NCBI GenBank assembly: GCA_013359445.1
Contig: JABWBV010000001.1
Location: 1-50,621, forward strand
Length of the DNA stretch: 50,621 bases
Direction: 5' to 3'
Origin: Anaerolineales bacterium
GTDB lineage: Bacteria; Chloroflexota; Anaerolineae; Anaerolineales; JABWBV01
How positions within the stretch are numbered: position 1 is the stretch's first letter; every line of letters begins with the position of its first letter. The notes beneath the pieces were generated by a model, which was given only the letters and a program-made list of their open reading frames with translations, was not told the DNA's origin and did not search any database. Shown here piece by piece: positions 1 through 50,621 of the stretch. Both the position numbers and the translations under genes were made by a program.

Positions 1-471
1 ATCCATCTCTTTTTCGGTGCCGATGATGTCAGACAAAGCCACCCCTTTCGGGTAAACCAATTCAATCGCCAGTTTGCCGATGGGGATGATCAATTCCGGG
101 TTGACCAGACGAATTTCCGCGTCCAGAAATGGACGGCACAACGCCTGTTCCGCGGGGCTGGGGACCCGGTCGCCCGTCCCCGATTTGGCGCGGCCCGGAT
201 AACATTTCGTGACCGAACTCATGTATTGGTTCGCCCGATACCAGGTTTCGTCAATCCCCGCTTTCGCCAACCATTGAAACAACCGCGTCCCGCTCCCCGC
301 GTTGAAGGGGCGGCCCGCCTCTTTTTCGGTGATGCCAGGGGCCTGTCCAATGCTCATGATCCGCGCCCCGAGCGAGCCGGAAAAAATCGGGCGGGGGAAG
401 ATGTCGTGTCCGGCGTCCAGACAGAGGCGGCAAGCATGGATACGGGCGTGGAGGGATTCTAAATTTTCCAT
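1..471 (-). CDS. uracil-DNA glycosylase superfamily protein; C-terminus runs off the left edge
   Basis: Hand translation from the ATG at 469-471: MENLESLHARIHACRLCLDAGHDIFPRPIFSG..IMSIGQAPGITEKEAGRPFNAGSGTRLFQWL..SVTKCYPG. The GQAPG, F-x-x-x-SG and CYPG pattern is typical of UDG-fold enzymes. It is absent from the ORF track because no stop lies inside the window. Confidence 0.7.
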   Translation of the reverse strand, partial: MENLESLHARIHACRLCLDAGHDIFPRPIFSGSLGARIMSIGQAPGITEKEAGRPFNAGSGTRLFQWLAKAGIDETWYRANQYMSSVTKCYPGRAKSGTGDRVPSPAEQALCRPFLDAEIRLVNPELIIPIGKLAIELVYPKGVALSDIIGTEKEMD

Positions 472-484
472 AAAGTGATGTTAT

Positions 485-544
485 GTAGCATAGCCCCTTG
501 TGGGCGTTGTCTGTGCGACAAATGCCCACAAGGGGCTATGCTAC
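485..544. repeat. perfect 21-bp inverted repeat (hairpin) between the endonuclease IV stop and the UDG start
   Basis: GTAGCATAGCCCCTTGTGGGC (485-505) pairs with GCCCACAAGGGGCTATGCTAC (524-544). The 18-nt loop is itself partly self-complementary (ttgtc..gacaa). No U-tract on either strand. Confidence 0.8.
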
Positions 545-555
545 GTCTATACCGG

Positions 556-1392
556 TTACAACGCTTCCCACCGCTGTTTTACCAACAACGCATCCTCTTC
601 CATCGCGGGGCTTTCGATGAGCATCCGACCACTACACGCAAAGGCTTTTAACGCTTTCAGGATGGCGTCGAGATCGAGATCGGATTCGGTGATCGGGAGG
701 TGTTCTTTTTCCCCTTTCGGGCCATATTCGATGCCGGAGAGGTGGATACTGAGGGTTTGGAGGGCGGTGGGGCCGAGGGCTGTTCCGTACGCGTCCAACA
801 TCCGCGCCCACTCGTCGTAGGTGTTCATGCTCCCGTCGCCGGGGCGAGCGTGCAGGTGGGCAAAATCGATGCAGGGTTGGACGCCTTCAATCGCTTTGCT
901 CATCTCGAACGTGTCTTCCGCCGACCCCAACATGGCGGACTTGCCCATCATCTCCGGGCGGAGGAGGACGGGGTTGCCCGCCGCGCGCAGGGTTTGCACG
1001 CACTCCGCGAGGCGGGGAATGGCGACTTTCAGCACCTCGGCGGGGGGACGTTCAAAGTACGAGCCGGGGTGGAAGATGATGTCGGTGGCCCCCGCGAGGT
1101 TGCCGTAGTGGGCGGCGTCCATCAAACGTTGGCGGGACTTGGGCCATTCTTCGTCATCGCCGTTCAGGTTGATGAAGTAGGGGGCATGGACACTGAGGGC
1201 CACATCCTGCTCGGCGGCGGTGGCTTTGATCGCCGCGCAGGTCTCTTCGGTCACGCGGACGGCGCGCACCCAGCCGAGTTCGAGGGCAGAGAGGCCCAGC
1301 GTGCGGAGGTGCAGGACAGAGCCAACACTGCCGCCGGGTTTTTTGGGCGTGGAAATAGGGGAACCAACAGTTCCAAAGCGGAAGGAGGACAT
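556..1392 (-). CDS. nfo: endonuclease IV-like AP endonuclease (xylose isomerase-like TIM barrel)
   Basis: SVHAPYFINL, IDFAHLHA and SIHLSGIEYGPKGEKEHL match the metal-ligand blocks of Endo IV family 2. ATG at 1392 (MSSFRFGTVG) is preceded by GGAG. The longer ORF from 1482 overlaps the upstream gene. Confidence 0.65.
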   Translation of the reverse strand: MSSFRFGTVGSPISTPKKPGGSVGSVLHLRTLGLSALELGWVRAVRVTEETCAAIKATAAEQDVALSVHAPYFINLNGDDEEWPKSRQRLMDAAHYGNLAGATDIIFHPGSYFERPPAEVLKVAIPRLAECVQTLRAAGNPVLLRPEMMGKSAMLGSAEDTFEMSKAIEGVQPCIDFAHLHARPGDGSMNTYDEWARMLDAYGTALGPTALQTLSIHLSGIEYGPKGEKEHLPITESDLDLDAILKALKAFACSGRMLIESPAMEEDALLVKQRWEAL

Positions 1393-1426
1393 GGGGACTC
1401 CAAAAGGTGATGAAGAGTGCCCGAGT

Positions 1427-1900
1427 TTAGGCCTCGGACAATTCTTTAAGTTTTTCGGGCGGGAGAGAGTAGATGGCCCCAAATCCTGCCACGAAGCGGC
1501 ATTGATGAAACGCTAGCGCGTAGAGATTAAAATCCGACATGGGAAAAATGTTGGCACTGGCGGGAAATTTTGTGAGGTAGAGGACTTTGGCGGTTTCGTA
1601 TTCGGGTTCGCCTTTGGGAAGTTTTTGCACGGTGCCTTGTAGGCTGACACGGGCCAGTTGAAGCGGGTCGGATTTTGGATCGTCGGGCAGGTGGATGAGC
1701 AGGCTGTAGGGGGCGCCGTCTGTCAGGCCAGCCGTATGTTTTGCCAGGTTGGAAGCCTGGAGTATGGCCGCGCTGAAATCGGGCAGAATGGCAAAGGTTA
1801 ACAATCCCGTGAACGGCTTTTCGTCTACCAGGATAGCCAGGGTGGCGACACGTTGTTTGGTCAGTAAAAACTTAAGGATCAGGGTGTCCTGTTCGGTCAT
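1427..1900 (-). CDS. PNPOx-like FMN-binding split-barrel protein (HugZ/DUF2470-like)
   Basis: 157-aa ORF; general resemblance to pyridoxamine 5'-phosphate oxidase-related proteins. Tightly packed between dgkA and nfo. Confidence 0.45.
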   Translation of the reverse strand: MTEQDTLILKFLLTKQRVATLAILVDEKPFTGLLTFAILPDFSAAILQASNLAKHTAGLTDGAPYSLLIHLPDDPKSDPLQLARVSLQGTVQKLPKGEPEYETAKVLYLTKFPASANIFPMSDFNLYALAFHQCRFVAGFGAIYSLPPEKLKELSEA

Positions 1901-1901
1901 G

Positions 1902-2285
1902 TTATTTTACCCAGGGGCTGATCCAAACCCACAGCGGCGGGCCGAGGATCAATAGGCCGATAATGATCGAGGTGGCGGCGGCAATCAGCACCGCGGCGGC
2001 CCCGACATCTTTGCCAATTTTGGCGAGTTCGTGTTGTTGGGGGCTGGCCAGGTCTACGACCGCTTCCAGCGCGGTGTTGAGGAATTCGGCAATCCAGACG
2101 AGGGCAATGGCGATCATGATCACGGCCCAATCGTGGACGGAAAGATGCAAAAAAAAGGAAAGCCCCAGCACAACGAGGCTAATCACCGCGTGAATCCAGG
2201 CGTTGCGTTGGGTGCGAATGACATGCCACCAACCTTCAAAGGCATAACGGAAGGCGGCGAGGCGGGAGCGAAGGAATGCGAGCAT
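1902..2285 (-). CDS. dgkA: diacylglycerol/undecaprenol kinase
   Basis: 127 aa, 3 TM segments, EFLNTALEAVVD motif. Sits in the classical pgpH-ybeY-dgkA order. Confidence 0.85.
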   Translation of the reverse strand: MLAFLRSRLAAFRYAFEGWWHVIRTQRNAWIHAVISLVVLGLSFFLHLSVHDWAVIMIAIALVWIAEFLNTALEAVVDLASPQQHELAKIGKDVGAAAVLIAAATSIIIGLLILGPPLWVWISPWVK

Positions 2286-2295
2286 GGGGAAGAGT

Positions 2296-2332
2296 CAATT
2301 GTGAATGATCGATTTTTAATGGTGAATGGTCA
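2296..2332. repeat. AT-rich intercistronic spacer repeat, copy 1 (copy 2 at 25951-25990)
   Basis: caattgtgaatgatcgatttttaatggtgaatggtca versus aattgtgaatggtgaatagtcaatttttaatggtcaatcc. In both copies the stop TGA of the upstream minus-strand gene lies in ..aatggTCA and the next gene's ATG abuts the other end. Confidence 0.7.
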
Positions 2333-2779
2333 GGCTACTGTCAGCGAGGCGCCGAGGGATTGGAGAATTTCGCTTTGGGCGGTCCACATGAGGGCTTTTT
2401 CTTCCTCGTCATAGTGATCGTGGCCGAGGAGGTGCAGAGTGCCGTGAACGGTGAGCAGTTGGAGTTCAGCAGTGATGGGGTGGCCGCCCTGTTGGGCCTG
2501 GGCTTCCGCGCGGGGGTAGGAGATCAAGATGTCGCCCAGGTAGGTTTCGCCCGTTTCGGGGTCGGGTTCGCCGGAGGGGAAGGAGAGGACGTCGGTGGGG
2601 GCGTCCACCTCCATGAAGCGCAGGTTGAGGTCGTGCAGGGTTTCATCGTCGGTGAGGACGATGGTGAGGGTGCTGTCCGAGGGGGCGGTCTGGTGGGTCA
2701 AGGCGGCCCGCGCGGCTTGTTCGAGCAGGGTTGTGGGGATCAGGGGTTGGTAGGCTTCGTCGATTTGGAGGTGAATCAT
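2330..2779 (-). CDS. ybeY: rRNA maturation endoribonuclease YbeY
   Basis: HGTLHLLGHDH zinc motif and DVLSFP block; 149 aa. Confidence 0.9.
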   Translation of the reverse strand: MIHLQIDEAYQPLIPTTLLEQAARAALTHQTAPSDSTLTIVLTDDETLHDLNLRFMEVDAPTDVLSFPSGEPDPETGETYLGDILISYPRAEAQAQQGGHPITAELQLLTVHGTLHLLGHDHYDEEEKALMWTAQSEILQSLGASLTVA

Positions 2780-2796
2780 GGTGTGCGAGGGGGGAA

Positions 2797-5103
2797 TTAT
2801 GGGTTTTTGACGTGCGGGGTGGGTTCGGAGAGCGGCACGTTGCGAGGCGGGGTTTTCGGCGAGCGTTTGGGTTGGGTGGGTGGAAGGGGCGCGTCTGGCT
2901 CTGGCGAGGGGGGAACGGGACGGGCGGCGTCGGGAAAGGTTTCGGACTCGTCGGTGCTGAGGGCGCGTTCTTCGAGTTTGGGGTATTCGATGCGCGGGTG
3001 GTAGATGCCGCGCAGGGTGTTGGTGAAGGAATCTTGCACGATGTGCAGGTCGCGCATGGTGAGGGAGGTTTCGTCAAACTGGCCAGAGGCGAGCCGTTTT
3101 TCGATGACATCTTTGATAATCGCACGAATTTCAACTTCCGTGTGGGGGCGTTCGGCACGGGCACGGGCTTCGCACCCGTCGGCAATCATGACAAGGGCGG
3201 TCTCACGCGAGCGGGGGCGCGGGCCAGGATAACGAAAATCATCGAGGGAAACTTTGGAGGCATCGCCCCCGGCGGCCTGGATGGCTTTGGCATATTGAAA
3301 GCGGGTGGCGGTCGTGCCGTGATGCTCGGCAATAAAGTCGATAATGCGATCGGGGAGGTGATGCTTGTGGGCCAGGTCCAGCCCATCGGTGACGTGGCGA
3401 ATGATGATGGCGGAGCTTTCGTAGGGGTCAATGTTCTCGTGAGGGTTGCCCGCGCCTGGAATTTGATTTTCGATAAAATATTGCGGCGCGAGCGCTTTCC
3501 CCGCATCGTGATAGAGCGCGCCGATCCGGGTGAGCAGGGCATCGGCCCCGATTTGTTCGGCGGCTTGCTCGGCCAAATTGGCAACTTGCAAACTGTGCTG
3601 GTAGGTGCCCGGGGCGGTGAGCAAAATGAATTTTAGCAGGGGATGGTCGGGCCGGGAAAGCTCCGTCAGTTGGATGATGGTCACTTTTCCCAACAGAGGG
3701 GCCGAAGTGAACAAAAGCAAAAGCGCAATGATCCCGGAGGCGACCCCGTTGACCAGGGAGGCGACGACATAAATCGCGAGGGTGTTCCAATCGGTAAACG
3801 GATCGAGTAGCCGAAACGTGAGCAAAGCCCCCGCGCCGATCACGCCCGCCCAGGCCCCCGCCCATACATAGGACACCACGCGCCGGGCACGATCCAGCAC
3901 CAACACGCCAAACACGCCGCTCAGGAAGAAGTAAATGGTCACTTCGAGCGCGGCGGGCATCCCATAGCCCATCAAAAAGCTGAGGGGGAGCATAAAAAAC
4001 ATGCCGGGTTGCGGGCCAAACAGAGCACCGATCAACAACCCAAACCCCGTGAGCGGGAAAATGTACGGGAGGGCATGGGCCTGGAGGATGATCACCCGGC
4101 CCAAATACAGAAAAACGAGGAAAAAGAAACTCGTGTAGAGAATTTGTTTAAAATTCCCCGAAAAGGCCGGGCGGCGGTACAGGAATAACAAAATGAAAGT
4201 CATCGAAAGGATGACCACCCCCCCCGCGTTGAGGTAACTGAGCGGATCATCGCCCCCTACCAGCAGGCCCAATTCTTGCAGGGCTTCGATATCCGCTTCG
4301 CTCAGAACTTTTCCGCTCCGCACCACGGTTTCCCCCTCCACAAAGGTTCGCACGACCGGAAAAACGGCGTCACGCGCTTGCTGGCGGCGTTCCTCGGTCA
4401 ATTCTTCGCTGTAAAAGCTGTTAGGGACCACATACAGGCTGACCAACCCGGTAACGGTGGGGACTTGCTCTTCGGGCAGGGCAAAACTGACCAGCGAAGG
4501 GATGCTCCGACGCGCCTCCTCGACCTGCCCATCCCGGATGGTGGAGCGCATCACTTGTTGCAAAACGAGCACCGCCTCGGTCATCACCGCTTGCCATTGT
4601 TCATCGGTCAACAGGAGAATTTCTTCAGCCAGGGGGCGGTCAAAGGCGGCGTCGAGCACGGCCAGGTCTTCGAGTTTTTGTTCGTAAGAGGCAAAACTAT
4701 CGGCGCGGGTGGTGCTGATAAAGGTGACAGCGGCCCGAAGCGCGTCCACCTGTTGTCGGGCAATGCCAGGGTCTGTGGGGGTATAGGCCAGGGAAGCCCC
4801 ACGGGCCGCGGCCTCACGGGCTTCGGCGGTGAGCAATTCACTTTCAAATTCGACAAATTTCGGGGCTACCAAATCAACCGGAGCCACCGTGCCAAGGTGC
4901 AAATCCAGACTCCCCGTATCAAGCGGGTAAATGTACACCAGCGCCACCCAAATTAACCCACTCATCGCCAGCGTAAACAGCGAGAGCCAAAAAATACGCC
5001 AGCGCGAATGGGCCAAAACAGGCGGAGAGGAATAAAGAAAATCAGGATTAGAAGACACGAGACAACTCAGTACTCCGTAAAGTAAGTTTTCGCAAGTTTG
5101 CAC
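2797..5103 (-). CDS. pgpH: 7TM-HD membrane phosphohydrolase (PgpH/YqfF-type, c-di-AMP phosphodiesterase family)
   Basis: Extracellular N-domain, about 7 TM helices, then an HD domain (HDAGK .. HHGT). Proline-rich C-terminal tail. The start is a GTG at 5103; an alternative GTG lies at 5058. Confidence 0.8.
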   Translation of the reverse strand: MQTCENLLYGVLSCLVSSNPDFLYSSPPVLAHSRWRIFWLSLFTLAMSGLIWVALVYIYPLDTGSLDLHLGTVAPVDLVAPKFVEFESELLTAEAREAAARGASLAYTPTDPGIARQQVDALRAAVTFISTTRADSFASYEQKLEDLAVLDAAFDRPLAEEILLLTDEQWQAVMTEAVLVLQQVMRSTIRDGQVEEARRSIPSLVSFALPEEQVPTVTGLVSLYVVPNSFYSEELTEERRQQARDAVFPVVRTFVEGETVVRSGKVLSEADIEALQELGLLVGGDDPLSYLNAGGVVILSMTFILLFLYRRPAFSGNFKQILYTSFFFLVFLYLGRVIILQAHALPYIFPLTGFGLLIGALFGPQPGMFFMLPLSFLMGYGMPAALEVTIYFFLSGVFGVLVLDRARRVVSYVWAGAWAGVIGAGALLTFRLLDPFTDWNTLAIYVVASLVNGVASGIIALLLLFTSAPLLGKVTIIQLTELSRPDHPLLKFILLTAPGTYQHSLQVANLAEQAAEQIGADALLTRIGALYHDAGKALAPQYFIENQIPGAGNPHENIDPYESSAIIIRHVTDGLDLAHKHHLPDRIIDFIAEHHGTTATRFQYAKAIQAAGGDASKVSLDDFRYPGPRPRSRETALVMIADGCEARARAERPHTEVEIRAIIKDVIEKRLASGQFDETSLTMRDLHIVQDSFTNTLRGIYHPRIEYPKLEERALSTDESETFPDAARPVPPSPEPDAPLPPTQPKRSPKTPPRNVPLSEPTPHVKNP

Positions 5104-5223
5104 ACGAAGAAAACTTCAAAAGACTTCCTCAACAAACCACTCAGTGGAGAGATAACTTCCTTTACAGAGCACTCAACACAAATTCACAGAAACCACACGC
5201 AGACAATTCGCCGCCCCCATGTT

Positions 5224-5685
5224 TTAGGAGGCCGAACCGGCCCCTTGCAACATCTGTTTAACGAGATCACTCACCACCTTGCCATCCGCACGTCCTTTCG
5301 TGCGCGGGGTGAGAAGCCCCATCACCTTCCCCATCTCGCGCGGGGAGGTAGCTCCGGCTTCAGCGACGGCCTCACGCACCAATTGTTCGAGTTCCGCGGA
5401 GGTCAGCGCCTGGGGCAAAAACTCCTGCAAAATCGCGATTTCCGCGTGGGCACCTGCTTCCAGATCAGGGCGGTTGGCTTTGCGCGCATCTTCAATCGCT
5501 TCGTGGCGCGACTTAACTTCCTTTTGGACAAGGCCCAGCACCGTCGCTTCATCGAGCGGCCCACCTTTTTGGACTTCAGCCAGTTTGATGGCCGAGAGCG
5601 CCATCCGCAAAGTAGTTTTGCGGAGTTCATCCCCGGCACGCATGGCGTCTTTAATAGCATTATTGATTTGTTCTTTGAGGGTCAT
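5224..5685 (-). CDS. yqeY: GatB/YqeY domain protein
   Basis: MTLKEQINNAIKDAMRAGDELRKTTLRM..LQEFLPQ..EMGKVMG is the typical YqeY pattern. ATG at 5685 avoids overlap with the Nudix gene ending at 5693. Confidence 0.85.
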   Translation of the reverse strand: MTLKEQINNAIKDAMRAGDELRKTTLRMALSAIKLAEVQKGGPLDEATVLGLVQKEVKSRHEAIEDARKANRPDLEAGAHAEIAILQEFLPQALTSAELEQLVREAVAEAGATSPREMGKVMGLLTPRTKGRADGKVVSDLVKQMLQGAGSAS

Positions 5686-5692
5686 GCGGTGA

Positions 5693-6244
5693 TTATACCG
5701 CGTTAGCCGCCGCCCCGACTTCCGTCTCCTCCACGAGCCTGGCCGCTTGAATCGCCTCCCGATAAAACGCCCGCCGGACCTCCCGCGGCTGTTGCCGAAG
5801 TGCGGCAATCTCCCGCAGACTCACCTCCCGATCCACTTCCACCTTCTGCATCATCGCCACCCCACCCCCAACCCCGCGGATCGCGTCCTCGATCCGTTGC
5901 GCGTGCCCCAGCGATAAATCCTCCGGGATGTCGTCAAATGCAAAAAACCGCACATCAATCGTCTCGCCGGGTTGCGTTTTAATCTCACCCCCGATCACCC
6001 GCGCCGCAAACAACACCGCGTGAACATCCGGCAAACCACCCAACCGGGAATACACCCCCACCAACCGGGTCAATTCCACCTCCAACCCGGTTTCCTCCTT
6101 CGTCTCCCGAAGCGCGGCCTGCGCGGCGGACTCCCCCTCCTCCACGCCCCCACTCGGCAGGCACCACACTTCAAAATCATCCCGTTGGGTCAGCAAAATT
6201 TGATTTTCATGAATCACCGCGACATTAACCGCAAAACCAGCCAT
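5693..6244 (-). CDS. NUDIX hydrolase
   Basis: Nudix box GGVEEGESAAQAALRETKEETGLEV. Confidence 0.85.
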   Translation of the reverse strand: MAGFAVNVAVIHENQILLTQRDDFEVWCLPSGGVEEGESAAQAALRETKEETGLEVELTRLVGVYSRLGGLPDVHAVLFAARVIGGEIKTQPGETIDVRFFAFDDIPEDLSLGHAQRIEDAIRGVGGGVAMMQKVEVDREVSLREIAALRQQPREVRRAFYREAIQAARLVEETEVGAAANAV

Positions 6245-7252
6245 TTATTTGTCCTCCCCTGGCACAGCAGGCGGCACCAACAGGTAGCTTAAAAACAATC
6301 CCACAACACCCGCCAGCACAATCCCTCCACCCCAAGTGTGAATGCGCCAATGCAGGTCCCCCGCCCAAAACAGCGTCAGAAAATACGCCCCAAACAGGCT
6401 CACCGGAACCCAAAAGGCAAACCAACGCACCCTAACCGGGGTCTTTACCTCCGGGCGCAGGAACGCATACAGCCCATCGGCCAGCACCCCCGCCGCAAAC
6501 CACGCCAGGATCAACGGGTATTGGTCTTGCAATACACTCATAAACGCCGCGTTCAACGTAAACAGCACGGTCAAACTGCCGGGCTTGAGCGTCCAACGGC
6601 GCATCGCCAACAGCACAAACCCCATCGTCAACGCCGTCGTAAGCATAATCGCCGTCACCATCTCCGTCCCGTTGAAATAAAAATCCACAATCGGATTTGC
6701 ATAACTGGTAATAAACGTCACCCCGGTCAGGGTCAGGGAAAGCGACAGGATGGCCGAAAACGGGGCATGGGTTCCGCGGCGAGACCACGCGGCGCGCAAT
6801 GGCCCGCTCATCGTCAAAAACATCCCCGCGGCCAGCAGTAAATGGCTGGGGCTGAGGAGCGCTTCGGTATCTTGTTCGATCCCAAACGCGATATGCCAAA
6901 ACATATCCGCAACCCCACCCCCAGCAAACACCACCGTCCCCAACAGAGTCAAGTCATACCCCGTAGGGAGCATCGCCCGCCCGAGATAACCACGCGCCCG
7001 GTTCACGACCATCGTCCCGATCAAAACCCCCGCACACAACCCAAAACTGCCATAAAACATCGCATGCCAGCGCGTGAAGAAAGAATCATCCACCTTCCCG
7101 TGAAAATGCGCCCACCCATCCACAAACAACCCGCCCAAAAAGAGAAGTTGCAAAACCACCTGCGCCCAATCATACCCCGCCCCTTGCAAGGCCGGCTTTT
7201 TTTCCGTTCGAGAAATCGTAAAAGAAGAAGTTGTTGCCATAGACCTAACCAT
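6245..7252 (-). CDS. polytopic integral membrane protein, unknown function
   Basis: 335 aa with about 9 hydrophobic segments. Abuts the Nudix start with no gap. No recognisable catalytic motif. Confidence 0.55.
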   Translation of the reverse strand: MVRSMATTSSFTISRTEKKPALQGAGYDWAQVVLQLLFLGGLFVDGWAHFHGKVDDSFFTRWHAMFYGSFGLCAGVLIGTMVVNRARGYLGRAMLPTGYDLTLLGTVVFAGGGVADMFWHIAFGIEQDTEALLSPSHLLLAAGMFLTMSGPLRAAWSRRGTHAPFSAILSLSLTLTGVTFITSYANPIVDFYFNGTEMVTAIMLTTALTMGFVLLAMRRWTLKPGSLTVLFTLNAAFMSVLQDQYPLILAWFAAGVLADGLYAFLRPEVKTPVRVRWFAFWVPVSLFGAYFLTLFWAGDLHWRIHTWGGGIVLAGVVGLFLSYLLVPPAVPGEDK

Positions 7253-7304
7253 GTTTCGTATTTCGTATGGCGTACTTTTACAAAATACGCCATACCCATC
7301 ACCT

Positions 7305-9293
7305 TTATATCATCTTCTTGACCGCGTCCACAATATCTCCTACCCCTGGCAGAGTCGCCTCCTCCAACGCTCGCGCCGCGGGGATCGGTTCCTCGCGGGC
7401 GGCCACGCGGCGCGCGACCTTCAACCCCGGCCCCAACGCCTCCGCCGCCCGTGCCACAATCTCCGCGCCCCACCCCAAAGTAAACGTCCCCTCCTCCACC
7501 GCTAACAACCGCCCCGTCCGCCGCACCGACGCCAGCACTGGCTCCATCTCAAACGGCGAAAGCTGAGTCGGCACCACCAGTTCGGCAAAGATTTCTTCAT
7601 CGTAAGCGAGTTTCAACATCGCCTGCCGCGCCAGCTCCGCCATGTACCCATAAGCGGCAATCGTGACCGAGGCCGGTGGCGCATCACGCAATCTCAACTG
7701 ATAAGCAGGATACTCCCCCTCCTCCCCCTCTCCCCGCGGGAGAGGGGGTCGGGGGGTGAGGGAGAAATCGGGCAAACTGTCGGGCGTGTGTAATTTCGCC
7801 AGATACAACAACTTATTTTCCACAAACAGCACCGGATCGGGGTCGTGCAAAATGGCGTGTTCGAGCAACGCGCCAGGATCGCCCAACGCGGTCGGGGCGA
7901 GCACCCGCAAACCGGGCGCGCCGAGAAAATGCTTCTCCAACGTCTGACTGTGGGTGGCCCCGTACCCGCGCCGCCCCCCCATCGGCGTCCGCACCACGAG
8001 CGGGACGCGCACCTGATCGTTGTACATCCCCCGGAACTTCGCCGCATGATTGATCAGTTGATCGGCAATCAGCGTGGTGAAGTCCCCGAACATGATCTCG
8101 ACCACAGGCAACAACCCCCGCAACGCCATCCCCGTCGCCACCCCGACGATCCCCGCCTCCGCAATCGGGCTGGTGTGGACACGCTCAGGGAATTGGGTGG
8201 ACAACCCCCGCGTGACCTTGAACGCGCCGCCGTAAGGGTCGAGGATGTCTTCGCCAATGAGGTGGACGCGAGGATCGGCGGCGAAGGTGCGGTGGAGGGC
8301 AGAGTTGAGGGAGTCAAGCACGGTGGCAGTTTTGGCAGGCGTGATTGAATATTGGATATTTCGGATTGAACTTTGAAGGTCAACCGACGGAGTCGGATCG
8401 TTCACTGCCTGCTCAAACAACGCCTGAACTTCATCATCGACGGCTTTTTCGATTTCAAGGCGCGCGGAGAAATCCAGGCGACTCTCCAATATCCTCACCG
8501 GATCGCGCATCTCCCGCATCCGGGCCACTTCGTCTTCCGGGCGGGTATCGTCGCCTTTGGAGTGGGGGGCGAAGCGGCAAGTGTGAAGAATGAGGCCCCG
8601 AGGGGTTTGCGTGGTGCGGATTTCGTGCAGGAGGGTGCGCGCGGCGGGGAGAATTTCGGTCACGTCGCTGGTGTCAAGTTCGCAAGCGGGGATGCCGAAT
8701 GCGGTAAAGCGCGCGGGAATGTCCCCCGCGAGGGCGCGGTCAATGGGGGTGGTTTGGGCGATGCGGTTGTTTTCCACCACGAACAGGATCGGCGCGCCCC
8801 ACAGGGAGGCCATGTTCAGCGATTCGTACACCGTGCCCTCCCCCAGCGCCCCGTCGCCGATGAAAACGATGGCGACTGCGCCCGTGCCTTTGATCTTTTC
8901 CGCGAGCGCCATCCCCGTCGCAATCGGGACCGTGCCCCCCAAAATGCCGTTGGAGTAAAAATTTTGCCAGTGAAGATGTTGGGAGCCGCCGCGCCCGCCG
9001 CAGACGCCCGTCACCTTCCCCATCAATTCGGCGAAGAGCGCGCGCATATCGCCCCCGTAGGCGAGAAAATGCCCGTGACAACGGTGATTGCTGAAAACGA
9101 TGTCGCTGGGTTGGAGGGGGGTCAGCACCCCGACCGCGTTGGCCTCCTGCCCGAGGTAAGTGTGGGTGGTGCCGTAAAACAGGCCGCGCGGGAAGTTGTC
9201 GAGGACGGTTTCTTCAAACCGGCGGAGGCGGTAGAGCGAACGGTAGAGATCAGGAAGGGAGAAAAAAGAAGCGGGGATTTCGGATTGGGTCAC
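7305..9293 (-). CDS. thiamine-diphosphate-dependent 2-oxoacid dehydrogenase E1 component, fused alpha+beta subunits
   Basis: Alpha part carries the TPP motif GDGALGEGTVYESLNMASLW; the beta part follows (IGEDILDPYGGAFKVT..). GTG at 9293 (VTQSEIP..) lies 10 nt after the DMT gene stop. The longer ORF from 9443 overlaps that gene. Confidence 0.8.
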   Translation of the reverse strand: MTQSEIPASFFSLPDLYRSLYRLRRFEETVLDNFPRGLFYGTTHTYLGQEANAVGVLTPLQPSDIVFSNHRCHGHFLAYGGDMRALFAELMGKVTGVCGGRGGSQHLHWQNFYSNGILGGTVPIATGMALAEKIKGTGAVAIVFIGDGALGEGTVYESLNMASLWGAPILFVVENNRIAQTTPIDRALAGDIPARFTAFGIPACELDTSDVTEILPAARTLLHEIRTTQTPRGLILHTCRFAPHSKGDDTRPEDEVARMREMRDPVRILESRLDFSARLEIEKAVDDEVQALFEQAVNDPTPSVDLQSSIRNIQYSITPAKTATVLDSLNSALHRTFAADPRVHLIGEDILDPYGGAFKVTRGLSTQFPERVHTSPIAEAGIVGVATGMALRGLLPVVEIMFGDFTTLIADQLINHAAKFRGMYNDQVRVPLVVRTPMGGRRGYGATHSQTLEKHFLGAPGLRVLAPTALGDPGALLEHAILHDPDPVLFVENKLLYLAKLHTPDSLPDFSLTPRPPLPRGEGEEGEYPAYQLRLRDAPPASVTIAAYGYMAELARQAMLKLAYDEEIFAELVVPTQLSPFEMEPVLASVRRTGRLLAVEEGTFTLGWGAEIVARAAEALGPGLKVARRVAAREEPIPAARALEEATLPGVGDIVDAVKKMI

Positions 9294-9303
9294 GGGGCGG
9301 ATT

Positions 9304-10227
9304 TTACACCAAAAACAGCAACGCCACCCCCACCATCGCCAGCACGGTTCCGGCAATCGCCTGCCACCCGAACTTTTCTTTAAAGATGAGTGCCCCCACC
9401 GGAAGCATAAAAATCGGCGTGAGGGCGATGAGCGTGCTGGCAATCCCCACTTCGGTTTTCTGCACGGCTAGGAGCGAGAAAGAGACGCCGATCAATGGCC
9501 CGAAGATCGCCCCGCCCAGGATAAACAGCAATACGCGCGGATGGGCGGTCAACTGTTGGAGTGTTTCCCCCGTTTGTTTACGGAAAACCGCGTAGAGCCA
9601 GATCGAACTGGTCGCGGCAATCATGCGAATCACGTTCCCGGACAGGGCGGGGAAATCGTTCGCCAGCCCTTTTTTGGACAGAATCAGCCCCACCGCCTGC
9701 CCGGTCGCGGCCCCAATCCCGAACAGGATGCCAAGTTTGTAGTTGGGATGGGCGGCGGAGGCGGTCGAGGACCCCGCAACCCGCCGGTCGTTTTGCCCGT
9801 TTTGTTCGGCGATCACCCAGGCGATTCCGCCGATGGTCAGGACAATGCCGGCGATCTGCCACCCTGTCAGGGTTTCGCCCAAAAAGAGCCAGGCCAGCAA
9901 CGCGGCGAGGACGGGCGCCAGGCTCATCATCAGCATCGAAAGGCGTGGGCCGATCCAAAGGAAGGCTTGAAAGAGGAACGCGTCTCCCAACGTGAGGCCA
10001 ATCACGCCTGATAGCGAGAGCCACAGCCAGGGTTCCCACCCCGCGCGGGGGAAGAGACTCCCCTGGCTGAGTTGGTGGGTGATCAGCAACATCCCCAGGC
10101 CAAACACCAGCCGGGTGCGGTTCACCACGCCGGAACCGACCATGCGTCCGGCAAAGGTGAAAAAAGTTGCGGTAAAGGCAAAACTGAGCGAGGTGATGAG
10201 GGCGGCTATTTCGCCGAGGTAGGGCAT
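9304..10227 (-). CDS. EamA/DMT superfamily transporter
   Basis: 307 aa, 10 TM, duplicated EamA-like halves. Confidence 0.8.
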   Translation of the reverse strand: MPYLGEIAALITSLSFAFTATFFTFAGRMVGSGVVNRTRLVFGLGMLLITHQLSQGSLFPRAGWEPWLWLSLSGVIGLTLGDAFLFQAFLWIGPRLSMLMMSLAPVLAALLAWLFLGETLTGWQIAGIVLTIGGIAWVIAEQNGQNDRRVAGSSTASAAHPNYKLGILFGIGAATGQAVGLILSKKGLANDFPALSGNVIRMIAATSSIWLYAVFRKQTGETLQQLTAHPRVLLFILGGAIFGPLIGVSFSLLAVQKTEVGIASTLIALTPIFMLPVGALIFKEKFGWQAIAGTVLAMVGVALLFLV

Positions 10228-10252
10228 ACGATCTCCTGGCTGGAGATCGTAT
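10226..10252 (-). promoter_or_regulatory. 11-bp hairpin that includes the SD and first two nt of the DMT start codon
   Basis: Minus strand reads ATACGATCTCC-agcca-GGAGATCGTAT-G. The GGAG SD and the AT of the ATG (10227-10225) lie in the 3' arm. Confidence 0.5.
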
Positions 10253-10284
10253 CGTTTGTTGAGGGATAAGGGGTTGCAGTTGGG

Positions 10285-10923
10285 TTACGGTTGTGTTCTA
10301 TTTGTCCCCATAAACTCGCGTGCGGTTGCGTTCCCTGGCTCGCTGATTCCCTCCCGTTTGAGCACTTTCCAAAACGTGAGTGCCAGAATTTTGATATCCA
10401 ACCCCACCGACCAGTGATCGACATACCAGACATCTAGCTCAAATTTGGCTTCCCACGACAGGTTGTTCCGCCCGTTGATCTGCGCCCAGCCGGTGATGCC
10501 AGGGAGGGCGTCGTGGCGGCGCGCCTGTTCGGGGGTGTAGCGGTCGAGGTACTGCATGAGCAAGGGGCGGGGGCCGATCAGGCTCATTTCCCCTTTGAGC
10601 ACGTTGAGGAGTTCGGGCAGTTCGTCGAGGCTGGTGGCGCGGAGGAATTTTCCGAGCGGGGTCAGGCGGGCTTCGTCGGGGAGCAGGTTCCCGCGCGGGT
10701 CGCGGGCATTGGACATCGTGCGGAATTTGTACAGGGTGAAGGGTTCCCCGCGATAACCGGGGCGTTTGTGTTGGAAGATCACCGGGCTTCCATGAAAAAG
10801 CCGCACCAGGAGGGCGGTAAGGAGCAAGAGCGGGGTAACCAGGATCAGGCCGGGGATGGTCAACAGGAGGTCAAAGAGACGTTTGGCGGGGGGAATTCCG
10901 GGGGGGATGAGCCAGGTGGGCAT
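10285..10923 (-). CDS. undecaprenyl-phosphate sugar phosphotransferase (bacterial sugar transferase family)
   Basis: KRLFDL..SPVIFQHKRPG..FTLYKFRTM..DELPEL.NVLKGEMSLIGPRP..PGITGWAQ is the full WbaP/WecA-like C-terminal domain signature. Confidence 0.9.
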   Translation of the reverse strand: MPTWLIPPGIPPAKRLFDLLLTIPGLILVTPLLLLTALLVRLFHGSPVIFQHKRPGYRGEPFTLYKFRTMSNARDPRGNLLPDEARLTPLGKFLRATSLDELPELLNVLKGEMSLIGPRPLLMQYLDRYTPEQARRHDALPGITGWAQINGRNNLSWEAKFELDVWYVDHWSVGLDIKILALTFWKVLKREGISEPGNATAREFMGTNRTQP

Positions 10924-10983
10924 GGCGGTATTGTATCAAACGATTAAGGACTGTAAACGATTATTAAAATCAAACCGCCTTGC

Positions 10984-11012
10984 TTGTCAGACTGGACAGG
11001 GTATTGTATGAT
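10984..11012 (+). promoter_or_regulatory. sigma70-like promoter, TTGTCA-N17-TATGAT
   Basis: -35 box at 10984-10989, exact 17-nt spacer, -10 box at 11007-11012, in an AT-rich intergenic region. Confidence 0.45.
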
Positions 11013-11144
11013 CGGGGCACGATGGGTTCCCTATACTTTTTTCCCCGGAAATTTTTGGTTTTGCGGTTTGACCTCCAATCCATGCCGCGAACGATGGACG
11101 TGGCAACTTCTTTAAGTGAAGGGATGCCCGATGTAAATCACTTT

Positions 11145-11177
11145 GACCCTAAAGGATTCCTTTAGGGTCTATTTTTG
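11145..11177 (+). terminator. Rho-independent terminator
   Basis: GACCCTAAAGGA-t-TCCTTTAGGGTC (12-bp stem) followed by TATTTTTG. Confidence 0.7.
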
Positions 11178-11314
11178 TAACGGCTCAGTCGCGAGGAAAC
11201 TTCCCCAAAAAAGGGGCTAAGGGGGGAGGTGCATCCCGAGGTGCATCTCCCTTCCCCCCCTTTTTCGGGCTAATCTTGGCCCTGGCTGAGTAGTTACCTT
11301 TTTAGGAGCATACA

Positions 11315-14300
11315 ATGCAAAAACGCCTCACTTACATAGCCCTCCCTGTCCTTTTTGGGTTGTTGGCCGCCGCTTTCTTTTTCGCCGCGCCCGGATGGGT
11401 ACGCGCCGAATCAGTTGCCGCGCTCAACACCCCAGAAACCACCTATCACACCATCACCATCGATGGCGATTTGAGCGATTGGACCGCAGATGAACGCCTG
11501 CAAGCCGATGGCACCTACACCATGTACCTGACCTGGGACGCGACAAACGTGTTTGTCGGCCTGGAAGGGGCTTATCTTGGCGATACCGGCGGACAGGATA
11601 AAAGTTTCTTCATCTGTTTTGACACCAACCTGACCACCGGGTCCGGGGCCTCTGCCGACGGGTATGCCAATGTCACGTTTAACCCTGTGGCCTACGGCCC
11701 CGAACGCTGTTTTTACTTTGCAGGCGGGGGCGGTTGGCACGAATGGAATATCTGGAATGGCGCGTCCTGGGATTGGCAGGGCTGGCGCAATAATGGAAGT
11801 TACTACAACTGGCCGGGCAACCCCGCGGCCCAACCCGGCTCCGAACTGATCATCCCCCGCAGTGACCTGGGCAACCCGACCGCTTTTGGCGTCACCGCCT
11901 GGCTCACCGCCGAATCTGACCCCGCCGGGGGCAACATTCCCCTCGAAGCCGCCTGGCCCACCCCGAACGGGATCGGCGTGAACCCCACCTTCGCCCACTT
12001 CTATCACTTCCCCACCCTGGCGAGTGGCGTCAAACCCAACGCCTCTGTGCTGGCAGACCACCTGATCATCAACGAATTTTCGCCCAAAAACACCGAGTGG
12101 GTAGAAATTTACAACCCCACCGCCATCACCGTCACCCTCACCGGGTGGTACGCCGATGATGCCGCCTGTGGGACCGGCACCAGCCTGATCGGCGCGGTCA
12201 ACCTGGCACCCGGTGGATATTACGTCATCCTGGCCTCTGCCGGGGGCGACAACTTCACCTTCTCGAATGACGGCGGCACCGCCTACCTGTGCGACAGCAC
12301 CCACACCGAAATTGACCGCGTGGGTTACGGCAACGGTGGCGGGGCACCCCTGGCACACGGAACCAGCGAAGCCGTTGCCCGCACCCCCAACGGTTCCGAC
12401 ACCAACACCGATGCCCAGGATTGGAACTACGACACCTCCGCGTCACAAGGCACGCTCAATAACACCCCTGGCGTTTTGTTGGGAAGTAGCCTCGTGTTTA
12501 ACGAATTCGACAACTTCCCGGTCAGTGGAAATGATAAAGTCGAAATCTACAACCCCACCGGGCAAACCATTACCATGACCGGATGGTTCGTTTCCGATGG
12601 CGATGCCTACGCCCCCATTCTCACCAATGTGGCCGTTCAGCCCGGTGATTGGCTTGTTTTGGAAGAAACCGTGGATTGGACCATCACCATGGACTTTGGC
12701 TCACTTGATGTCGGGTATCTGTTTATGCCCGATGGAACCCGCGTCGATCAAGTCGGGTGGACCGGTGAATTTGAAGATAACAGCTTCCAACGTCTCCCCG
12801 ATGGTGCAGGCCCCTACAATGGCTATAACTGGGCCACCTCCGGCGGGGGCACCACCCTGTTCGACAACGCCCCCACCCTGGGCATTACCAATGTTCCCCC
12901 GCCCGTCCTGGCAATCAGCAAACAGGCCCCGGCCCTGGTCGGCGTCGGCGACGTGATCGAATATACGATCTGGGTCACCAACACCACCGTGGGGAGCATC
13001 GCCTCCAACCTCGTCATCACCGATCAGCTTCCGCTCAGCACCACCTACGCATACGGGGGAGCCTATGCCGGTGGCGTCGTCACCTTCGCCCCGGCGGATC
13101 CCCTCGCCTATGGCGAATCCATTAGCGCCACCTTCGGCGTCACGGTCACCGCCAACTTTGGCGACATCATCACCAACAATACCTACGCCGCAAGCGCGCT
13201 GGAGGCTGTAGGCCCCGTTTTCGGTGCCCCCGTCAACACCGCCGTTTCCGCGCTTGACCTCATCGTCAGCAAAACCGGGCCAACGTCCGGCTTCACCGGC
13301 GATGCACTCGTCTACACCATCGAGGTCGATAACGTCGGCATCGCCACCGCCGATACCGTGGTCGTGACCGACACACTCCCCCTCAGCACCACGTTTGTGG
13401 CCGCCTCCAGCAATGCCCTAACCACCACCGTGGCCGGGGGGCAGGTCGTTTGGGAGTTTAGCGCGCTGGTCTCCAACACCCTCGAAACCATCGCCCTGAC
13501 CGTCACCGTCGATAGCGGCGTCGCCAACAACACCATCCTCACCAACGCCGTCACCGCCACCACCCTCACCCCTGGCGACAACGAAGCCAACAACACCGAC
13601 TCCTGGAATACCACGATCTACGCCATTGTGCCCATCGCCACTGCCCGCGCAGGAAGCGACGGGGAAACGTTTGCCGTGGAAGGGCAGGTCATCTATACCC
13701 CCGGCACGTTTAACGGCTTTGGCTGGGCACTGCAAGACGCGTCGGGCGGGATTGGCGTGTTCTACAATTCTCCTCCAACCGTTGCCCGGAACGACGTCGT
13801 CCGCCTCATGGCGACCCGCGGCTCCTTTAGCGGAGAAGAACAATTCGCCGCCCCGGTCTTATTCTTTGCCAACTACGGCCCCGGTGCCCCTGTGACCCCC
13901 CTCTCCTATACCACCGGCGATGTCGCCGCGGGGCTAAGCGAAGGCTGGCTCGTTCACATCGAAGGCACCATCTCTGGCCTCACCTCCTGCTCCGGCAACC
14001 ACGACTTCTTCGTCGATGACGGCACGGGCGCTACCATCGTCTTCGTAGATGCAGATACCGGCATCAACCTGTGTAACCAGGGCGCGCAAGATGGCGACAC
14101 CGTCCGTGTCACCGGCTACAGTACCCAGTTCAACGCCGATTACGAGGTCAAACCCCGCGACCTGAACGATGTCCAACTCATTCAAGACATCCCCGCCCTG
14201 ACAAAAGACGCCCCCGCCCAGGTTGCGCCGGGTGAACTCTTCACCTACACCCTCACCCTCCAAAACTTCACCGGGAACACCCTCACCAGCGTCGTCATCA

Positions 14301-16693
14301 CCGATGTCGTCCCCACGGACGCCACCTTTGCCTACGCCCTCGACGGGGGCACGGAAACTGGCGGCGTCGTCACCTGGAACGTGGGCGACCTGGCCGATCA
14401 AAACAGCCTGTCCGTTCAATTCGCCGTCACCGCGACCGAAACCTCTCCGGCCTTCGTCCTCAACGAAACCTACGCCGTGCAGGCTTCCAACTACCCCACC
14501 ACCACCTACGGCACCCCGGTCAGCACCCTCGTACTTGATGCCATTGGCCCCAACTGCGGCGATCCTGCCGTGCCCATCCACGGCATTCAAGGCCTGGGGA
14601 GTGCCAGTTCTATCGTCGGCGTTGAACTCGCCATCGAAGGCGTGGTCGTCGGCGACTACCAAATCTCCACCAGTGGCTACGACGGTTTCTTCGTTCAAGA
14701 AGAAGATGCCGACGCCGATGCCAACCTCATGACTTCCGAAGGCATTTTTGTCTTTGAAGATGCCATCAATGTCCAGGTGGGCGATGTCGTCCGGGTATTC
14801 GGCACCGTGGCCGAATTCAACGGGTTGACCGAACTCAATCAAATTACCAATGTCATCGTGTGTAGCACTGGGGCCAGTGTCACGCCCGCCACCGTCACTC
14901 TGCCCGTGGCCGATCTGGACGAATGGGAGTGGTACGAAGGCATGTTGCTCAACATTCCCCACCCGCTCTACGTGACCGAAATCTTCGATCTGGGCCGCTA
15001 CGGCGAAGTCAGCCTGTCCGTCAACGACCGGATTGACCAACCCACCCAGGTCACCGACCCCGGGGCAAGTGCCCTGGCCCTGCAAGACCTCAACGACCGG
15101 AGCCGCGTCCAACTCAACGATGGACAAACCGGGCAAAACCCCGATCCCATCATCTACCCCTCCCCCGAACTGAGCGCCACCAACACCCTCCGCGGCGGCG
15201 ATATGCTCACCGACCTGACCGGGGTGCTGAACTTCAGCTTTGGCGCGTACCTGATCGAACCTGTCGGCGAGATCACCTTCACCCACAGCAACCCGCGCGC
15301 CGCCGCCCCCGATCCCTTGGACGGACGCCTCCAGGTGGCAAGTTTCAACGTGCTCAACTACTTCAGCACGATTGACGACGGCGTGAACGACATCTGCGGC
15401 CCGGCAGGCGACCAGGAATGTCGCGGGGCCGATAGCGCCGAAGAATTCACCCGCCAGCGTGACAAGATCATCAACGCCCTCGTGGCGATGAATGCCGATG
15501 TCGTGGGCCTGATCGAAATCGAAAACCACGCCGACGACGAAGCCGTAGACGACCTGATCGCCGGCCTGAACGCCATTGCAGGCGCTGGGACCTACGCCAA
15601 AATCAGCACCGGCACCATCGGTACAGACGCCATCAAAGTTGCCATCATCTACCAACCGGCCAATGTGACCCCCGTGGGTAACTTCGCCATCCTGGATGAC
15701 ACCTTTGATCCGAACTACCGCGACGACTACAACCGCCCGGCCCTCGCCCAAACCTTCCGCGAAAACACCACCGGCGAAAAGTTCACTGTGGTCATCAATC
15801 ACCTCAAATCGAAAGGCTCGGCCTGTGATAGCATCGGCGACCCCGACACCGGCGACGGGCAGGGCAACTGTAACCTGACCCGCCTCAGCGCCGTGCAGGT
15901 CATGCTCGCCTGGCTTGCCACTGACCCCACCGGGCAAGGCGACACGGATTACCTCCTCCTCGGCGACTTCAACTCCTACGCCATGGAAGACCCCATCGCT
16001 GCACTGGAAGATGGCGGCTATACCAACCTGAGTTCGGGATGGTATTCCTACGTCTTTGATGGACAATGGGGAACGCTGGACTATGCCCTGAGTAGCGCAA
16101 CGATGCTCACCCAGGTGGCGGATTTCACGATCTGGCACATCAACGCCGATGAACCCATCATCCTCGACTATAACGTGGAATTCAAATCTTCCCATCATGT
16201 CGAAAGTCTGTATAGTTCCGAACCGTACCGGGCCTCCGATCATGATCCTGTCATCATCGGCCTGAACCTGACCGAACTGCAAGCAGACTTCACCAGCAAC
16301 AGCCCGGTCACGCTTGGCGAACTGTCGGTCTTCACCAGCACGACAAACCAGAGCGGTGTCAGCTACGCCTGGGATTTTGGCGATAGTGGGACCTCCACCG
16401 CCGCCAACCCCACCCACCTGTATGCCAATGCCGGAACCTACACCGTCACGCTAGAGGTGTTCAACGGCTTCGCGACGGTTGTTGTAACCCAAACCTATGA
16501 GGTGCTCCCCCTGCCGCCGGTAGAAGACACCAACATCTACCTGCCCCTGATCATCAGGTCCGGGGAAACCAGCGCCGTCAAGAGCACCCCGCTCGCCCGC
16601 ACGGTGCCCGCGGGGTTGGGCTTTGGCGCGTTAGCGTTTGTCGGCATGGGGAGCCTGTTTATGCAGGGCCGCAAAACAAAACGCGAAAAGTAA
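11315..16693 (+). CDS. giant secreted ExeM/NucH-family extracellular nuclease (LTD x2, DUF11 repeats x3, EEP nuclease domain, PKD domain, C-terminal hydrophobic anchor)
   Basis: Signal peptide. Lamin-tail-domain blocks (LIINEFSPKNTEWVEIYNPT; LVFNEFDN..VEIYNPT). DUF11-type repeats (..VTDTLPLSTTF). EEP core (LQVASFNVLNYF .. DHDPV). PKD (YAWDFGDSGTSTAANPTHLYANAGTYTVTLEV). Terminal TM helix plus GRKTKREK. RBS GGAG lies 6 nt before the ATG. Confidence 0.85.
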   Translation: MQKRLTYIALPVLFGLLAAAFFFAAPGWVRAESVAALNTPETTYHTITIDGDLSDWTADERLQADGTYTMYLTWDATNVFVGLEGAYLGDTGGQDKSFFICFDTNLTTGSGASADGYANVTFNPVAYGPERCFYFAGGGGWHEWNIWNGASWDWQGWRNNGSYYNWPGNPAAQPGSELIIPRSDLGNPTAFGVTAWLTAESDPAGGNIPLEAAWPTPNGIGVNPTFAHFYHFPTLASGVKPNASVLADHLIINEFSPKNTEWVEIYNPTAITVTLTGWYADDAACGTGTSLIGAVNLAPGGYYVILASAGGDNFTFSNDGGTAYLCDSTHTEIDRVGYGNGGGAPLAHGTSEAVARTPNGSDTNTDAQDWNYDTSASQGTLNNTPGVLLGSSLVFNEFDNFPVSGNDKVEIYNPTGQTITMTGWFVSDGDAYAPILTNVAVQPGDWLVLEETVDWTITMDFGSLDVGYLFMPDGTRVDQVGWTGEFEDNSFQRLPDGAGPYNGYNWATSGGGTTLFDNAPTLGITNVPPPVLAISKQAPALVGVGDVIEYTIWVTNTTVGSIASNLVITDQLPLSTTYAYGGAYAGGVVTFAPADPLAYGESISATFGVTVTANFGDIITNNTYAASALEAVGPVFGAPVNTAVSALDLIVSKTGPTSGFTGDALVYTIEVDNVGIATADTVVVTDTLPLSTTFVAASSNALTTTVAGGQVVWEFSALVSNTLETIALTVTVDSGVANNTILTNAVTATTLTPGDNEANNTDSWNTTIYAIVPIATARAGSDGETFAVEGQVIYTPGTFNGFGWALQDASGGIGVFYNSPPTVARNDVVRLMATRGSFSGEEQFAAPVLFFANYGPGAPVTPLSYTTGDVAAGLSEGWLVHIEGTISGLTSCSGNHDFFVDDGTGATIVFVDADTGINLCNQGAQDGDTVRVTGYSTQFNADYEVKPRDLNDVQLIQDIPALTKDAPAQVAPGELFTYTLTLQNFTGNTLTSVVITDVVPTDATFAYALDGGTETGGVVTWNVGDLADQNSLSVQFAVTATETSPAFVLNETYAVQASNYPTTTYGTPVSTLVLDAIGPNCGDPAVPIHGIQGLGSASSIVGVELAIEGVVVGDYQISTSGYDGFFVQEEDADADANLMTSEGIFVFEDAINVQVGDVVRVFGTVAEFNGLTELNQITNVIVCSTGASVTPATVTLPVADLDEWEWYEGMLLNIPHPLYVTEIFDLGRYGEVSLSVNDRIDQPTQVTDPGASALALQDLNDRSRVQLNDGQTGQNPDPIIYPSPELSATNTLRGGDMLTDLTGVLNFSFGAYLIEPVGEITFTHSNPRAAAPDPLDGRLQVASFNVLNYFSTIDDGVNDICGPAGDQECRGADSAEEFTRQRDKIINALVAMNADVVGLIEIENHADDEAVDDLIAGLNAIAGAGTYAKISTGTIGTDAIKVAIIYQPANVTPVGNFAILDDTFDPNYRDDYNRPALAQTFRENTTGEKFTVVINHLKSKGSACDSIGDPDTGDGQGNCNLTRLSAVQVMLAWLATDPTGQGDTDYLLLGDFNSYAMEDPIAALEDGGYTNLSSGWYSYVFDGQWGTLDYALSSATMLTQVADFTIWHINADEPIILDYNVEFKSSHHVESLYSSEPYRASDHDPVIIGLNLTELQADFTSNSPVTLGELSVFTSTTNQSGVSYAWDFGDSGTSTAANPTHLYANAGTYTVTLEVFNGFATVVVTQTYEVLPLPPVEDTNIYLPLIIRSGETSAVKSTPLARTVPAGLGFGALAFVGMGSLFMQGRKTKREK

Positions 16694-16731
16694 ACTTCGA
16701 CGCCCCACCTTAAAAAGTTGAGGTGGCGATC

Positions 16732-16776
16732 ACGCAAACAAAAGGCAAGGCGAATAGCCTTGCCTTTTGTTTGCGT
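16732..16776 (+). terminator. 20-bp perfect stem-loop downstream of the giant nuclease gene
   Basis: ACGCAAACAAAAGGCAAGGC-gaata-GCCTTGCCTTTTGTTTGCGT. There is no clean U-tract, so the terminator function is inferred. Confidence 0.55.
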
Positions 16777-16903
16777 GTGTTCCATTTGAATTAAAAAGTC
16801 CAAAAAAAGAAGGGTAGGGGGAGTTTCCTCTCGAAGCCTGAGCAGTTACAACCTAATTTTTGTCGTAAAATAGGAAAATTGAAACTACCCCAAGGGAGTG
16901 CTC

Positions 16904-17584
16904 ATGCAAAAGCCCCTCATCTTCATCTGGTTCAGCCTATTCATCAGCCTGGTTTTGATCTCCTGTGGCCCCAGCGCGGCAGAATTAGCCGCCACCGCCA
17001 CCTGGCAGGTTTACGACAATCAAGTCGCCACCATCATCATGGCCAGCAAAACCGCCAAAGCGGCCCTCCCAACCATCACCCTCACCCCTACCCCTGCCCC
17101 GATTACGCTAGAAGCGGCATTACTCACCCAAAATGAAGTGTTTAGCATCCTGTCCTGGGAACAAGAAGTGAACGTGGATGATTTTGCCGACGCCGACACC
17201 TTCAACTTCTATCACGTTTGGGATTTCTGTGACTATAACTGCATTGATCGGTACTGGATCAATGGCGATTGGGACTCATCCCTGGGGATTTTGCTCTCTC
17301 GTTATCCAACAGAAACAACCGCCGAAGAAACTTACGACAAATTCTTTTTCCCCGATTCCTATACAAAACCCGCCACGGAATACCCCACCTTAAGCACCTA
17401 TATCCTGCCCGAAAAAACCCTGGTTTACGAAGAACAGGGCTATGCCATCCTGGTCGGACGTCAGGGGCGAGTTATTTTTTTGATCGGAGTCCGCTTACCT
17501 GACACCGCCCCCGACCAACGCATTTTTTACATCGGGCAATTTGCTGAAAAACAGCTCCTGAAACTGATCGAATTTGGATACTGA
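16904..17584 (+). CDS. lipoprotein, unknown function (paralog A)
   Basis: Lipobox LISC. ATG at 16904 is preceded by AAGGGAG. Shares AATATWQVYDxQVAT, a PT-rich linker and a C-terminal ..KLIxxGY with the next ORF. Confidence 0.65.
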   Translation: MQKPLIFIWFSLFISLVLISCGPSAAELAATATWQVYDNQVATIIMASKTAKAALPTITLTPTPAPITLEAALLTQNEVFSILSWEQEVNVDDFADADTFNFYHVWDFCDYNCIDRYWINGDWDSSLGILLSRYPTETTAEETYDKFFFPDSYTKPATEYPTLSTYILPEKTLVYEEQGYAILVGRQGRVIFLIGVRLPDTAPDQRIFYIGQFAEKQLLKLIEFGY

Positions 17585-18255
17585 TGACAAAAGCATTCAA
17601 ACGACTTCTTCTCCTGCTCTTTTTGCCCCTCCTGGGCGGATGCGGCCCGACCCCTCAGCATTTCGCGGCCACGGCAACCTGGCAGGTTTACGATGCCCAA
17701 GTCGCTACCGTTATCGCGGGAACCGAAACCGTGCGGAACCAACAAGCCACCGCAACCGCCCCAACCCCCACCCCACCCGGCCCACTCCCCCTCGCCGAAA
17801 CGCTTTTATCCTGGTCTGACCTCGAAAACCTCCTGGCCTGGGATCGGATGATCCTGGATCGCTCCTTTGAACAAGACAACTTTTACCAGCAATTCAACCT
17901 GTGCGCCTACGAATGTAACGGACGAGCCTGGGAAAATGATGAAACCTCCTCGCTTCTCCTCATTTTGATGGGACGCTACGCCAACAGCGAAGAAGCCACC
18001 CACATCCTCACCCAAAACACCAAAACCCTAAAAACTTCCTCCCCTGCCGACTACCCCATCTTCGCCGCGTTGGCTTTCCCCGAAAACACCCATCTCATCC
18101 TCACAGAAGAGAGCACCATTTTGATTGCCCAACAGGGACCGATCATCGTCTTGATGAAACTTGCCCTCCCCCATCTGGAACAACCCCAGCAAATGGATTG
18201 GCTCGGCATTTTTGCAGACAAACAATTCAAAAAACTCATTAACGCGGGTTACTGA
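17584..18255 (+). CDS. lipoprotein, unknown function (paralog B)
   Basis: Lipobox LGGC. TGATG stop/start overlap with paralog A and again with the downstream nuclease. Confidence 0.65.
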   Translation: MTKAFKRLLLLLFLPLLGGCGPTPQHFAATATWQVYDAQVATVIAGTETVRNQQATATAPTPTPPGPLPLAETLLSWSDLENLLAWDRMILDRSFEQDNFYQQFNLCAYECNGRAWENDETSSLLLILMGRYANSEEATHILTQNTKTLKTSSPADYPIFAALAFPENTHLILTEESTILIAQQGPIIVLMKLALPHLEQPQQMDWLGIFADKQFKKLINAGY

Positions 18256-20081
18256 TGCAAAAAATCATCCTGTTTTTCCTGGCCTTTGCCTTTGCCTTCA
18301 TTCGCCCACGCGCGGTCTCATCGGCAACGTTTTATCCCATCTGTCAGCTTCAAGGCACGGGCAACACCACCCCTTACGCGGGCGAACAAGTCCAAACGGA
18401 AGGGATGGTTACCGCCGATTTCGACAACCAAAGCGAGCGCGGGTTTTTCATCCAGGTGGAAAATTGCGATGACAACGGGGATACCTCGAACGGGATTTTT
18501 GTCTACCTCAACGAGATGGCGAACGTCGTCAGCGTGGGTGATTGGGTAACGGTGAGCGGCCTTGCGGAGGAAGATTTCGGTCTGACACGGATCAACACGA
18601 CCCCGCTTGGCGTGGGTGTGGTTTCCTCGGGCAATGCCCTGCCCCTCGCGGTGGATTTTGCCCCGCCGTTTGACAATGCCCAGGCAAAGACCTACTTTGA
18701 GCGGCACGAAAGTATGCGTGTGTACGCGGCGGACACGGTCGTCGTTGGGCCAACGAGCGCGCGGGGGTACGCGTATGTCATCCGCGCGGGGTTGGGGATT
18801 GCGCGCGTGTTTCAGGGCGATCCCGCGGGGACCGGGGAGATTATCCCGATCAGTTCGGATGGGGTGTATCAGATCGAGCCAGATGCCCAGGTGGGGGATC
18901 AGGTTTTCAACGTCGTGGGGGTTTTGAATTACACGAGCGGGGAGTTTGGGATTATGTTGACCAGTTTCCCCACCCTGATCCGCCCCTCGCTCGTCGTCGC
19001 GCACGAGAGTGCGCTTTTACCGCACTCTCGTGCGGAACTACAAACGACTGTTCACCAAACAAACCAACAAACCGCGCCCTTCTCCCTCGCCACCCTCAAC
19101 CTGCACAACCTCTTCGACCCCATTGACGACCCCGCGACCGATGACAGCATCCCCACCCCTGGCGAGTACCAGACACATCTCAAAAAACTCGCCCTCACCA
19201 TCCACGAACTGGGCGAGCCGCTGTTTATTGCCGTGCAGGAAGCGGAGAATAACAGTGTCTTGCAAGCCCTTGCCAACCGCCCGGAACTGGAGGCGACGTA
19301 TGCCTATCTTTGGCAAGATAGTGTGGATAGGCGGGGGATCGATGTCGCGCTGTTGTATCAAGCCAACCGCGTGAACGTGATCGGGTGGGAACTGCGCCAG
19401 GGGTGTACTACGCTTGTGGACGGCCTCGGCCCGGATGGGAACGGGGATGTTACACTCCCGGCGAACGCGCTGACGTGTGACACGGATGGGGATGGGGAAA
19501 ATGATGGGAACCGGCTGTTCTCCCGCCCGCCGTTGGTGGCGCATGTGCAGGTGTGTGAGGGGTCGTGTGCGAGCGGCGGGGCGTTGCGGGATTTGTGGGT
19601 GATCGCCGTCCACTTCAAATCCAAGTCCGAGGATAACGATTTTCAAGCCTACACGCTCCCCCGGCGGATGGCCCAGGCGCAGTTTGTGGCGGGGGTATAT
19701 GCGGAAATTGTGGGCAGTGAGCCGGGGGCGGAAGTGATTGCGGCAGGGGATTTCAACGATTATCCCGATTCTCAGCCGTTGCAGATTTTGGCCGGGGCGG
19801 GGTTCGTCGATCAGGTGGTGCGCGTCCCCCAGGCGAGTGCGTTTACATACAATTTTGAAGGGGTGTCCCAGATTATCGATCACATTCTGGTCAGTCCGGG
19901 GGTTTTGGATAACGCCAGCCAGGGGCTGATCCCGACCATTTTCCACCTCAACGCCGATTACCCCGTCTCGTGGGAGGGGGATGATTCCACGGCGCGGCGG
20001 GCGACGGATCATGATCCGGTGGTGCTAAGGGTGGGGGAGTTGACGGAAGCGGTTTGGTTGCCGATTGTTGCGCGGCCTTAG
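18255..20081 (+). CDS. secreted endonuclease/exonuclease/phosphatase (EEP) family nuclease with an N-terminal beta-rich domain
   Basis: Signal peptide. The ICQLQGTG..GFFIQ..VSG N-domain resembles the equivalent segment of the 1792-aa protein. EEP blocks FSLATLNLHNLFDP, AVQEAEN, GDFNDY, DHDPV. Confidence 0.8.
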   Translation: MQKIILFFLAFAFAFIRPRAVSSATFYPICQLQGTGNTTPYAGEQVQTEGMVTADFDNQSERGFFIQVENCDDNGDTSNGIFVYLNEMANVVSVGDWVTVSGLAEEDFGLTRINTTPLGVGVVSSGNALPLAVDFAPPFDNAQAKTYFERHESMRVYAADTVVVGPTSARGYAYVIRAGLGIARVFQGDPAGTGEIIPISSDGVYQIEPDAQVGDQVFNVVGVLNYTSGEFGIMLTSFPTLIRPSLVVAHESALLPHSRAELQTTVHQTNQQTAPFSLATLNLHNLFDPIDDPATDDSIPTPGEYQTHLKKLALTIHELGEPLFIAVQEAENNSVLQALANRPELEATYAYLWQDSVDRRGIDVALLYQANRVNVIGWELRQGCTTLVDGLGPDGNGDVTLPANALTCDTDGDGENDGNRLFSRPPLVAHVQVCEGSCASGGALRDLWVIAVHFKSKSEDNDFQAYTLPRRMAQAQFVAGVYAEIVGSEPGAEVIAAGDFNDYPDSQPLQILAGAGFVDQVVRVPQASAFTYNFEGVSQIIDHILVSPGVLDNASQGLIPTIFHLNADYPVSWEGDDSTARRATDHDPVVLRVGELTEAVWLPIVARP

Positions 20082-20173
20082 CCATTTTTAGAAATCGCAT
20101 GGATAAACCCCAGTTGCGGGGAAACGACCTCGTTTTATTCCTCCGTGAGGGACAATGGTAAAATCCCCCGCCA

Positions 20174-21547
20174 ATGGACTTCAACACCCCTCTCTTTCTC
20201 TTCCTCTTCCTGCCCGTCACCCTCCTGGTCTACCTTGTCGCCGCCCCGCGCGGGCGGATCATCGTCGCCGGAGTCGCCAGTCTGTTGTTTTACGCCTGGG
20301 GGCAACCGGTGTACCTGCCACTCCTGCTGGGCCTCCTCCTCCTCACCTACTTCCTCGCGGAAAAAGGTAACCCGCGCAAACTCTGGGCGGGCGTCCTGCT
20401 CAATGTCGGCGCGCTCGTGTTCTTCAAAGCCGCTGTCACCTACTGGTTCGACATCCCCTACCCGCTTGGCCTCTCTTACGTGACTTTCACCGCGCTGGCC
20501 TACCTCGTAGATGTGTACCGGGGTCGGGTGGAGGCGGAACGCGACCTGCTGACCTTCGCCGCCTACCTGCTCTTCTTCCCCCGCCTGCTCGCCGGGCCGA
20601 TCACCCGCTACGGGACCCAACGGGACGCCCTGGCCCAACCGCGCGTCCCCCTCGAACATTTCACCACCGGCATCCGGCGCTTCATCCTCGGCCTCGCCAA
20701 AAAAGCCCTCCTCGCCGACACCCTCGCCCGCATCGTCACCCCCGCCTTCAGCCTCGCCACCCCGCAATTTACCCCGCGCGTGGCCTGGATCGTCCTCCTC
20801 GCCTACGCCCTCCAACTCTACTTCGACTTCTCCGGCTATACAGACATGGCCCTTGGCCTCGGCGGGATGATGGGCTACGCCTTGCCCGAAAACTTCAACG
20901 CCCCCTACCTCGCCCGCTCCATCGGCGATTTCTGGCGGCGCTGGCACATCACCCTCTCCAACTGGTTCCGCGACTACGTCTTCTACCCGCTCGAACGTCG
21001 CCGCTTAAAAATCCTCGGTCAACCCCTTAACATCCTCCTCGTCTTCCTCCTCACCGGTCTCTGGCATGGCCTCACCCTGCCCTTCGTGATTTGGGGGCTG
21101 ATCCACGGCCTCGCGCTGATCTTTGAAAACACCCGCCCCGGTCGTTGGCTGAAAACCGCGCCGCCCCCGCTCCAACATCTCTACGCCCTCACGATCATCC
21201 TCCTCGGCTGGGTCTTTTTCCGGTCCCCGGACGTGCCCTTTGCCCTAGCCTTTCTCCAACGCCTCGCGGGGTGGACGGGCGGCCTGACCCCGCTCCCCTT
21301 TGGCGAAACGAACCCGCTCCCTCTCATCGAGCCAACCGTGTGGCTGGCGCTGGCGGTGGGGGTGGTTTTCGCCTTTCCGGTCGGCGGGCGGGTGACCGGG
21401 TGGGTGGCGGATCGGTGGCGCGGCAACCCGTGGGGGGCGGTCATGGTGCAGGGGGTGTACGACGGGGTGCTGTTCCTGTTGTTGATCACCTCGATTGCGG
21501 CTATGGTCAGCGGACAATTCGCCCCCGGCATTTATGGAGGCTTTTGA
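20174..21547 (+). CDS. MBOAT family O-acyltransferase (AlgI/DltB-like)
   Basis: FWRRWHITLSNWFRDYVFYPL and GLWHG (catalytic His); polytopic. Confidence 0.85.
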   Translation: MDFNTPLFLFLFLPVTLLVYLVAAPRGRIIVAGVASLLFYAWGQPVYLPLLLGLLLLTYFLAEKGNPRKLWAGVLLNVGALVFFKAAVTYWFDIPYPLGLSYVTFTALAYLVDVYRGRVEAERDLLTFAAYLLFFPRLLAGPITRYGTQRDALAQPRVPLEHFTTGIRRFILGLAKKALLADTLARIVTPAFSLATPQFTPRVAWIVLLAYALQLYFDFSGYTDMALGLGGMMGYALPENFNAPYLARSIGDFWRRWHITLSNWFRDYVFYPLERRRLKILGQPLNILLVFLLTGLWHGLTLPFVIWGLIHGLALIFENTRPGRWLKTAPPPLQHLYALTIILLGWVFFRSPDVPFALAFLQRLAGWTGGLTPLPFGETNPLPLIEPTVWLALAVGVVFAFPVGGRVTGWVADRWRGNPWGAVMVQGVYDGVLFLLLITSIAAMVSGQFAPGIYGGF

Positions 21548-22569
21548 TGAATCCCACCCCTTCCCGGCTCGCGCGGGGATACCAACTCGCGTTCAGCGTC
21601 GCCTTCTTCATCATCCTTCTGCTTCCCCTTCGCCGCCTGACCCTCAGCCCTGGCGACTTAGAAGCGAACTTCTTCGGGCGGGCGTGGCTGATCCAGGAAT
21701 TCAACCTCGCCCGCGTGGCCCTCGGCGACCGCGTCTTCCCCAAAACGATTGTGGGCGACGAGGGCTGGGTTTTCTACCGCGCCGAAAAATCTCTCGACGA
21801 CTACCAAAACGCCATCCCTCTCTCCGAGACTGATCTGACCGAAATCCAGACGAATCTGGACGCCCTCGCGTCCGCCTACGCCGCGCGGGGCATCCAACTC
21901 CTCGTCGTCATCGTCCCCGACAAAGCCACGATCTATGGCGACTACCTGCCCCCCGAAATCCCGATCCTGGGCGCGGAATCCCGGCTGGATCAACTGACTG
22001 CCTATCTCGCCGCCCACGGGACGCCTCTGCTCGATCTGCGCCCCGCCCTCCGCGCGGCGCGGGAAACCCAACAGGTGTACTTCAAAACCGACACCCACTG
22101 GAACGATTACGGCGCGTATGTGGGCTACACCGAAATGCTCCGGGCACTGGGGCTGGAACCTTTCCCCCTCGATGCGTTTGACGTGAAATCTGCGGGGCTA
22201 AAACTGCTGGACCTGAGCCGCAATATGGGTACGAACATCCTGGAAGAACGGATTGACCTGCTCGCCCCCGACGACGCCGTCCGCTACCGCAAACTCCCCC
22301 TGGCGGATGGCCGCAACCTGACGCTGACCTACCACGAGGACCAATCTCTGCCCCGTGCGGTAATCTACCACGACTCCTTCTTCTTTCAACTGATCCCGAT
22401 GTTCGCCCCCCACTTCCGCCAGATCACGTTCATCCCCCACTACACCGGCGGCGAAATCTGGAACCTGGATTGGGTGGAAGAGGAACAGCCGGACATTGTG
22501 ATTATCGAGTTTGCGGAGCGGTATCTGGCGGATCTTGCAAGGTTAGTGAAACCGAGGGAGGTCAGGTGA
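21547..22569 (+). CDS. AlgJ/AlgX-like (DHHW/SGNH-type) polysaccharide O-acetyltransferase partner
   Basis: ATG at 21547 overlaps the MBOAT stop (TGATG). N-terminal TM anchor and a YFKTDTHWNDYGAY motif. The 474-aa ORF starting at 21145 is an out-of-frame extension inside the MBOAT gene. Confidence 0.7.
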   Translation: MNPTPSRLARGYQLAFSVAFFIILLLPLRRLTLSPGDLEANFFGRAWLIQEFNLARVALGDRVFPKTIVGDEGWVFYRAEKSLDDYQNAIPLSETDLTEIQTNLDALASAYAARGIQLLVVIVPDKATIYGDYLPPEIPILGAESRLDQLTAYLAAHGTPLLDLRPALRAARETQQVYFKTDTHWNDYGAYVGYTEMLRALGLEPFPLDAFDVKSAGLKLLDLSRNMGTNILEERIDLLAPDDAVRYRKLPLADGRNLTLTYHEDQSLPRAVIYHDSFFFQLIPMFAPHFRQITFIPHYTGGEIWNLDWVEEEQPDIVIIEFAERYLADLARLVKPREVR

Positions 22570-22624
22570 CACTCGAAACAAAAACATGCGGCATCTCAAG
22601 GTCTATCATCTTTTTTGAATTGCT

Positions 22625-23527
22625 CTATGATGCAATCAATCCTTGTAAATCATTGCAGAACAGGCTATCAATCGTTTTTATGTAAGCCTTTAGGAGATTA
22701 TCTGAGGTCATGTTGGGGCGAATATCACAATAATAAACGCCATCCAGGGGGTTTAACTTGACAGTATACCCCTTGAAGTGTCCGGGCAGAAAGGTTGCAC
22801 TAATCCCATACTGGTTTTCGTGTTTGGTTTTCTTTCTTTGTACATCGTTCAAAAAGATGGCGATGTGAGGGGTTGTAGTTTCGGTTAACCGGCTGTACAA
22901 AAATTTGTCCATGAAGATTTTGTCAAGCCGGTCTTTGCTAGAAGTTTTCACGGAGCCAATGACTTTTAAGTGGTTATCCTGGAAGAGTAACAAGTCATGC
23001 TGATAGCTCATGGCAAATTGTTCAACGCCATCTACGATCACAGGGGCATTAATTACGCCACTTCTGCAATCTATTCCAACTTCCTGGATCAGCAAACGGA
23101 TAAGCCGCTCGAACAAATCCCAGTTGATTTTCCTTGCGGTATTCGACTGCCCGGCAGGGAGGGCATCGAGGGTTGCGCCAATGGTCTGCTGAATTGTGTA
23201 AATGGAATTTCGGATGATGGTTCGATGTGTTTGATCGGTTTCCCCAAGTTCTTTTGCGTTTTGGAGGGTATCGAGAAATCGCTCGCTGAGAATGGCACTG
23301 TTTTCAGCCGAGTACATCAAATCGGCGTTGAGGGGGCGCGTGATGTTGAAAAACCCATCTTGACGATACTGGAAAAAACAGTAGTTTTGCTCATTTTGGG
23401 AGATGATGGTGGCCTGTAACCCGGATGAGGCAAAGTCAAGGTAGCGTTGGCTGAACTCGAGATAGTTTTTTGGAGACAGAAAGTTGGTTTTGTCGGTGAC
23501 GAAGGCAACGAGGTCTGAGAGGTTCAT
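22625..23527 (-). CDS. putative type II restriction endonuclease (family not recognised)
   Basis: AT-rich 300-aa ORF. Its start overlaps the stop of the adjacent DNA methyltransferase by 4 nt. The assignment rests on context; IGSVKTSSKDRLDK is a possible catalytic block. Confidence 0.5.
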   Translation of the reverse strand: MNLSDLVAFVTDKTNFLSPKNYLEFSQRYLDFASSGLQATIISQNEQNYCFFQYRQDGFFNITRPLNADLMYSAENSAILSERFLDTLQNAKELGETDQTHRTIIRNSIYTIQQTIGATLDALPAGQSNTARKINWDLFERLIRLLIQEVGIDCRSGVINAPVIVDGVEQFAMSYQHDLLLFQDNHLKVIGSVKTSSKDRLDKIFMDKFLYSRLTETTTPHIAIFLNDVQRKKTKHENQYGISATFLPGHFKGYTVKLNPLDGVYYCDIRPNMTSDNLLKAYIKTIDSLFCNDLQGLIAS

Positions 23528-24465
23528 CGAATACTTTCCCTGCGCTCTGCATTTTTTCGGTCAAATTCAATCCATTCTAAAACGGATAAACGGCGAACGT
23601 TTTCTAAGCGTTCAATTGCCCACTGATTGTATTGGGCGTTGATTTCACACCCTACCCATTTTCGCCCCAACTGTTCGGCGACGACCAGCGCGGTACCGGA
23701 GCCTGAAAAGGGGTCAAGGACGGTCTGATCCGGGTCGGTGGCAGCCAAAATGAGACGCCGCAACAATTCTTCGGGCTTTTGGGTGGGGTGGGGGGTTTTT
23801 TCTCCCATGCCATTGCATGTGGTGGGGATTTCAAGCACATCTTTGGGTTTTGCGCCTAGCGGGTTGGGTGTCCATTGCTCCTCTCTTTTTTTGCCGTTCC
23901 CGAAGTTACTCGTGGCGGCTTGCGGATGCACGGGATATTTGAGGGTGTGATTGCCATAAGGGATACGGACTTCATCCACGCGCAAGGCAAATTTTTTGGT
24001 TTTGCGAAAATGCAAGATACTTTCATGGGAACGCCCCCAATCTCTACCTAAATTGGCTTTGTTGCGATAGTTCCATACCAGCCACCGACATGAGTCAAAG
24101 TATTTGGAGGATGGGTGTTTCAGGTCGGCCAGAATTTCAGAAAAACCGCAGATATACAAAGACCCCGTGTCTTTCAACACCCTGGCCGCGTGTTTGATCC
24201 AACTCAACGACCATTGAATATACACTTCCTGACTTTCAAACGTGTCCCATTCCGCTTTTTTGATGTTGTAGGGCGGGTCGGCAAAGACTAGATCCACGCT
24301 TTCGCTTGCTAAAGTGCCTAACCAGTCGAGGGAGTTGCCAAGAAATAGTTTTCCGCGGGGGTGTTCGTAGTGCAGTTGAATCCTATCCGCTTTTTCAACG
24401 ATTGGGAGGGTTCGTCCGGTGTTGAGGGGGAAGAGGGAGGGGGGATTGGAGGGGGAGGGGTGCAT
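23524..24465 (-). CDS. DNA methyltransferase, beta-class, probably N6-adenine (DPPY)
   Basis: Motif IV FADPPYN precedes motif I DPFSGSGT. ATG at 24465 (MHPSPS..). The GTG at 24537 is less likely. Confidence 0.8.
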   Translation of the reverse strand: MHPSPSNPPSLFPLNTGRTLPIVEKADRIQLHYEHPRGKLFLGNSLDWLGTLASESVDLVFADPPYNIKKAEWDTFESQEVYIQWSLSWIKHAARVLKDTGSLYICGFSEILADLKHPSSKYFDSCRWLVWNYRNKANLGRDWGRSHESILHFRKTKKFALRVDEVRIPYGNHTLKYPVHPQAATSNFGNGKKREEQWTPNPLGAKPKDVLEIPTTCNGMGEKTPHPTQKPEELLRRLILAATDPDQTVLDPFSGSGTALVVAEQLGRKWVGCEINAQYNQWAIERLENVRRLSVLEWIEFDRKNAERRESIR

Positions 24466-24540
24466 GGTGGGGTAAATATAGCATAAAAAAGCATGGTTGA
24501 TAGTGAAGATGTTTGGATATGAGAAAGAGAGGCACACTCG

Positions 24541-25950
24541 TTACGCTAACGCTCCCGCCAACTGACAAATCTTCTCCCACGCCGCCCGCACATGCCGCTC
24601 CTCCGTATTTGTCTGCCCGATACACATCCGAAGGGTGAATTTACCGTCGAGGACGGTGTGCGTCAGGTAGAGTTCGCCCGATTGGTTGAGGTTGTCGAGC
24701 AGGGCGCGGTTGAAGGCGTCCCCGGCTTTGTGGCGGAAGCAGACGAGGTTGAGGGGGGCGGGGGCGGCGAGTTCAAAATCGGGATGGGCACGTACCCAGT
24801 CGGCGAATTGTTGGGCGAGGGCGACGTGCTGGCGGACGTGGTATTGCAAGCCTTCCACGCCATAATGCCGGATGACGAACCACAGTTTGAGCGACCGGAA
24901 CCGCCTTCCTAACTGGATGTGCCAGTCCCGGTAATCGTACACCGCGCCGGATTGGGTGGCCTGGTTTTTCAGGTATTCGGGCAGGATGCTGAGGGTGTTG
25001 ATGAGGGCGGTGTGATCGGCCACGAAGAAGACGTTGCAATCGAAGTTGGTGAACATCCACTTGTGGGGGTTGAAGAGGTAGCTGTCTGCGAGTTCGACCC
25101 CGTCGTGGGTGTAGCGGAATTCCGGGCAGAGGGCGGCGGTGCCGGACATGGCGGCGTCTACGTGCAACCACAGCCCTTCGGCGCGGCAAAATTCGCCGAT
25201 GGCGCGGATGGGGTCGAGGGCGTTGGAGGAGGTGGTGCCGATGGTGGCGGTGACAAAGCACGGGGTGAGGCCCGCGGCCCGGTCCTCGGCGACCCGCGCG
25301 GCCAGGGCATCCACGCGCATGGCGAAGTTTTCGTCGGTAGGAATCAGACGGAGGTTCGCGCGGCCCATCCCCGCGATGCCCATGGCTTTTTCGACGGAGG
25401 AGTGGGTTTGGGTGGAGGTGTAGGCGGTCAGTTTGCCGTCGCACCCCTGTTTGTTGGTTTGATAGTTCGTGGCGCGTTCGCGGGCGGCGAGGAGGGCGGT
25501 GAGGCTGGCGCTGGAGGCGGTGTCTTGCAGGACACCGTTGCCTTTGAACTTTTGCGGGAGGCCGAGCATGTCCACGAGCCAGTCGAGGACGTGGGTTTCG
25601 AGTTCGGTGGCGGCGGGGCTGGTGGCCCACAACATCCCCTGCACGCCGAGGCCGGACGAGAGCAAATCGCCCAAAATGGCGGGGCCGGAGGCGTTGGCGG
25701 GGAAGTAGGCAAAGAAGTTGGGGGATTGCCAGTGGGTGATGCCGGGGAGTAGGGTGTTCACGTCCGCGAGGATGTCGGGGAAGGGTTCGCCCTGCGCGGG
25801 GGGATTGGCGGGGAGGCCGGCGCGGATTTCACCGGGTTTGACCTGCGAGAGGACGGGGTAGGTTTCGATTTGTTCGTAGTAGTCGGCGATCCAGTCTACG
25901 ACGAGGCGGCCGTATTCGCGGAATTGGGAGGGGGTCATGTGAGGGGTCAT
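24541..25950 (-). CDS. PLP-dependent aromatic-L-amino-acid/tyrosine decarboxylase (group II)
   Basis: 469 aa. N-terminal FREYG..VDWIADYY and the PLP-lysine block NPHKW. Confidence 0.85.
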   Translation of the reverse strand: MTPHMTPSQFREYGRLVVDWIADYYEQIETYPVLSQVKPGEIRAGLPANPPAQGEPFPDILADVNTLLPGITHWQSPNFFAYFPANASGPAILGDLLSSGLGVQGMLWATSPAATELETHVLDWLVDMLGLPQKFKGNGVLQDTASSASLTALLAARERATNYQTNKQGCDGKLTAYTSTQTHSSVEKAMGIAGMGRANLRLIPTDENFAMRVDALAARVAEDRAAGLTPCFVTATIGTTSSNALDPIRAIGEFCRAEGLWLHVDAAMSGTAALCPEFRYTHDGVELADSYLFNPHKWMFTNFDCNVFFVADHTALINTLSILPEYLKNQATQSGAVYDYRDWHIQLGRRFRSLKLWFVIRHYGVEGLQYHVRQHVALAQQFADWVRAHPDFELAAPAPLNLVCFRHKAGDAFNRALLDNLNQSGELYLTHTVLDGKFTLRMCIGQTNTEERHVRAAWEKICQLAGALA

Positions 25951-25983
25951 AATTGTGAATGGTGAATAGTCAATTTTTAATGG

Positions 25984-27528
25984 TCAATCCCGTAACTTGA
26001 ACCGCTGAATCTTCCCCGTCGCGGTGCGGGGCAACTCTTTCACGAACTCCACCCAGCGGGGGCGTTTGTACTCCGCCATGTGCTCGCGGCAGAAGGCGAT
26101 GAGTTGGGCGGCGAGTTCTTCGGAGGGGAAAATGCCTTCTTTCAGGATGATAAACGCTTTGGGTTTGACGAGCTGGCGATCATCCGCTTTGCCCACCACG
26201 GCCACTTGCAAAACGGCGGGGTGGCGGGTGAGGGTGGCCTCCACTTCCATCGGGGAAACCCAGATGCCGCCCACTTTCAGCATGTCGTCGGCGCGCCCGG
26301 CGTGGTGGTAGTAGCCATCTTCGTCCACGTAATACTGGTCGCCGGTGAACAGCCATTCGCCGAGGAAGGTTTTGCGGCTCTTTTCGTATTGATGCAGATA
26401 CGAGAGGGCGACCGATTCCCCTTTGACGAGCAGGTTGCCCGTTTCCCCGCGGGGCACGTCTTTGAAGTCGAAGTCCACCACGCGGACTTCGTACCCCGGA
26501 ACGGGTTTGCCACTCGTGCCGGGGCGGATGTCCCCCGGGCGGTTGGAGATGAAGATGTGGTACACCTCCGTCGCGCCGATGCCGTCAATGATGTCCAGCC
26601 CGGTCATCTGTTTCCATTGACGCCAGATCGGTTCGGGCAGGGCCTCCCCGGCGGAGACGCACAGGCGCACGCTCGAAAGGTCGTACTTTTGCAGGAAATT
26701 TTCCACTGCCATCGCCAGCGCGTACCCGGTCGGGGAGTTGTAGAAGATTGTGGGTTTGAACCGATCCACCATCTCCAACAGGTTCGTGGCCAAGCGCGGG
26801 GAGCCGGAAAATAGCACACAACTCGCGCCGACGTGCCAGGGAAACAGCAAATTGCCCCCCGTCCCAAACGTGAAAAAGAGTTTCGCACCCGCAAACGTCC
26901 GGTCATTTTCCGTCAGGCCGAGAACGTTTTTGCCCCAGAGTTCTGCGGTCAGGACGAGGTCTTTGTGGGCGTGGGGGATGCCTTTGGGTTCCCCGGTCGT
27001 GCCGCTGGAGTAGTTGAGGGTGGCGAGGTCTTCGCGATGGGTGGGGGCGGTGTCGAGGACGGGGGAGGCGTCTGAAATCCAGTCGGCGTAGGACATCATG
27101 GATTCGGGCGCGGTGCCGATCACGATCACGTGTTCGAGAAACGGTTGTTCGGGCAATATCCCCTGCACGGCGGGGAGCAGTTTGTCATGGACGACGAGGA
27201 CGCGCATCCGGCTGTCGCGGAGCATGTAATCGTATTCGGCGGGGGTGAGGAGGGTGTTCAGCCCGGCGTGGATCGCGCCGATTTTCAGCGTGCCGAAGAA
27301 GGTGGTCACCCACTCCGGCCCGTCGAAGGCGAGCAGGCCGACGCAATCCCCCATCCGCACGCCGAGCTTTTTGAGGGCGTTGCCCACGCGGTTGGTTTCA
27401 TCGGACACTTCTTGAAAGGTCAGGTTCCGTTCGAGGGAAAGGAGGGCGGTTTTTGAGGCACGGTTGGGTAAATTATGTTCAAGGATGTGGACGGCGTTGT
27501 AGGTGAGGGGGAGGTCGGTTGCACGCAT
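25984..27528 (-). CDS. benzoate/2-aminobenzoate-CoA ligase family AMP-forming aryl-CoA ligase
   Basis: YSSGTTGEPKG AMP-binding motif and a C-terminal GKIQRFKLR. RBS AGGAG. Confidence 0.8.
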   Translation of the reverse strand: MRATDLPLTYNAVHILEHNLPNRASKTALLSLERNLTFQEVSDETNRVGNALKKLGVRMGDCVGLLAFDGPEWVTTFFGTLKIGAIHAGLNTLLTPAEYDYMLRDSRMRVLVVHDKLLPAVQGILPEQPFLEHVIVIGTAPESMMSYADWISDASPVLDTAPTHREDLATLNYSSGTTGEPKGIPHAHKDLVLTAELWGKNVLGLTENDRTFAGAKLFFTFGTGGNLLFPWHVGASCVLFSGSPRLATNLLEMVDRFKPTIFYNSPTGYALAMAVENFLQKYDLSSVRLCVSAGEALPEPIWRQWKQMTGLDIIDGIGATEVYHIFISNRPGDIRPGTSGKPVPGYEVRVVDFDFKDVPRGETGNLLVKGESVALSYLHQYEKSRKTFLGEWLFTGDQYYVDEDGYYHHAGRADDMLKVGGIWVSPMEVEATLTRHPAVLQVAVVGKADDRQLVKPKAFIILKEGIFPSEELAAQLIAFCREHMAEYKRPRWVEFVKELPRTATGKIQRFKLRD

Positions 27529-27553
27529 GGGGACTCCTGGGGGGGGGAAACAG

Positions 27554-27618
27554 GGTAGATAGGGTAAATAAGGTAGATAGGGTAAAAATCAAACAAAGTA
27601 CATATTTACCTTATCTAC
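27554..27618. repeat. three copies of a 15-mer (two direct, one inverted) in the acyl-CoA dehydrogenase/ligase spacer
   Basis: GGTAGATAGGGTAAA at 27554-27568 and 27572-27586. The inverted copy ATTTACCTTATCTAC at 27604-27618 has 1 mismatch. Confidence 0.75.
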
Positions 27619-27619
27619 T

Positions 27620-28798
27620 TTATATACCTTCTTTACCTTCTTTCCCAATAATATCCCTCGCAATCACAATCCGTTGGATATGCGAGGTGCCTTCGTAAAT
27701 CTGTAACCCTTTGATATCGCGGTAGTGGCGTTCAACGGGGTATTCGTTGCTGTAGCCGCGCCCGCCGTGGAGGAGGACGGCGTTGGAGGCGGCTTTCACG
27801 GCGATTTCGGTGGCGTAGAGTTTCGCCATCGAGGTTTCGCGGGTGGTGGGAAGTGCCTTTCCTGCGGAAAGGGCGTCCTTCATGGTGGCCGCCTTGTAGA
27901 CCAGCAGGCGAGCGGCCTCGATTTCCGTTGCCATATCGGCGATGGTGGCTTGAATCATCTGAAAATCGCCGATCCGCTGACCGAACGCGCGCCGTTTGCG
28001 GACAAAATCCACGCTCGCATCCAAACACGCCTGCGCGATGCCCAACGCCCCCGCCGCGACGCCCAGCCGACCGTGGTCGAGGGCAGACATGGCGATTTTG
28101 AAACCGTCACCTTCCTGGCCGAGGAGGGAGCTTTTGGGAACGCGTAGGGATTGGAGGGAAATGTGGGCGTGGTCGGAGGCGCGGTGGCCCAATTCCTTTC
28201 CAGGCATCTTTTCTCGAACAAAGCCGGGGGTGTTCGTTTCGACGAGGAAGGCGCAAATGCCTTTGTGTTTTTTCGCCCGATCCGTGGTGGCGAAGACGAT
28301 GGCGAGGTCAGCGATGCCGCCGTTGGTGATCCAGATTTTTTCGCCGTTGAGGATGTACTCGTCCCCGTCGAGGGTGGCGGTGGTTTCGAGGTTGCCCGCG
28401 TCCGATCCGGCGTTCGGCTCGGTCAGGCAGTAGCACCCGATGATTTCCCCTGTCGCCAACCGGGGAAGGTACCGTTGTTTTTGCGCTTCTGTGCCCCAAT
28501 CGTTGATACACAGACTGACCAGCGACCCATGCACGGCCAAAAATCCCCGCACGGACGAATCCGCCCAGCCCAATTCTTCGGAGATCAGGGTGTAGCTGAG
28601 GTAGTCCATCCCCGCACCGCCGTACTCGGGTGCGATGGTTCCGGCGAGGAATCCGAGTTCGCCCATGCGTTTGACGAGGTGGAGGGGGAAGATGCCGGTT
28701 TCATCGGCCTCGCGGGCGAGGGGGGCGACTTCGTCGCGGGAGAAGGTGCGGGCGAGGGTTTGGAGGGAGAGTTGGGAGGGGATGAGGGAGAGGCGCAT
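27620..28798 (-). CDS. acyl-CoA dehydrogenase
   Basis: 392 aa. CLTEPNAGSD and the C-terminal YEGTSHIQRIVIARDI. Confidence 0.9.
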   Translation of the reverse strand: MRLSLIPSQLSLQTLARTFSRDEVAPLAREADETGIFPLHLVKRMGELGFLAGTIAPEYGGAGMDYLSYTLISEELGWADSSVRGFLAVHGSLVSLCINDWGTEAQKQRYLPRLATGEIIGCYCLTEPNAGSDAGNLETTATLDGDEYILNGEKIWITNGGIADLAIVFATTDRAKKHKGICAFLVETNTPGFVREKMPGKELGHRASDHAHISLQSLRVPKSSLLGQEGDGFKIAMSALDHGRLGVAAGALGIAQACLDASVDFVRKRRAFGQRIGDFQMIQATIADMATEIEAARLLVYKAATMKDALSAGKALPTTRETSMAKLYATEIAVKAASNAVLLHGGRGYSNEYPVERHYRDIKGLQIYEGTSHIQRIVIARDIIGKEGKEGI

Positions 28799-28837
28799 TT
28801 AATTTAATACTGTTCAGATTTCAAATTAACCTAAAAG

Positions 28838-30625
28838 TTAAATTAAATTTCGCTGTATGGCTATATTGTTTGACTTTAAGAAGTTGTTTACATCTGTGAA
28901 GACATTTAAAAATAAAGGTGTTCCAGAAAATGAAAGTGGTGAAACTGGTCCAATTGTCATAAACGAATATTCCCGTGATGCAATGTCAAAAGATGAATGT
29001 GGATCCCTGAATTGCTGATAGAGTTTTAGATACTCACCTTTTCCACCTACAAGTTCTTGAAGTTTCTTATATTCTGCCCCCATGCTTAACCCAAAGCCGA
29101 AGAATGAAATTCGGAGCTGTTGCACAATCTCATTGTCAAGGCTGGATAGGGTTTGGCTTAGAAACATCCAACCCAAGCCATATTTGCGAGTTGTTCGAAC
29201 TGCGTCAATTAAATTGGTCTTTATCCTTTGTTTTCTCTCATTATTAGCAATTCTTTCTTGAGGGGCAAGTCTATGAGCTTCATCCAGAACAACAAGAGTA
29301 TTCAAACTCACATCGTTTTGATAAGCATCCTCTGCCTTTCTGAGCAATACACCAAGAATAGCATCTATCAAAATTGGTTTTATTTTTTCGTCCCATACGC
29401 CAGAAGTAATATCTGATGGTTTTTTTGATAAATCTACAACTATCAAAGGTCTACTGCCAGTTTTAGGAATAGATAGAGCCTGTTGTACAATTTGATCAAT
29501 AGACAACTTACCTTCTCCCTCAGAGAAAAATCTAATGACCTTATCCCACTTTTCCTTTAGTGGAGAGAATTGCGATGATCCTAGTTTTTGTTTTGCTTCA
29601 TCAATAAAACTTTGAACTCTTTCAATCCCGCTTGTTCCACCATATATTCTATGAATGTTTGAATGAATATGATCCAACATTGCTACAAAAGCCATGTCAT
29701 CTAAATTTTTGAGTTTAAATTTATTGTTATTGGCTTTGAAAAAATCCACTACATAATTTGCCGATGTTGCTTGATAATCAGTCGATTTAACACCCATTTC
29801 TGCAAATAGATCGAACTCAAGAAGTAATTCGCCAAGCAATTCCCATGTTCCAAGTCGAAATCGTGACAAATCATAAACCTCAAATTTTCGCCCAAGTCCC
29901 ATAAGCACATTAGGATGTAAAACGTTCCCAATAGATAGCTTTGTTTGCGCGTTATTCAACCCTAGAGAAAACTCGCCTTGTGGGTCGAAAATGAACAACC
30001 CCATTTGACTATGACGTGCATACCCTAAAACAATCATCTTCGCCAAAACTGATTTTCCTGAACCGGTTTTACCAAAAACACCAATATGATACGACTCTCC
30101 AGCCCCTTCTATACCACGTTCAAAATGTTTAAACCATAAAGGCAACATAGGTTGTGAGCCATACACATTGCCCAGATAAAAAATTTGTGATTGATATGGT
30201 GCAAGTAACTCTCTCAATACTCCATCATCAGCTAAATAAATAGGTGTTCCAGTAGCAGGTACAGTTCCTAATATGCTTGGGCGATAATTTCCTTGTTCAT
30301 TTGCGAAAACTGCACTTATTATCATTTCTCCTTGATGAGTGTCTTGACGTTCACTAACCGCATCAACCCGCCCTCGTTGGCGTATCAAACTTCTCATAGT
30401 GGGATCTTCGTGCCAAATATTGCGTAACTTGATTTCAGTGATCTGACCTAGGGCATAATTTCTATGGCTATCTTGAAGATAGCCGAAGAATGCCAACTCA
30501 CCAACAAGCTTTTTAGTAACCGAACGAGCCATGATATCAAGTGCAAGTTCGGTTGTCGAAGAGGGTGACCCAATCACTCCAATTCCCTCGGCCTTACTGA
30601 CCAATTCATCTAATTTATCTGCCAT
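28838..30625 (-). CDS. HerA-like FtsK/HerA-superfamily ATPase (DUF87-type)
   Basis: N-terminal barrel-like segment (IGVIGSPSSTTELALDI..LVGELAFF). Walker A GVFGKTGSGKS (30051-30073). Walker B LVVLDEAHRL. 2-nt gap to the upstream NurA-like gene. Strongly AT-rich. Confidence 0.8.
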   Translation of the reverse strand: MADKLDELVSKAEGIGVIGSPSSTTELALDIMARSVTKKLVGELAFFGYLQDSHRNYALGQITEIKLRNIWHEDPTMRSLIRQRGRVDAVSERQDTHQGEMIISAVFANEQGNYRPSILGTVPATGTPIYLADDGVLRELLAPYQSQIFYLGNVYGSQPMLPLWFKHFERGIEGAGESYHIGVFGKTGSGKSVLAKMIVLGYARHSQMGLFIFDPQGEFSLGLNNAQTKLSIGNVLHPNVLMGLGRKFEVYDLSRFRLGTWELLGELLLEFDLFAEMGVKSTDYQATSANYVVDFFKANNNKFKLKNLDDMAFVAMLDHIHSNIHRIYGGTSGIERVQSFIDEAKQKLGSSQFSPLKEKWDKVIRFFSEGEGKLSIDQIVQQALSIPKTGSRPLIVVDLSKKPSDITSGVWDEKIKPILIDAILGVLLRKAEDAYQNDVSLNTLVVLDEAHRLAPQERIANNERKQRIKTNLIDAVRTTRKYGLGWMFLSQTLSSLDNEIVQQLRISFFGFGLSMGAEYKKLQELVGGKGEYLKLYQQFRDPHSSFDIASREYSFMTIGPVSPLSFSGTPLFLNVFTDVNNFLKSNNIAIQRNLI

Positions 30626-30627
30626 TT

Positions 30628-31770
30628 TTATACTCCTGACTCTGTTCTATAACCATGCAAACTCATAAATATCTCGCTAATGTCACCCTGATATTTTTCT
30701 GCCAGACGTTGATTTGCAACTTGTCGAAATGCAGGGACAGATTTAGCAAGGTGTTTTACCATTCTATCTGCCATATATAACGGGTAAGGTTCCATAATTG
30801 CCGCTGACCCACATTGATGTTCGACAGCCTTTAAAACAGTACTCAATCGAGCAGGGGTTTGTGCTATAGACTGTGCTAACTCTACTCTCAATGCTGGCAA
30901 CCATGTAAACGGGCGATAATATATTACATTTACATTTTTCAAAAGACTTGTTACTTTATGGACAAGTTCCTCGATTTCTACACTTTCGCCCGTCTTTACT
31001 GGTTTTGTGTTGATATGCCAGGGGGCTTTCGGTGAACTTAAAAGCATTGGCTTTGTATATTCGCCCGCTTCTAAAAGCATACTCAACAACCCTCTATCAT
31101 CATATGCTTCAGGCCATTTCATTGCTTCCCCGATTTCTCGTTTTGTAGTGTATTTAGGCATTGCGACCCAATAATGATCTGAACGGCGAGCTGTTAAAAT
31201 TTCTTTGTAAGCCTCAAGGCTAGCTCGAATGGTTTTAGTCAACTCAACTGATATTTTTAAATCTGGCGCATCCTCAAGTTTGCTTAGGGCTTGATTGAAA
31301 AAAATGGTAGGAGTTGTAAGTGAACCATCTAAAAAAACAACTTCATGAGGCGCATTTTGTGCTAGTTTCAATTCCATCCCCATCATTATCCCACGTAGAA
31401 TAGATGATGATTCTGCTTCGTGTGCCTCAGTATCAACATAAACTAGGTGTTGAGGTTCAGGCCAATATCTATTTTCTGATGGAGGAGTTAAACCTTCGAC
31501 TGCTACAGCACCTACAGCTACCAAATCAACGGCTAATAGTCTTTCTATTGCTAATGAGCCATCAACACCACAGCAAGTTGGTATAGGAACAAGTGGTAGG
31601 TTTGCAACTTTTTGAACTACGCCTTTTTCGATTAATTGAGAACGCCAAATTGCCTTGTTATCTCTGATATTGTCAAAAGACTTTAACAAAGCTTGGCTTA
31701 TTTCATCGGTTCTTTCTAAAACTTCTTGGACAAGAGCGGCAGGTAACTCGGCAAATGGATTTTCGTTCAT
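30628..31770 (-). CDS. NurA-like 5'-3' nuclease
   Basis: CCGVDGSLAIE (NurA-type acidic DGS motif near the N-terminus); about 380 aa; sits immediately upstream of the HerA-like ATPase. ATG at 31770 (MNENPF..) lies 4 nt after the upstream stop. The ORF from 31818 overlaps. Confidence 0.7.
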   Translation of the reverse strand: MNENPFAELPAALVQEVLERTDEISQALLKSFDNIRDNKAIWRSQLIEKGVVQKVANLPLVPIPTCCGVDGSLAIERLLAVDLVAVGAVAVEGLTPPSENRYWPEPQHLVYVDTEAHEAESSSILRGIMMGMELKLAQNAPHEVVFLDGSLTTPTIFFNQALSKLEDAPDLKISVELTKTIRASLEAYKEILTARRSDHYWVAMPKYTTKREIGEAMKWPEAYDDRGLLSMLLEAGEYTKPMLLSSPKAPWHINTKPVKTGESVEIEELVHKVTSLLKNVNVIYYRPFTWLPALRVELAQSIAQTPARLSTVLKAVEHQCGSAAIMEPYPLYMADRMVKHLAKSVPAFRQVANQRLAEKYQGDISEIFMSLHGYRTESGV

Positions 31771-31774
31771 AGGA

Positions 31775-32917
31775 TTAGTTTTCAGAAATGGGTTTAGTAA
31801 TAGCAAGACTCTTTGCAATATCTTGATTATTCCAGTTGTGCCAGCTATCTACTCTTTCAGAACGACCATAAAGCCATCTTTCCCTCCAAAACTCTGCGAG
31901 GCTCTCGAAAGGTAAATTGCGATAAATTGGTGTTTCTGTTTTGCCATTTAGGTAGTCATCCAAATTATCAATCAATCGAAATAGAAATGCTTCACGCTTA
32001 ATTCCATGTCTGAGTATATCCCCTGAAACGCCAATATGATCTAGAGTACGCCTAATTAGTTGCCATGTACGTTTTGGACCAGTGCCGTACCCACCTTGTA
32101 TCGAAATATCTTCGGACTCCAAATATTGTTTAAAAGCAGGATAAAGTCGCTGTAGATGGAAATTCCCATACCCATTTGTGTATCCAATAGATTCTGCAAT
32201 TAATAAATCTTGGTATTTAAGTCTATTGTAAATAGAACTTCGGCCAAAAGCACTTGTAGTTGTTAAGGCTACCAATTCAGCGGGTATCACCCGGTCTTCC
32301 ATTTCGGTTTTCCGCCCCAAATAAATTTTGCGATAAGCCTCTCGCACTTCATTAGTAACTGTAGCCAAAGCTACAAGTTTTCCGCCTAGTAAGCGATTGT
32401 AAGGAGGCAACGCCCCTAAAGTAAAAATATCCATTGTCTGATTTACCAATTCTGTTTTTCTCCCATATGGATAGTTGAACAATCGGTCTCTTGCAGGAAA
32501 CCCAATTGGAGGAGACTGGAGCCCAAATATACCCATCAGTTTTCCATTACTATCATCAATGATCAAATACCTTAATCGGCGTCCAAATCCAAATGAATAT
32601 GGAATTGACCAGTAATAACGAGCTAGGCGAAACAAATCGTTGTGCCATTTTTCGCACACTTGAATTATTGTAGGCTTTATAGATTTAGGAGATATATCCT
32701 GCCCATTTGCAAAAAAGTGAATATAACGGGGGAGTTTAAAATTGATCCAGTCTTGTGCCTTTTCAAGTTCAATTTCTCGCGACGGTTTGTGGAGTAATTT
32801 TATGGATTCCTTCTCCGGTGCAGGTGGAATTAAGTCTCCTTTCTCATCAAAAGAGAACCCTAATGATTCTAGTTCCTCGCTAATAAGTTCTCTAAGCTCT
32901 GTTGCTGTAATTGTCAT
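31775..32917 (-). CDS. DUF4338-like protein (DruA-like)
   Basis: The core GRRLRYLIIDDSNGKLMGIFGLQSPPIGFPARDRLF .. NRLLGGKLVALAT .. TTTSAFGRSSIYNRL follows the DUF4338 pattern as I remember it (xLRYLv..G.l.all.f.saa..l..RD..iGW ... E.F.Gt.Y.a.nW). Recognised by eye only. Confidence 0.55.
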   Translation of the reverse strand: MTITATELRELISEELESLGFSFDEKGDLIPPAPEKESIKLLHKPSREIELEKAQDWINFKLPRYIHFFANGQDISPKSIKPTIIQVCEKWHNDLFRLARYYWSIPYSFGFGRRLRYLIIDDSNGKLMGIFGLQSPPIGFPARDRLFNYPYGRKTELVNQTMDIFTLGALPPYNRLLGGKLVALATVTNEVREAYRKIYLGRKTEMEDRVIPAELVALTTTSAFGRSSIYNRLKYQDLLIAESIGYTNGYGNFHLQRLYPAFKQYLESEDISIQGGYGTGPKRTWQLIRRTLDHIGVSGDILRHGIKREAFLFRLIDNLDDYLNGKTETPIYRNLPFESLAEFWRERWLYGRSERVDSWHNWNNQDIAKSLAITKPISEN

Positions 32918-32948
32918 GCTAGGTATTTCTCTTTGGCAAGAACCACTT

Positions 32949-33287
32949 TCATTTCATTACCCGATAAATTGTCGCATTCATCCGCTCTTCCCGATCATTC
33001 TCCACAAGATTCTTCCAGTCCACCTCAATATCATACTTTAAAGCCTCGATTTCATCCATCTTTTGTTGAATCTTTGCAGTTGTTACCAACACACCCTCTT
33101 TATTTTTTATGATCTGATTCTTCAATTCATCTATTTCAGAATTACGGACATTCAACTTCAATAACGCCGTTTCTTCTCCGTCCAGAAAATCATACCACTC
33201 TTGAAGTTGGGCCTGTTCTCTCGGCTTTAGTTCATCCCCCATCACGGCTTTGTTGTGTAGTTTTTGTCCGATTTCGTTTGTTATCAT
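32949..33287 (-). CDS. small coiled-coil protein, unknown function (first gene of the AT-rich operon)
   Basis: 112 aa, charged heptad-like sequence (EIDELKNQIIKNKE..KIQQKMDEIEALKYDIE). 31 nt upstream of the DUF4338 gene. Confidence 0.5.
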   Translation of the reverse strand: MITNEIGQKLHNKAVMGDELKPREQAQLQEWYDFLDGEETALLKLNVRNSEIDELKNQIIKNKEGVLVTTAKIQQKMDEIEALKYDIEVDWKNLVENDREERMNATIYRVMK

Positions 33288-33317
33288 CAGGGAACCTGCC
33301 TTTTTCGTGCTAAAAAA

Positions 33318-33326
33318 ATTCTAGCA
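33318..33326 (-). promoter_or_regulatory. extended -10 element (TGcTAGAAT) upstream of the AT-rich operon
   Basis: Minus strand reads gtgTGCTAGAATttttttagcacgaaaaaggcaggttccctgATG. It lies within a GTGCTA..TAGCAC inverted repeat. Confidence 0.35.
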
Positions 33327-33331
33327 CACTT

Positions 33332-33736
33332 TTACTCCCCTATCACCGCCACCCCTTCCAACTCCACCAACGCCTCGTCCAAATACAACCCCTTCACCTC
33401 AAACAGCGCCATGACCGGGTAATACTCCCCAAAAAACGCCTTCATCACCTTGCCCAACGCCTTCAAATTCGCTTTGTACAACGCCCGGTCGGTGGTGAAG
33501 ATGTTCAACTTCACAATGTCCTGCATCGTGCCACCTGCCGCTTCAACCACGGCTTGCAAGTTGCGGAGGACCTGTTCGTATTGCGCGACGATGTCACCGG
33601 GCGCGGCAATCGCGCCGTTCGCATCGCTGGCATCCTGCCCGGCGAGCCAGAGAATCTTGCCGCCATCGGTCAAAATGCCGTGGTTGAATCCGCGGGGGGG
33701 AGGGAGAGAGGGGGGAGTAATAATTTGTTTTGACAT
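33332..33736 (-). CDS. ridA: RidA/YjgF family enamine/imine deaminase
   Basis: 134 aa. Typical PPRGFNHG..GQ.., ..NL.AVVEAAGG.., ..LVELEGVA. Confidence 0.8.
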   Translation of the reverse strand: MSKQIITPPSLPPPRGFNHGILTDGGKILWLAGQDASDANGAIAAPGDIVAQYEQVLRNLQAVVEAAGGTMQDIVKLNIFTTDRALYKANLKALGKVMKAFFGEYYPVMALFEVKGLYLDEALVELEGVAVIGE

Positions 33737-33744
33737 GTTGGGTA

Positions 33745-33833
33745 TACAGAGCGCACAGAGAAGGCACGGAGATTCACAGAGTTTTTAAATGATTTTTCAG
33801 TGGCTCTCTGTGAAATTTCTGTGAGTCTCTGTG
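33745..33833. repeat. CACAGAG word-repeat compound hairpin in the hydratase/RidA spacer
   Basis: tacagag-cgcacagag-..-ttcacagag (to 33781) faces ctctgtgaa-..-gtgagtctctgtg (from 33806). The 9-bp core TTCACAGAG/CTCTGTGAA is perfect. Confidence 0.7.
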
Positions 33834-33836
33834 TTT

Positions 33837-34646
33837 CTACCGTCCTATAAATTTTGGCTTCGTCTTATCTCGAAATGACTCGTAAAAAATCCGGTGATCC
33901 TGCCCCATGAGCAGTAACGCTTGCGCCTGGGCCTCGGATTCGATGGCGGAGGGCAAATCCATGTTCCACTCGTTTTGCACCATGCGTTTGGTCGTCCCGA
34001 TAGCTTGCGTGGGGCCGTGGGCGAGGCGGGCGGCCCATTCCTGGGCGGTGGGGAGCAGTTGTTCGGCGGGGAGGACGCGGTTGACGAGGCCGTATTTGTC
34101 GGCGGTGGCGGCGTCAATCGTGTCGCCGAAGTAGAGCATTTCCAACGCCCGCGCCATCCCGACCACGCGGGGGAGCAGGTACGCCGCGCCCATGTCCGCC
34201 CCGGTCAACCCCACTTTGGTGAACAGGAACGCGAATTTAGCGTGTTCCGACGCCAGGCGCATATCCGCGGCAAGGGCCAGCACCGCGCCCGCGCCCGCCG
34301 CGATACCGTTCACCGCGGCGATGATCGGCTTGTCGAGGGTGAGCATGTTGTGAACGGTGGCCCCGGTCATACGCGTGAATTCCAGATGGCCTTTCACATC
34401 CCGGTCGAGCAGGGGTTCGATGATCTCGAACACATCCCCGCCCGAGCAGAACGCTTTCCCCGCCCCGGTCAGGACGAGGACTTTGACCGCGTCATCGTAC
34501 CGCAAGGCCTCCATCAAATCCCGGTACTGGGCGTAGATGTCGAACGTGAGGGCGTTTAGCACGTCAGGGCGGTTGAAGGTGAGGGTGGCGACGCCTTCGG
34601 AAACGTCGTAGAGAAAATCGGTATTTTTTTTCAAATCATCGGGCAT
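33837..34646 (-). CDS. enoyl-CoA hydratase/isomerase (crotonase family)
   Basis: GAGKAFCSGGDV oxyanion-hole block. ATG at 34646 has AGGAG 6 nt upstream; the ORF-track start at 34667 is a TTG. Confidence 0.85.
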   Translation of the reverse strand: MPDDLKKNTDFLYDVSEGVATLTFNRPDVLNALTFDIYAQYRDLMEALRYDDAVKVLVLTGAGKAFCSGGDVFEIIEPLLDRDVKGHLEFTRMTGATVHNMLTLDKPIIAAVNGIAAGAGAVLALAADMRLASEHAKFAFLFTKVGLTGADMGAAYLLPRVVGMARALEMLYFGDTIDAATADKYGLVNRVLPAEQLLPTAQEWAARLAHGPTQAIGTTKRMVQNEWNMDLPSAIESEAQAQALLLMGQDHRIFYESFRDKTKPKFIGR

Positions 34647-34685
34647 AGAAACTCCTAAAAAAACCAAAACATGAACGGATACCTT

Positions 34686-36419
34686 TCATCCATCCAGCGT
34701 GAAATAAAACGCCGCCCCCTGTCCTACGCGGCCCTCGGCCCATACCCGGCCCCCATGCCGGTGGATGATACGTTGCACCGTAGCCAAACCAACGCCGGTC
34801 CCTTCAAATTCATCTGCCCGGTGCAACCGTTGAAACGGGACAAAAAGCTTTTCGGCATACGTCTGTTCAAAACCTGCCCCATTATCTCTGATAAAAAAGA
34901 TTTTCTGTCCGTTCTCTTGTTTCAGGCCAAACTCGATTTTTGCCTCTTGTTGATACCGGGTAAATTTCCACCCATTTCTCAGGAGATTTTCCAAAACGGC
35001 CCGAAGTAAACGGGCGTCCCCCTGGACACAAACGCCCCCGACTACGGACCAATCCACTTTCCGACTCGGATCGGCTTGTTGCAAATCTGCGAGGATTTCT
35101 TGAGCCATTTTCGATAAATCCACCTCAGTTTTTTGGATTTGGGTGCGGGAGACTTGAGAAAGGGCCAGCATTCCGTCAATTAATTCTTTCATTTGGGCAC
35201 TGGCACTCTTAATGCGGCGGAGATAGTTTTGTGCATCCGGCGTCATCCCTTCTGTCTCCGCCAACAAGATGGTAGAAAATCCTTCCATGGCGCGCAAAGG
35301 CGCACGCAAGTCGTGAGAAACCGAATAGCTAAAGGCCTCCAATTCCTGGTTCGCAATTTCAAGTTGGCGGGTGCGTTCATGGAGGGTTTGTTCCATTTGT
35401 TTACGTTCAGAAATATTGCGAACCTGAATCATGCGGCCTGCAAAAGCCTGATTCTTATGGTAAATGGGCGTGACTTCCACTTCAAAAGATTGGAAATCAT
35501 CTCCCAGATAACCCTGGACCTCGGTCTTAATTTCTCTTACATCGCCGAAGCGCGCCAGTAAATCGGAAAACTGAGCAAAAGCTTTTGCGGCAGGTTGCCC
35601 AATCACCTCACCATAAGATTTATGGATGAGTTTGAGCGCCACAGGATTGATGTCCACCACCCGATTTTTCAGGTCTATCACAATCATGGCCGTTGGCATG
35701 ATTTCCACAAGAAGATCGCGGGCAATGGGCACGATGTCGAAAATCTGGAAACGAAACAACCCCCATGTAATAAACAGATTTCCAATTGCGAAAGTCAGCG
35801 GAGCCGTATCTCGTTGATAACTCAGGGTAATGTTTGCCATGGTCAAGCCCCCTCCCACCATTGGGGCCGCGAGACCGCATAAGATCAGAATGGCCTGTAA
35901 CCGGAACAAGCCCTTTTCCCGAAGAGATTTTACGATGAGCACACCAATTCCACCCAAGCCTAACCCATAGGCATAGACAAATGTGAGCCAGATAAAGAGA
36001 GAAAAATCGTAGGTCAGATTAGAAAAAGGGGCGCCGGGGATCAAGAAGGCAGTTGGGCGGAACCATCCATGAAATTGATCTGTATAAATAAACAGTGTAG
36101 AGACCAGGGGGAACAAACTTAATCCAACGAGAAACTTTTGGGGATTCGCGGGAAGCCGCCCCGTAAATTTCAGGGCAAAATAAAACCAACTTTCCGTCAC
36201 GATGAACATGGCGACAAATTGCAAATTATCCCAAAAAACTTTTCCGGCAAGCGTATCGTTTGTTAGCTCAAAAATATACCCATACGTCCAAAGCGCTTCC
36301 CCGAGACAAAGCACGACAAACGCGGAGGCACTTTCTATCTCTCTCTGTCTCCACGCGTAAAAAGCAATCCCCAAGGAGATCATCAGTGAAATCAGGTATG
36401 GAATCAGATAAGAAAACAT
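34686..36419 (-). CDS. sensor histidine kinase (N-terminal 7TM sensor, PAS, HisKA, HATPase_c); no cognate response regulator nearby
   Basis: About 7 TM helices, then a PAS-like segment, H-box SHDLRAPL, and G boxes DNGAGF and GTGVGLA. GC is lower than in the flanking genes. Confidence 0.85.
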   Translation of the reverse strand: MFSYLIPYLISLMISLGIAFYAWRQREIESASAFVVLCLGEALWTYGYIFELTNDTLAGKVFWDNLQFVAMFIVTESWFYFALKFTGRLPANPQKFLVGLSLFPLVSTLFIYTDQFHGWFRPTAFLIPGAPFSNLTYDFSLFIWLTFVYAYGLGLGGIGVLIVKSLREKGLFRLQAILILCGLAAPMVGGGLTMANITLSYQRDTAPLTFAIGNLFITWGLFRFQIFDIVPIARDLLVEIMPTAMIVIDLKNRVVDINPVALKLIHKSYGEVIGQPAAKAFAQFSDLLARFGDVREIKTEVQGYLGDDFQSFEVEVTPIYHKNQAFAGRMIQVRNISERKQMEQTLHERTRQLEIANQELEAFSYSVSHDLRAPLRAMEGFSTILLAETEGMTPDAQNYLRRIKSASAQMKELIDGMLALSQVSRTQIQKTEVDLSKMAQEILADLQQADPSRKVDWSVVGGVCVQGDARLLRAVLENLLRNGWKFTRYQQEAKIEFGLKQENGQKIFFIRDNGAGFEQTYAEKLFVPFQRLHRADEFEGTGVGLATVQRIIHRHGGRVWAEGRVGQGAAFYFTLDG

Positions 36420-36473
36420 GGCTTTTCGGTGCCCAGACGTTTGGCTTTTGGGTTAATTCATACTTTGAGGGCA

Positions 36474-37259
36474 TCAAAACATCACTGCCCCCCCATCTAC
36501 GTTGATCGCCTGTCCGGTAATGCCCCGCGCGGATTCGCTGGCGAGGAGGAGGGCGACGGCGGCGACTTCGTCGGGTTCGATAAGGCGGTTTTGGGGGTTG
36601 AGTTTTTCGAGATAACCGCGGGCCTGGTCAGCGGTCATGTTTGTTCGGGTGATCATGTTGGCGATGGCGGAGTCGGTCATGGGGGTGTTCACGTAGCCGG
36701 GGCAGATGGCGTTGACGGTGATGTCCGGGGTCAGTTCCACGGCGAGGGCACGGGTCAGGCCGAGGACGCCGTGTTTGCTGGCGGTGTACGCGGCGGTGTA
36801 TTTCGACCCCACTTTGCTGGCGACGGAGGCGATGTTGATGATCCGCCCCCATTTCTGCCCGATCATCTCCGGGACGAAGGCTTTGGTGACGTAGTACACA
36901 CCGTTCAGGTTGACGTTGAGGATGTGATGCCAGAGGTCGTCGGAGTGGCCGAGGAATTTGTGGCTCCCCGCAATCCCCGCGTTGTTGATGAGGATGTCCA
37001 CGCCGCCCCACTGTTCGAGGAGGGCGGCGCGCATCGCGGCGATTTGATCGAGGTTGGTCACATCGCAGGCGAAGGGGAGGGCGGTTCCGCCCATCGCGGT
37101 GATCTCGTCGGCGACGGTTTGGGCATCGGCGAGGGTGCGGGAGGTGAGGGCGACGCGTGCGCCTGCCTGGGCAAAGGCGAGGGCAATGGCGCGGCCAATG
37201 CCTTTACTGCCGCCGGTGATGAGGGTGCGTTTGTGGGAGAGGGGAGATGTTTCATTCAT
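36474..37259 (-). CDS. short-chain dehydrogenase/reductase (FabG/3-hydroxyacyl-CoA dehydrogenase-like)
   Basis: TGGSKGIGRAIA cofactor motif and the catalytic YTASK. Confidence 0.85.
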   Translation of the reverse strand: MNETSPLSHKRTLITGGSKGIGRAIALAFAQAGARVALTSRTLADAQTVADEITAMGGTALPFACDVTNLDQIAAMRAALLEQWGGVDILINNAGIAGSHKFLGHSDDLWHHILNVNLNGVYYVTKAFVPEMIGQKWGRIINIASVASKVGSKYTAAYTASKHGVLGLTRALAVELTPDITVNAICPGYVNTPMTDSAIANMITRTNMTADQARGYLEKLNPQNRLIEPDEVAAVALLLASESARGITGQAINVDGGAVMF

Positions 37260-37323
37260 AGATATTTTTAACGCAAAGTTCGCAAAGGAAGAACACTAAG
37301 AGCGCAAAGAAGAAAGTTTGGGA

Positions 37324-38049
37324 TTAGTCAAAATATGTTATCCCTGGAATAGTTATAGCAATCCAAAAATATTCGCTATTCGATTCAACAATAGGGTGTG
37401 TGCTATTTACGATTTCCCAGGCAAATAACAGATCGTTTGAAGAGATTTCGCGCACTAATTCAGGAGAGAGAGTATAGCCAAATTGATCGTCTGGCCAAAC
37501 ATATTGTGGAATTAAGCCCTTTGGTAAGCTTGTTTCATCCAATAGGATCGCATGTAAAGTTGCACGTTCCGGGCTGTACTCTTCTGCAGTGACTCCGGCC
37601 CCTTGTTTTAAGAGATTTACAAGGGCAAAAACCTCTTCATTTTCTCGATCAATTAATTCACTACGCGCAACATCCAGCAAATCTATATCGAGATGGTCAA
37701 AAGCATAATCCTTGTTATTGAACAATTCATATCCCTTAAAGAAATCAGCCTCGATAAAATCCACGATTATTTGCTCCATTTCATCATGCGAAAGATACCC
37801 TTCATAAACTTTTCTTCCTCCGATAGCCAGATGCTCGACCCAAACAATCCGGCCATCTCCCCAGACTCGAAAGTCTGGGATGTAGTTGTAATCAATTTCT
37901 TGATACATTGGTACAACGCTAATGATTAATGCATCAGGGGATTGATCCCATCTTGGTTCCGGAGACCAGAAAAACAAAGAATAAAAACACCCAGGTATCA
38001 CCACCAAGAGAAAAACTATAGATAACGCGACGAGTGTTTTTCGCATCAT
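37324..38049 (-). CDS. AT-rich lipoprotein/secreted protein, unknown function
   Basis: MMRKTLVALSIVFLLVVIPGC (lipobox-like). The tandem ATGs at 38049 and 38046 overlap the TGA of the upstream flavoprotein gene. Confidence 0.5.
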   Translation of the reverse strand: MMRKTLVALSIVFLLVVIPGCFYSLFFWSPEPRWDQSPDALIISVVPMYQEIDYNYIPDFRVWGDGRIVWVEHLAIGGRKVYEGYLSHDEMEQIIVDFIEADFFKGYELFNNKDYAFDHLDIDLLDVARSELIDRENEEVFALVNLLKQGAGVTAEEYSPERATLHAILLDETSLPKGLIPQYVWPDDQFGYTLSPELVREISSNDLLFAWEIVNSTHPIVESNSEYFWIAITIPGITYFD

Positions 38050-40202
38050 GTTGACATTACACACAAATCCGCCCGGCCACCTGCCAGGATGGTATTCACC
38101 TCCCCACTTGTGGTCAAATGCCCTCCGAGCAAGATGGGGAGACAGGTAGCGTGGCGGAGGCGTTCGGCGTGGGGGGTGAGGTAGCCGGAGGCGTAGAGGG
38201 AGTCGTCATCGGGGACGGTTTGCCCGGCGAGGGGTTGGAGGAGGTCGAGGTGGGGGTGGAAGGCGCGGGCGATTTCGAGGGAGTCTTCGAGAATGAGGCC
38301 GCCTTTCGCCCAGTCGTCTACGTTGAGGGCGATGGCGAGTGGCTTATCCCACACGGCACGGACGGCAGTGAGGATTTGGAGGGGGTAGCGGAGGCGGTTT
38401 TCCAACGTTCCACCGTATTCGTCGGGGCGGTGGTTGGTGAGGGGGGAGAGGAAACTGGCGAGGAGGTAGCCATGCGCCATGTGGAGTTGCAGGAGGTCGA
38501 ATCCGGCTTGATGGGCGAGGCGGGCGGCGCGGACGAAGGATTCGCAGACGGCGGCGAGGTCGTCGGGGGTCATTGCGCGGGGGGTGGGGCTGTGGCGGTG
38601 ATAGGGCAGGGGGGAGGGGGCGAGGAGCGGCCAGGGATCGCGGATCGGGCGGTCTATCCCCGCGCGAGCCGGGTGGACGGCGCCGCGGCGTCCCGCGTGG
38701 TTGAGGAGGATGCCTGTTTTTTGTCCCCGCGCGTGGGCGGCATCCACGAACGTTATCCACGTTGCGAGGTGGATTTCATCGTACAGGCAGGGATCGTCGG
38801 GAGTGATCCGCCCTTCGGGGCTGACGGCGACGGGGGGAGTGAGGAGGAGGCCTGCGCCGGAAGCGGGGTTGCGGGAGGCGAGGCGGTTGGGGAACATGAC
38901 ACCGCGCAAGGGGAAGGGGGTGTGGAGGGGTGGGGGGGCGGCGGAATTTCCGGCGGAATTTCCGGCAAAGGTGCGGTCAACGGTTTCGACGTATTGAGGG
39001 TCGCGGGTGCGGAGGTTGTCGTAGTGGATACGCCCGGAGCGGGTGAGGAGTTGGAAGGCGAAGGGTTGGGGGGCAAGATTCGTGTAGCGTTTGAGGGTTT
39101 CAAAATAACGCTGGCTGACGAGGGCGGCGGCTTGCAGGGATTCGGCGCGGGGACGGCGTTCGCTTTCGTAGACGCGGAGGGCGGTGTTGACGTTGGGGGC
39201 GGTTTCGAGGGCTTGTGCGAGGGCGATAGCGGCGTCCATGGCGAGTTTGGTGCCTGATCCGATGGAGAAGTGGGCGGTGTGGGCGGCGTCGCCGAGGAGG
39301 ACGAGCGGGGTGCCTTCAATCGTGTGCCGCCATTTTTTGCAGACGACGTGGACGAAGTTGACCCAGAGGGAGCGGTTGGAGAGGAGGCGCGCTTTGCCGA
39401 GAAAGTCGGAGAAGAGATTTTGGCAGTAGGCGATGGAGTCGGCCTCGGTCGCTTTGTCCAGTCCGGCGCGTCGCCACACGTCTTCGGCACATTCGACGAT
39501 GAAGGTGCTGGTGGTGCCGTCGAAGGGGTAGGCATGGACTTGAAAGAGGCCGTGTTCGTTTTCTTTGAAGAGGAAGGTGAAGGCGTCGAGCAGGCGGTCG
39601 GTGCCGAACCAGATATATTTGGTCTGGCCAAGGGTGAGGGTGGGTTGGAAGACGTCGGTGAACTGTTTGCGGACGGCGGAGTTGACCCCGTCGGCGGCGA
39701 TGATCAGGTCGTAGTCGGCGGGCTGGACGGGGAAGGGGGTGACGCCGGGGGTGTAGGTGCGGACGGTGGAGATGGTGTTGAGGAGGGTTTCGGGGGAGGT
39801 TGGTTGGTTTGTTGGTGGGTTGGTTGGTTGAGGGGGGAGGATGGCCTCGTGTTCGAAGGTCATTTGGATGCCGAGTTCGCGGCAACGATCCTGCAGGATT
39901 TGGAGCAAGCGGCGGCGGGACATGCCCGCGAAGTCGTGGCCGTCGGCGCGGATGATTTCGCCTTTGTAGTGGATGTCTATCGCCGTCCAGGTGACGAATT
40001 CTTTGGTGATACGTTCGTAGGAGGGGAAGTCCGCTTCACGGAAGGTGTTGATGGTGCGGTCGGAGAAGACGACGCCCCAGCCGTAGGTCGCGCCGGCGGG
40101 GTTGCGTTCGACGATGTGGATGTCGTGGGCAGGGTTGGCTTTTTTGAGGAGGATGGCGGAGTAGAGGCCACCGGGGCCTCCGCCGAGGATCAATATTTTC
40201 AT
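38046..40202 (-). CDS. bifunctional FAD-monooxygenase / Old-Yellow-Enzyme-type reductase (2-aminobenzoyl-CoA monooxygenase/reductase or salicylyl-CoA 5-hydroxylase type)
   Basis: N-terminal ILILGGGPGGLYSA plus GDAAHTAHFSIGSGT (aromatic-ring hydroxylase). C-terminal HMAHGYLLASFLSPLTNHRPDEYGGTLENR (OYE TIM barrel). 718 aa. Confidence 0.75.
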   Translation of the reverse strand: MKILILGGGPGGLYSAILLKKANPAHDIHIVERNPAGATYGWGVVFSDRTINTFREADFPSYERITKEFVTWTAIDIHYKGEIIRADGHDFAGMSRRRLLQILQDRCRELGIQMTFEHEAILPPQPTNPPTNQPTSPETLLNTISTVRTYTPGVTPFPVQPADYDLIIAADGVNSAVRKQFTDVFQPTLTLGQTKYIWFGTDRLLDAFTFLFKENEHGLFQVHAYPFDGTTSTFIVECAEDVWRRAGLDKATEADSIAYCQNLFSDFLGKARLLSNRSLWVNFVHVVCKKWRHTIEGTPLVLLGDAAHTAHFSIGSGTKLAMDAAIALAQALETAPNVNTALRVYESERRPRAESLQAAALVSQRYFETLKRYTNLAPQPFAFQLLTRSGRIHYDNLRTRDPQYVETVDRTFAGNSAGNSAAPPPLHTPFPLRGVMFPNRLASRNPASGAGLLLTPPVAVSPEGRITPDDPCLYDEIHLATWITFVDAAHARGQKTGILLNHAGRRGAVHPARAGIDRPIRDPWPLLAPSPLPYHRHSPTPRAMTPDDLAAVCESFVRAARLAHQAGFDLLQLHMAHGYLLASFLSPLTNHRPDEYGGTLENRLRYPLQILTAVRAVWDKPLAIALNVDDWAKGGLILEDSLEIARAFHPHLDLLQPLAGQTVPDDDSLYASGYLTPHAERLRHATCLPILLGGHLTTSGEVNTILAGGRADLCVMST

Positions 40203-40777
40203 GGGTTCGCCTCCGCCAATGCTTTTTCTAACAAATCACTTGTTTTCAAGCGGATTGCCCAAGTTTGCAAATACGCTAAATCCAAATTCCCGCGTTGGAT
40301 CTTCATCACGTTGATAACATCACGCCATTGACGTTCGGACACTTCCCCACCCATTCGATACCAGTTGAATTTCGCAAGAATGTTATCTTCTGCGCTGGAA
40401 AAATAAGCTGTGCGAACAGGTTCATCCGCTAACGTTTGTTGAATACGCCGCTCGAATTGTGTCTGATCAAAAGGGCGTTGTTGGTTCGTGAAAATATCCA
40501 CCTTAAACATGGTTTCACGGTGAATGATATTGAAACTGCTACGTCGAACAATTGCCTCTTTGATCATTTCATCATCCACATAAAAGGTGTTTTCGAGGGC
40601 GGAAACGAAACTTTCTACATGCGCCAACTGAATATCTGCGATGATGTCCACATCCATCGTTGCCCGCGCCACGCCATGAATAGCGGTTGCCAATGAACCG
40701 CCGATGAAATAGGGGATGTTTAAGCGTTCAAACACATCCGACACTTGTAAGGTGACTTCGATAGGTTCAGGCAACAT
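40199..40777 (-). CDS. nucleotidyltransferase-fold protein (GGS..HG..R.T.DVD motif)
   Basis: FIGGSLATAIHGVARATMDVDII is a minimal-NTase / AbiEii-like signature. AT-rich. Its TGA overlaps the ATG of the flavoprotein gene (ATGA). Confidence 0.45.
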   Translation of the reverse strand: MLPEPIEVTLQVSDVFERLNIPYFIGGSLATAIHGVARATMDVDIIADIQLAHVESFVSALENTFYVDDEMIKEAIVRRSSFNIIHRETMFKVDIFTNQQRPFDQTQFERRIQQTLADEPVRTAYFSSAEDNILAKFNWYRMGGEVSERQWRDVINVMKIQRGNLDLAYLQTWAIRLKTSDLLEKALAEANP

Positions 40778-41027
40778 GGGTATTTTCCTCCACAATCAGT
40801 GGGCCATACACTTTTTCGGCTAACTCTTCCCCTAATAAAAGCCCTGCCAGTCTGCGGTTGATTTCGCTTTCTGAGGCTTGGGGGTGTCTAGCCTTTATGC
40901 CGCGTAAAGCCAACAGTTTTGCTGTTTGTACCATTTGTGCCCACATATCAGCTTTTTTCCAGGACGGAGCGTTTCGGAGCAGGTCGAGTTGGAGTTGTTC
41001 GATTTGGGGGGAGGTGTCGGTTAGCAT
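40767..41027 (-). CDS. small helical protein, possible partner of the nucleotidyltransferase
   Basis: 86-aa ORF whose 3' end overlaps the NTase start by 11 nt. No recognisable motif. Confidence 0.35.
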   Translation of the reverse strand: MLTDTSPQIEQLQLDLLRNAPSWKKADMWAQMVQTAKLLALRGIKARHPQASESEINRRLAGLLLGEELAEKVYGPLIVEENTHVA

Positions 41028-41094
41028 ATTTTATTAGAGGAGAATGGCGGGATACACGCCGCTAAGGGTGAGGTTTTTTATAAGGAGACGATGA

Positions 41095-42267
41095 TTAAAA
41101 TGGTATTTCCTCTGGATTAATATATTTGTCAAAAAATTCTGGATCAAACCCCTTTACTTTTTCGATCTCTTTTAAAATCAAATCTTGCCACTCACTAGGA
41201 AATTCATATCGCTCTAAAAATTTATCACGCAGTACGACAGCCCCCAAAGAGTCTGAAACAGCCTTGACTATCGCTTCAGTAATTGACTCTCTCCAGTATT
41301 CGCTCCAAAATTTTTCACCGCCAATTGAGTCTATGACTTTAGGTAACGACGAATAAAAATATTTTGCAACATAATTTTGTTCTTCTTGAGTTTTTTGGAG
41401 TTTATCTAAGAAAGTTTTGCAGAGCTCATACTTTAGAGAAAAATATCTTAAAAACCGAATTCCCCATGTTCCAAATCCGCCTTCTATACATTTTTCACTA
41501 AGATTGTCATATCGCCCTGAGGCAATTGATCGAATTAATTTATTCTCAATACGAAGACGTGCTATCTCGTTGATCCGAGGCCAAAGGCGTTCAGGCAGAA
41601 TTTGCAGAGTTACCCTGATAACTTTATCCTGATTTACAGTTTTTAATTCATCAGAAATAACGGCTAGAAAATCATCAATCTTATCGTCACCAGCTAAACC
41701 AATTAGCGCATGGAAAATATATTTGAGATTATCGCCATTACCTGATGTTTTTTTGCGATAAATTGTAATTAAAGCTTCATTGTATTTTTGGGGAGGCACT
41801 TCATTTGCCAGCAATTTTGCATACCTATCTGATGCAACGAAATCCGGATCAAAAACCCGATTGCACCAATCATCTAAGGTAAATGGTTCTTTTGCCTGAC
41901 CGATTATTCCAATAATATAATTCACAAAAAGTATGATCGCATCGGCTGTATCTTTTTCGTCTTCATACTGTTCATGACTACGAGGATTCCTAATCCCCTG
42001 ATAAAGCCCTCGTAGAATTTGTTCTAATCCTTTCTGTTCATTTTTTTCAGTTTCAGTTTGGAATTTATTTATTCTCAAACGCGGACTGTCACCTCCCAAT
42101 GCCTGTCCAACTAAGGGAATTCCATCTCCATCCACATTTGCCCTTTCTCTCAAGAGATTGCTCAAATAGTGAATTGCCTCTAAAACGGCACTACTATAAA
42201 TTTCCGACTCATAGGGTTTAGAAATGGCTTGCCATAAATCTGATCTAATTTCGGGTCTAAGATTCAT
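41095..42267 (-). CDS. TIGR02391 (Hypoth_Ymh)-domain protein with a long uncharacterised C-terminal region
   Basis: N-terminal about 130 aa with LYQGIRNPRSHEQ (RNP..H motif of the Ymh family). Strong RBS AGGAG. AT-rich. Confidence 0.55.
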   Translation of the reverse strand: MNLRPEIRSDLWQAISKPYESEIYSSAVLEAIHYLSNLLRERANVDGDGIPLVGQALGGDSPRLRINKFQTETEKNEQKGLEQILRGLYQGIRNPRSHEQYEDEKDTADAIILFVNYIIGIIGQAKEPFTLDDWCNRVFDPDFVASDRYAKLLANEVPPQKYNEALITIYRKKTSGNGDNLKYIFHALIGLAGDDKIDDFLAVISDELKTVNQDKVIRVTLQILPERLWPRINEIARLRIENKLIRSIASGRYDNLSEKCIEGGFGTWGIRFLRYFSLKYELCKTFLDKLQKTQEEQNYVAKYFYSSLPKVIDSIGGEKFWSEYWRESITEAIVKAVSDSLGAVVLRDKFLERYEFPSEWQDLILKEIEKVKGFDPEFFDKYINPEEIPF

Positions 42268-42286
42268 AATTCTCCTCTGTTACTTA

Positions 42287-42508
42287 CTATTCAAAATCCA
42301 TCGATTTAGCCTTTCCCGCCGCGATTTCTTCACCTTCGTTTTGGTCTGCTTTTGTGATTTGGTTTCGGGTGTGTTTAATCAACACGTCCCTGTCCAGTCT
42401 GTCCTCTGTTATTTCTTCAGAGTATTGAGGAAACTGAAACACAGGATTCTGATGCCAGAATTTCCCACGTTCAGCCTTTGAGAAGTCGTACTCGTCTTTT
42501 ATACTCAT
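42287..42508 (-). CDS. small acidic protein, unknown function; translationally coupled to mazF
   Basis: ATGA overlap with the mazF stop. The N-terminal DEYDFSKAERGKFW motif resembles motifs seen in small TA-associated proteins. Confidence 0.35.
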   Translation of the reverse strand: MSIKDEYDFSKAERGKFWHQNPVFQFPQYSEEITEDRLDRDVLIKHTRNQITKADQNEGEEIAAGKAKSMDFE

Positions 42509-42861
42509 CGCAACCCAAAAATAATTTTCAAGGCTCGATCAATTTCCTCTAATTTTTTTGACGACACAACACCTCTCGCTTTCACTAAACGAAACCGATG
42601 ATCAATCGGGCGAGTCTGCAAACAATCTGCGACAGATTTTTTAGAAAGCCCATTTTCATCCGAAGGATTGAGTGTTACATTTGTGGTGATTTGAGCCTTT
42701 CTCTCGCTCCATTCTGTAATCGGGACAACCTGAATTACAGGGACTCGTTCATTGAAGTGATTATTGGTTACGATGACACAAGGGCGAATCTTTCCAGTCT
42801 CCGAACCCTTCGTTGGGTCTAAATTGACATCAATGATCATGCCGCGTCGTAATTCTGTCAT
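42505..42861 (-). CDS. mazF: MazF/PemK family type II toxin (mRNA interferase)
   Basis: RRGMIIDVNLDPTKGSETGKIRPCVIV .. VVPIT. ATGA overlap with the upstream antitoxin. Confidence 0.85.
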   Translation of the reverse strand: MTELRRGMIIDVNLDPTKGSETGKIRPCVIVTNNHFNERVPVIQVVPITEWSERKAQITTNVTLNPSDENGLSKKSVADCLQTRPIDHRFRLVKARGVVSSKKLEEIDRALKIIFGLR

Positions 42862-43091
42862 TCCGGCCACTCCGCAATCGCGCTGTCGGTTAGCTCTTGC
42901 AACTCTTCATCCTCTAAATAAAGCGTTGCATAAAGTGCCGCGGACTCAGCTATTTTCTTTTGCTCCACTCTTGCTTGATATTGGGAAATGGCTTCGCGAA
43001 TTAATTCGCTTTTATCCTTAAATCCCAAGGATTTAAATTGTTCAATAAATGCAATTTGTGCATCATCCAAACTAAATTTTGCCTGTTGCAT
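42858..43091 (-). CDS. RHH/CopG-type antitoxin (MazE-like)
   Basis: 77 aa, FSLDDAQIAFIEQ..KSELIREAI ribbon-helix-helix pattern. RBS GAGGTG. Confidence 0.7.
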   Translation of the reverse strand: MQQAKFSLDDAQIAFIEQFKSLGFKDKSELIREAISQYQARVEQKKIAESAALYATLYLEDEELQELTDSAIAEWPE

Positions 43092-43163
43092 AACTTCACC
43101 TCATTTCAGGTTAGAACCTTGTTTTAGACCCTATTTTACGCCCCTGAATTCGGGCCGTCAATC

Positions 43164-44006
43164 TCAAGAGATCACCTCGGCCAACCTCTCCACCTGCTCC
43201 ACCTCCCCCCCCGAAGTCGGAAACAACACCAACTCATCACACCCCGCATCCGCGTACCCCCGCGCAAACGACACAATACTCTGCGGCGTGGTCAACAACC
43301 CCTGTGCGATCCGCTCCGCGAACGAACCCGTAAACGCGTAATAATCCCGCAAGTAATTCCGCCCCGCCTCCGCGACCGCCTCCCCGCCCAACGCAAAATA
43401 CGCCATCCCCACCAGACGGGGTTTGCCGGGACGCCCGTAATCTTCCCACGCCGCCCGCGCCTTCGCGGCCATCCGGGCGAAAATGTGGACGGGGCCACCA
43501 TTGTGCATGTACCCGTCCGCGTACCGCGCCACCCGCCCAAACGTCACATCCGTCAGCCCGCCGACGATGAGTTCGGGAGGAGTAGAGGTGTGGGGGCCGA
43601 TATTTTCATTATCCCACTGCGTGCGGAGGTCGAGCAGTTGTTCGGTGAGGCGTTTGCCCCGCGTGTGATAGGGGGTGCCGGTGGCGGAATAATCATCTTC
43701 CCGCGCCCCGAGCGCAATCCCAAGCGTGAACCGTCCCCCCGACAGCGCGTGGATGCTGGACGCCGCCTTCCCCAACAACACCGTATTTCGCAGGGGGCCG
43801 ATGACGATCATCGTCGCCAGCCGGACGCGGTGCGTGATTGCCGCCGCGGCCGCGAGGGTGGTCAGCGGGTCGTAGCTGTCGTACACCACCCGATCCAGCA
43901 CTGCCACGCTCGAAAACGGCCCCGCGTCCGCGCGGCGCATCCAGTCGAGGAGCGTTTCGCCGGGGAGGTTGGAAACTGTGTTGGGAAGACCGAGACCGAT
44001 GTCCAT
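43164..44006 (-). CDS. LLM-class (luciferase-like) F420/flavin-dependent oxidoreductase
   Basis: 280 aa. N-terminal MDIGLGLP..LDW..AD..GF.S.. and the overall LLM pattern. Confidence 0.75.
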   Translation of the reverse strand: MDIGLGLPNTVSNLPGETLLDWMRRADAGPFSSVAVLDRVVYDSYDPLTTLAAAAAITHRVRLATMIVIGPLRNTVLLGKAASSIHALSGGRFTLGIALGAREDDYSATGTPYHTRGKRLTEQLLDLRTQWDNENIGPHTSTPPELIVGGLTDVTFGRVARYADGYMHNGGPVHIFARMAAKARAAWEDYGRPGKPRLVGMAYFALGGEAVAEAGRNYLRDYYAFTGSFAERIAQGLLTTPQSIVSFARGYADAGCDELVLFPTSGGEVEQVERLAEVIS

Positions 44007-44036
44007 GGAATACTCCTGAATTTAGAAACATTTCAA

Positions 44037-44105
44037 CACAAAGGACACAAAGGCACACGAAGGAAACATTAACTAAACCCTTTGTGCCCCTTCGTGTCCT
44101 TGGTG
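44037..44105. repeat. imperfect 27-bp inverted repeat built from CACAAAGG/CACGAAGG words
   Basis: CACAAAGGACACAAAGGCACACGAAGG (44037-44063) versus CCTTTGTGCCCCTTCGTGTCCTTGGTG (44079-44105). 22 of 27 positions pair; 15-nt loop. Confidence 0.7.
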
Positions 44106-44323
44106 GTAAAAATATCCAATTGCAATCGTGTTAGCCGGAAACTCTATTTTATACCGCTTTTTCCTCTGCAAGCTATAATTTCTCAAAAATTCCAAAAATA
44201 CCGTCTTTCCCCGCATCCTTCGACTGCGCTGGACAGAAAACCATTCAAGACTTAGGTTTTCACCGCTCCGCTCAGGATGCTCTCGTTACACCTCGTTCTA
44301 CGCTCTACGTTCTACGTTCCCCT

Positions 44324-45676
44324 ATGAAAACCACCCCCCTCCTCACCCCTTCCCAGGCCGCCGCGCTCGTCAAAAATGGCGACACCCTCATGGCGGGCGG
44401 CTTTGGCATGACCGGCAACCCTGTCCACCTCCTCCACGCCCTCGCCGAAACCGGCACCCGCGACCTCACCTTCATCGGCAACAACGTCGGCGAACCGGGG
44501 CTGGGCGGCGGGCGGATGCTCCGCAACGGGCAAATCCGCAAGGCCATCGGCTCCTTCTTCACCAGCAACCCGGAGGCGGTGCAGGCCGCGCAAGCCGGGC
44601 AGATCGAATTTCAACTGCTCCCGCAAGGCTCGTTGGCGGAGGCCATCCGCGCGGGGGGCGCGGGGCTGGGCGGATTCTACACCCCGACCGGGGCGGGCAC
44701 CGTCCTCGCACAGGGGGAAACCCGCGAAATCAACGGCAAACTGCACGTCTTCGTCCCCGCGCTCCGGGCCAACGTTGCGTTCGTCCGCGCGTGGATGGCC
44801 GATACCGCGGGGAATCTCGTCTATCGGATGACGGAACAGAACTTCAACCGCGCGATTGCCACTGCCGCCGACCTCGTCATCGCCGAAGTGGAACACCTCG
44901 TCCCCGTCGGTGCCCTTGATCCCAATCAGATTCACACCCCTGGCCTGTACGTGGACTACCTCGTGCAAGCCCACACCACCCCCGAAGAACTCGGCTCCTC
45001 CGCCTCAATGGACACCGGAGCCAAAAAAGTAGACGACACCCGGATGAACATCGTCCGCCGCGCGCTCGCCGAACTCAAGCGGGGGGACGTGGTCAACCTG
45101 GGCGTCGGCATCCCCACCCTCGTCGCCGACCTGATCACGCCCGAGGACGGAATCATTCTGCACACGGAAAACGGCATGGTCGGGGTTGGGCCATCGCCGG
45201 AGGCTGGGGGGGCGATGGATTTTCCGGTCAACGCGGGCAAAATCCCCGTCACCGCGCTCCCCGGCAGTAGTTATTTCGATAGCGCCGATTCCTTTGCCAT
45301 GATCCGGGGCGGGCATGTGGATGTGGCGATCATGGGCGGCCTGCAAGTGGACGAACGCGCCAACCTGGCGAACTGGGCTGTCCCCGGCAAACCCCTCCTC
45401 GGCGTCGGCGGGGCGATGGACCTGGCATCCGGGGCGAAACGGTTGATCATTACGATGACGCACACAGATAATCAGGGCCGCGCCAAGATCGTGCCCGAAT
45501 GTACGCTCCCGCTCACGGCGCTTGGCGCGGTGAGTCTGGTGATTACGGATTTAGCTGTGTTTGGATTTGTGGAGGGGCGGTTGAGGTTGTTGGAGTTGAT
45601 GCCAGGGGCGACATTGGAGGAGGTGAGGGAAAAGACGACGGCGAGTTACCAACTACCCCCCGCCCCGAACGGATAG
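44324..45676 (+). CDS. 3-oxoacid CoA-transferase, fused A and B subunits
   Basis: N-terminal [11 protein letters not shown] (subunit A). The C-terminal half carries [12 protein letters not shown] (active-site Glu motif of subunit B). Confidence 0.8.
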
Positions 45677-47490
45677 AGCGGGTTTTCAGAATCGTAGGGC
45701 ACATCCGCTTTTTGATTCCGCACGGCCTCCATGGAAGAGGGGAGTTCAAATGGGAGTTTGCCCTCGGGTTTTGCACGACCAAAGATCACGTCCAACACAG
45801 CAACATCGCTGGCGCCGAAGTCGGCGAGCAAAGCTCTTGCGCCTGCGCTGATTTCGGGGATGACGGCGGGACGGTCGAGGTAGAGGACGACGAGGGTGGG
45901 GACTTCTGCAAGGAGGGCGAGGATTTCGGCTTTTTCGTCGCCTTTGAAGTCCAGATCGCCGTGGTGGAAGCCGCGGGCGAAGGAGTTTTTCGTCTCGACG
46001 GGAGTCCAGGGGGTTTTCAAGCGCAGGAGGGCGAAGTCGGCCTCGGCAGGGGTGGGGACGAGGTCGGCGTATTCGGCGGCGACGGTGGGGTCTACGTTTT
46101 TGAGGTAGAGTTTGGGGCGGCCTTGGAGGGGAAGGGTCGCGTGGTCGTTTTTGAGGAGGGTCATTGCCCGTTTTTGGGAATCTGCGCCCGCGGCGACTAC
46201 GGCGGGGTCGCCCAAGATTTTGGAGACTTGGGTTTCGTCTACGAAGGGGTTGTCGAACAGACCGAGTTGGAATTTCAGCTTGAGCAAACGGCGCACGGAT
46301 TGGTCCAGGCGTTCTTCGGACAGGCGCCCGGTTTGGATGAGTTCGAGGACGAATTCGGGGTGGCTTTCGCCGCCGAATTGATCTACGCCTGCGTCGAGGA
46401 CTTTCAGCACCCGTTCGGGTTCGGAGAGATGTTCGACGCCCCACGCCCGCGCGGGCCAGGTGAAATCGGGCGTGCGGAGATCGGTGATCAGCCCCCAGTC
46501 GGTGCACACGACGCCATCAAACTTGTATTTTTCCCGGAGCAGGGTGGTGATGATGGTTTTGTTGTATGACATGCCGACGTTTTCGTCGGTTTGATCCATC
46601 GGGACGCCGTAGTAGGGCATGATGGCGGCGGTGTTGGCGGCGAAGGCGGCCTCGAAGGGGATTAGGTGGTAGTCGAAGTTGTGGCCGGGGTAGACCTGGC
46701 CTTTGTGGAATTCAAAGTGGGAGTCGAGGCCTTCGTTTTGCGGGCCGCCACCGGGGAAGTGTTTGGTCATGCAGGCGACGCTGTGCGAGCCGAGGGTTTC
46801 GCCTTGAAAGCCTTCGATGTAGGCGGTGGTGAGTTTGGCGGTGAGGTGGGCGTCTTCGCTGAACGTGCCGCTGATGCGGGGCCAGCGGGGTTCGGTGGCG
46901 AGGTCAATCTGCGGGTGCAGGGCGACACGGATGCCGACGGCGAGGTATTCGCGCCGGACGAGATCGGCGAATTGTTTGACGAGGGCAGGGTCGCCAATGG
47001 CGGCAAAGCCAGGGGTTTCGCACCACTGGGAGAATTCGGTGGCGGCCATGGCGAAGATGTTGTGGGTGAAGTGGTTGCGCGGGTCGGAGGCGATGGTGAT
47101 GGGGATGCCGAGACGGGTCTGTTCGGCGTAGCGTTGGAGGTGGTTGTGCCAGGTGGCAACGGCTTGCGCGCTGGGAATTCCCCAGAGGTTGAAGTGGTTC
47201 ATTTTCTGGGCGTCAATCTGGTGAACGGCAACGCGGCCAAAACCGGGCGCGCCCGGTTGCTCTTCGATGGTGCCATCGGCGTTGACGACGGAGCCGTTGA
47301 TGAAGAGTAGGCCAGCTTTTTCTTCGAGAGTCATCTGGCGGAGGAGGTCTTCGACGCGGGCGTCAATGGGTTGGCGCGGGTCTTCGTAAATGTCGAGCTT
47401 GCCGTTTTTGTTGAGGTCGCGGTAGGGGGTACCGTTTTCGGTTTGGAGGAGGGAGGTGTGGGTGAGGAGGGTTTCGTGAGCGGTGGGCAT
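45646..47490 (-). CDS. glycoside hydrolase family 3 (beta-glucosidase/BglX-like)
   Basis: KHFPGGGPQ and the GVVCTDW nucleophile region. ATG at 47490 (MPTAHE..). The 3' end overlaps the convergent CoA-transferase gene by 31 nt. Confidence 0.8.
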
Positions 47491-47750
47491 GGGGGACTCC
47501 GGGGAGGGGAAATCAGATTCTATAAGTGTATTGCATCTGGACTTAGGGGGTGTAAAAGGATAAGGCCGCGTTTTCTGCTCGCCCCGGATTGCCAAATCCG
47601 GGCCTCCCTCCCGGCCGGATTGTCGGCAAGGTGCCGCGCAATCCCGCCGGAGCGATCTACGAAATTATTCTTTTACAAGCCCTTAGCATAATAATCGTTT
47701 TATGGTTGGTACTTGCGGGTTTTTCAGATGTGTTTTCTTGGTTTAGGAGG

Positions 47751-48446
47751 TTACGAAGGAAGATCGTGCCATCTGCCAAGCCCGGTTTCATTGATCTTTT
47801 TAAGGGTTCCTACATTCAATTTTCCTGTTCGATTTAACGTGATTTCTGGTTCTTGAAAATCCTTTTGCGTACTTTCTCGCCCAATTGCTAACGCAGAGGC
47901 TTCAAAGCCTAGTAGTAACACCGGAACATCCTTATCCATGGCTCCCCGTACTTTTAAATCCCAAACCACTTGCTCAAAAGAACCAATCCCAGAAGAAAGA
48001 TGAGGAAGCATGGAACTCATGGGGCAAACTTCGATCCCGCAATCTATCACGCCCAGGTTTCTGAAGATCACCATTTTGGCGACGATGTCGTAAGTCAGGA
48101 AAGCATATTTGCCAATTTGGATTTCAACGCCTAATTTTTCCTTAACGAAATCCATTTCTCGATACCCATCCCGATTTGGATCATGGGTTTGAATGCGAGG
48201 TTTCAGGTCCCATTCACGATTGTAAAAGTGAAAATCAAACAGGGCATTAAGGTGGGGTGGGCTATAAAAATGGGTCGCCCCAATGCGTTTAAGCTTATGG
48301 GCCTCTCTGCCTTCAGGTTTTTTCAAACGACAACTTTCGGCATCAATTTGCGAAATAATTTCTTCCACTTCTTTGAGTAAGTGGGGATAATGCGCTTGAA
48401 TGTATTCTTCACCACCGTTGAAAGAGTATCTACCTGCAATGATCAT
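47751..48446 (-). CDS. BglII/BstYI-like type II restriction endonuclease
   Basis: EMDFVKEKLGVEIQIGKY gives D-X8-E-X-Q, the same spacing as BglII catalytic residues D84/E93/Q95. 231 aa versus about 223 aa for BglII. ATGA overlap with the upstream HTH gene. Confidence 0.65.
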   Translation of the reverse strand: MIIAGRYSFNGGEEYIQAHYPHLLKEVEEIISQIDAESCRLKKPEGREAHKLKRIGATHFYSPPHLNALFDFHFYNREWDLKPRIQTHDPNRDGYREMDFVKEKLGVEIQIGKYAFLTYDIVAKMVIFRNLGVIDCGIEVCPMSSMLPHLSSGIGSFEQVVWDLKVRGAMDKDVPVLLLGFEASALAIGRESTQKDFQEPEITLNRTGKLNVGTLKKINETGLGRWHDLPS

Positions 48447-48688
48447 GGTGTGTTATCCTCGCCTTCCAATAACCAACCTGGTTTAATTTGCAGAGCTTTT
48501 GCGAGCTTGACCACCTCAATATCTGTCACTTGCCGAATCCCTGACTCAATTTTTGCTACTCCCCCCCGATCAATTTGCCAATCCAATAATTGAAGTTGGG
48601 TCGCCAACTCAATTTGGGTAAGTTTCGGTTTTCGTAAACTTCTTGCCAGGCGGACGCGGTTGCCAACAATGTTCTGCATGGGGATCAT
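48443..48688 (-). CDS. XRE-family HTH protein, likely R-M controller (C) protein
   Basis: 81 aa; the LTQIELATQL..ESG HTH pattern. Located immediately upstream of, and coupled to, the endonuclease gene and divergent from the methyltransferase. Confidence 0.65.
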   Translation of the reverse strand: MIPMQNIVGNRVRLARSLRKPKLTQIELATQLQLLDWQIDRGGVAKIESGIRQVTDIEVVKLAKALQIKPGWLLEGEDNTP

Positions 48689-48754
48689 TTTAGTAGAAAC
48701 GCAATCAGATTTTGTTCCGCTGGCGGATCATGTGTGTGGTAAAATTCTTTCGTT

Positions 48755-49711
48755 ATGAACATTCGTGAACAATTAAAACTATTCGCTTTTGAAGAAGAAA
48801 AACAGGCTTCTGTGATCGCATCTGAGTATTCCCCTTCTGCTCCTGTGACCTTATTTCACGGAGATCGCCTGGATTTGCTCGCGCAAATCAAAAAGTCGGG
48901 GGACAAGGCCGAATTGATCGTGACTTCCCCTCCCTATAACATCGGGAAAGAGTACGAAGCAACCAAGTCTCTCGATGAATACATTGAAGATCAAAAGAAA
49001 ACCATCGCGGCAAGTGTAGAGATTCTTAGCGATACAGGGAGTATCTGCTGGCAAGTCGGGCACTACATTGAAGGTTCGGGAAAAACCAAAGAAGCCTTTC
49101 CGCTGGATTTGGTGCTGTATCCGGTGTTCAAAAGTTTTGGGTTGAAACTCAAAAACCGCATCATGTGGTATTTTGGGCATGGTCTCCATGAAAACGTGCG
49201 CTTTTCAGGGCGGCACGAGACCATTCTCTGGTTCACGAAAGATGTGAATAACTACACCTTTAATCTCGATCCCATTCGTATCCCCCAAAAATATCCGGGG
49301 AAACGCCACTATCGCGGCAATCGTGTTGGAGAAATCTCCGGCAACCCCATGGGAAAAAATCCCACCGATGTTTGGGATATGCCCAATGTGAAATCCAACC
49401 ACATTGAAAAAACCGACCATCCCTGCCAGTTTCCGGTGGCCCTGGTCGAACGGTTGGTACTCAGTCTGACGAATGAGGGGGATTTGGTGGTAGACCCTTA
49501 TTTGGGGGCTGGCACTGCCGCGGCCGCGGCAGTACTTCATAACCGCAGAGCTGCAGGGGCGGATATTTTTTATGAGTATCTCGAAATTGCGAAAGAACGG
49601 GTGATTAAAGCATCGCTTGGGGAACTGAAAACTCGTCCGCTCGACAAGCCCGTTTATGAGCCAAATGGGAATTCAAAATTGACGCAAATACCGGAAGAAT
49701 GGAAGAAATAG
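48755..49711 (+). CDS. DNA methyltransferase, beta-class, SPPY motif (probably N4-cytosine)
   Basis: Motif IV VTSPPYN precedes motif I DPYLGAGT. 318 aa. Confidence 0.8.
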   Translation: MNIREQLKLFAFEEEKQASVIASEYSPSAPVTLFHGDRLDLLAQIKKSGDKAELIVTSPPYNIGKEYEATKSLDEYIEDQKKTIAASVEILSDTGSICWQVGHYIEGSGKTKEAFPLDLVLYPVFKSFGLKLKNRIMWYFGHGLHENVRFSGRHETILWFTKDVNNYTFNLDPIRIPQKYPGKRHYRGNRVGEISGNPMGKNPTDVWDMPNVKSNHIEKTDHPCQFPVALVERLVLSLTNEGDLVVDPYLGAGTAAAAAVLHNRRAAGADIFYEYLEIAKERVIKASLGELKTRPLDKPVYEPNGNSKLTQIPEEWKK

Positions 49712-49746
49712 AAACCCGCCCTCGGAAATTTCCGAGGGCGGGTTTC
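49711..49746. terminator. perfect 18+18 palindrome, likely bidirectional terminator
   Basis: GAAACCCGCCCTCGGAAA/TTTCCGAGGGCGGGTTTC starts at the last base of the methyltransferase stop codon and is followed by tatt. Confidence 0.65.
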
Positions 49747-49816
49747 TATTCAAAGTCTGACTGAAAACGTTCAGGATTTTTTATGCCAAATTTTTAGCAA
49801 CTAAATGGATTGTTTA

Positions 49817-50575
49817 TTAATCCAATGGGCAAATCCTGAGATCTTCATACTTTGCTTGTAGCCCTTCGGTAGAATCAGTATAAACACCTGATCGTATGGA
49901 AATGATGCCACTTTCAAGTTCCTTGGGTAAATCAATATTTACTACAAATTCATTATTAACAAATACCAAAAGAATTTTTTCTATCGCAAATATCTCAATA
50001 TCGTTATATTCATTAAATTCTATTGCCAGATTTGGTATTTCCGCAAAATGAGACCAATCATTAACATCATTTCCTTCTACATCATATTCATTTAAGTCCA
50101 CATACAAATACCTATCCTCTGTAAATGTGATCGCAATAGCCGATTTTCCTATATTATCCCTAATATAAAACCTAAAGCTCCAACCACCATCTTGTTGACC
50201 AATCGGGTTAAACAACCTTGCTGAAATTATTAAGTTCAATTCATTTACATCGTAAATTCGCTTGATCTCACCACCAGTAATTAATGAGCCACTTTCTGGC
50301 CCATAACATAAAGTCCCTTTTGCTTGGAACGCAGTTGCAGTTGCAATGGCAACTTCAGTGGTTGTAGAAGGAGACGGTGTAAGAGTATTAGTTACAATTG
50401 GTTTAACCGTTTCACTGGGAGAAGGGGTATCCGTATAAGTTGGGGGAGGAGTTTCTGTACTGATTGGTTCTGGGCTATGTATTATTGTAGGTATTGGTGA
50501 TGCGGTAGCAATAGGTTGGGACGTAGGGCAATCGCATGTAGTTATGTGGCAGACAAGACTTTCAGGAGATAATCT
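49817..50575 (-). pseudogene. open frame of 252 codons (PT-rich linker plus beta-rich C-terminal domain) with no ATG/GTG/TTG before 50239; possibly a 5'-truncated gene
   Basis: Hand translation upstream of the ORF-track TTG start continues without stops to 50575 (..CDCPTSQPIATASPIPT..TPPPTYTDTPSPSETVKPIV..GTLCYGPESGSLITGGEIKRIYDVNEL-NLIISARLF..). Confidence 0.4.
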
Positions 50576-50621
50576 TCATTCCAGCCTGCTTGTAACCGCT
50601 TGGCTTTGATGCCGCCCTTGG
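50542..50621 (-). mobile_element. 3' end of a transposase-like gene (ISAs1/IS4-like C-terminal tail) entering from the right edge
   Basis: Minus-strand frame gives ..KGGIKAKRLQAGWNEDYLLKVLSAT*. A K/R-rich stretch followed by AGW(N/D)xDYLxxxL is how I remember ISAs1-type transposases ending. Only 25 codons are visible. Confidence 0.35.

Follow-up and report, generated by a model that had tools for sequence, protein, structure and literature searches.

The DruA-like gene of this Anaerolineales contig is the first of three genes, followed by a NurA-family nuclease and a HerA-family ATPase, that almost certainly form a conserved unit, and we consider it fairly likely (a probability of roughly 0.6) that this unit is a defence cassette in which NurA-HerA is the effector. 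In the window, i.e., the whole 50,621-nt stretch of DNA that was analysed, the genes lie in a low-GC islet (Table 1). Across related loci they are co-inherited, with their catalytic motifs under purifying selection, and the cassette is widespread and horizontally mobile. No published description of this arrangement emerged from a literature search that paired DUF4338/DruA with HerA, NurA or GNAT, and the cassette is probably an undescribed anti-phage system.

Table 1. Features of the DruA-NurA-HerA islet and its borders (positions are those of the window).
Feature	Positions	Strand	Remarks
Left border gene, acyl-CoA dehydrogenase	27620..28798		
Low-GC islet	28800..33320	.	~0.39 GC; carries the cassette
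HerA-family (FtsK-HerA superfamily) ATPase/translocase	28838..30625	-	595 aa
NurA-family nuclease	30628..31770	-	380 aa from ATG; TTG-started ORF reaches 31818
DruA-like protein (DUF4338, GNAT-like core predicted)	31775..32917	-	380 aa; opens the conserved three-gene cassette
112-aa ORF	32949..33287	-	Inside islet, upstream of DruA; islet-like low GC
Weak sigma-70-like promoter match (candidate)	33318..33346	-	Upstream of the 112-aa ORF; 9/12 consensus matches plus TG extension
Right border gene, RidA/L-PSP	33332..33736		

The first-pass annotation had assigned the anchor ORF to DUF4338 (DruA), and the assignment holds over the full length of the protein: Pfam PF14236 (DruA) matches with 263.3 bits (E 3e-78, cutoff 27) across model positions 2-297 of 297, the PADLOC DruA model matches with 343.8 bits and covers residues 6-372, and identity to the DruA protein encoded in a canonical Druantia I operon (DruA-B-C-E) on a Nitrosococcus plasmid is 37% over 380 aa. 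Residues 100-260 constitute the conserved core, including R175-LLGGK180 and S222-AFGRSSxYNR232, and residues 1-90 and the C-terminus are variable. The core motifs are at least 97% conserved among cassette homologues, and polar residues that are invariant or nearly so in the family (R113, D121, R143, D144, K180, Y199, Y230, R232, H304 and R308) are all kept.

The same annotation had noted that the window holds no other Druantia component, which was borne out. Of the eight non-cassette ORFs of at least 500 aa, seven were scanned with Pfam; none of these is a helicase or contains DEAD or MZB domains, and one of them (11315..16693, 1792 aa) is a secreted LTD/DUF11/PKD/EEP protein. The eighth (34686..36419, 577 aa) reads, by its sequence, as a sensor histidine kinase. 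When the window was searched by tblastn with DruB and DruC from locus L008 and with two DruE proteins, nothing better than E 0.36 was returned. The cassette resembles Druantia type I in that DruA is homologous over its full length and retains the invariant polar residues, and also in operon order, which opens with DruA and ends with a large enzyme that translocates DNA. However, it lacks DruB, DruC, DruD and DruE (a YprA/MrfA-type SF2 helicase with DUF1998/MZB), and its machine consists instead of an FtsK-HerA-superfamily ring ATPase and an RNase H-fold NurA. Since the defining component DruE is absent, the cassette is not a Druantia system. The accompanying statement that DruA always occurs with DruE in Druantia types I-III proved to be wrong: DruA belongs to type I only, type III consists of DruH and DruE, and the types differ by their accessory genes (PMC7251935; bioRxiv 10.64898/2026.05.12.722862).

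Family matches confirmed that the two downstream neighbours are NurA and HerA. The NurA product scores 23.4 bits against Pfam NurA (PF09376; cutoff 21), and its true start is probably the ATG at 31770, which gives the same 380-aa product as the gene caller. When a profile of its homologues was compared with the PDB, the sole match was Pyrococcus furiosus NurA (3TAI, E 0.24), located at the catalytic DGS motif; the first DGS motif of the protein aligns with the catalytic D51 region of the P. furiosus enzyme. A Foldseek search with an AF2 model of NurA (pLDDT 72) placed NurA structures in all of the top eight positions (9x1m_G, E 1.4e-3, probability 1.0), and D86 (-G-S), E149, D164 (-G-S), H268 and D351 (396-aa numbering) are invariant in 21-58 homologues. 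No PADLOC NurA model matches this protein. The HerA start codon lies 2 nt past the NurA stop. HerA matches the Pfam DUF87/HerA central domain with 53.3 bits (cutoff 23.2), and at least 97% of 52 homologues keep its Walker A (G185KTGSGKS192) and Walker B (D448E449) motifs. Its best PDB sequence matches are distant chains of HerA type (9c1m, 'ATP-binding protein', 27.7 bits; 8wiv, 'Helicase HerA central domain-containing protein'). It reaches 20 bits against the NCBIfam repair-HerA models, whose cutoffs are 800-970, and 32.5 and 15.6 bits against the anti-phage models NF042943 and NF042944, which is below their cutoffs of 850 and 800.

To the question of whether the pairing of DruA with NurA and HerA might be a singleton, the neighbourhood counts gave a clear negative answer. 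The genome scan used peptide patterns from an alignment of close-clade DruA proteins, because alignments of diverse DUF4338 proteins had no sufficiently conserved stretch, and the triad counts therefore hold for this DruA lineage rather than for DUF4338 as a whole. Among 79 DruA-anchored loci from GTDB species representatives, 50 contain complete triads, nine are cut by contig ends and three are decayed; taken together, these give the order DruA, NurA, HerA in 62 of the 73 informative loci, mostly in Chloroflexota and distributed over about ten phyla. In the reciprocal, NurA-anchored count of metagenome loci, a DruA-family gene adjoins NurA in 76/76 informative cases and is directly upstream on the same strand in 74. 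Within the triad, most gene junctions measure -4 nt (an overlap) or between +2 and +3 nt. Departures from the common arrangement include a permuted order, NurA-HerA-DruA (L042), DruA with divergent NurA-HerA lineages (L024, L068) and NurA-HerA with divergent DruA (L093, L111, L159). Locus L111 was considered as an instance of NurA without DruA, and this was ruled out by the presence of a very divergent DruA (Pfam, 112 bits). Pairwise identities are correlated between DruA and its partners (Spearman 0.63-0.67) and between NurA and HerA (0.81). For a putative 6:2 HerA-NurA complex with ATP-dependent exonuclease activity, the evidence comprises adjacency, translational coupling and this correlated divergence. 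Overall, the cassette is represented by hundreds of protein clusters (90% identity) and in more than 60 species genomes, including those of cultured thermophilic Chloroflexota. Thermanaerothrix, Chloroflexus and Caldilinea are among the cultured carriers.

In the window, the cassette and the 112-aa ORF share an islet of about 0.39 GC in flanks of approximately 0.55-0.6 GC. The bounds are sharp, with GC falling from 0.66 to 0.30 at ~28.8 kb and rising again at ~33.3 kb, and the bordering genes are housekeeping genes. The window contains no integrase gene and no long ORF between the cassette and the flanking genes, and direct or inverted repeats flanking the islet ends were no better than chance. 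The promoter match listed in Table 1 is a possible operon promoter and is to be read as a candidate, since such sites are no more numerous in the region than in shuffled sequence; promoter and terminator matches in general likewise equal the shuffled expectation. The other low-GC islets of the window carry restriction-modification and toxin-antitoxin genes, including MazF. The 112-aa ORF had been listed with NurA and HerA as an operon neighbour, and although it is present as described, it is not a conserved part of the operon: it matches no family in Pfam, PADLOC, NCBIfam or PHROGs, tblastn found no homologue at any of the 79 related genome loci, and the nearest relatives also lack it. We therefore ruled out this locus-specific ORF as a fourth cassette component.

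Low GC content is a recurrent property of the cassette, which in 35 of 42 loci is poorer in GC than the flanking DNA, lies 7.9 points below it on average and never exceeds it by more than 3 points. Its hosts include Chloroflexota, Planctomycetota, Bipolaricaulota, Cyanobacteria, Armatimonadota, Bacteroidia and Verrucomicrobiales, as well as Bacillota, Desulfobacterota (Syntrophobacterales) and Thermoproteota with one MAG each, and the flanks are unrelated from locus to locus. Some MAGs carry the cassette in duplicate (L038 and L040), and decayed copies were found at L054 and L085. The nearest relatives of the cassette adjoin a type IIG restriction-modification gene and HicAB, and others adjoin restriction-modification, AAA_15/21 ATPase, STAND and PIN genes; an SbcC/Rad50-like gene is beside the triad at L024 and L072. 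Among the 142 nearest-neighbour proteins, DNA methylases are the commonest family (5 of 142). Enrichment of defence genes is nevertheless modest, most of the 142 being housekeeping.

The proposal that DUF4338 can be attached to different machines was supported by the partners of close DruA relatives. Members of the same DruA lineage occur with a DruE-like helicase alone (L074, L075, L078, L081), with two other HerA modules (L049, L065, L082), with FtsK-like or DndFGH-like systems (L011, L184) and with GHKL ATPases (L010). One orphan DruA has no partner and lies in a mobile-element-like region (L014). The loci L049, L065 and L082 were considered as solo DruA genes and were ruled out as such, since other HerA operons adjoin them, leaving L014 and L015 as the only truly HerA-less loci. 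These pairings support the view that DruA/DUF4338 is a portable module that can be joined to one effector machine or another, a portability that is in part already published in the form of a GNAT-like domain fused to DndF (PMC10853773).

Comparison with other systems that combine related components sets the cassette apart from each of them. As in the HerA-NurA systems of archaea and Deinococcus-Thermus, the genes are adjacent and coupled, the Walker motifs and the NurA acidic residues are kept, and the structures that match the NurA model best are NurA chains of such complexes. In contrast to those systems, the sequences are very divergent (Pfam NurA, 23 bits; repair-HerA, 20 bits), a third gene, DruA, is obligate, the cassette resides on islands and is horizontally mobile, and its operon contains no Mre11/Rad50, the SbcC-like neighbours being confined to two loci. 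The anti-phage systems SIR2-HerA and DUF4297-HerA similarly have compact, mobile operons in which HerA is paired with an effector enzyme, but the effector of the cassette is NurA and not SIR2 or the Cap4-like DUF4297, there are three genes rather than two, and its HerA is far below the curated anti-phage cutoffs. DndFGH-type modules with DUF4338 fused to DndF also combine DUF4338 with an FtsK-HerA-superfamily ATPase in a multi-gene system against invaders (PMC10853773; L011, L184). Their domain, however, is part of a 700-1050 aa protein, whereas the DruA of the cassette stands alone at 380 aa, and their DndH/FtsK-like ATPase is ~1500 aa and is not accompanied by NurA. Finally, an analogy may be drawn with type I/III restriction-modification (a modifier plus an ATP-dependent translocating nuclease). 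The cassette may similarly divide its labour, with a protein of transferase fold on one side and a nuclease powered by ATP on the other; its transferase-like gene can be an orphan, and its nuclease is never alone in the sampled loci. The cassette differs in having a predicted GNAT-like fold in place of a SAM methyltransferase and no recognisable specificity subunit.

The fold of DruA bears on what this module might do. When an AF2 model of DruA (pLDDT 85.8) was compared with the PDB by Foldseek, 48 of the top 50 matches had a GNAT or HAT fold, all of them with E above 0.01 (best 0.016) and TM of ~0.2-0.6. Resemblance to the GNAT core fold (beta1-alpha1-alpha2-beta2-4-alpha3-beta5-alpha4-beta6) was thus seen in the ranking but not in the significance of the hits, and a GNAT-like fold is predicted for DruA on the ranking. 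In the model, R175-L-L-G-G-K180 is situated between strand 161-169 and helix 173-185 and resembles GNAT motif A (R/Q-x-x-G-x-G/A), which follows beta4 and binds the acyl-CoA pyrophosphate, but departs from it at the last position. DUF4338 has been assigned to GNAT in a published analysis (PMC10853773). Sequence and profile searches of the PDB returned no acetyltransferase match to DruA. A possible likeness of LPPYNRLLGGK to motif A of MYST acetyltransferases was confirmed in none of the searches and is regarded as a lead only.

We weighed the defence reading against other functions of the same genes. One alternative is housekeeping double-strand-break processing, in which NurA-HerA would resect or degrade broken chromosomal ends, in line with reports on Deinococcus and archaea, and DruA would be its regulatory acetyltransferase. 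In source databases, homologues of NurA carry the name 'DNA double-strand break repair nuclease NurA', a contribution to recombination is documented for Deinococcus NurA-HerA (as cited in PMC12977600), many triads lie among housekeeping genes, and the SbcC/Rad50-like ATPases at two loci are reminiscent of archaeal mre11-rad50-herA-nurA operons. A repair function is nonetheless unlikely given that the cassette is compositionally foreign in most loci, is spread patchily over unrelated phyla, and exists in duplicated and decayed copies. The nearest relatives adjoin restriction-modification and toxin-antitoxin genes, the same DruA lineage exchanges NurA-HerA for a Druantia-type helicase, and HerA scores far below the repair-HerA cutoffs. 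Mere juxtaposition of a stray DruA with an unrelated NurA-HerA pair in one genome, for which nothing speaks beyond the missing Druantia genes, is refuted by more than 130 independent loci that share the arrangement with overlapping genes, and its chance of being correct is negligible.

The cassette could also be a selfish addiction module that provides no real defence, with NurA-HerA as a toxin that attacks the host chromosome, DruA as an antidote that continuously neutralises it (perhaps by acylating the nuclease or DNA), and post-segregational killing as the means of persistence. Such a module would fit the observations that NurA-HerA never occurs without a DruA-family gene in our sample whereas DruA can stand alone, that the gene of the would-be antidote is first and translationally coupled, and that the cassette occupies small, mobile, low-GC islets like the restriction-modification and MazF islets of the window. 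Addiction is, however, compatible with defence, as restriction-modification systems do both, and the toxicity is hypothetical; HerA-NurA depends on DNA ends, and an intact circular chromosome has none (PMC12977600). We accordingly regard pure addiction as improbable. A role in DNA handling by a mobile element (packaging, transfer or replication) instead of immunity appears very improbable. HerA/FtsK-type pumps do power conjugation and viral genome packaging, the HerA of the cassette weakly matches the PHROG terminase large subunit (40 bits) and VirB4/TrbE models, the cassette is mobile, and DruA-like folds occur in giant viruses and one uncultured phage. Nevertheless, integrase, transposase, relaxase, capsid and replication genes are missing beside the cassette, both in the window and among the called genes of the related loci inspected, and they do not figure in the 25 most frequent families among the 142 nearest neighbours. 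Moreover, 2.9 million viral contigs contain no close relative of DruA, the match in PHROGs being marginal, and the flanks differ between loci.

A defence cassette of this composition would operate as follows. By analogy with established HerA-NurA biochemistry, HerA would assemble into a ring of six subunits that is powered by ATP and threads double-stranded DNA, starting at a free end, into a dimer of NurA. Both strands would be degraded by NurA, and linear or broken invader DNA would thereby be destroyed. With lower confidence, DruA, the module that Druantia type I couples to the DruE helicase, with its putative GNAT-like acyl-transferase fold and variable N- and C-terminal parts, would act upstream of the nuclease. 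We prefer a model in which DruA would mark self, either the host's DNA or one of its factors, and thereby protect it from NurA-HerA, which would make DruA the modification half of a pair resembling restriction-modification; alternatively, DruA may sense infection and license NurA-HerA. The self-marking role is tentative and less likely than not. Counted in its favour is an asymmetry typical of modification and restriction genes, namely that an orphan DruA without the nuclease exists (L014), whereas in the sampled loci NurA proteins of this subfamily always came with a DruA-family gene. To our knowledge, Druantia I is the sole context to which DruA has been tied experimentally, and it is a defence system. 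According to a preprint, expression of Druantia I leads to a motif-specific PacBio modification signal, an activity that has not been assigned to DruA, although the system has no known methylase domain (bioRxiv 10.1101/2024.04.14.589459). The GNAT-fold ranking of the structural matches and the published GNAT assignment are also counted in favour. Against the role, neither NurA nor HerA has an evident domain for reading a mark on DNA, and we know of no precedent for DNA modification by a GNAT enzyme. As to defence, HerA is known to scaffold anti-phage nucleases (PMC11291478).

A more speculative version of the self-marking model, and a rather doubtful one, sees DruA as an acyl-transferase whose product would be a previously unknown, non-methyl mark, carried by host DNA or by a host factor bound to it; this mark would spare self from an end-independent attack. 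If the acyl-transferase version were true, the non-methyl mark would account for the modification signal of Druantia I, a system that has no methylase domain. A new modification chemistry would then underlie DruA-NurA-HerA, DruA-DruE and the DndF fusions alike, all of them similar to restriction-modification, and the orphan DruA genes of mobile elements and viruses would serve counter-defence as 'orphan modifiers'.

Although Druantia type I dates from 2018, the literature searched assigns no function to DruA, DruB, DruC or DruD. The cassette narrows the problem to DruA and a two-protein effector of known biochemistry and structures, so that the effect of DruA on a DNA-degrading motor becomes directly testable. 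Should the cassette protect against phages, it would add a widespread defence system and would provide a concrete antiviral context for bacterial NurA-HerA, a role proposed so far only for the archaeal complex. A single DruA lineage swaps its effectors (DruE helicase, NurA-HerA, other HerA modules and FtsK-like DndH), which helps in understanding the modular assembly of defence systems.

The gene read as DruA lies in a sharply bounded low-GC islet at ~28.8-33.3 kb (GC ~0.39 vs 0.55-0.66 in both flanks), which holds four ORFs on one strand and is flanked by an acyl-CoA dehydrogenase gene and a RidA/L-PSP gene. The flagged ORF spans positions 2-297 of the 297 in the DUF4338 model and is unambiguously a full-length DruA/DUF4338 protein, as the first-pass annotation had proposed; it shares 37% identity across 380 residues with DruA from the canonical DruA-DruB-DruC-DruE operon of the Nitrosococcus watsonii plasmid. 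The predicted HerA is clear, with Walker A GKTGSGKS and Walker B DE motifs. The NurA Pfam score is weak (cutoff 21), but three independent tests agree on its identity: a profile of its homologues matched P. furiosus NurA alone in the PDB, at the catalytic DGS motif; the eight top Foldseek matches of its AF2 model (pLDDT 72) were all NurA chains, the best being the T. kodakarensis HerA-NurA complex (E 1.4e-3, probability 1.0); and the acidic and His residues expected of a NurA active site were invariant among homologues. Since the gene caller's product is 380 aa, NurA probably starts at the ATG at 31770, 4 nt past the DruA stop, and not at the TTG at 31818. Among the operon neighbours listed initially, NurA and HerA are conserved, whereas no related locus has a counterpart of the 112-aa ORF, which is a local passenger, not a cassette component.

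Features of the window discussed in the text
Feature	Position	Strand	Evidence
LTD/DUF11/PKD/EEP protein, 1792 aa	11315-16693	+	lamin-tail, DUF11, PKD and endonuclease/exonuclease/phosphatase (EEP) domains
Second EEP-domain protein, 608 aa	18255-20081	+	
N6_N4 DNA methylase (337 aa) overlapping 300-aa ORF	22625-24537	-	methylase 170 bits; 300-aa ORF, no family match; GC ~0.50
HerA-like ORF	28838..30625	-	DUF87 53 bits
NurA-like ORF	30628..31818	-	Pfam 23.4 bits
DruA/DUF4338 ORF	31775..32917	-	Pfam PF14236 263 bits, PADLOC 344 bits
112-aa ORF	32949..33287	-	inside islet
577-aa ORF	34686..36419		reads as sensor histidine kinase
Nucleotidyltransferase-like, 198 aa	in islet 40199-43091	-	weak matches only; islet GC 0.37-0.42
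Hypoth_Ymh protein, 390 aa	in islet 40199-43091	-	96 bits
MazF/PemK toxin	in islet 40199-43091	-	92 bits
RHH antitoxin-like ORF	in islet 40199-43091	-	marginal
BglII-like restriction endonuclease divergent from N6_N4 methylase	47751-49711		67 bits (endonuclease), 175 bits (methylase); GC ~0.44

The absence of any other Druantia gene from the window held up in both a Pfam scan of the large ORFs and tblastn: no helicase was detected among the seven ORFs scanned of the eight that lie outside the cassette and reach 500 aa, the eighth being the 577-aa ORF that its sequence marks as kinase-like, and queries with DruB, DruC and two DruE proteins gave no match below E 0.36. The 1792-aa ORF, a DruE candidate by size, was rejected as a secreted LTD/DUF11/PKD/EEP protein; neither it nor the second EEP-domain protein is a helicase, and both may act as nucleases or phosphatases that are secreted or on the surface. 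The further statement that DruA accompanies DruE in Druantia types I-III was mistaken, as DruA is a component of type I (PMC7251935; bioRxiv 10.64898/2026.05.12.722862).

The other low-GC islets comprise two type II restriction-modification pairs, one of them (the overlapping methylase and 300-aa ORF) only probably so, and a four-gene islet with MazF/RHH and Hypoth_Ymh that resembles a toxin-antitoxin or abortive-infection locus. Small defence islets of foreign composition are thus scattered among housekeeping genes at several points of the contig.

The window's DruA has 1888 relatives at E < 1e-5 (clusters at 90% identity), the best 120 of which are ~380 aa long and 58-79% identical. DruA-NurA-HerA was present, between unrelated flanks, in 6 of 7 contigs inspected (six with DruA relatives and one with a NurA relative). 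When a single genome from each GTDB species was scanned, 79 loci of this one DruA lineage, rather than of DUF4338 as a whole, were obtained, which tblastn sorted into 50 complete DruA→NurA→HerA triads, nine truncated at a contig end, three decayed, four with DruA and a DruE-like helicase only, four canonical Druantia I, three with DruA beside another type of HerA operon, and six uninformative. In a second, independent scan of metagenome contigs anchored on NurA, a DruA-family gene adjoined NurA at all 76 informative loci and lay directly upstream on the same strand at 74. Junctions are typically -4 nt for DruA/NurA and +2 to +3 nt for NurA/HerA, and pairwise identities correlate (Spearman 0.67 for DruA/NurA, 0.63 for DruA/HerA and 0.81 for NurA/HerA). 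Variants include a permuted NurA-HerA-DruA order (L042), a divergently oriented DruA of 43% identity (L159) and a very divergent DruA recognised by Pfam only (L111, 112 bits). DruA, NurA and HerA are thus one conserved unit, and the pairing is not a singleton.

Cassette GC was below that of the flanks at 35 of 42 loci (mean 7.9 points lower) and never more than 3 points above it; overall, the cassette has the character of mobile accessory DNA. Most of its carriers belong to Chloroflexota (Anaerolineae, Chloroflexus, Roseiflexus, Thermoflexus, Thermogemmatispora, Ardenticatena and Dehalococcoidia), and the others include Planctomycetota, Bipolaricaulota, one cyanobacterium, Armatimonadota, Bacteroidia and Verrucomicrobiales, as well as Desulfovirgula, Syntrophobacterales and Thermoproteota MAGs, where single-MAG host assignments may be binning errors. 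Isolate or cultured carriers (loci L034, L039, L046 and L057; proteins P0383 and P0365) include Thermanaerothrix solaris, T. daxensis GNS-1, Chloroflexus sp. MS-G and, by source names, Caldilinea, as well as Thermogemmatispora tikiterensis T81 (L057), whose NurA gene appears frameshifted; a Gemmatales MAG has two triads on different contigs (L038, L040), and an Ardenticatenaceae MAG has, on separate contigs, a triad (L018) and a DruA with a four-gene HerA operon (L049).

The 142 nearest neighbour proteins, called mechanically, were heterogeneous, with DNA methylases as the top family (5 of 142) and many housekeeping proteins, indicating no conserved fourth partner and only modest defence-island enrichment. 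The closest relatives (77-78% identity) adjoin a type IIG restriction-modification gene and HicAB, and others a MethyltransfD12/SacI pair, an AAA_15/21 ATPase, a STAND NTPase or PIN-domain proteins. At two loci (L024 13144-17912 and L072 5299-9661), SbcC/Rad50-like ATPases (AAA_23 and SbcC Walker B), each with a ~400-440-aa partner ORF, lie immediately beside the triad, an arrangement reminiscent of archaeal mre11-rad50-herA-nurA operons.

The proposal that DUF4338 is a portable module gained support, as the same lineage occurs with NurA-HerA, with a DruE-like helicase, with other HerA operons and as an orphan, and more distant members occur as fusions. A simple neighbour-joining tree groups the NurA-HerA-linked DruAs in one large clade, whose sister group comprises four helicase-linked DruAs and the DruA of L082; canonical Druantia I DruAs fall outside both. 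The four helicase-linked DruAs, all on Dehalococcoidia chromosomes and 45-51% identical to the window's, adjoin a DEAD+MZB (DUF1998) helicase of 1811-1923 aa, which they precede (L074 9818-16490, L075 and L078 9983-16992) or follow (L081 3807-11026); DruB, DruC and DruD are absent from these loci, and the two-gene arrangement resembles a minimal Druantia of DruA and DruE alone. Two DruAs nested inside the NurA-HerA clade (L049 4851-11119 and L065 4892-11128) are transcribed divergently from a four-gene operon (~398 aa, ~226 aa, ~424 aa and HerA ~580 aa) ending in a different HerA, and in L082 (9905-15051) DruA is convergent with a HerA (560 aa) and a 765-aa protein; the non-HerA partners at these three loci had no family matches bar a weak zinc-ribbon match of the ~398-aa protein in L049. 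One DruA at 64% identity to the window's, nested in the NurA-HerA clade (L014 8001-9143, also L015), is an orphan with no NurA or HerA remnant; in L014 it is a single low-GC kilobase in a GC-rich region with SSB, ParA, RHH, PD-(D/E)XK and PIN genes, and could represent an "orphan modifier" carried by a plasmid-like element. Distant plasmid-borne DUF4338 domains are fused into 660-1050-aa proteins that adjoin two HATPase_c_3 (GHKL/MORC-like) ATPases in Roseivivax (L010 4554-10780) or, in a haloarchaeon and Hymenobacter, belong to DndFGH-like operons that include FtsK/SpoIIIE ATPases (L011 8639-19558 and L184 8188-18729); a DndF-DUF4338 fusion has been described, with the domain called a GNAT (PMC10853773).

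The suggested comparison with GNAT-like folds used a confident AF2 model of DruA (pLDDT 85.8, pTM 0.85): 48 of its 50 top Foldseek PDB matches were GNAT or HAT folds (including p300/CBP, GCN5, Naa60, AAC(6'), Hat1 and TmcA), but none was individually significant (best E 0.016). Since sequence-level searches found no link to any solved acetyltransferase, a GNAT assignment is only plausible. Among viral structures (BFVD), GNATs appeared in the weak tail, and the strong matches (E 4.5e-17 to 2e-7) indicate that DruA-like folds occur in viruses too; they include uncharacterised giant-virus proteins (Faunusvirus, Yasminevirus and Dasosvirus; best E 4.5e-17) and an uncultured tailed phage fragment (E 3e-8). 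In the conserved core (residues 100-260), R175-LLGGK180, which resembles motif A, follows the fourth strand and S222-AFGRSSxYNR232 the fifth. Polar residues D121, R113, R143, D144, Y199, Y230, R232, H304 and R308 are invariant or nearly so even across Druantia I DruAs, which argues for an enzyme with the same chemistry whatever its partner. Residues 1-90 and the C-terminus vary, which would suit a role in specificity or partner binding.

The HerA hexamer translocates double-stranded DNA into the NurA dimer, for which an antiviral role was suggested (PMC12977600), and known anti-phage systems use HerA as a scaffold and activator of nucleases (PMC11291478). NurA-HerA would thus be the effector, destroying DNA with accessible ends, and DruA would act upstream, either in self-marking or self-protection or in sensing or licensing of the nuclease. 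Both roles fit the data, which do not firmly separate them. Self-marking is favoured because DruA can be an orphan while this NurA subfamily is never found without DruA, because DruA variants are exchanged on a constant NurA-HerA (L093, L111, L159), and because Druantia I expression reportedly gives a motif-specific PacBio modification signal without a recognisable methylase (preprint, bioRxiv 10.1101/2024.04.14.589459), of which we infer DruA to be the source.

Recurrent conserved triads refute a chance juxtaposition of DruA with NurA-HerA. A housekeeping repair role is possible, with a precedent in Deinococcus and SbcC-like genes beside the triad at L024 and L072 in its favour, but it fits poorly with the foreign composition of the cassette, its patchy spread across phyla, its decay in L054 and L085 and the swapping of effectors. 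Handling of mobile-element DNA is unlikely, as no element genes surround the cassette in the window or the related loci inspected and a scan of 2.9 million viral contigs gave no close relatives. A purely selfish addiction role fits the evidence and could coexist with defence.

PADLOC v2 recognised DruA alone in the cassette, with no matching NurA model and weak HerA matches, the window's HerA scores far below the cutoffs of the curated NCBIfam anti-phage and repair HerA models, and we found no description of a DUF4338-NurA-HerA system in the full-text literature. The cassette shares HerA and a nuclease with HerA-nuclease defence modules and differs in the added DruA, and we classify it as a candidate module of this kind combined with a Druantia component. 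Part of its value lies in giving a minimal system in which to study DruA.
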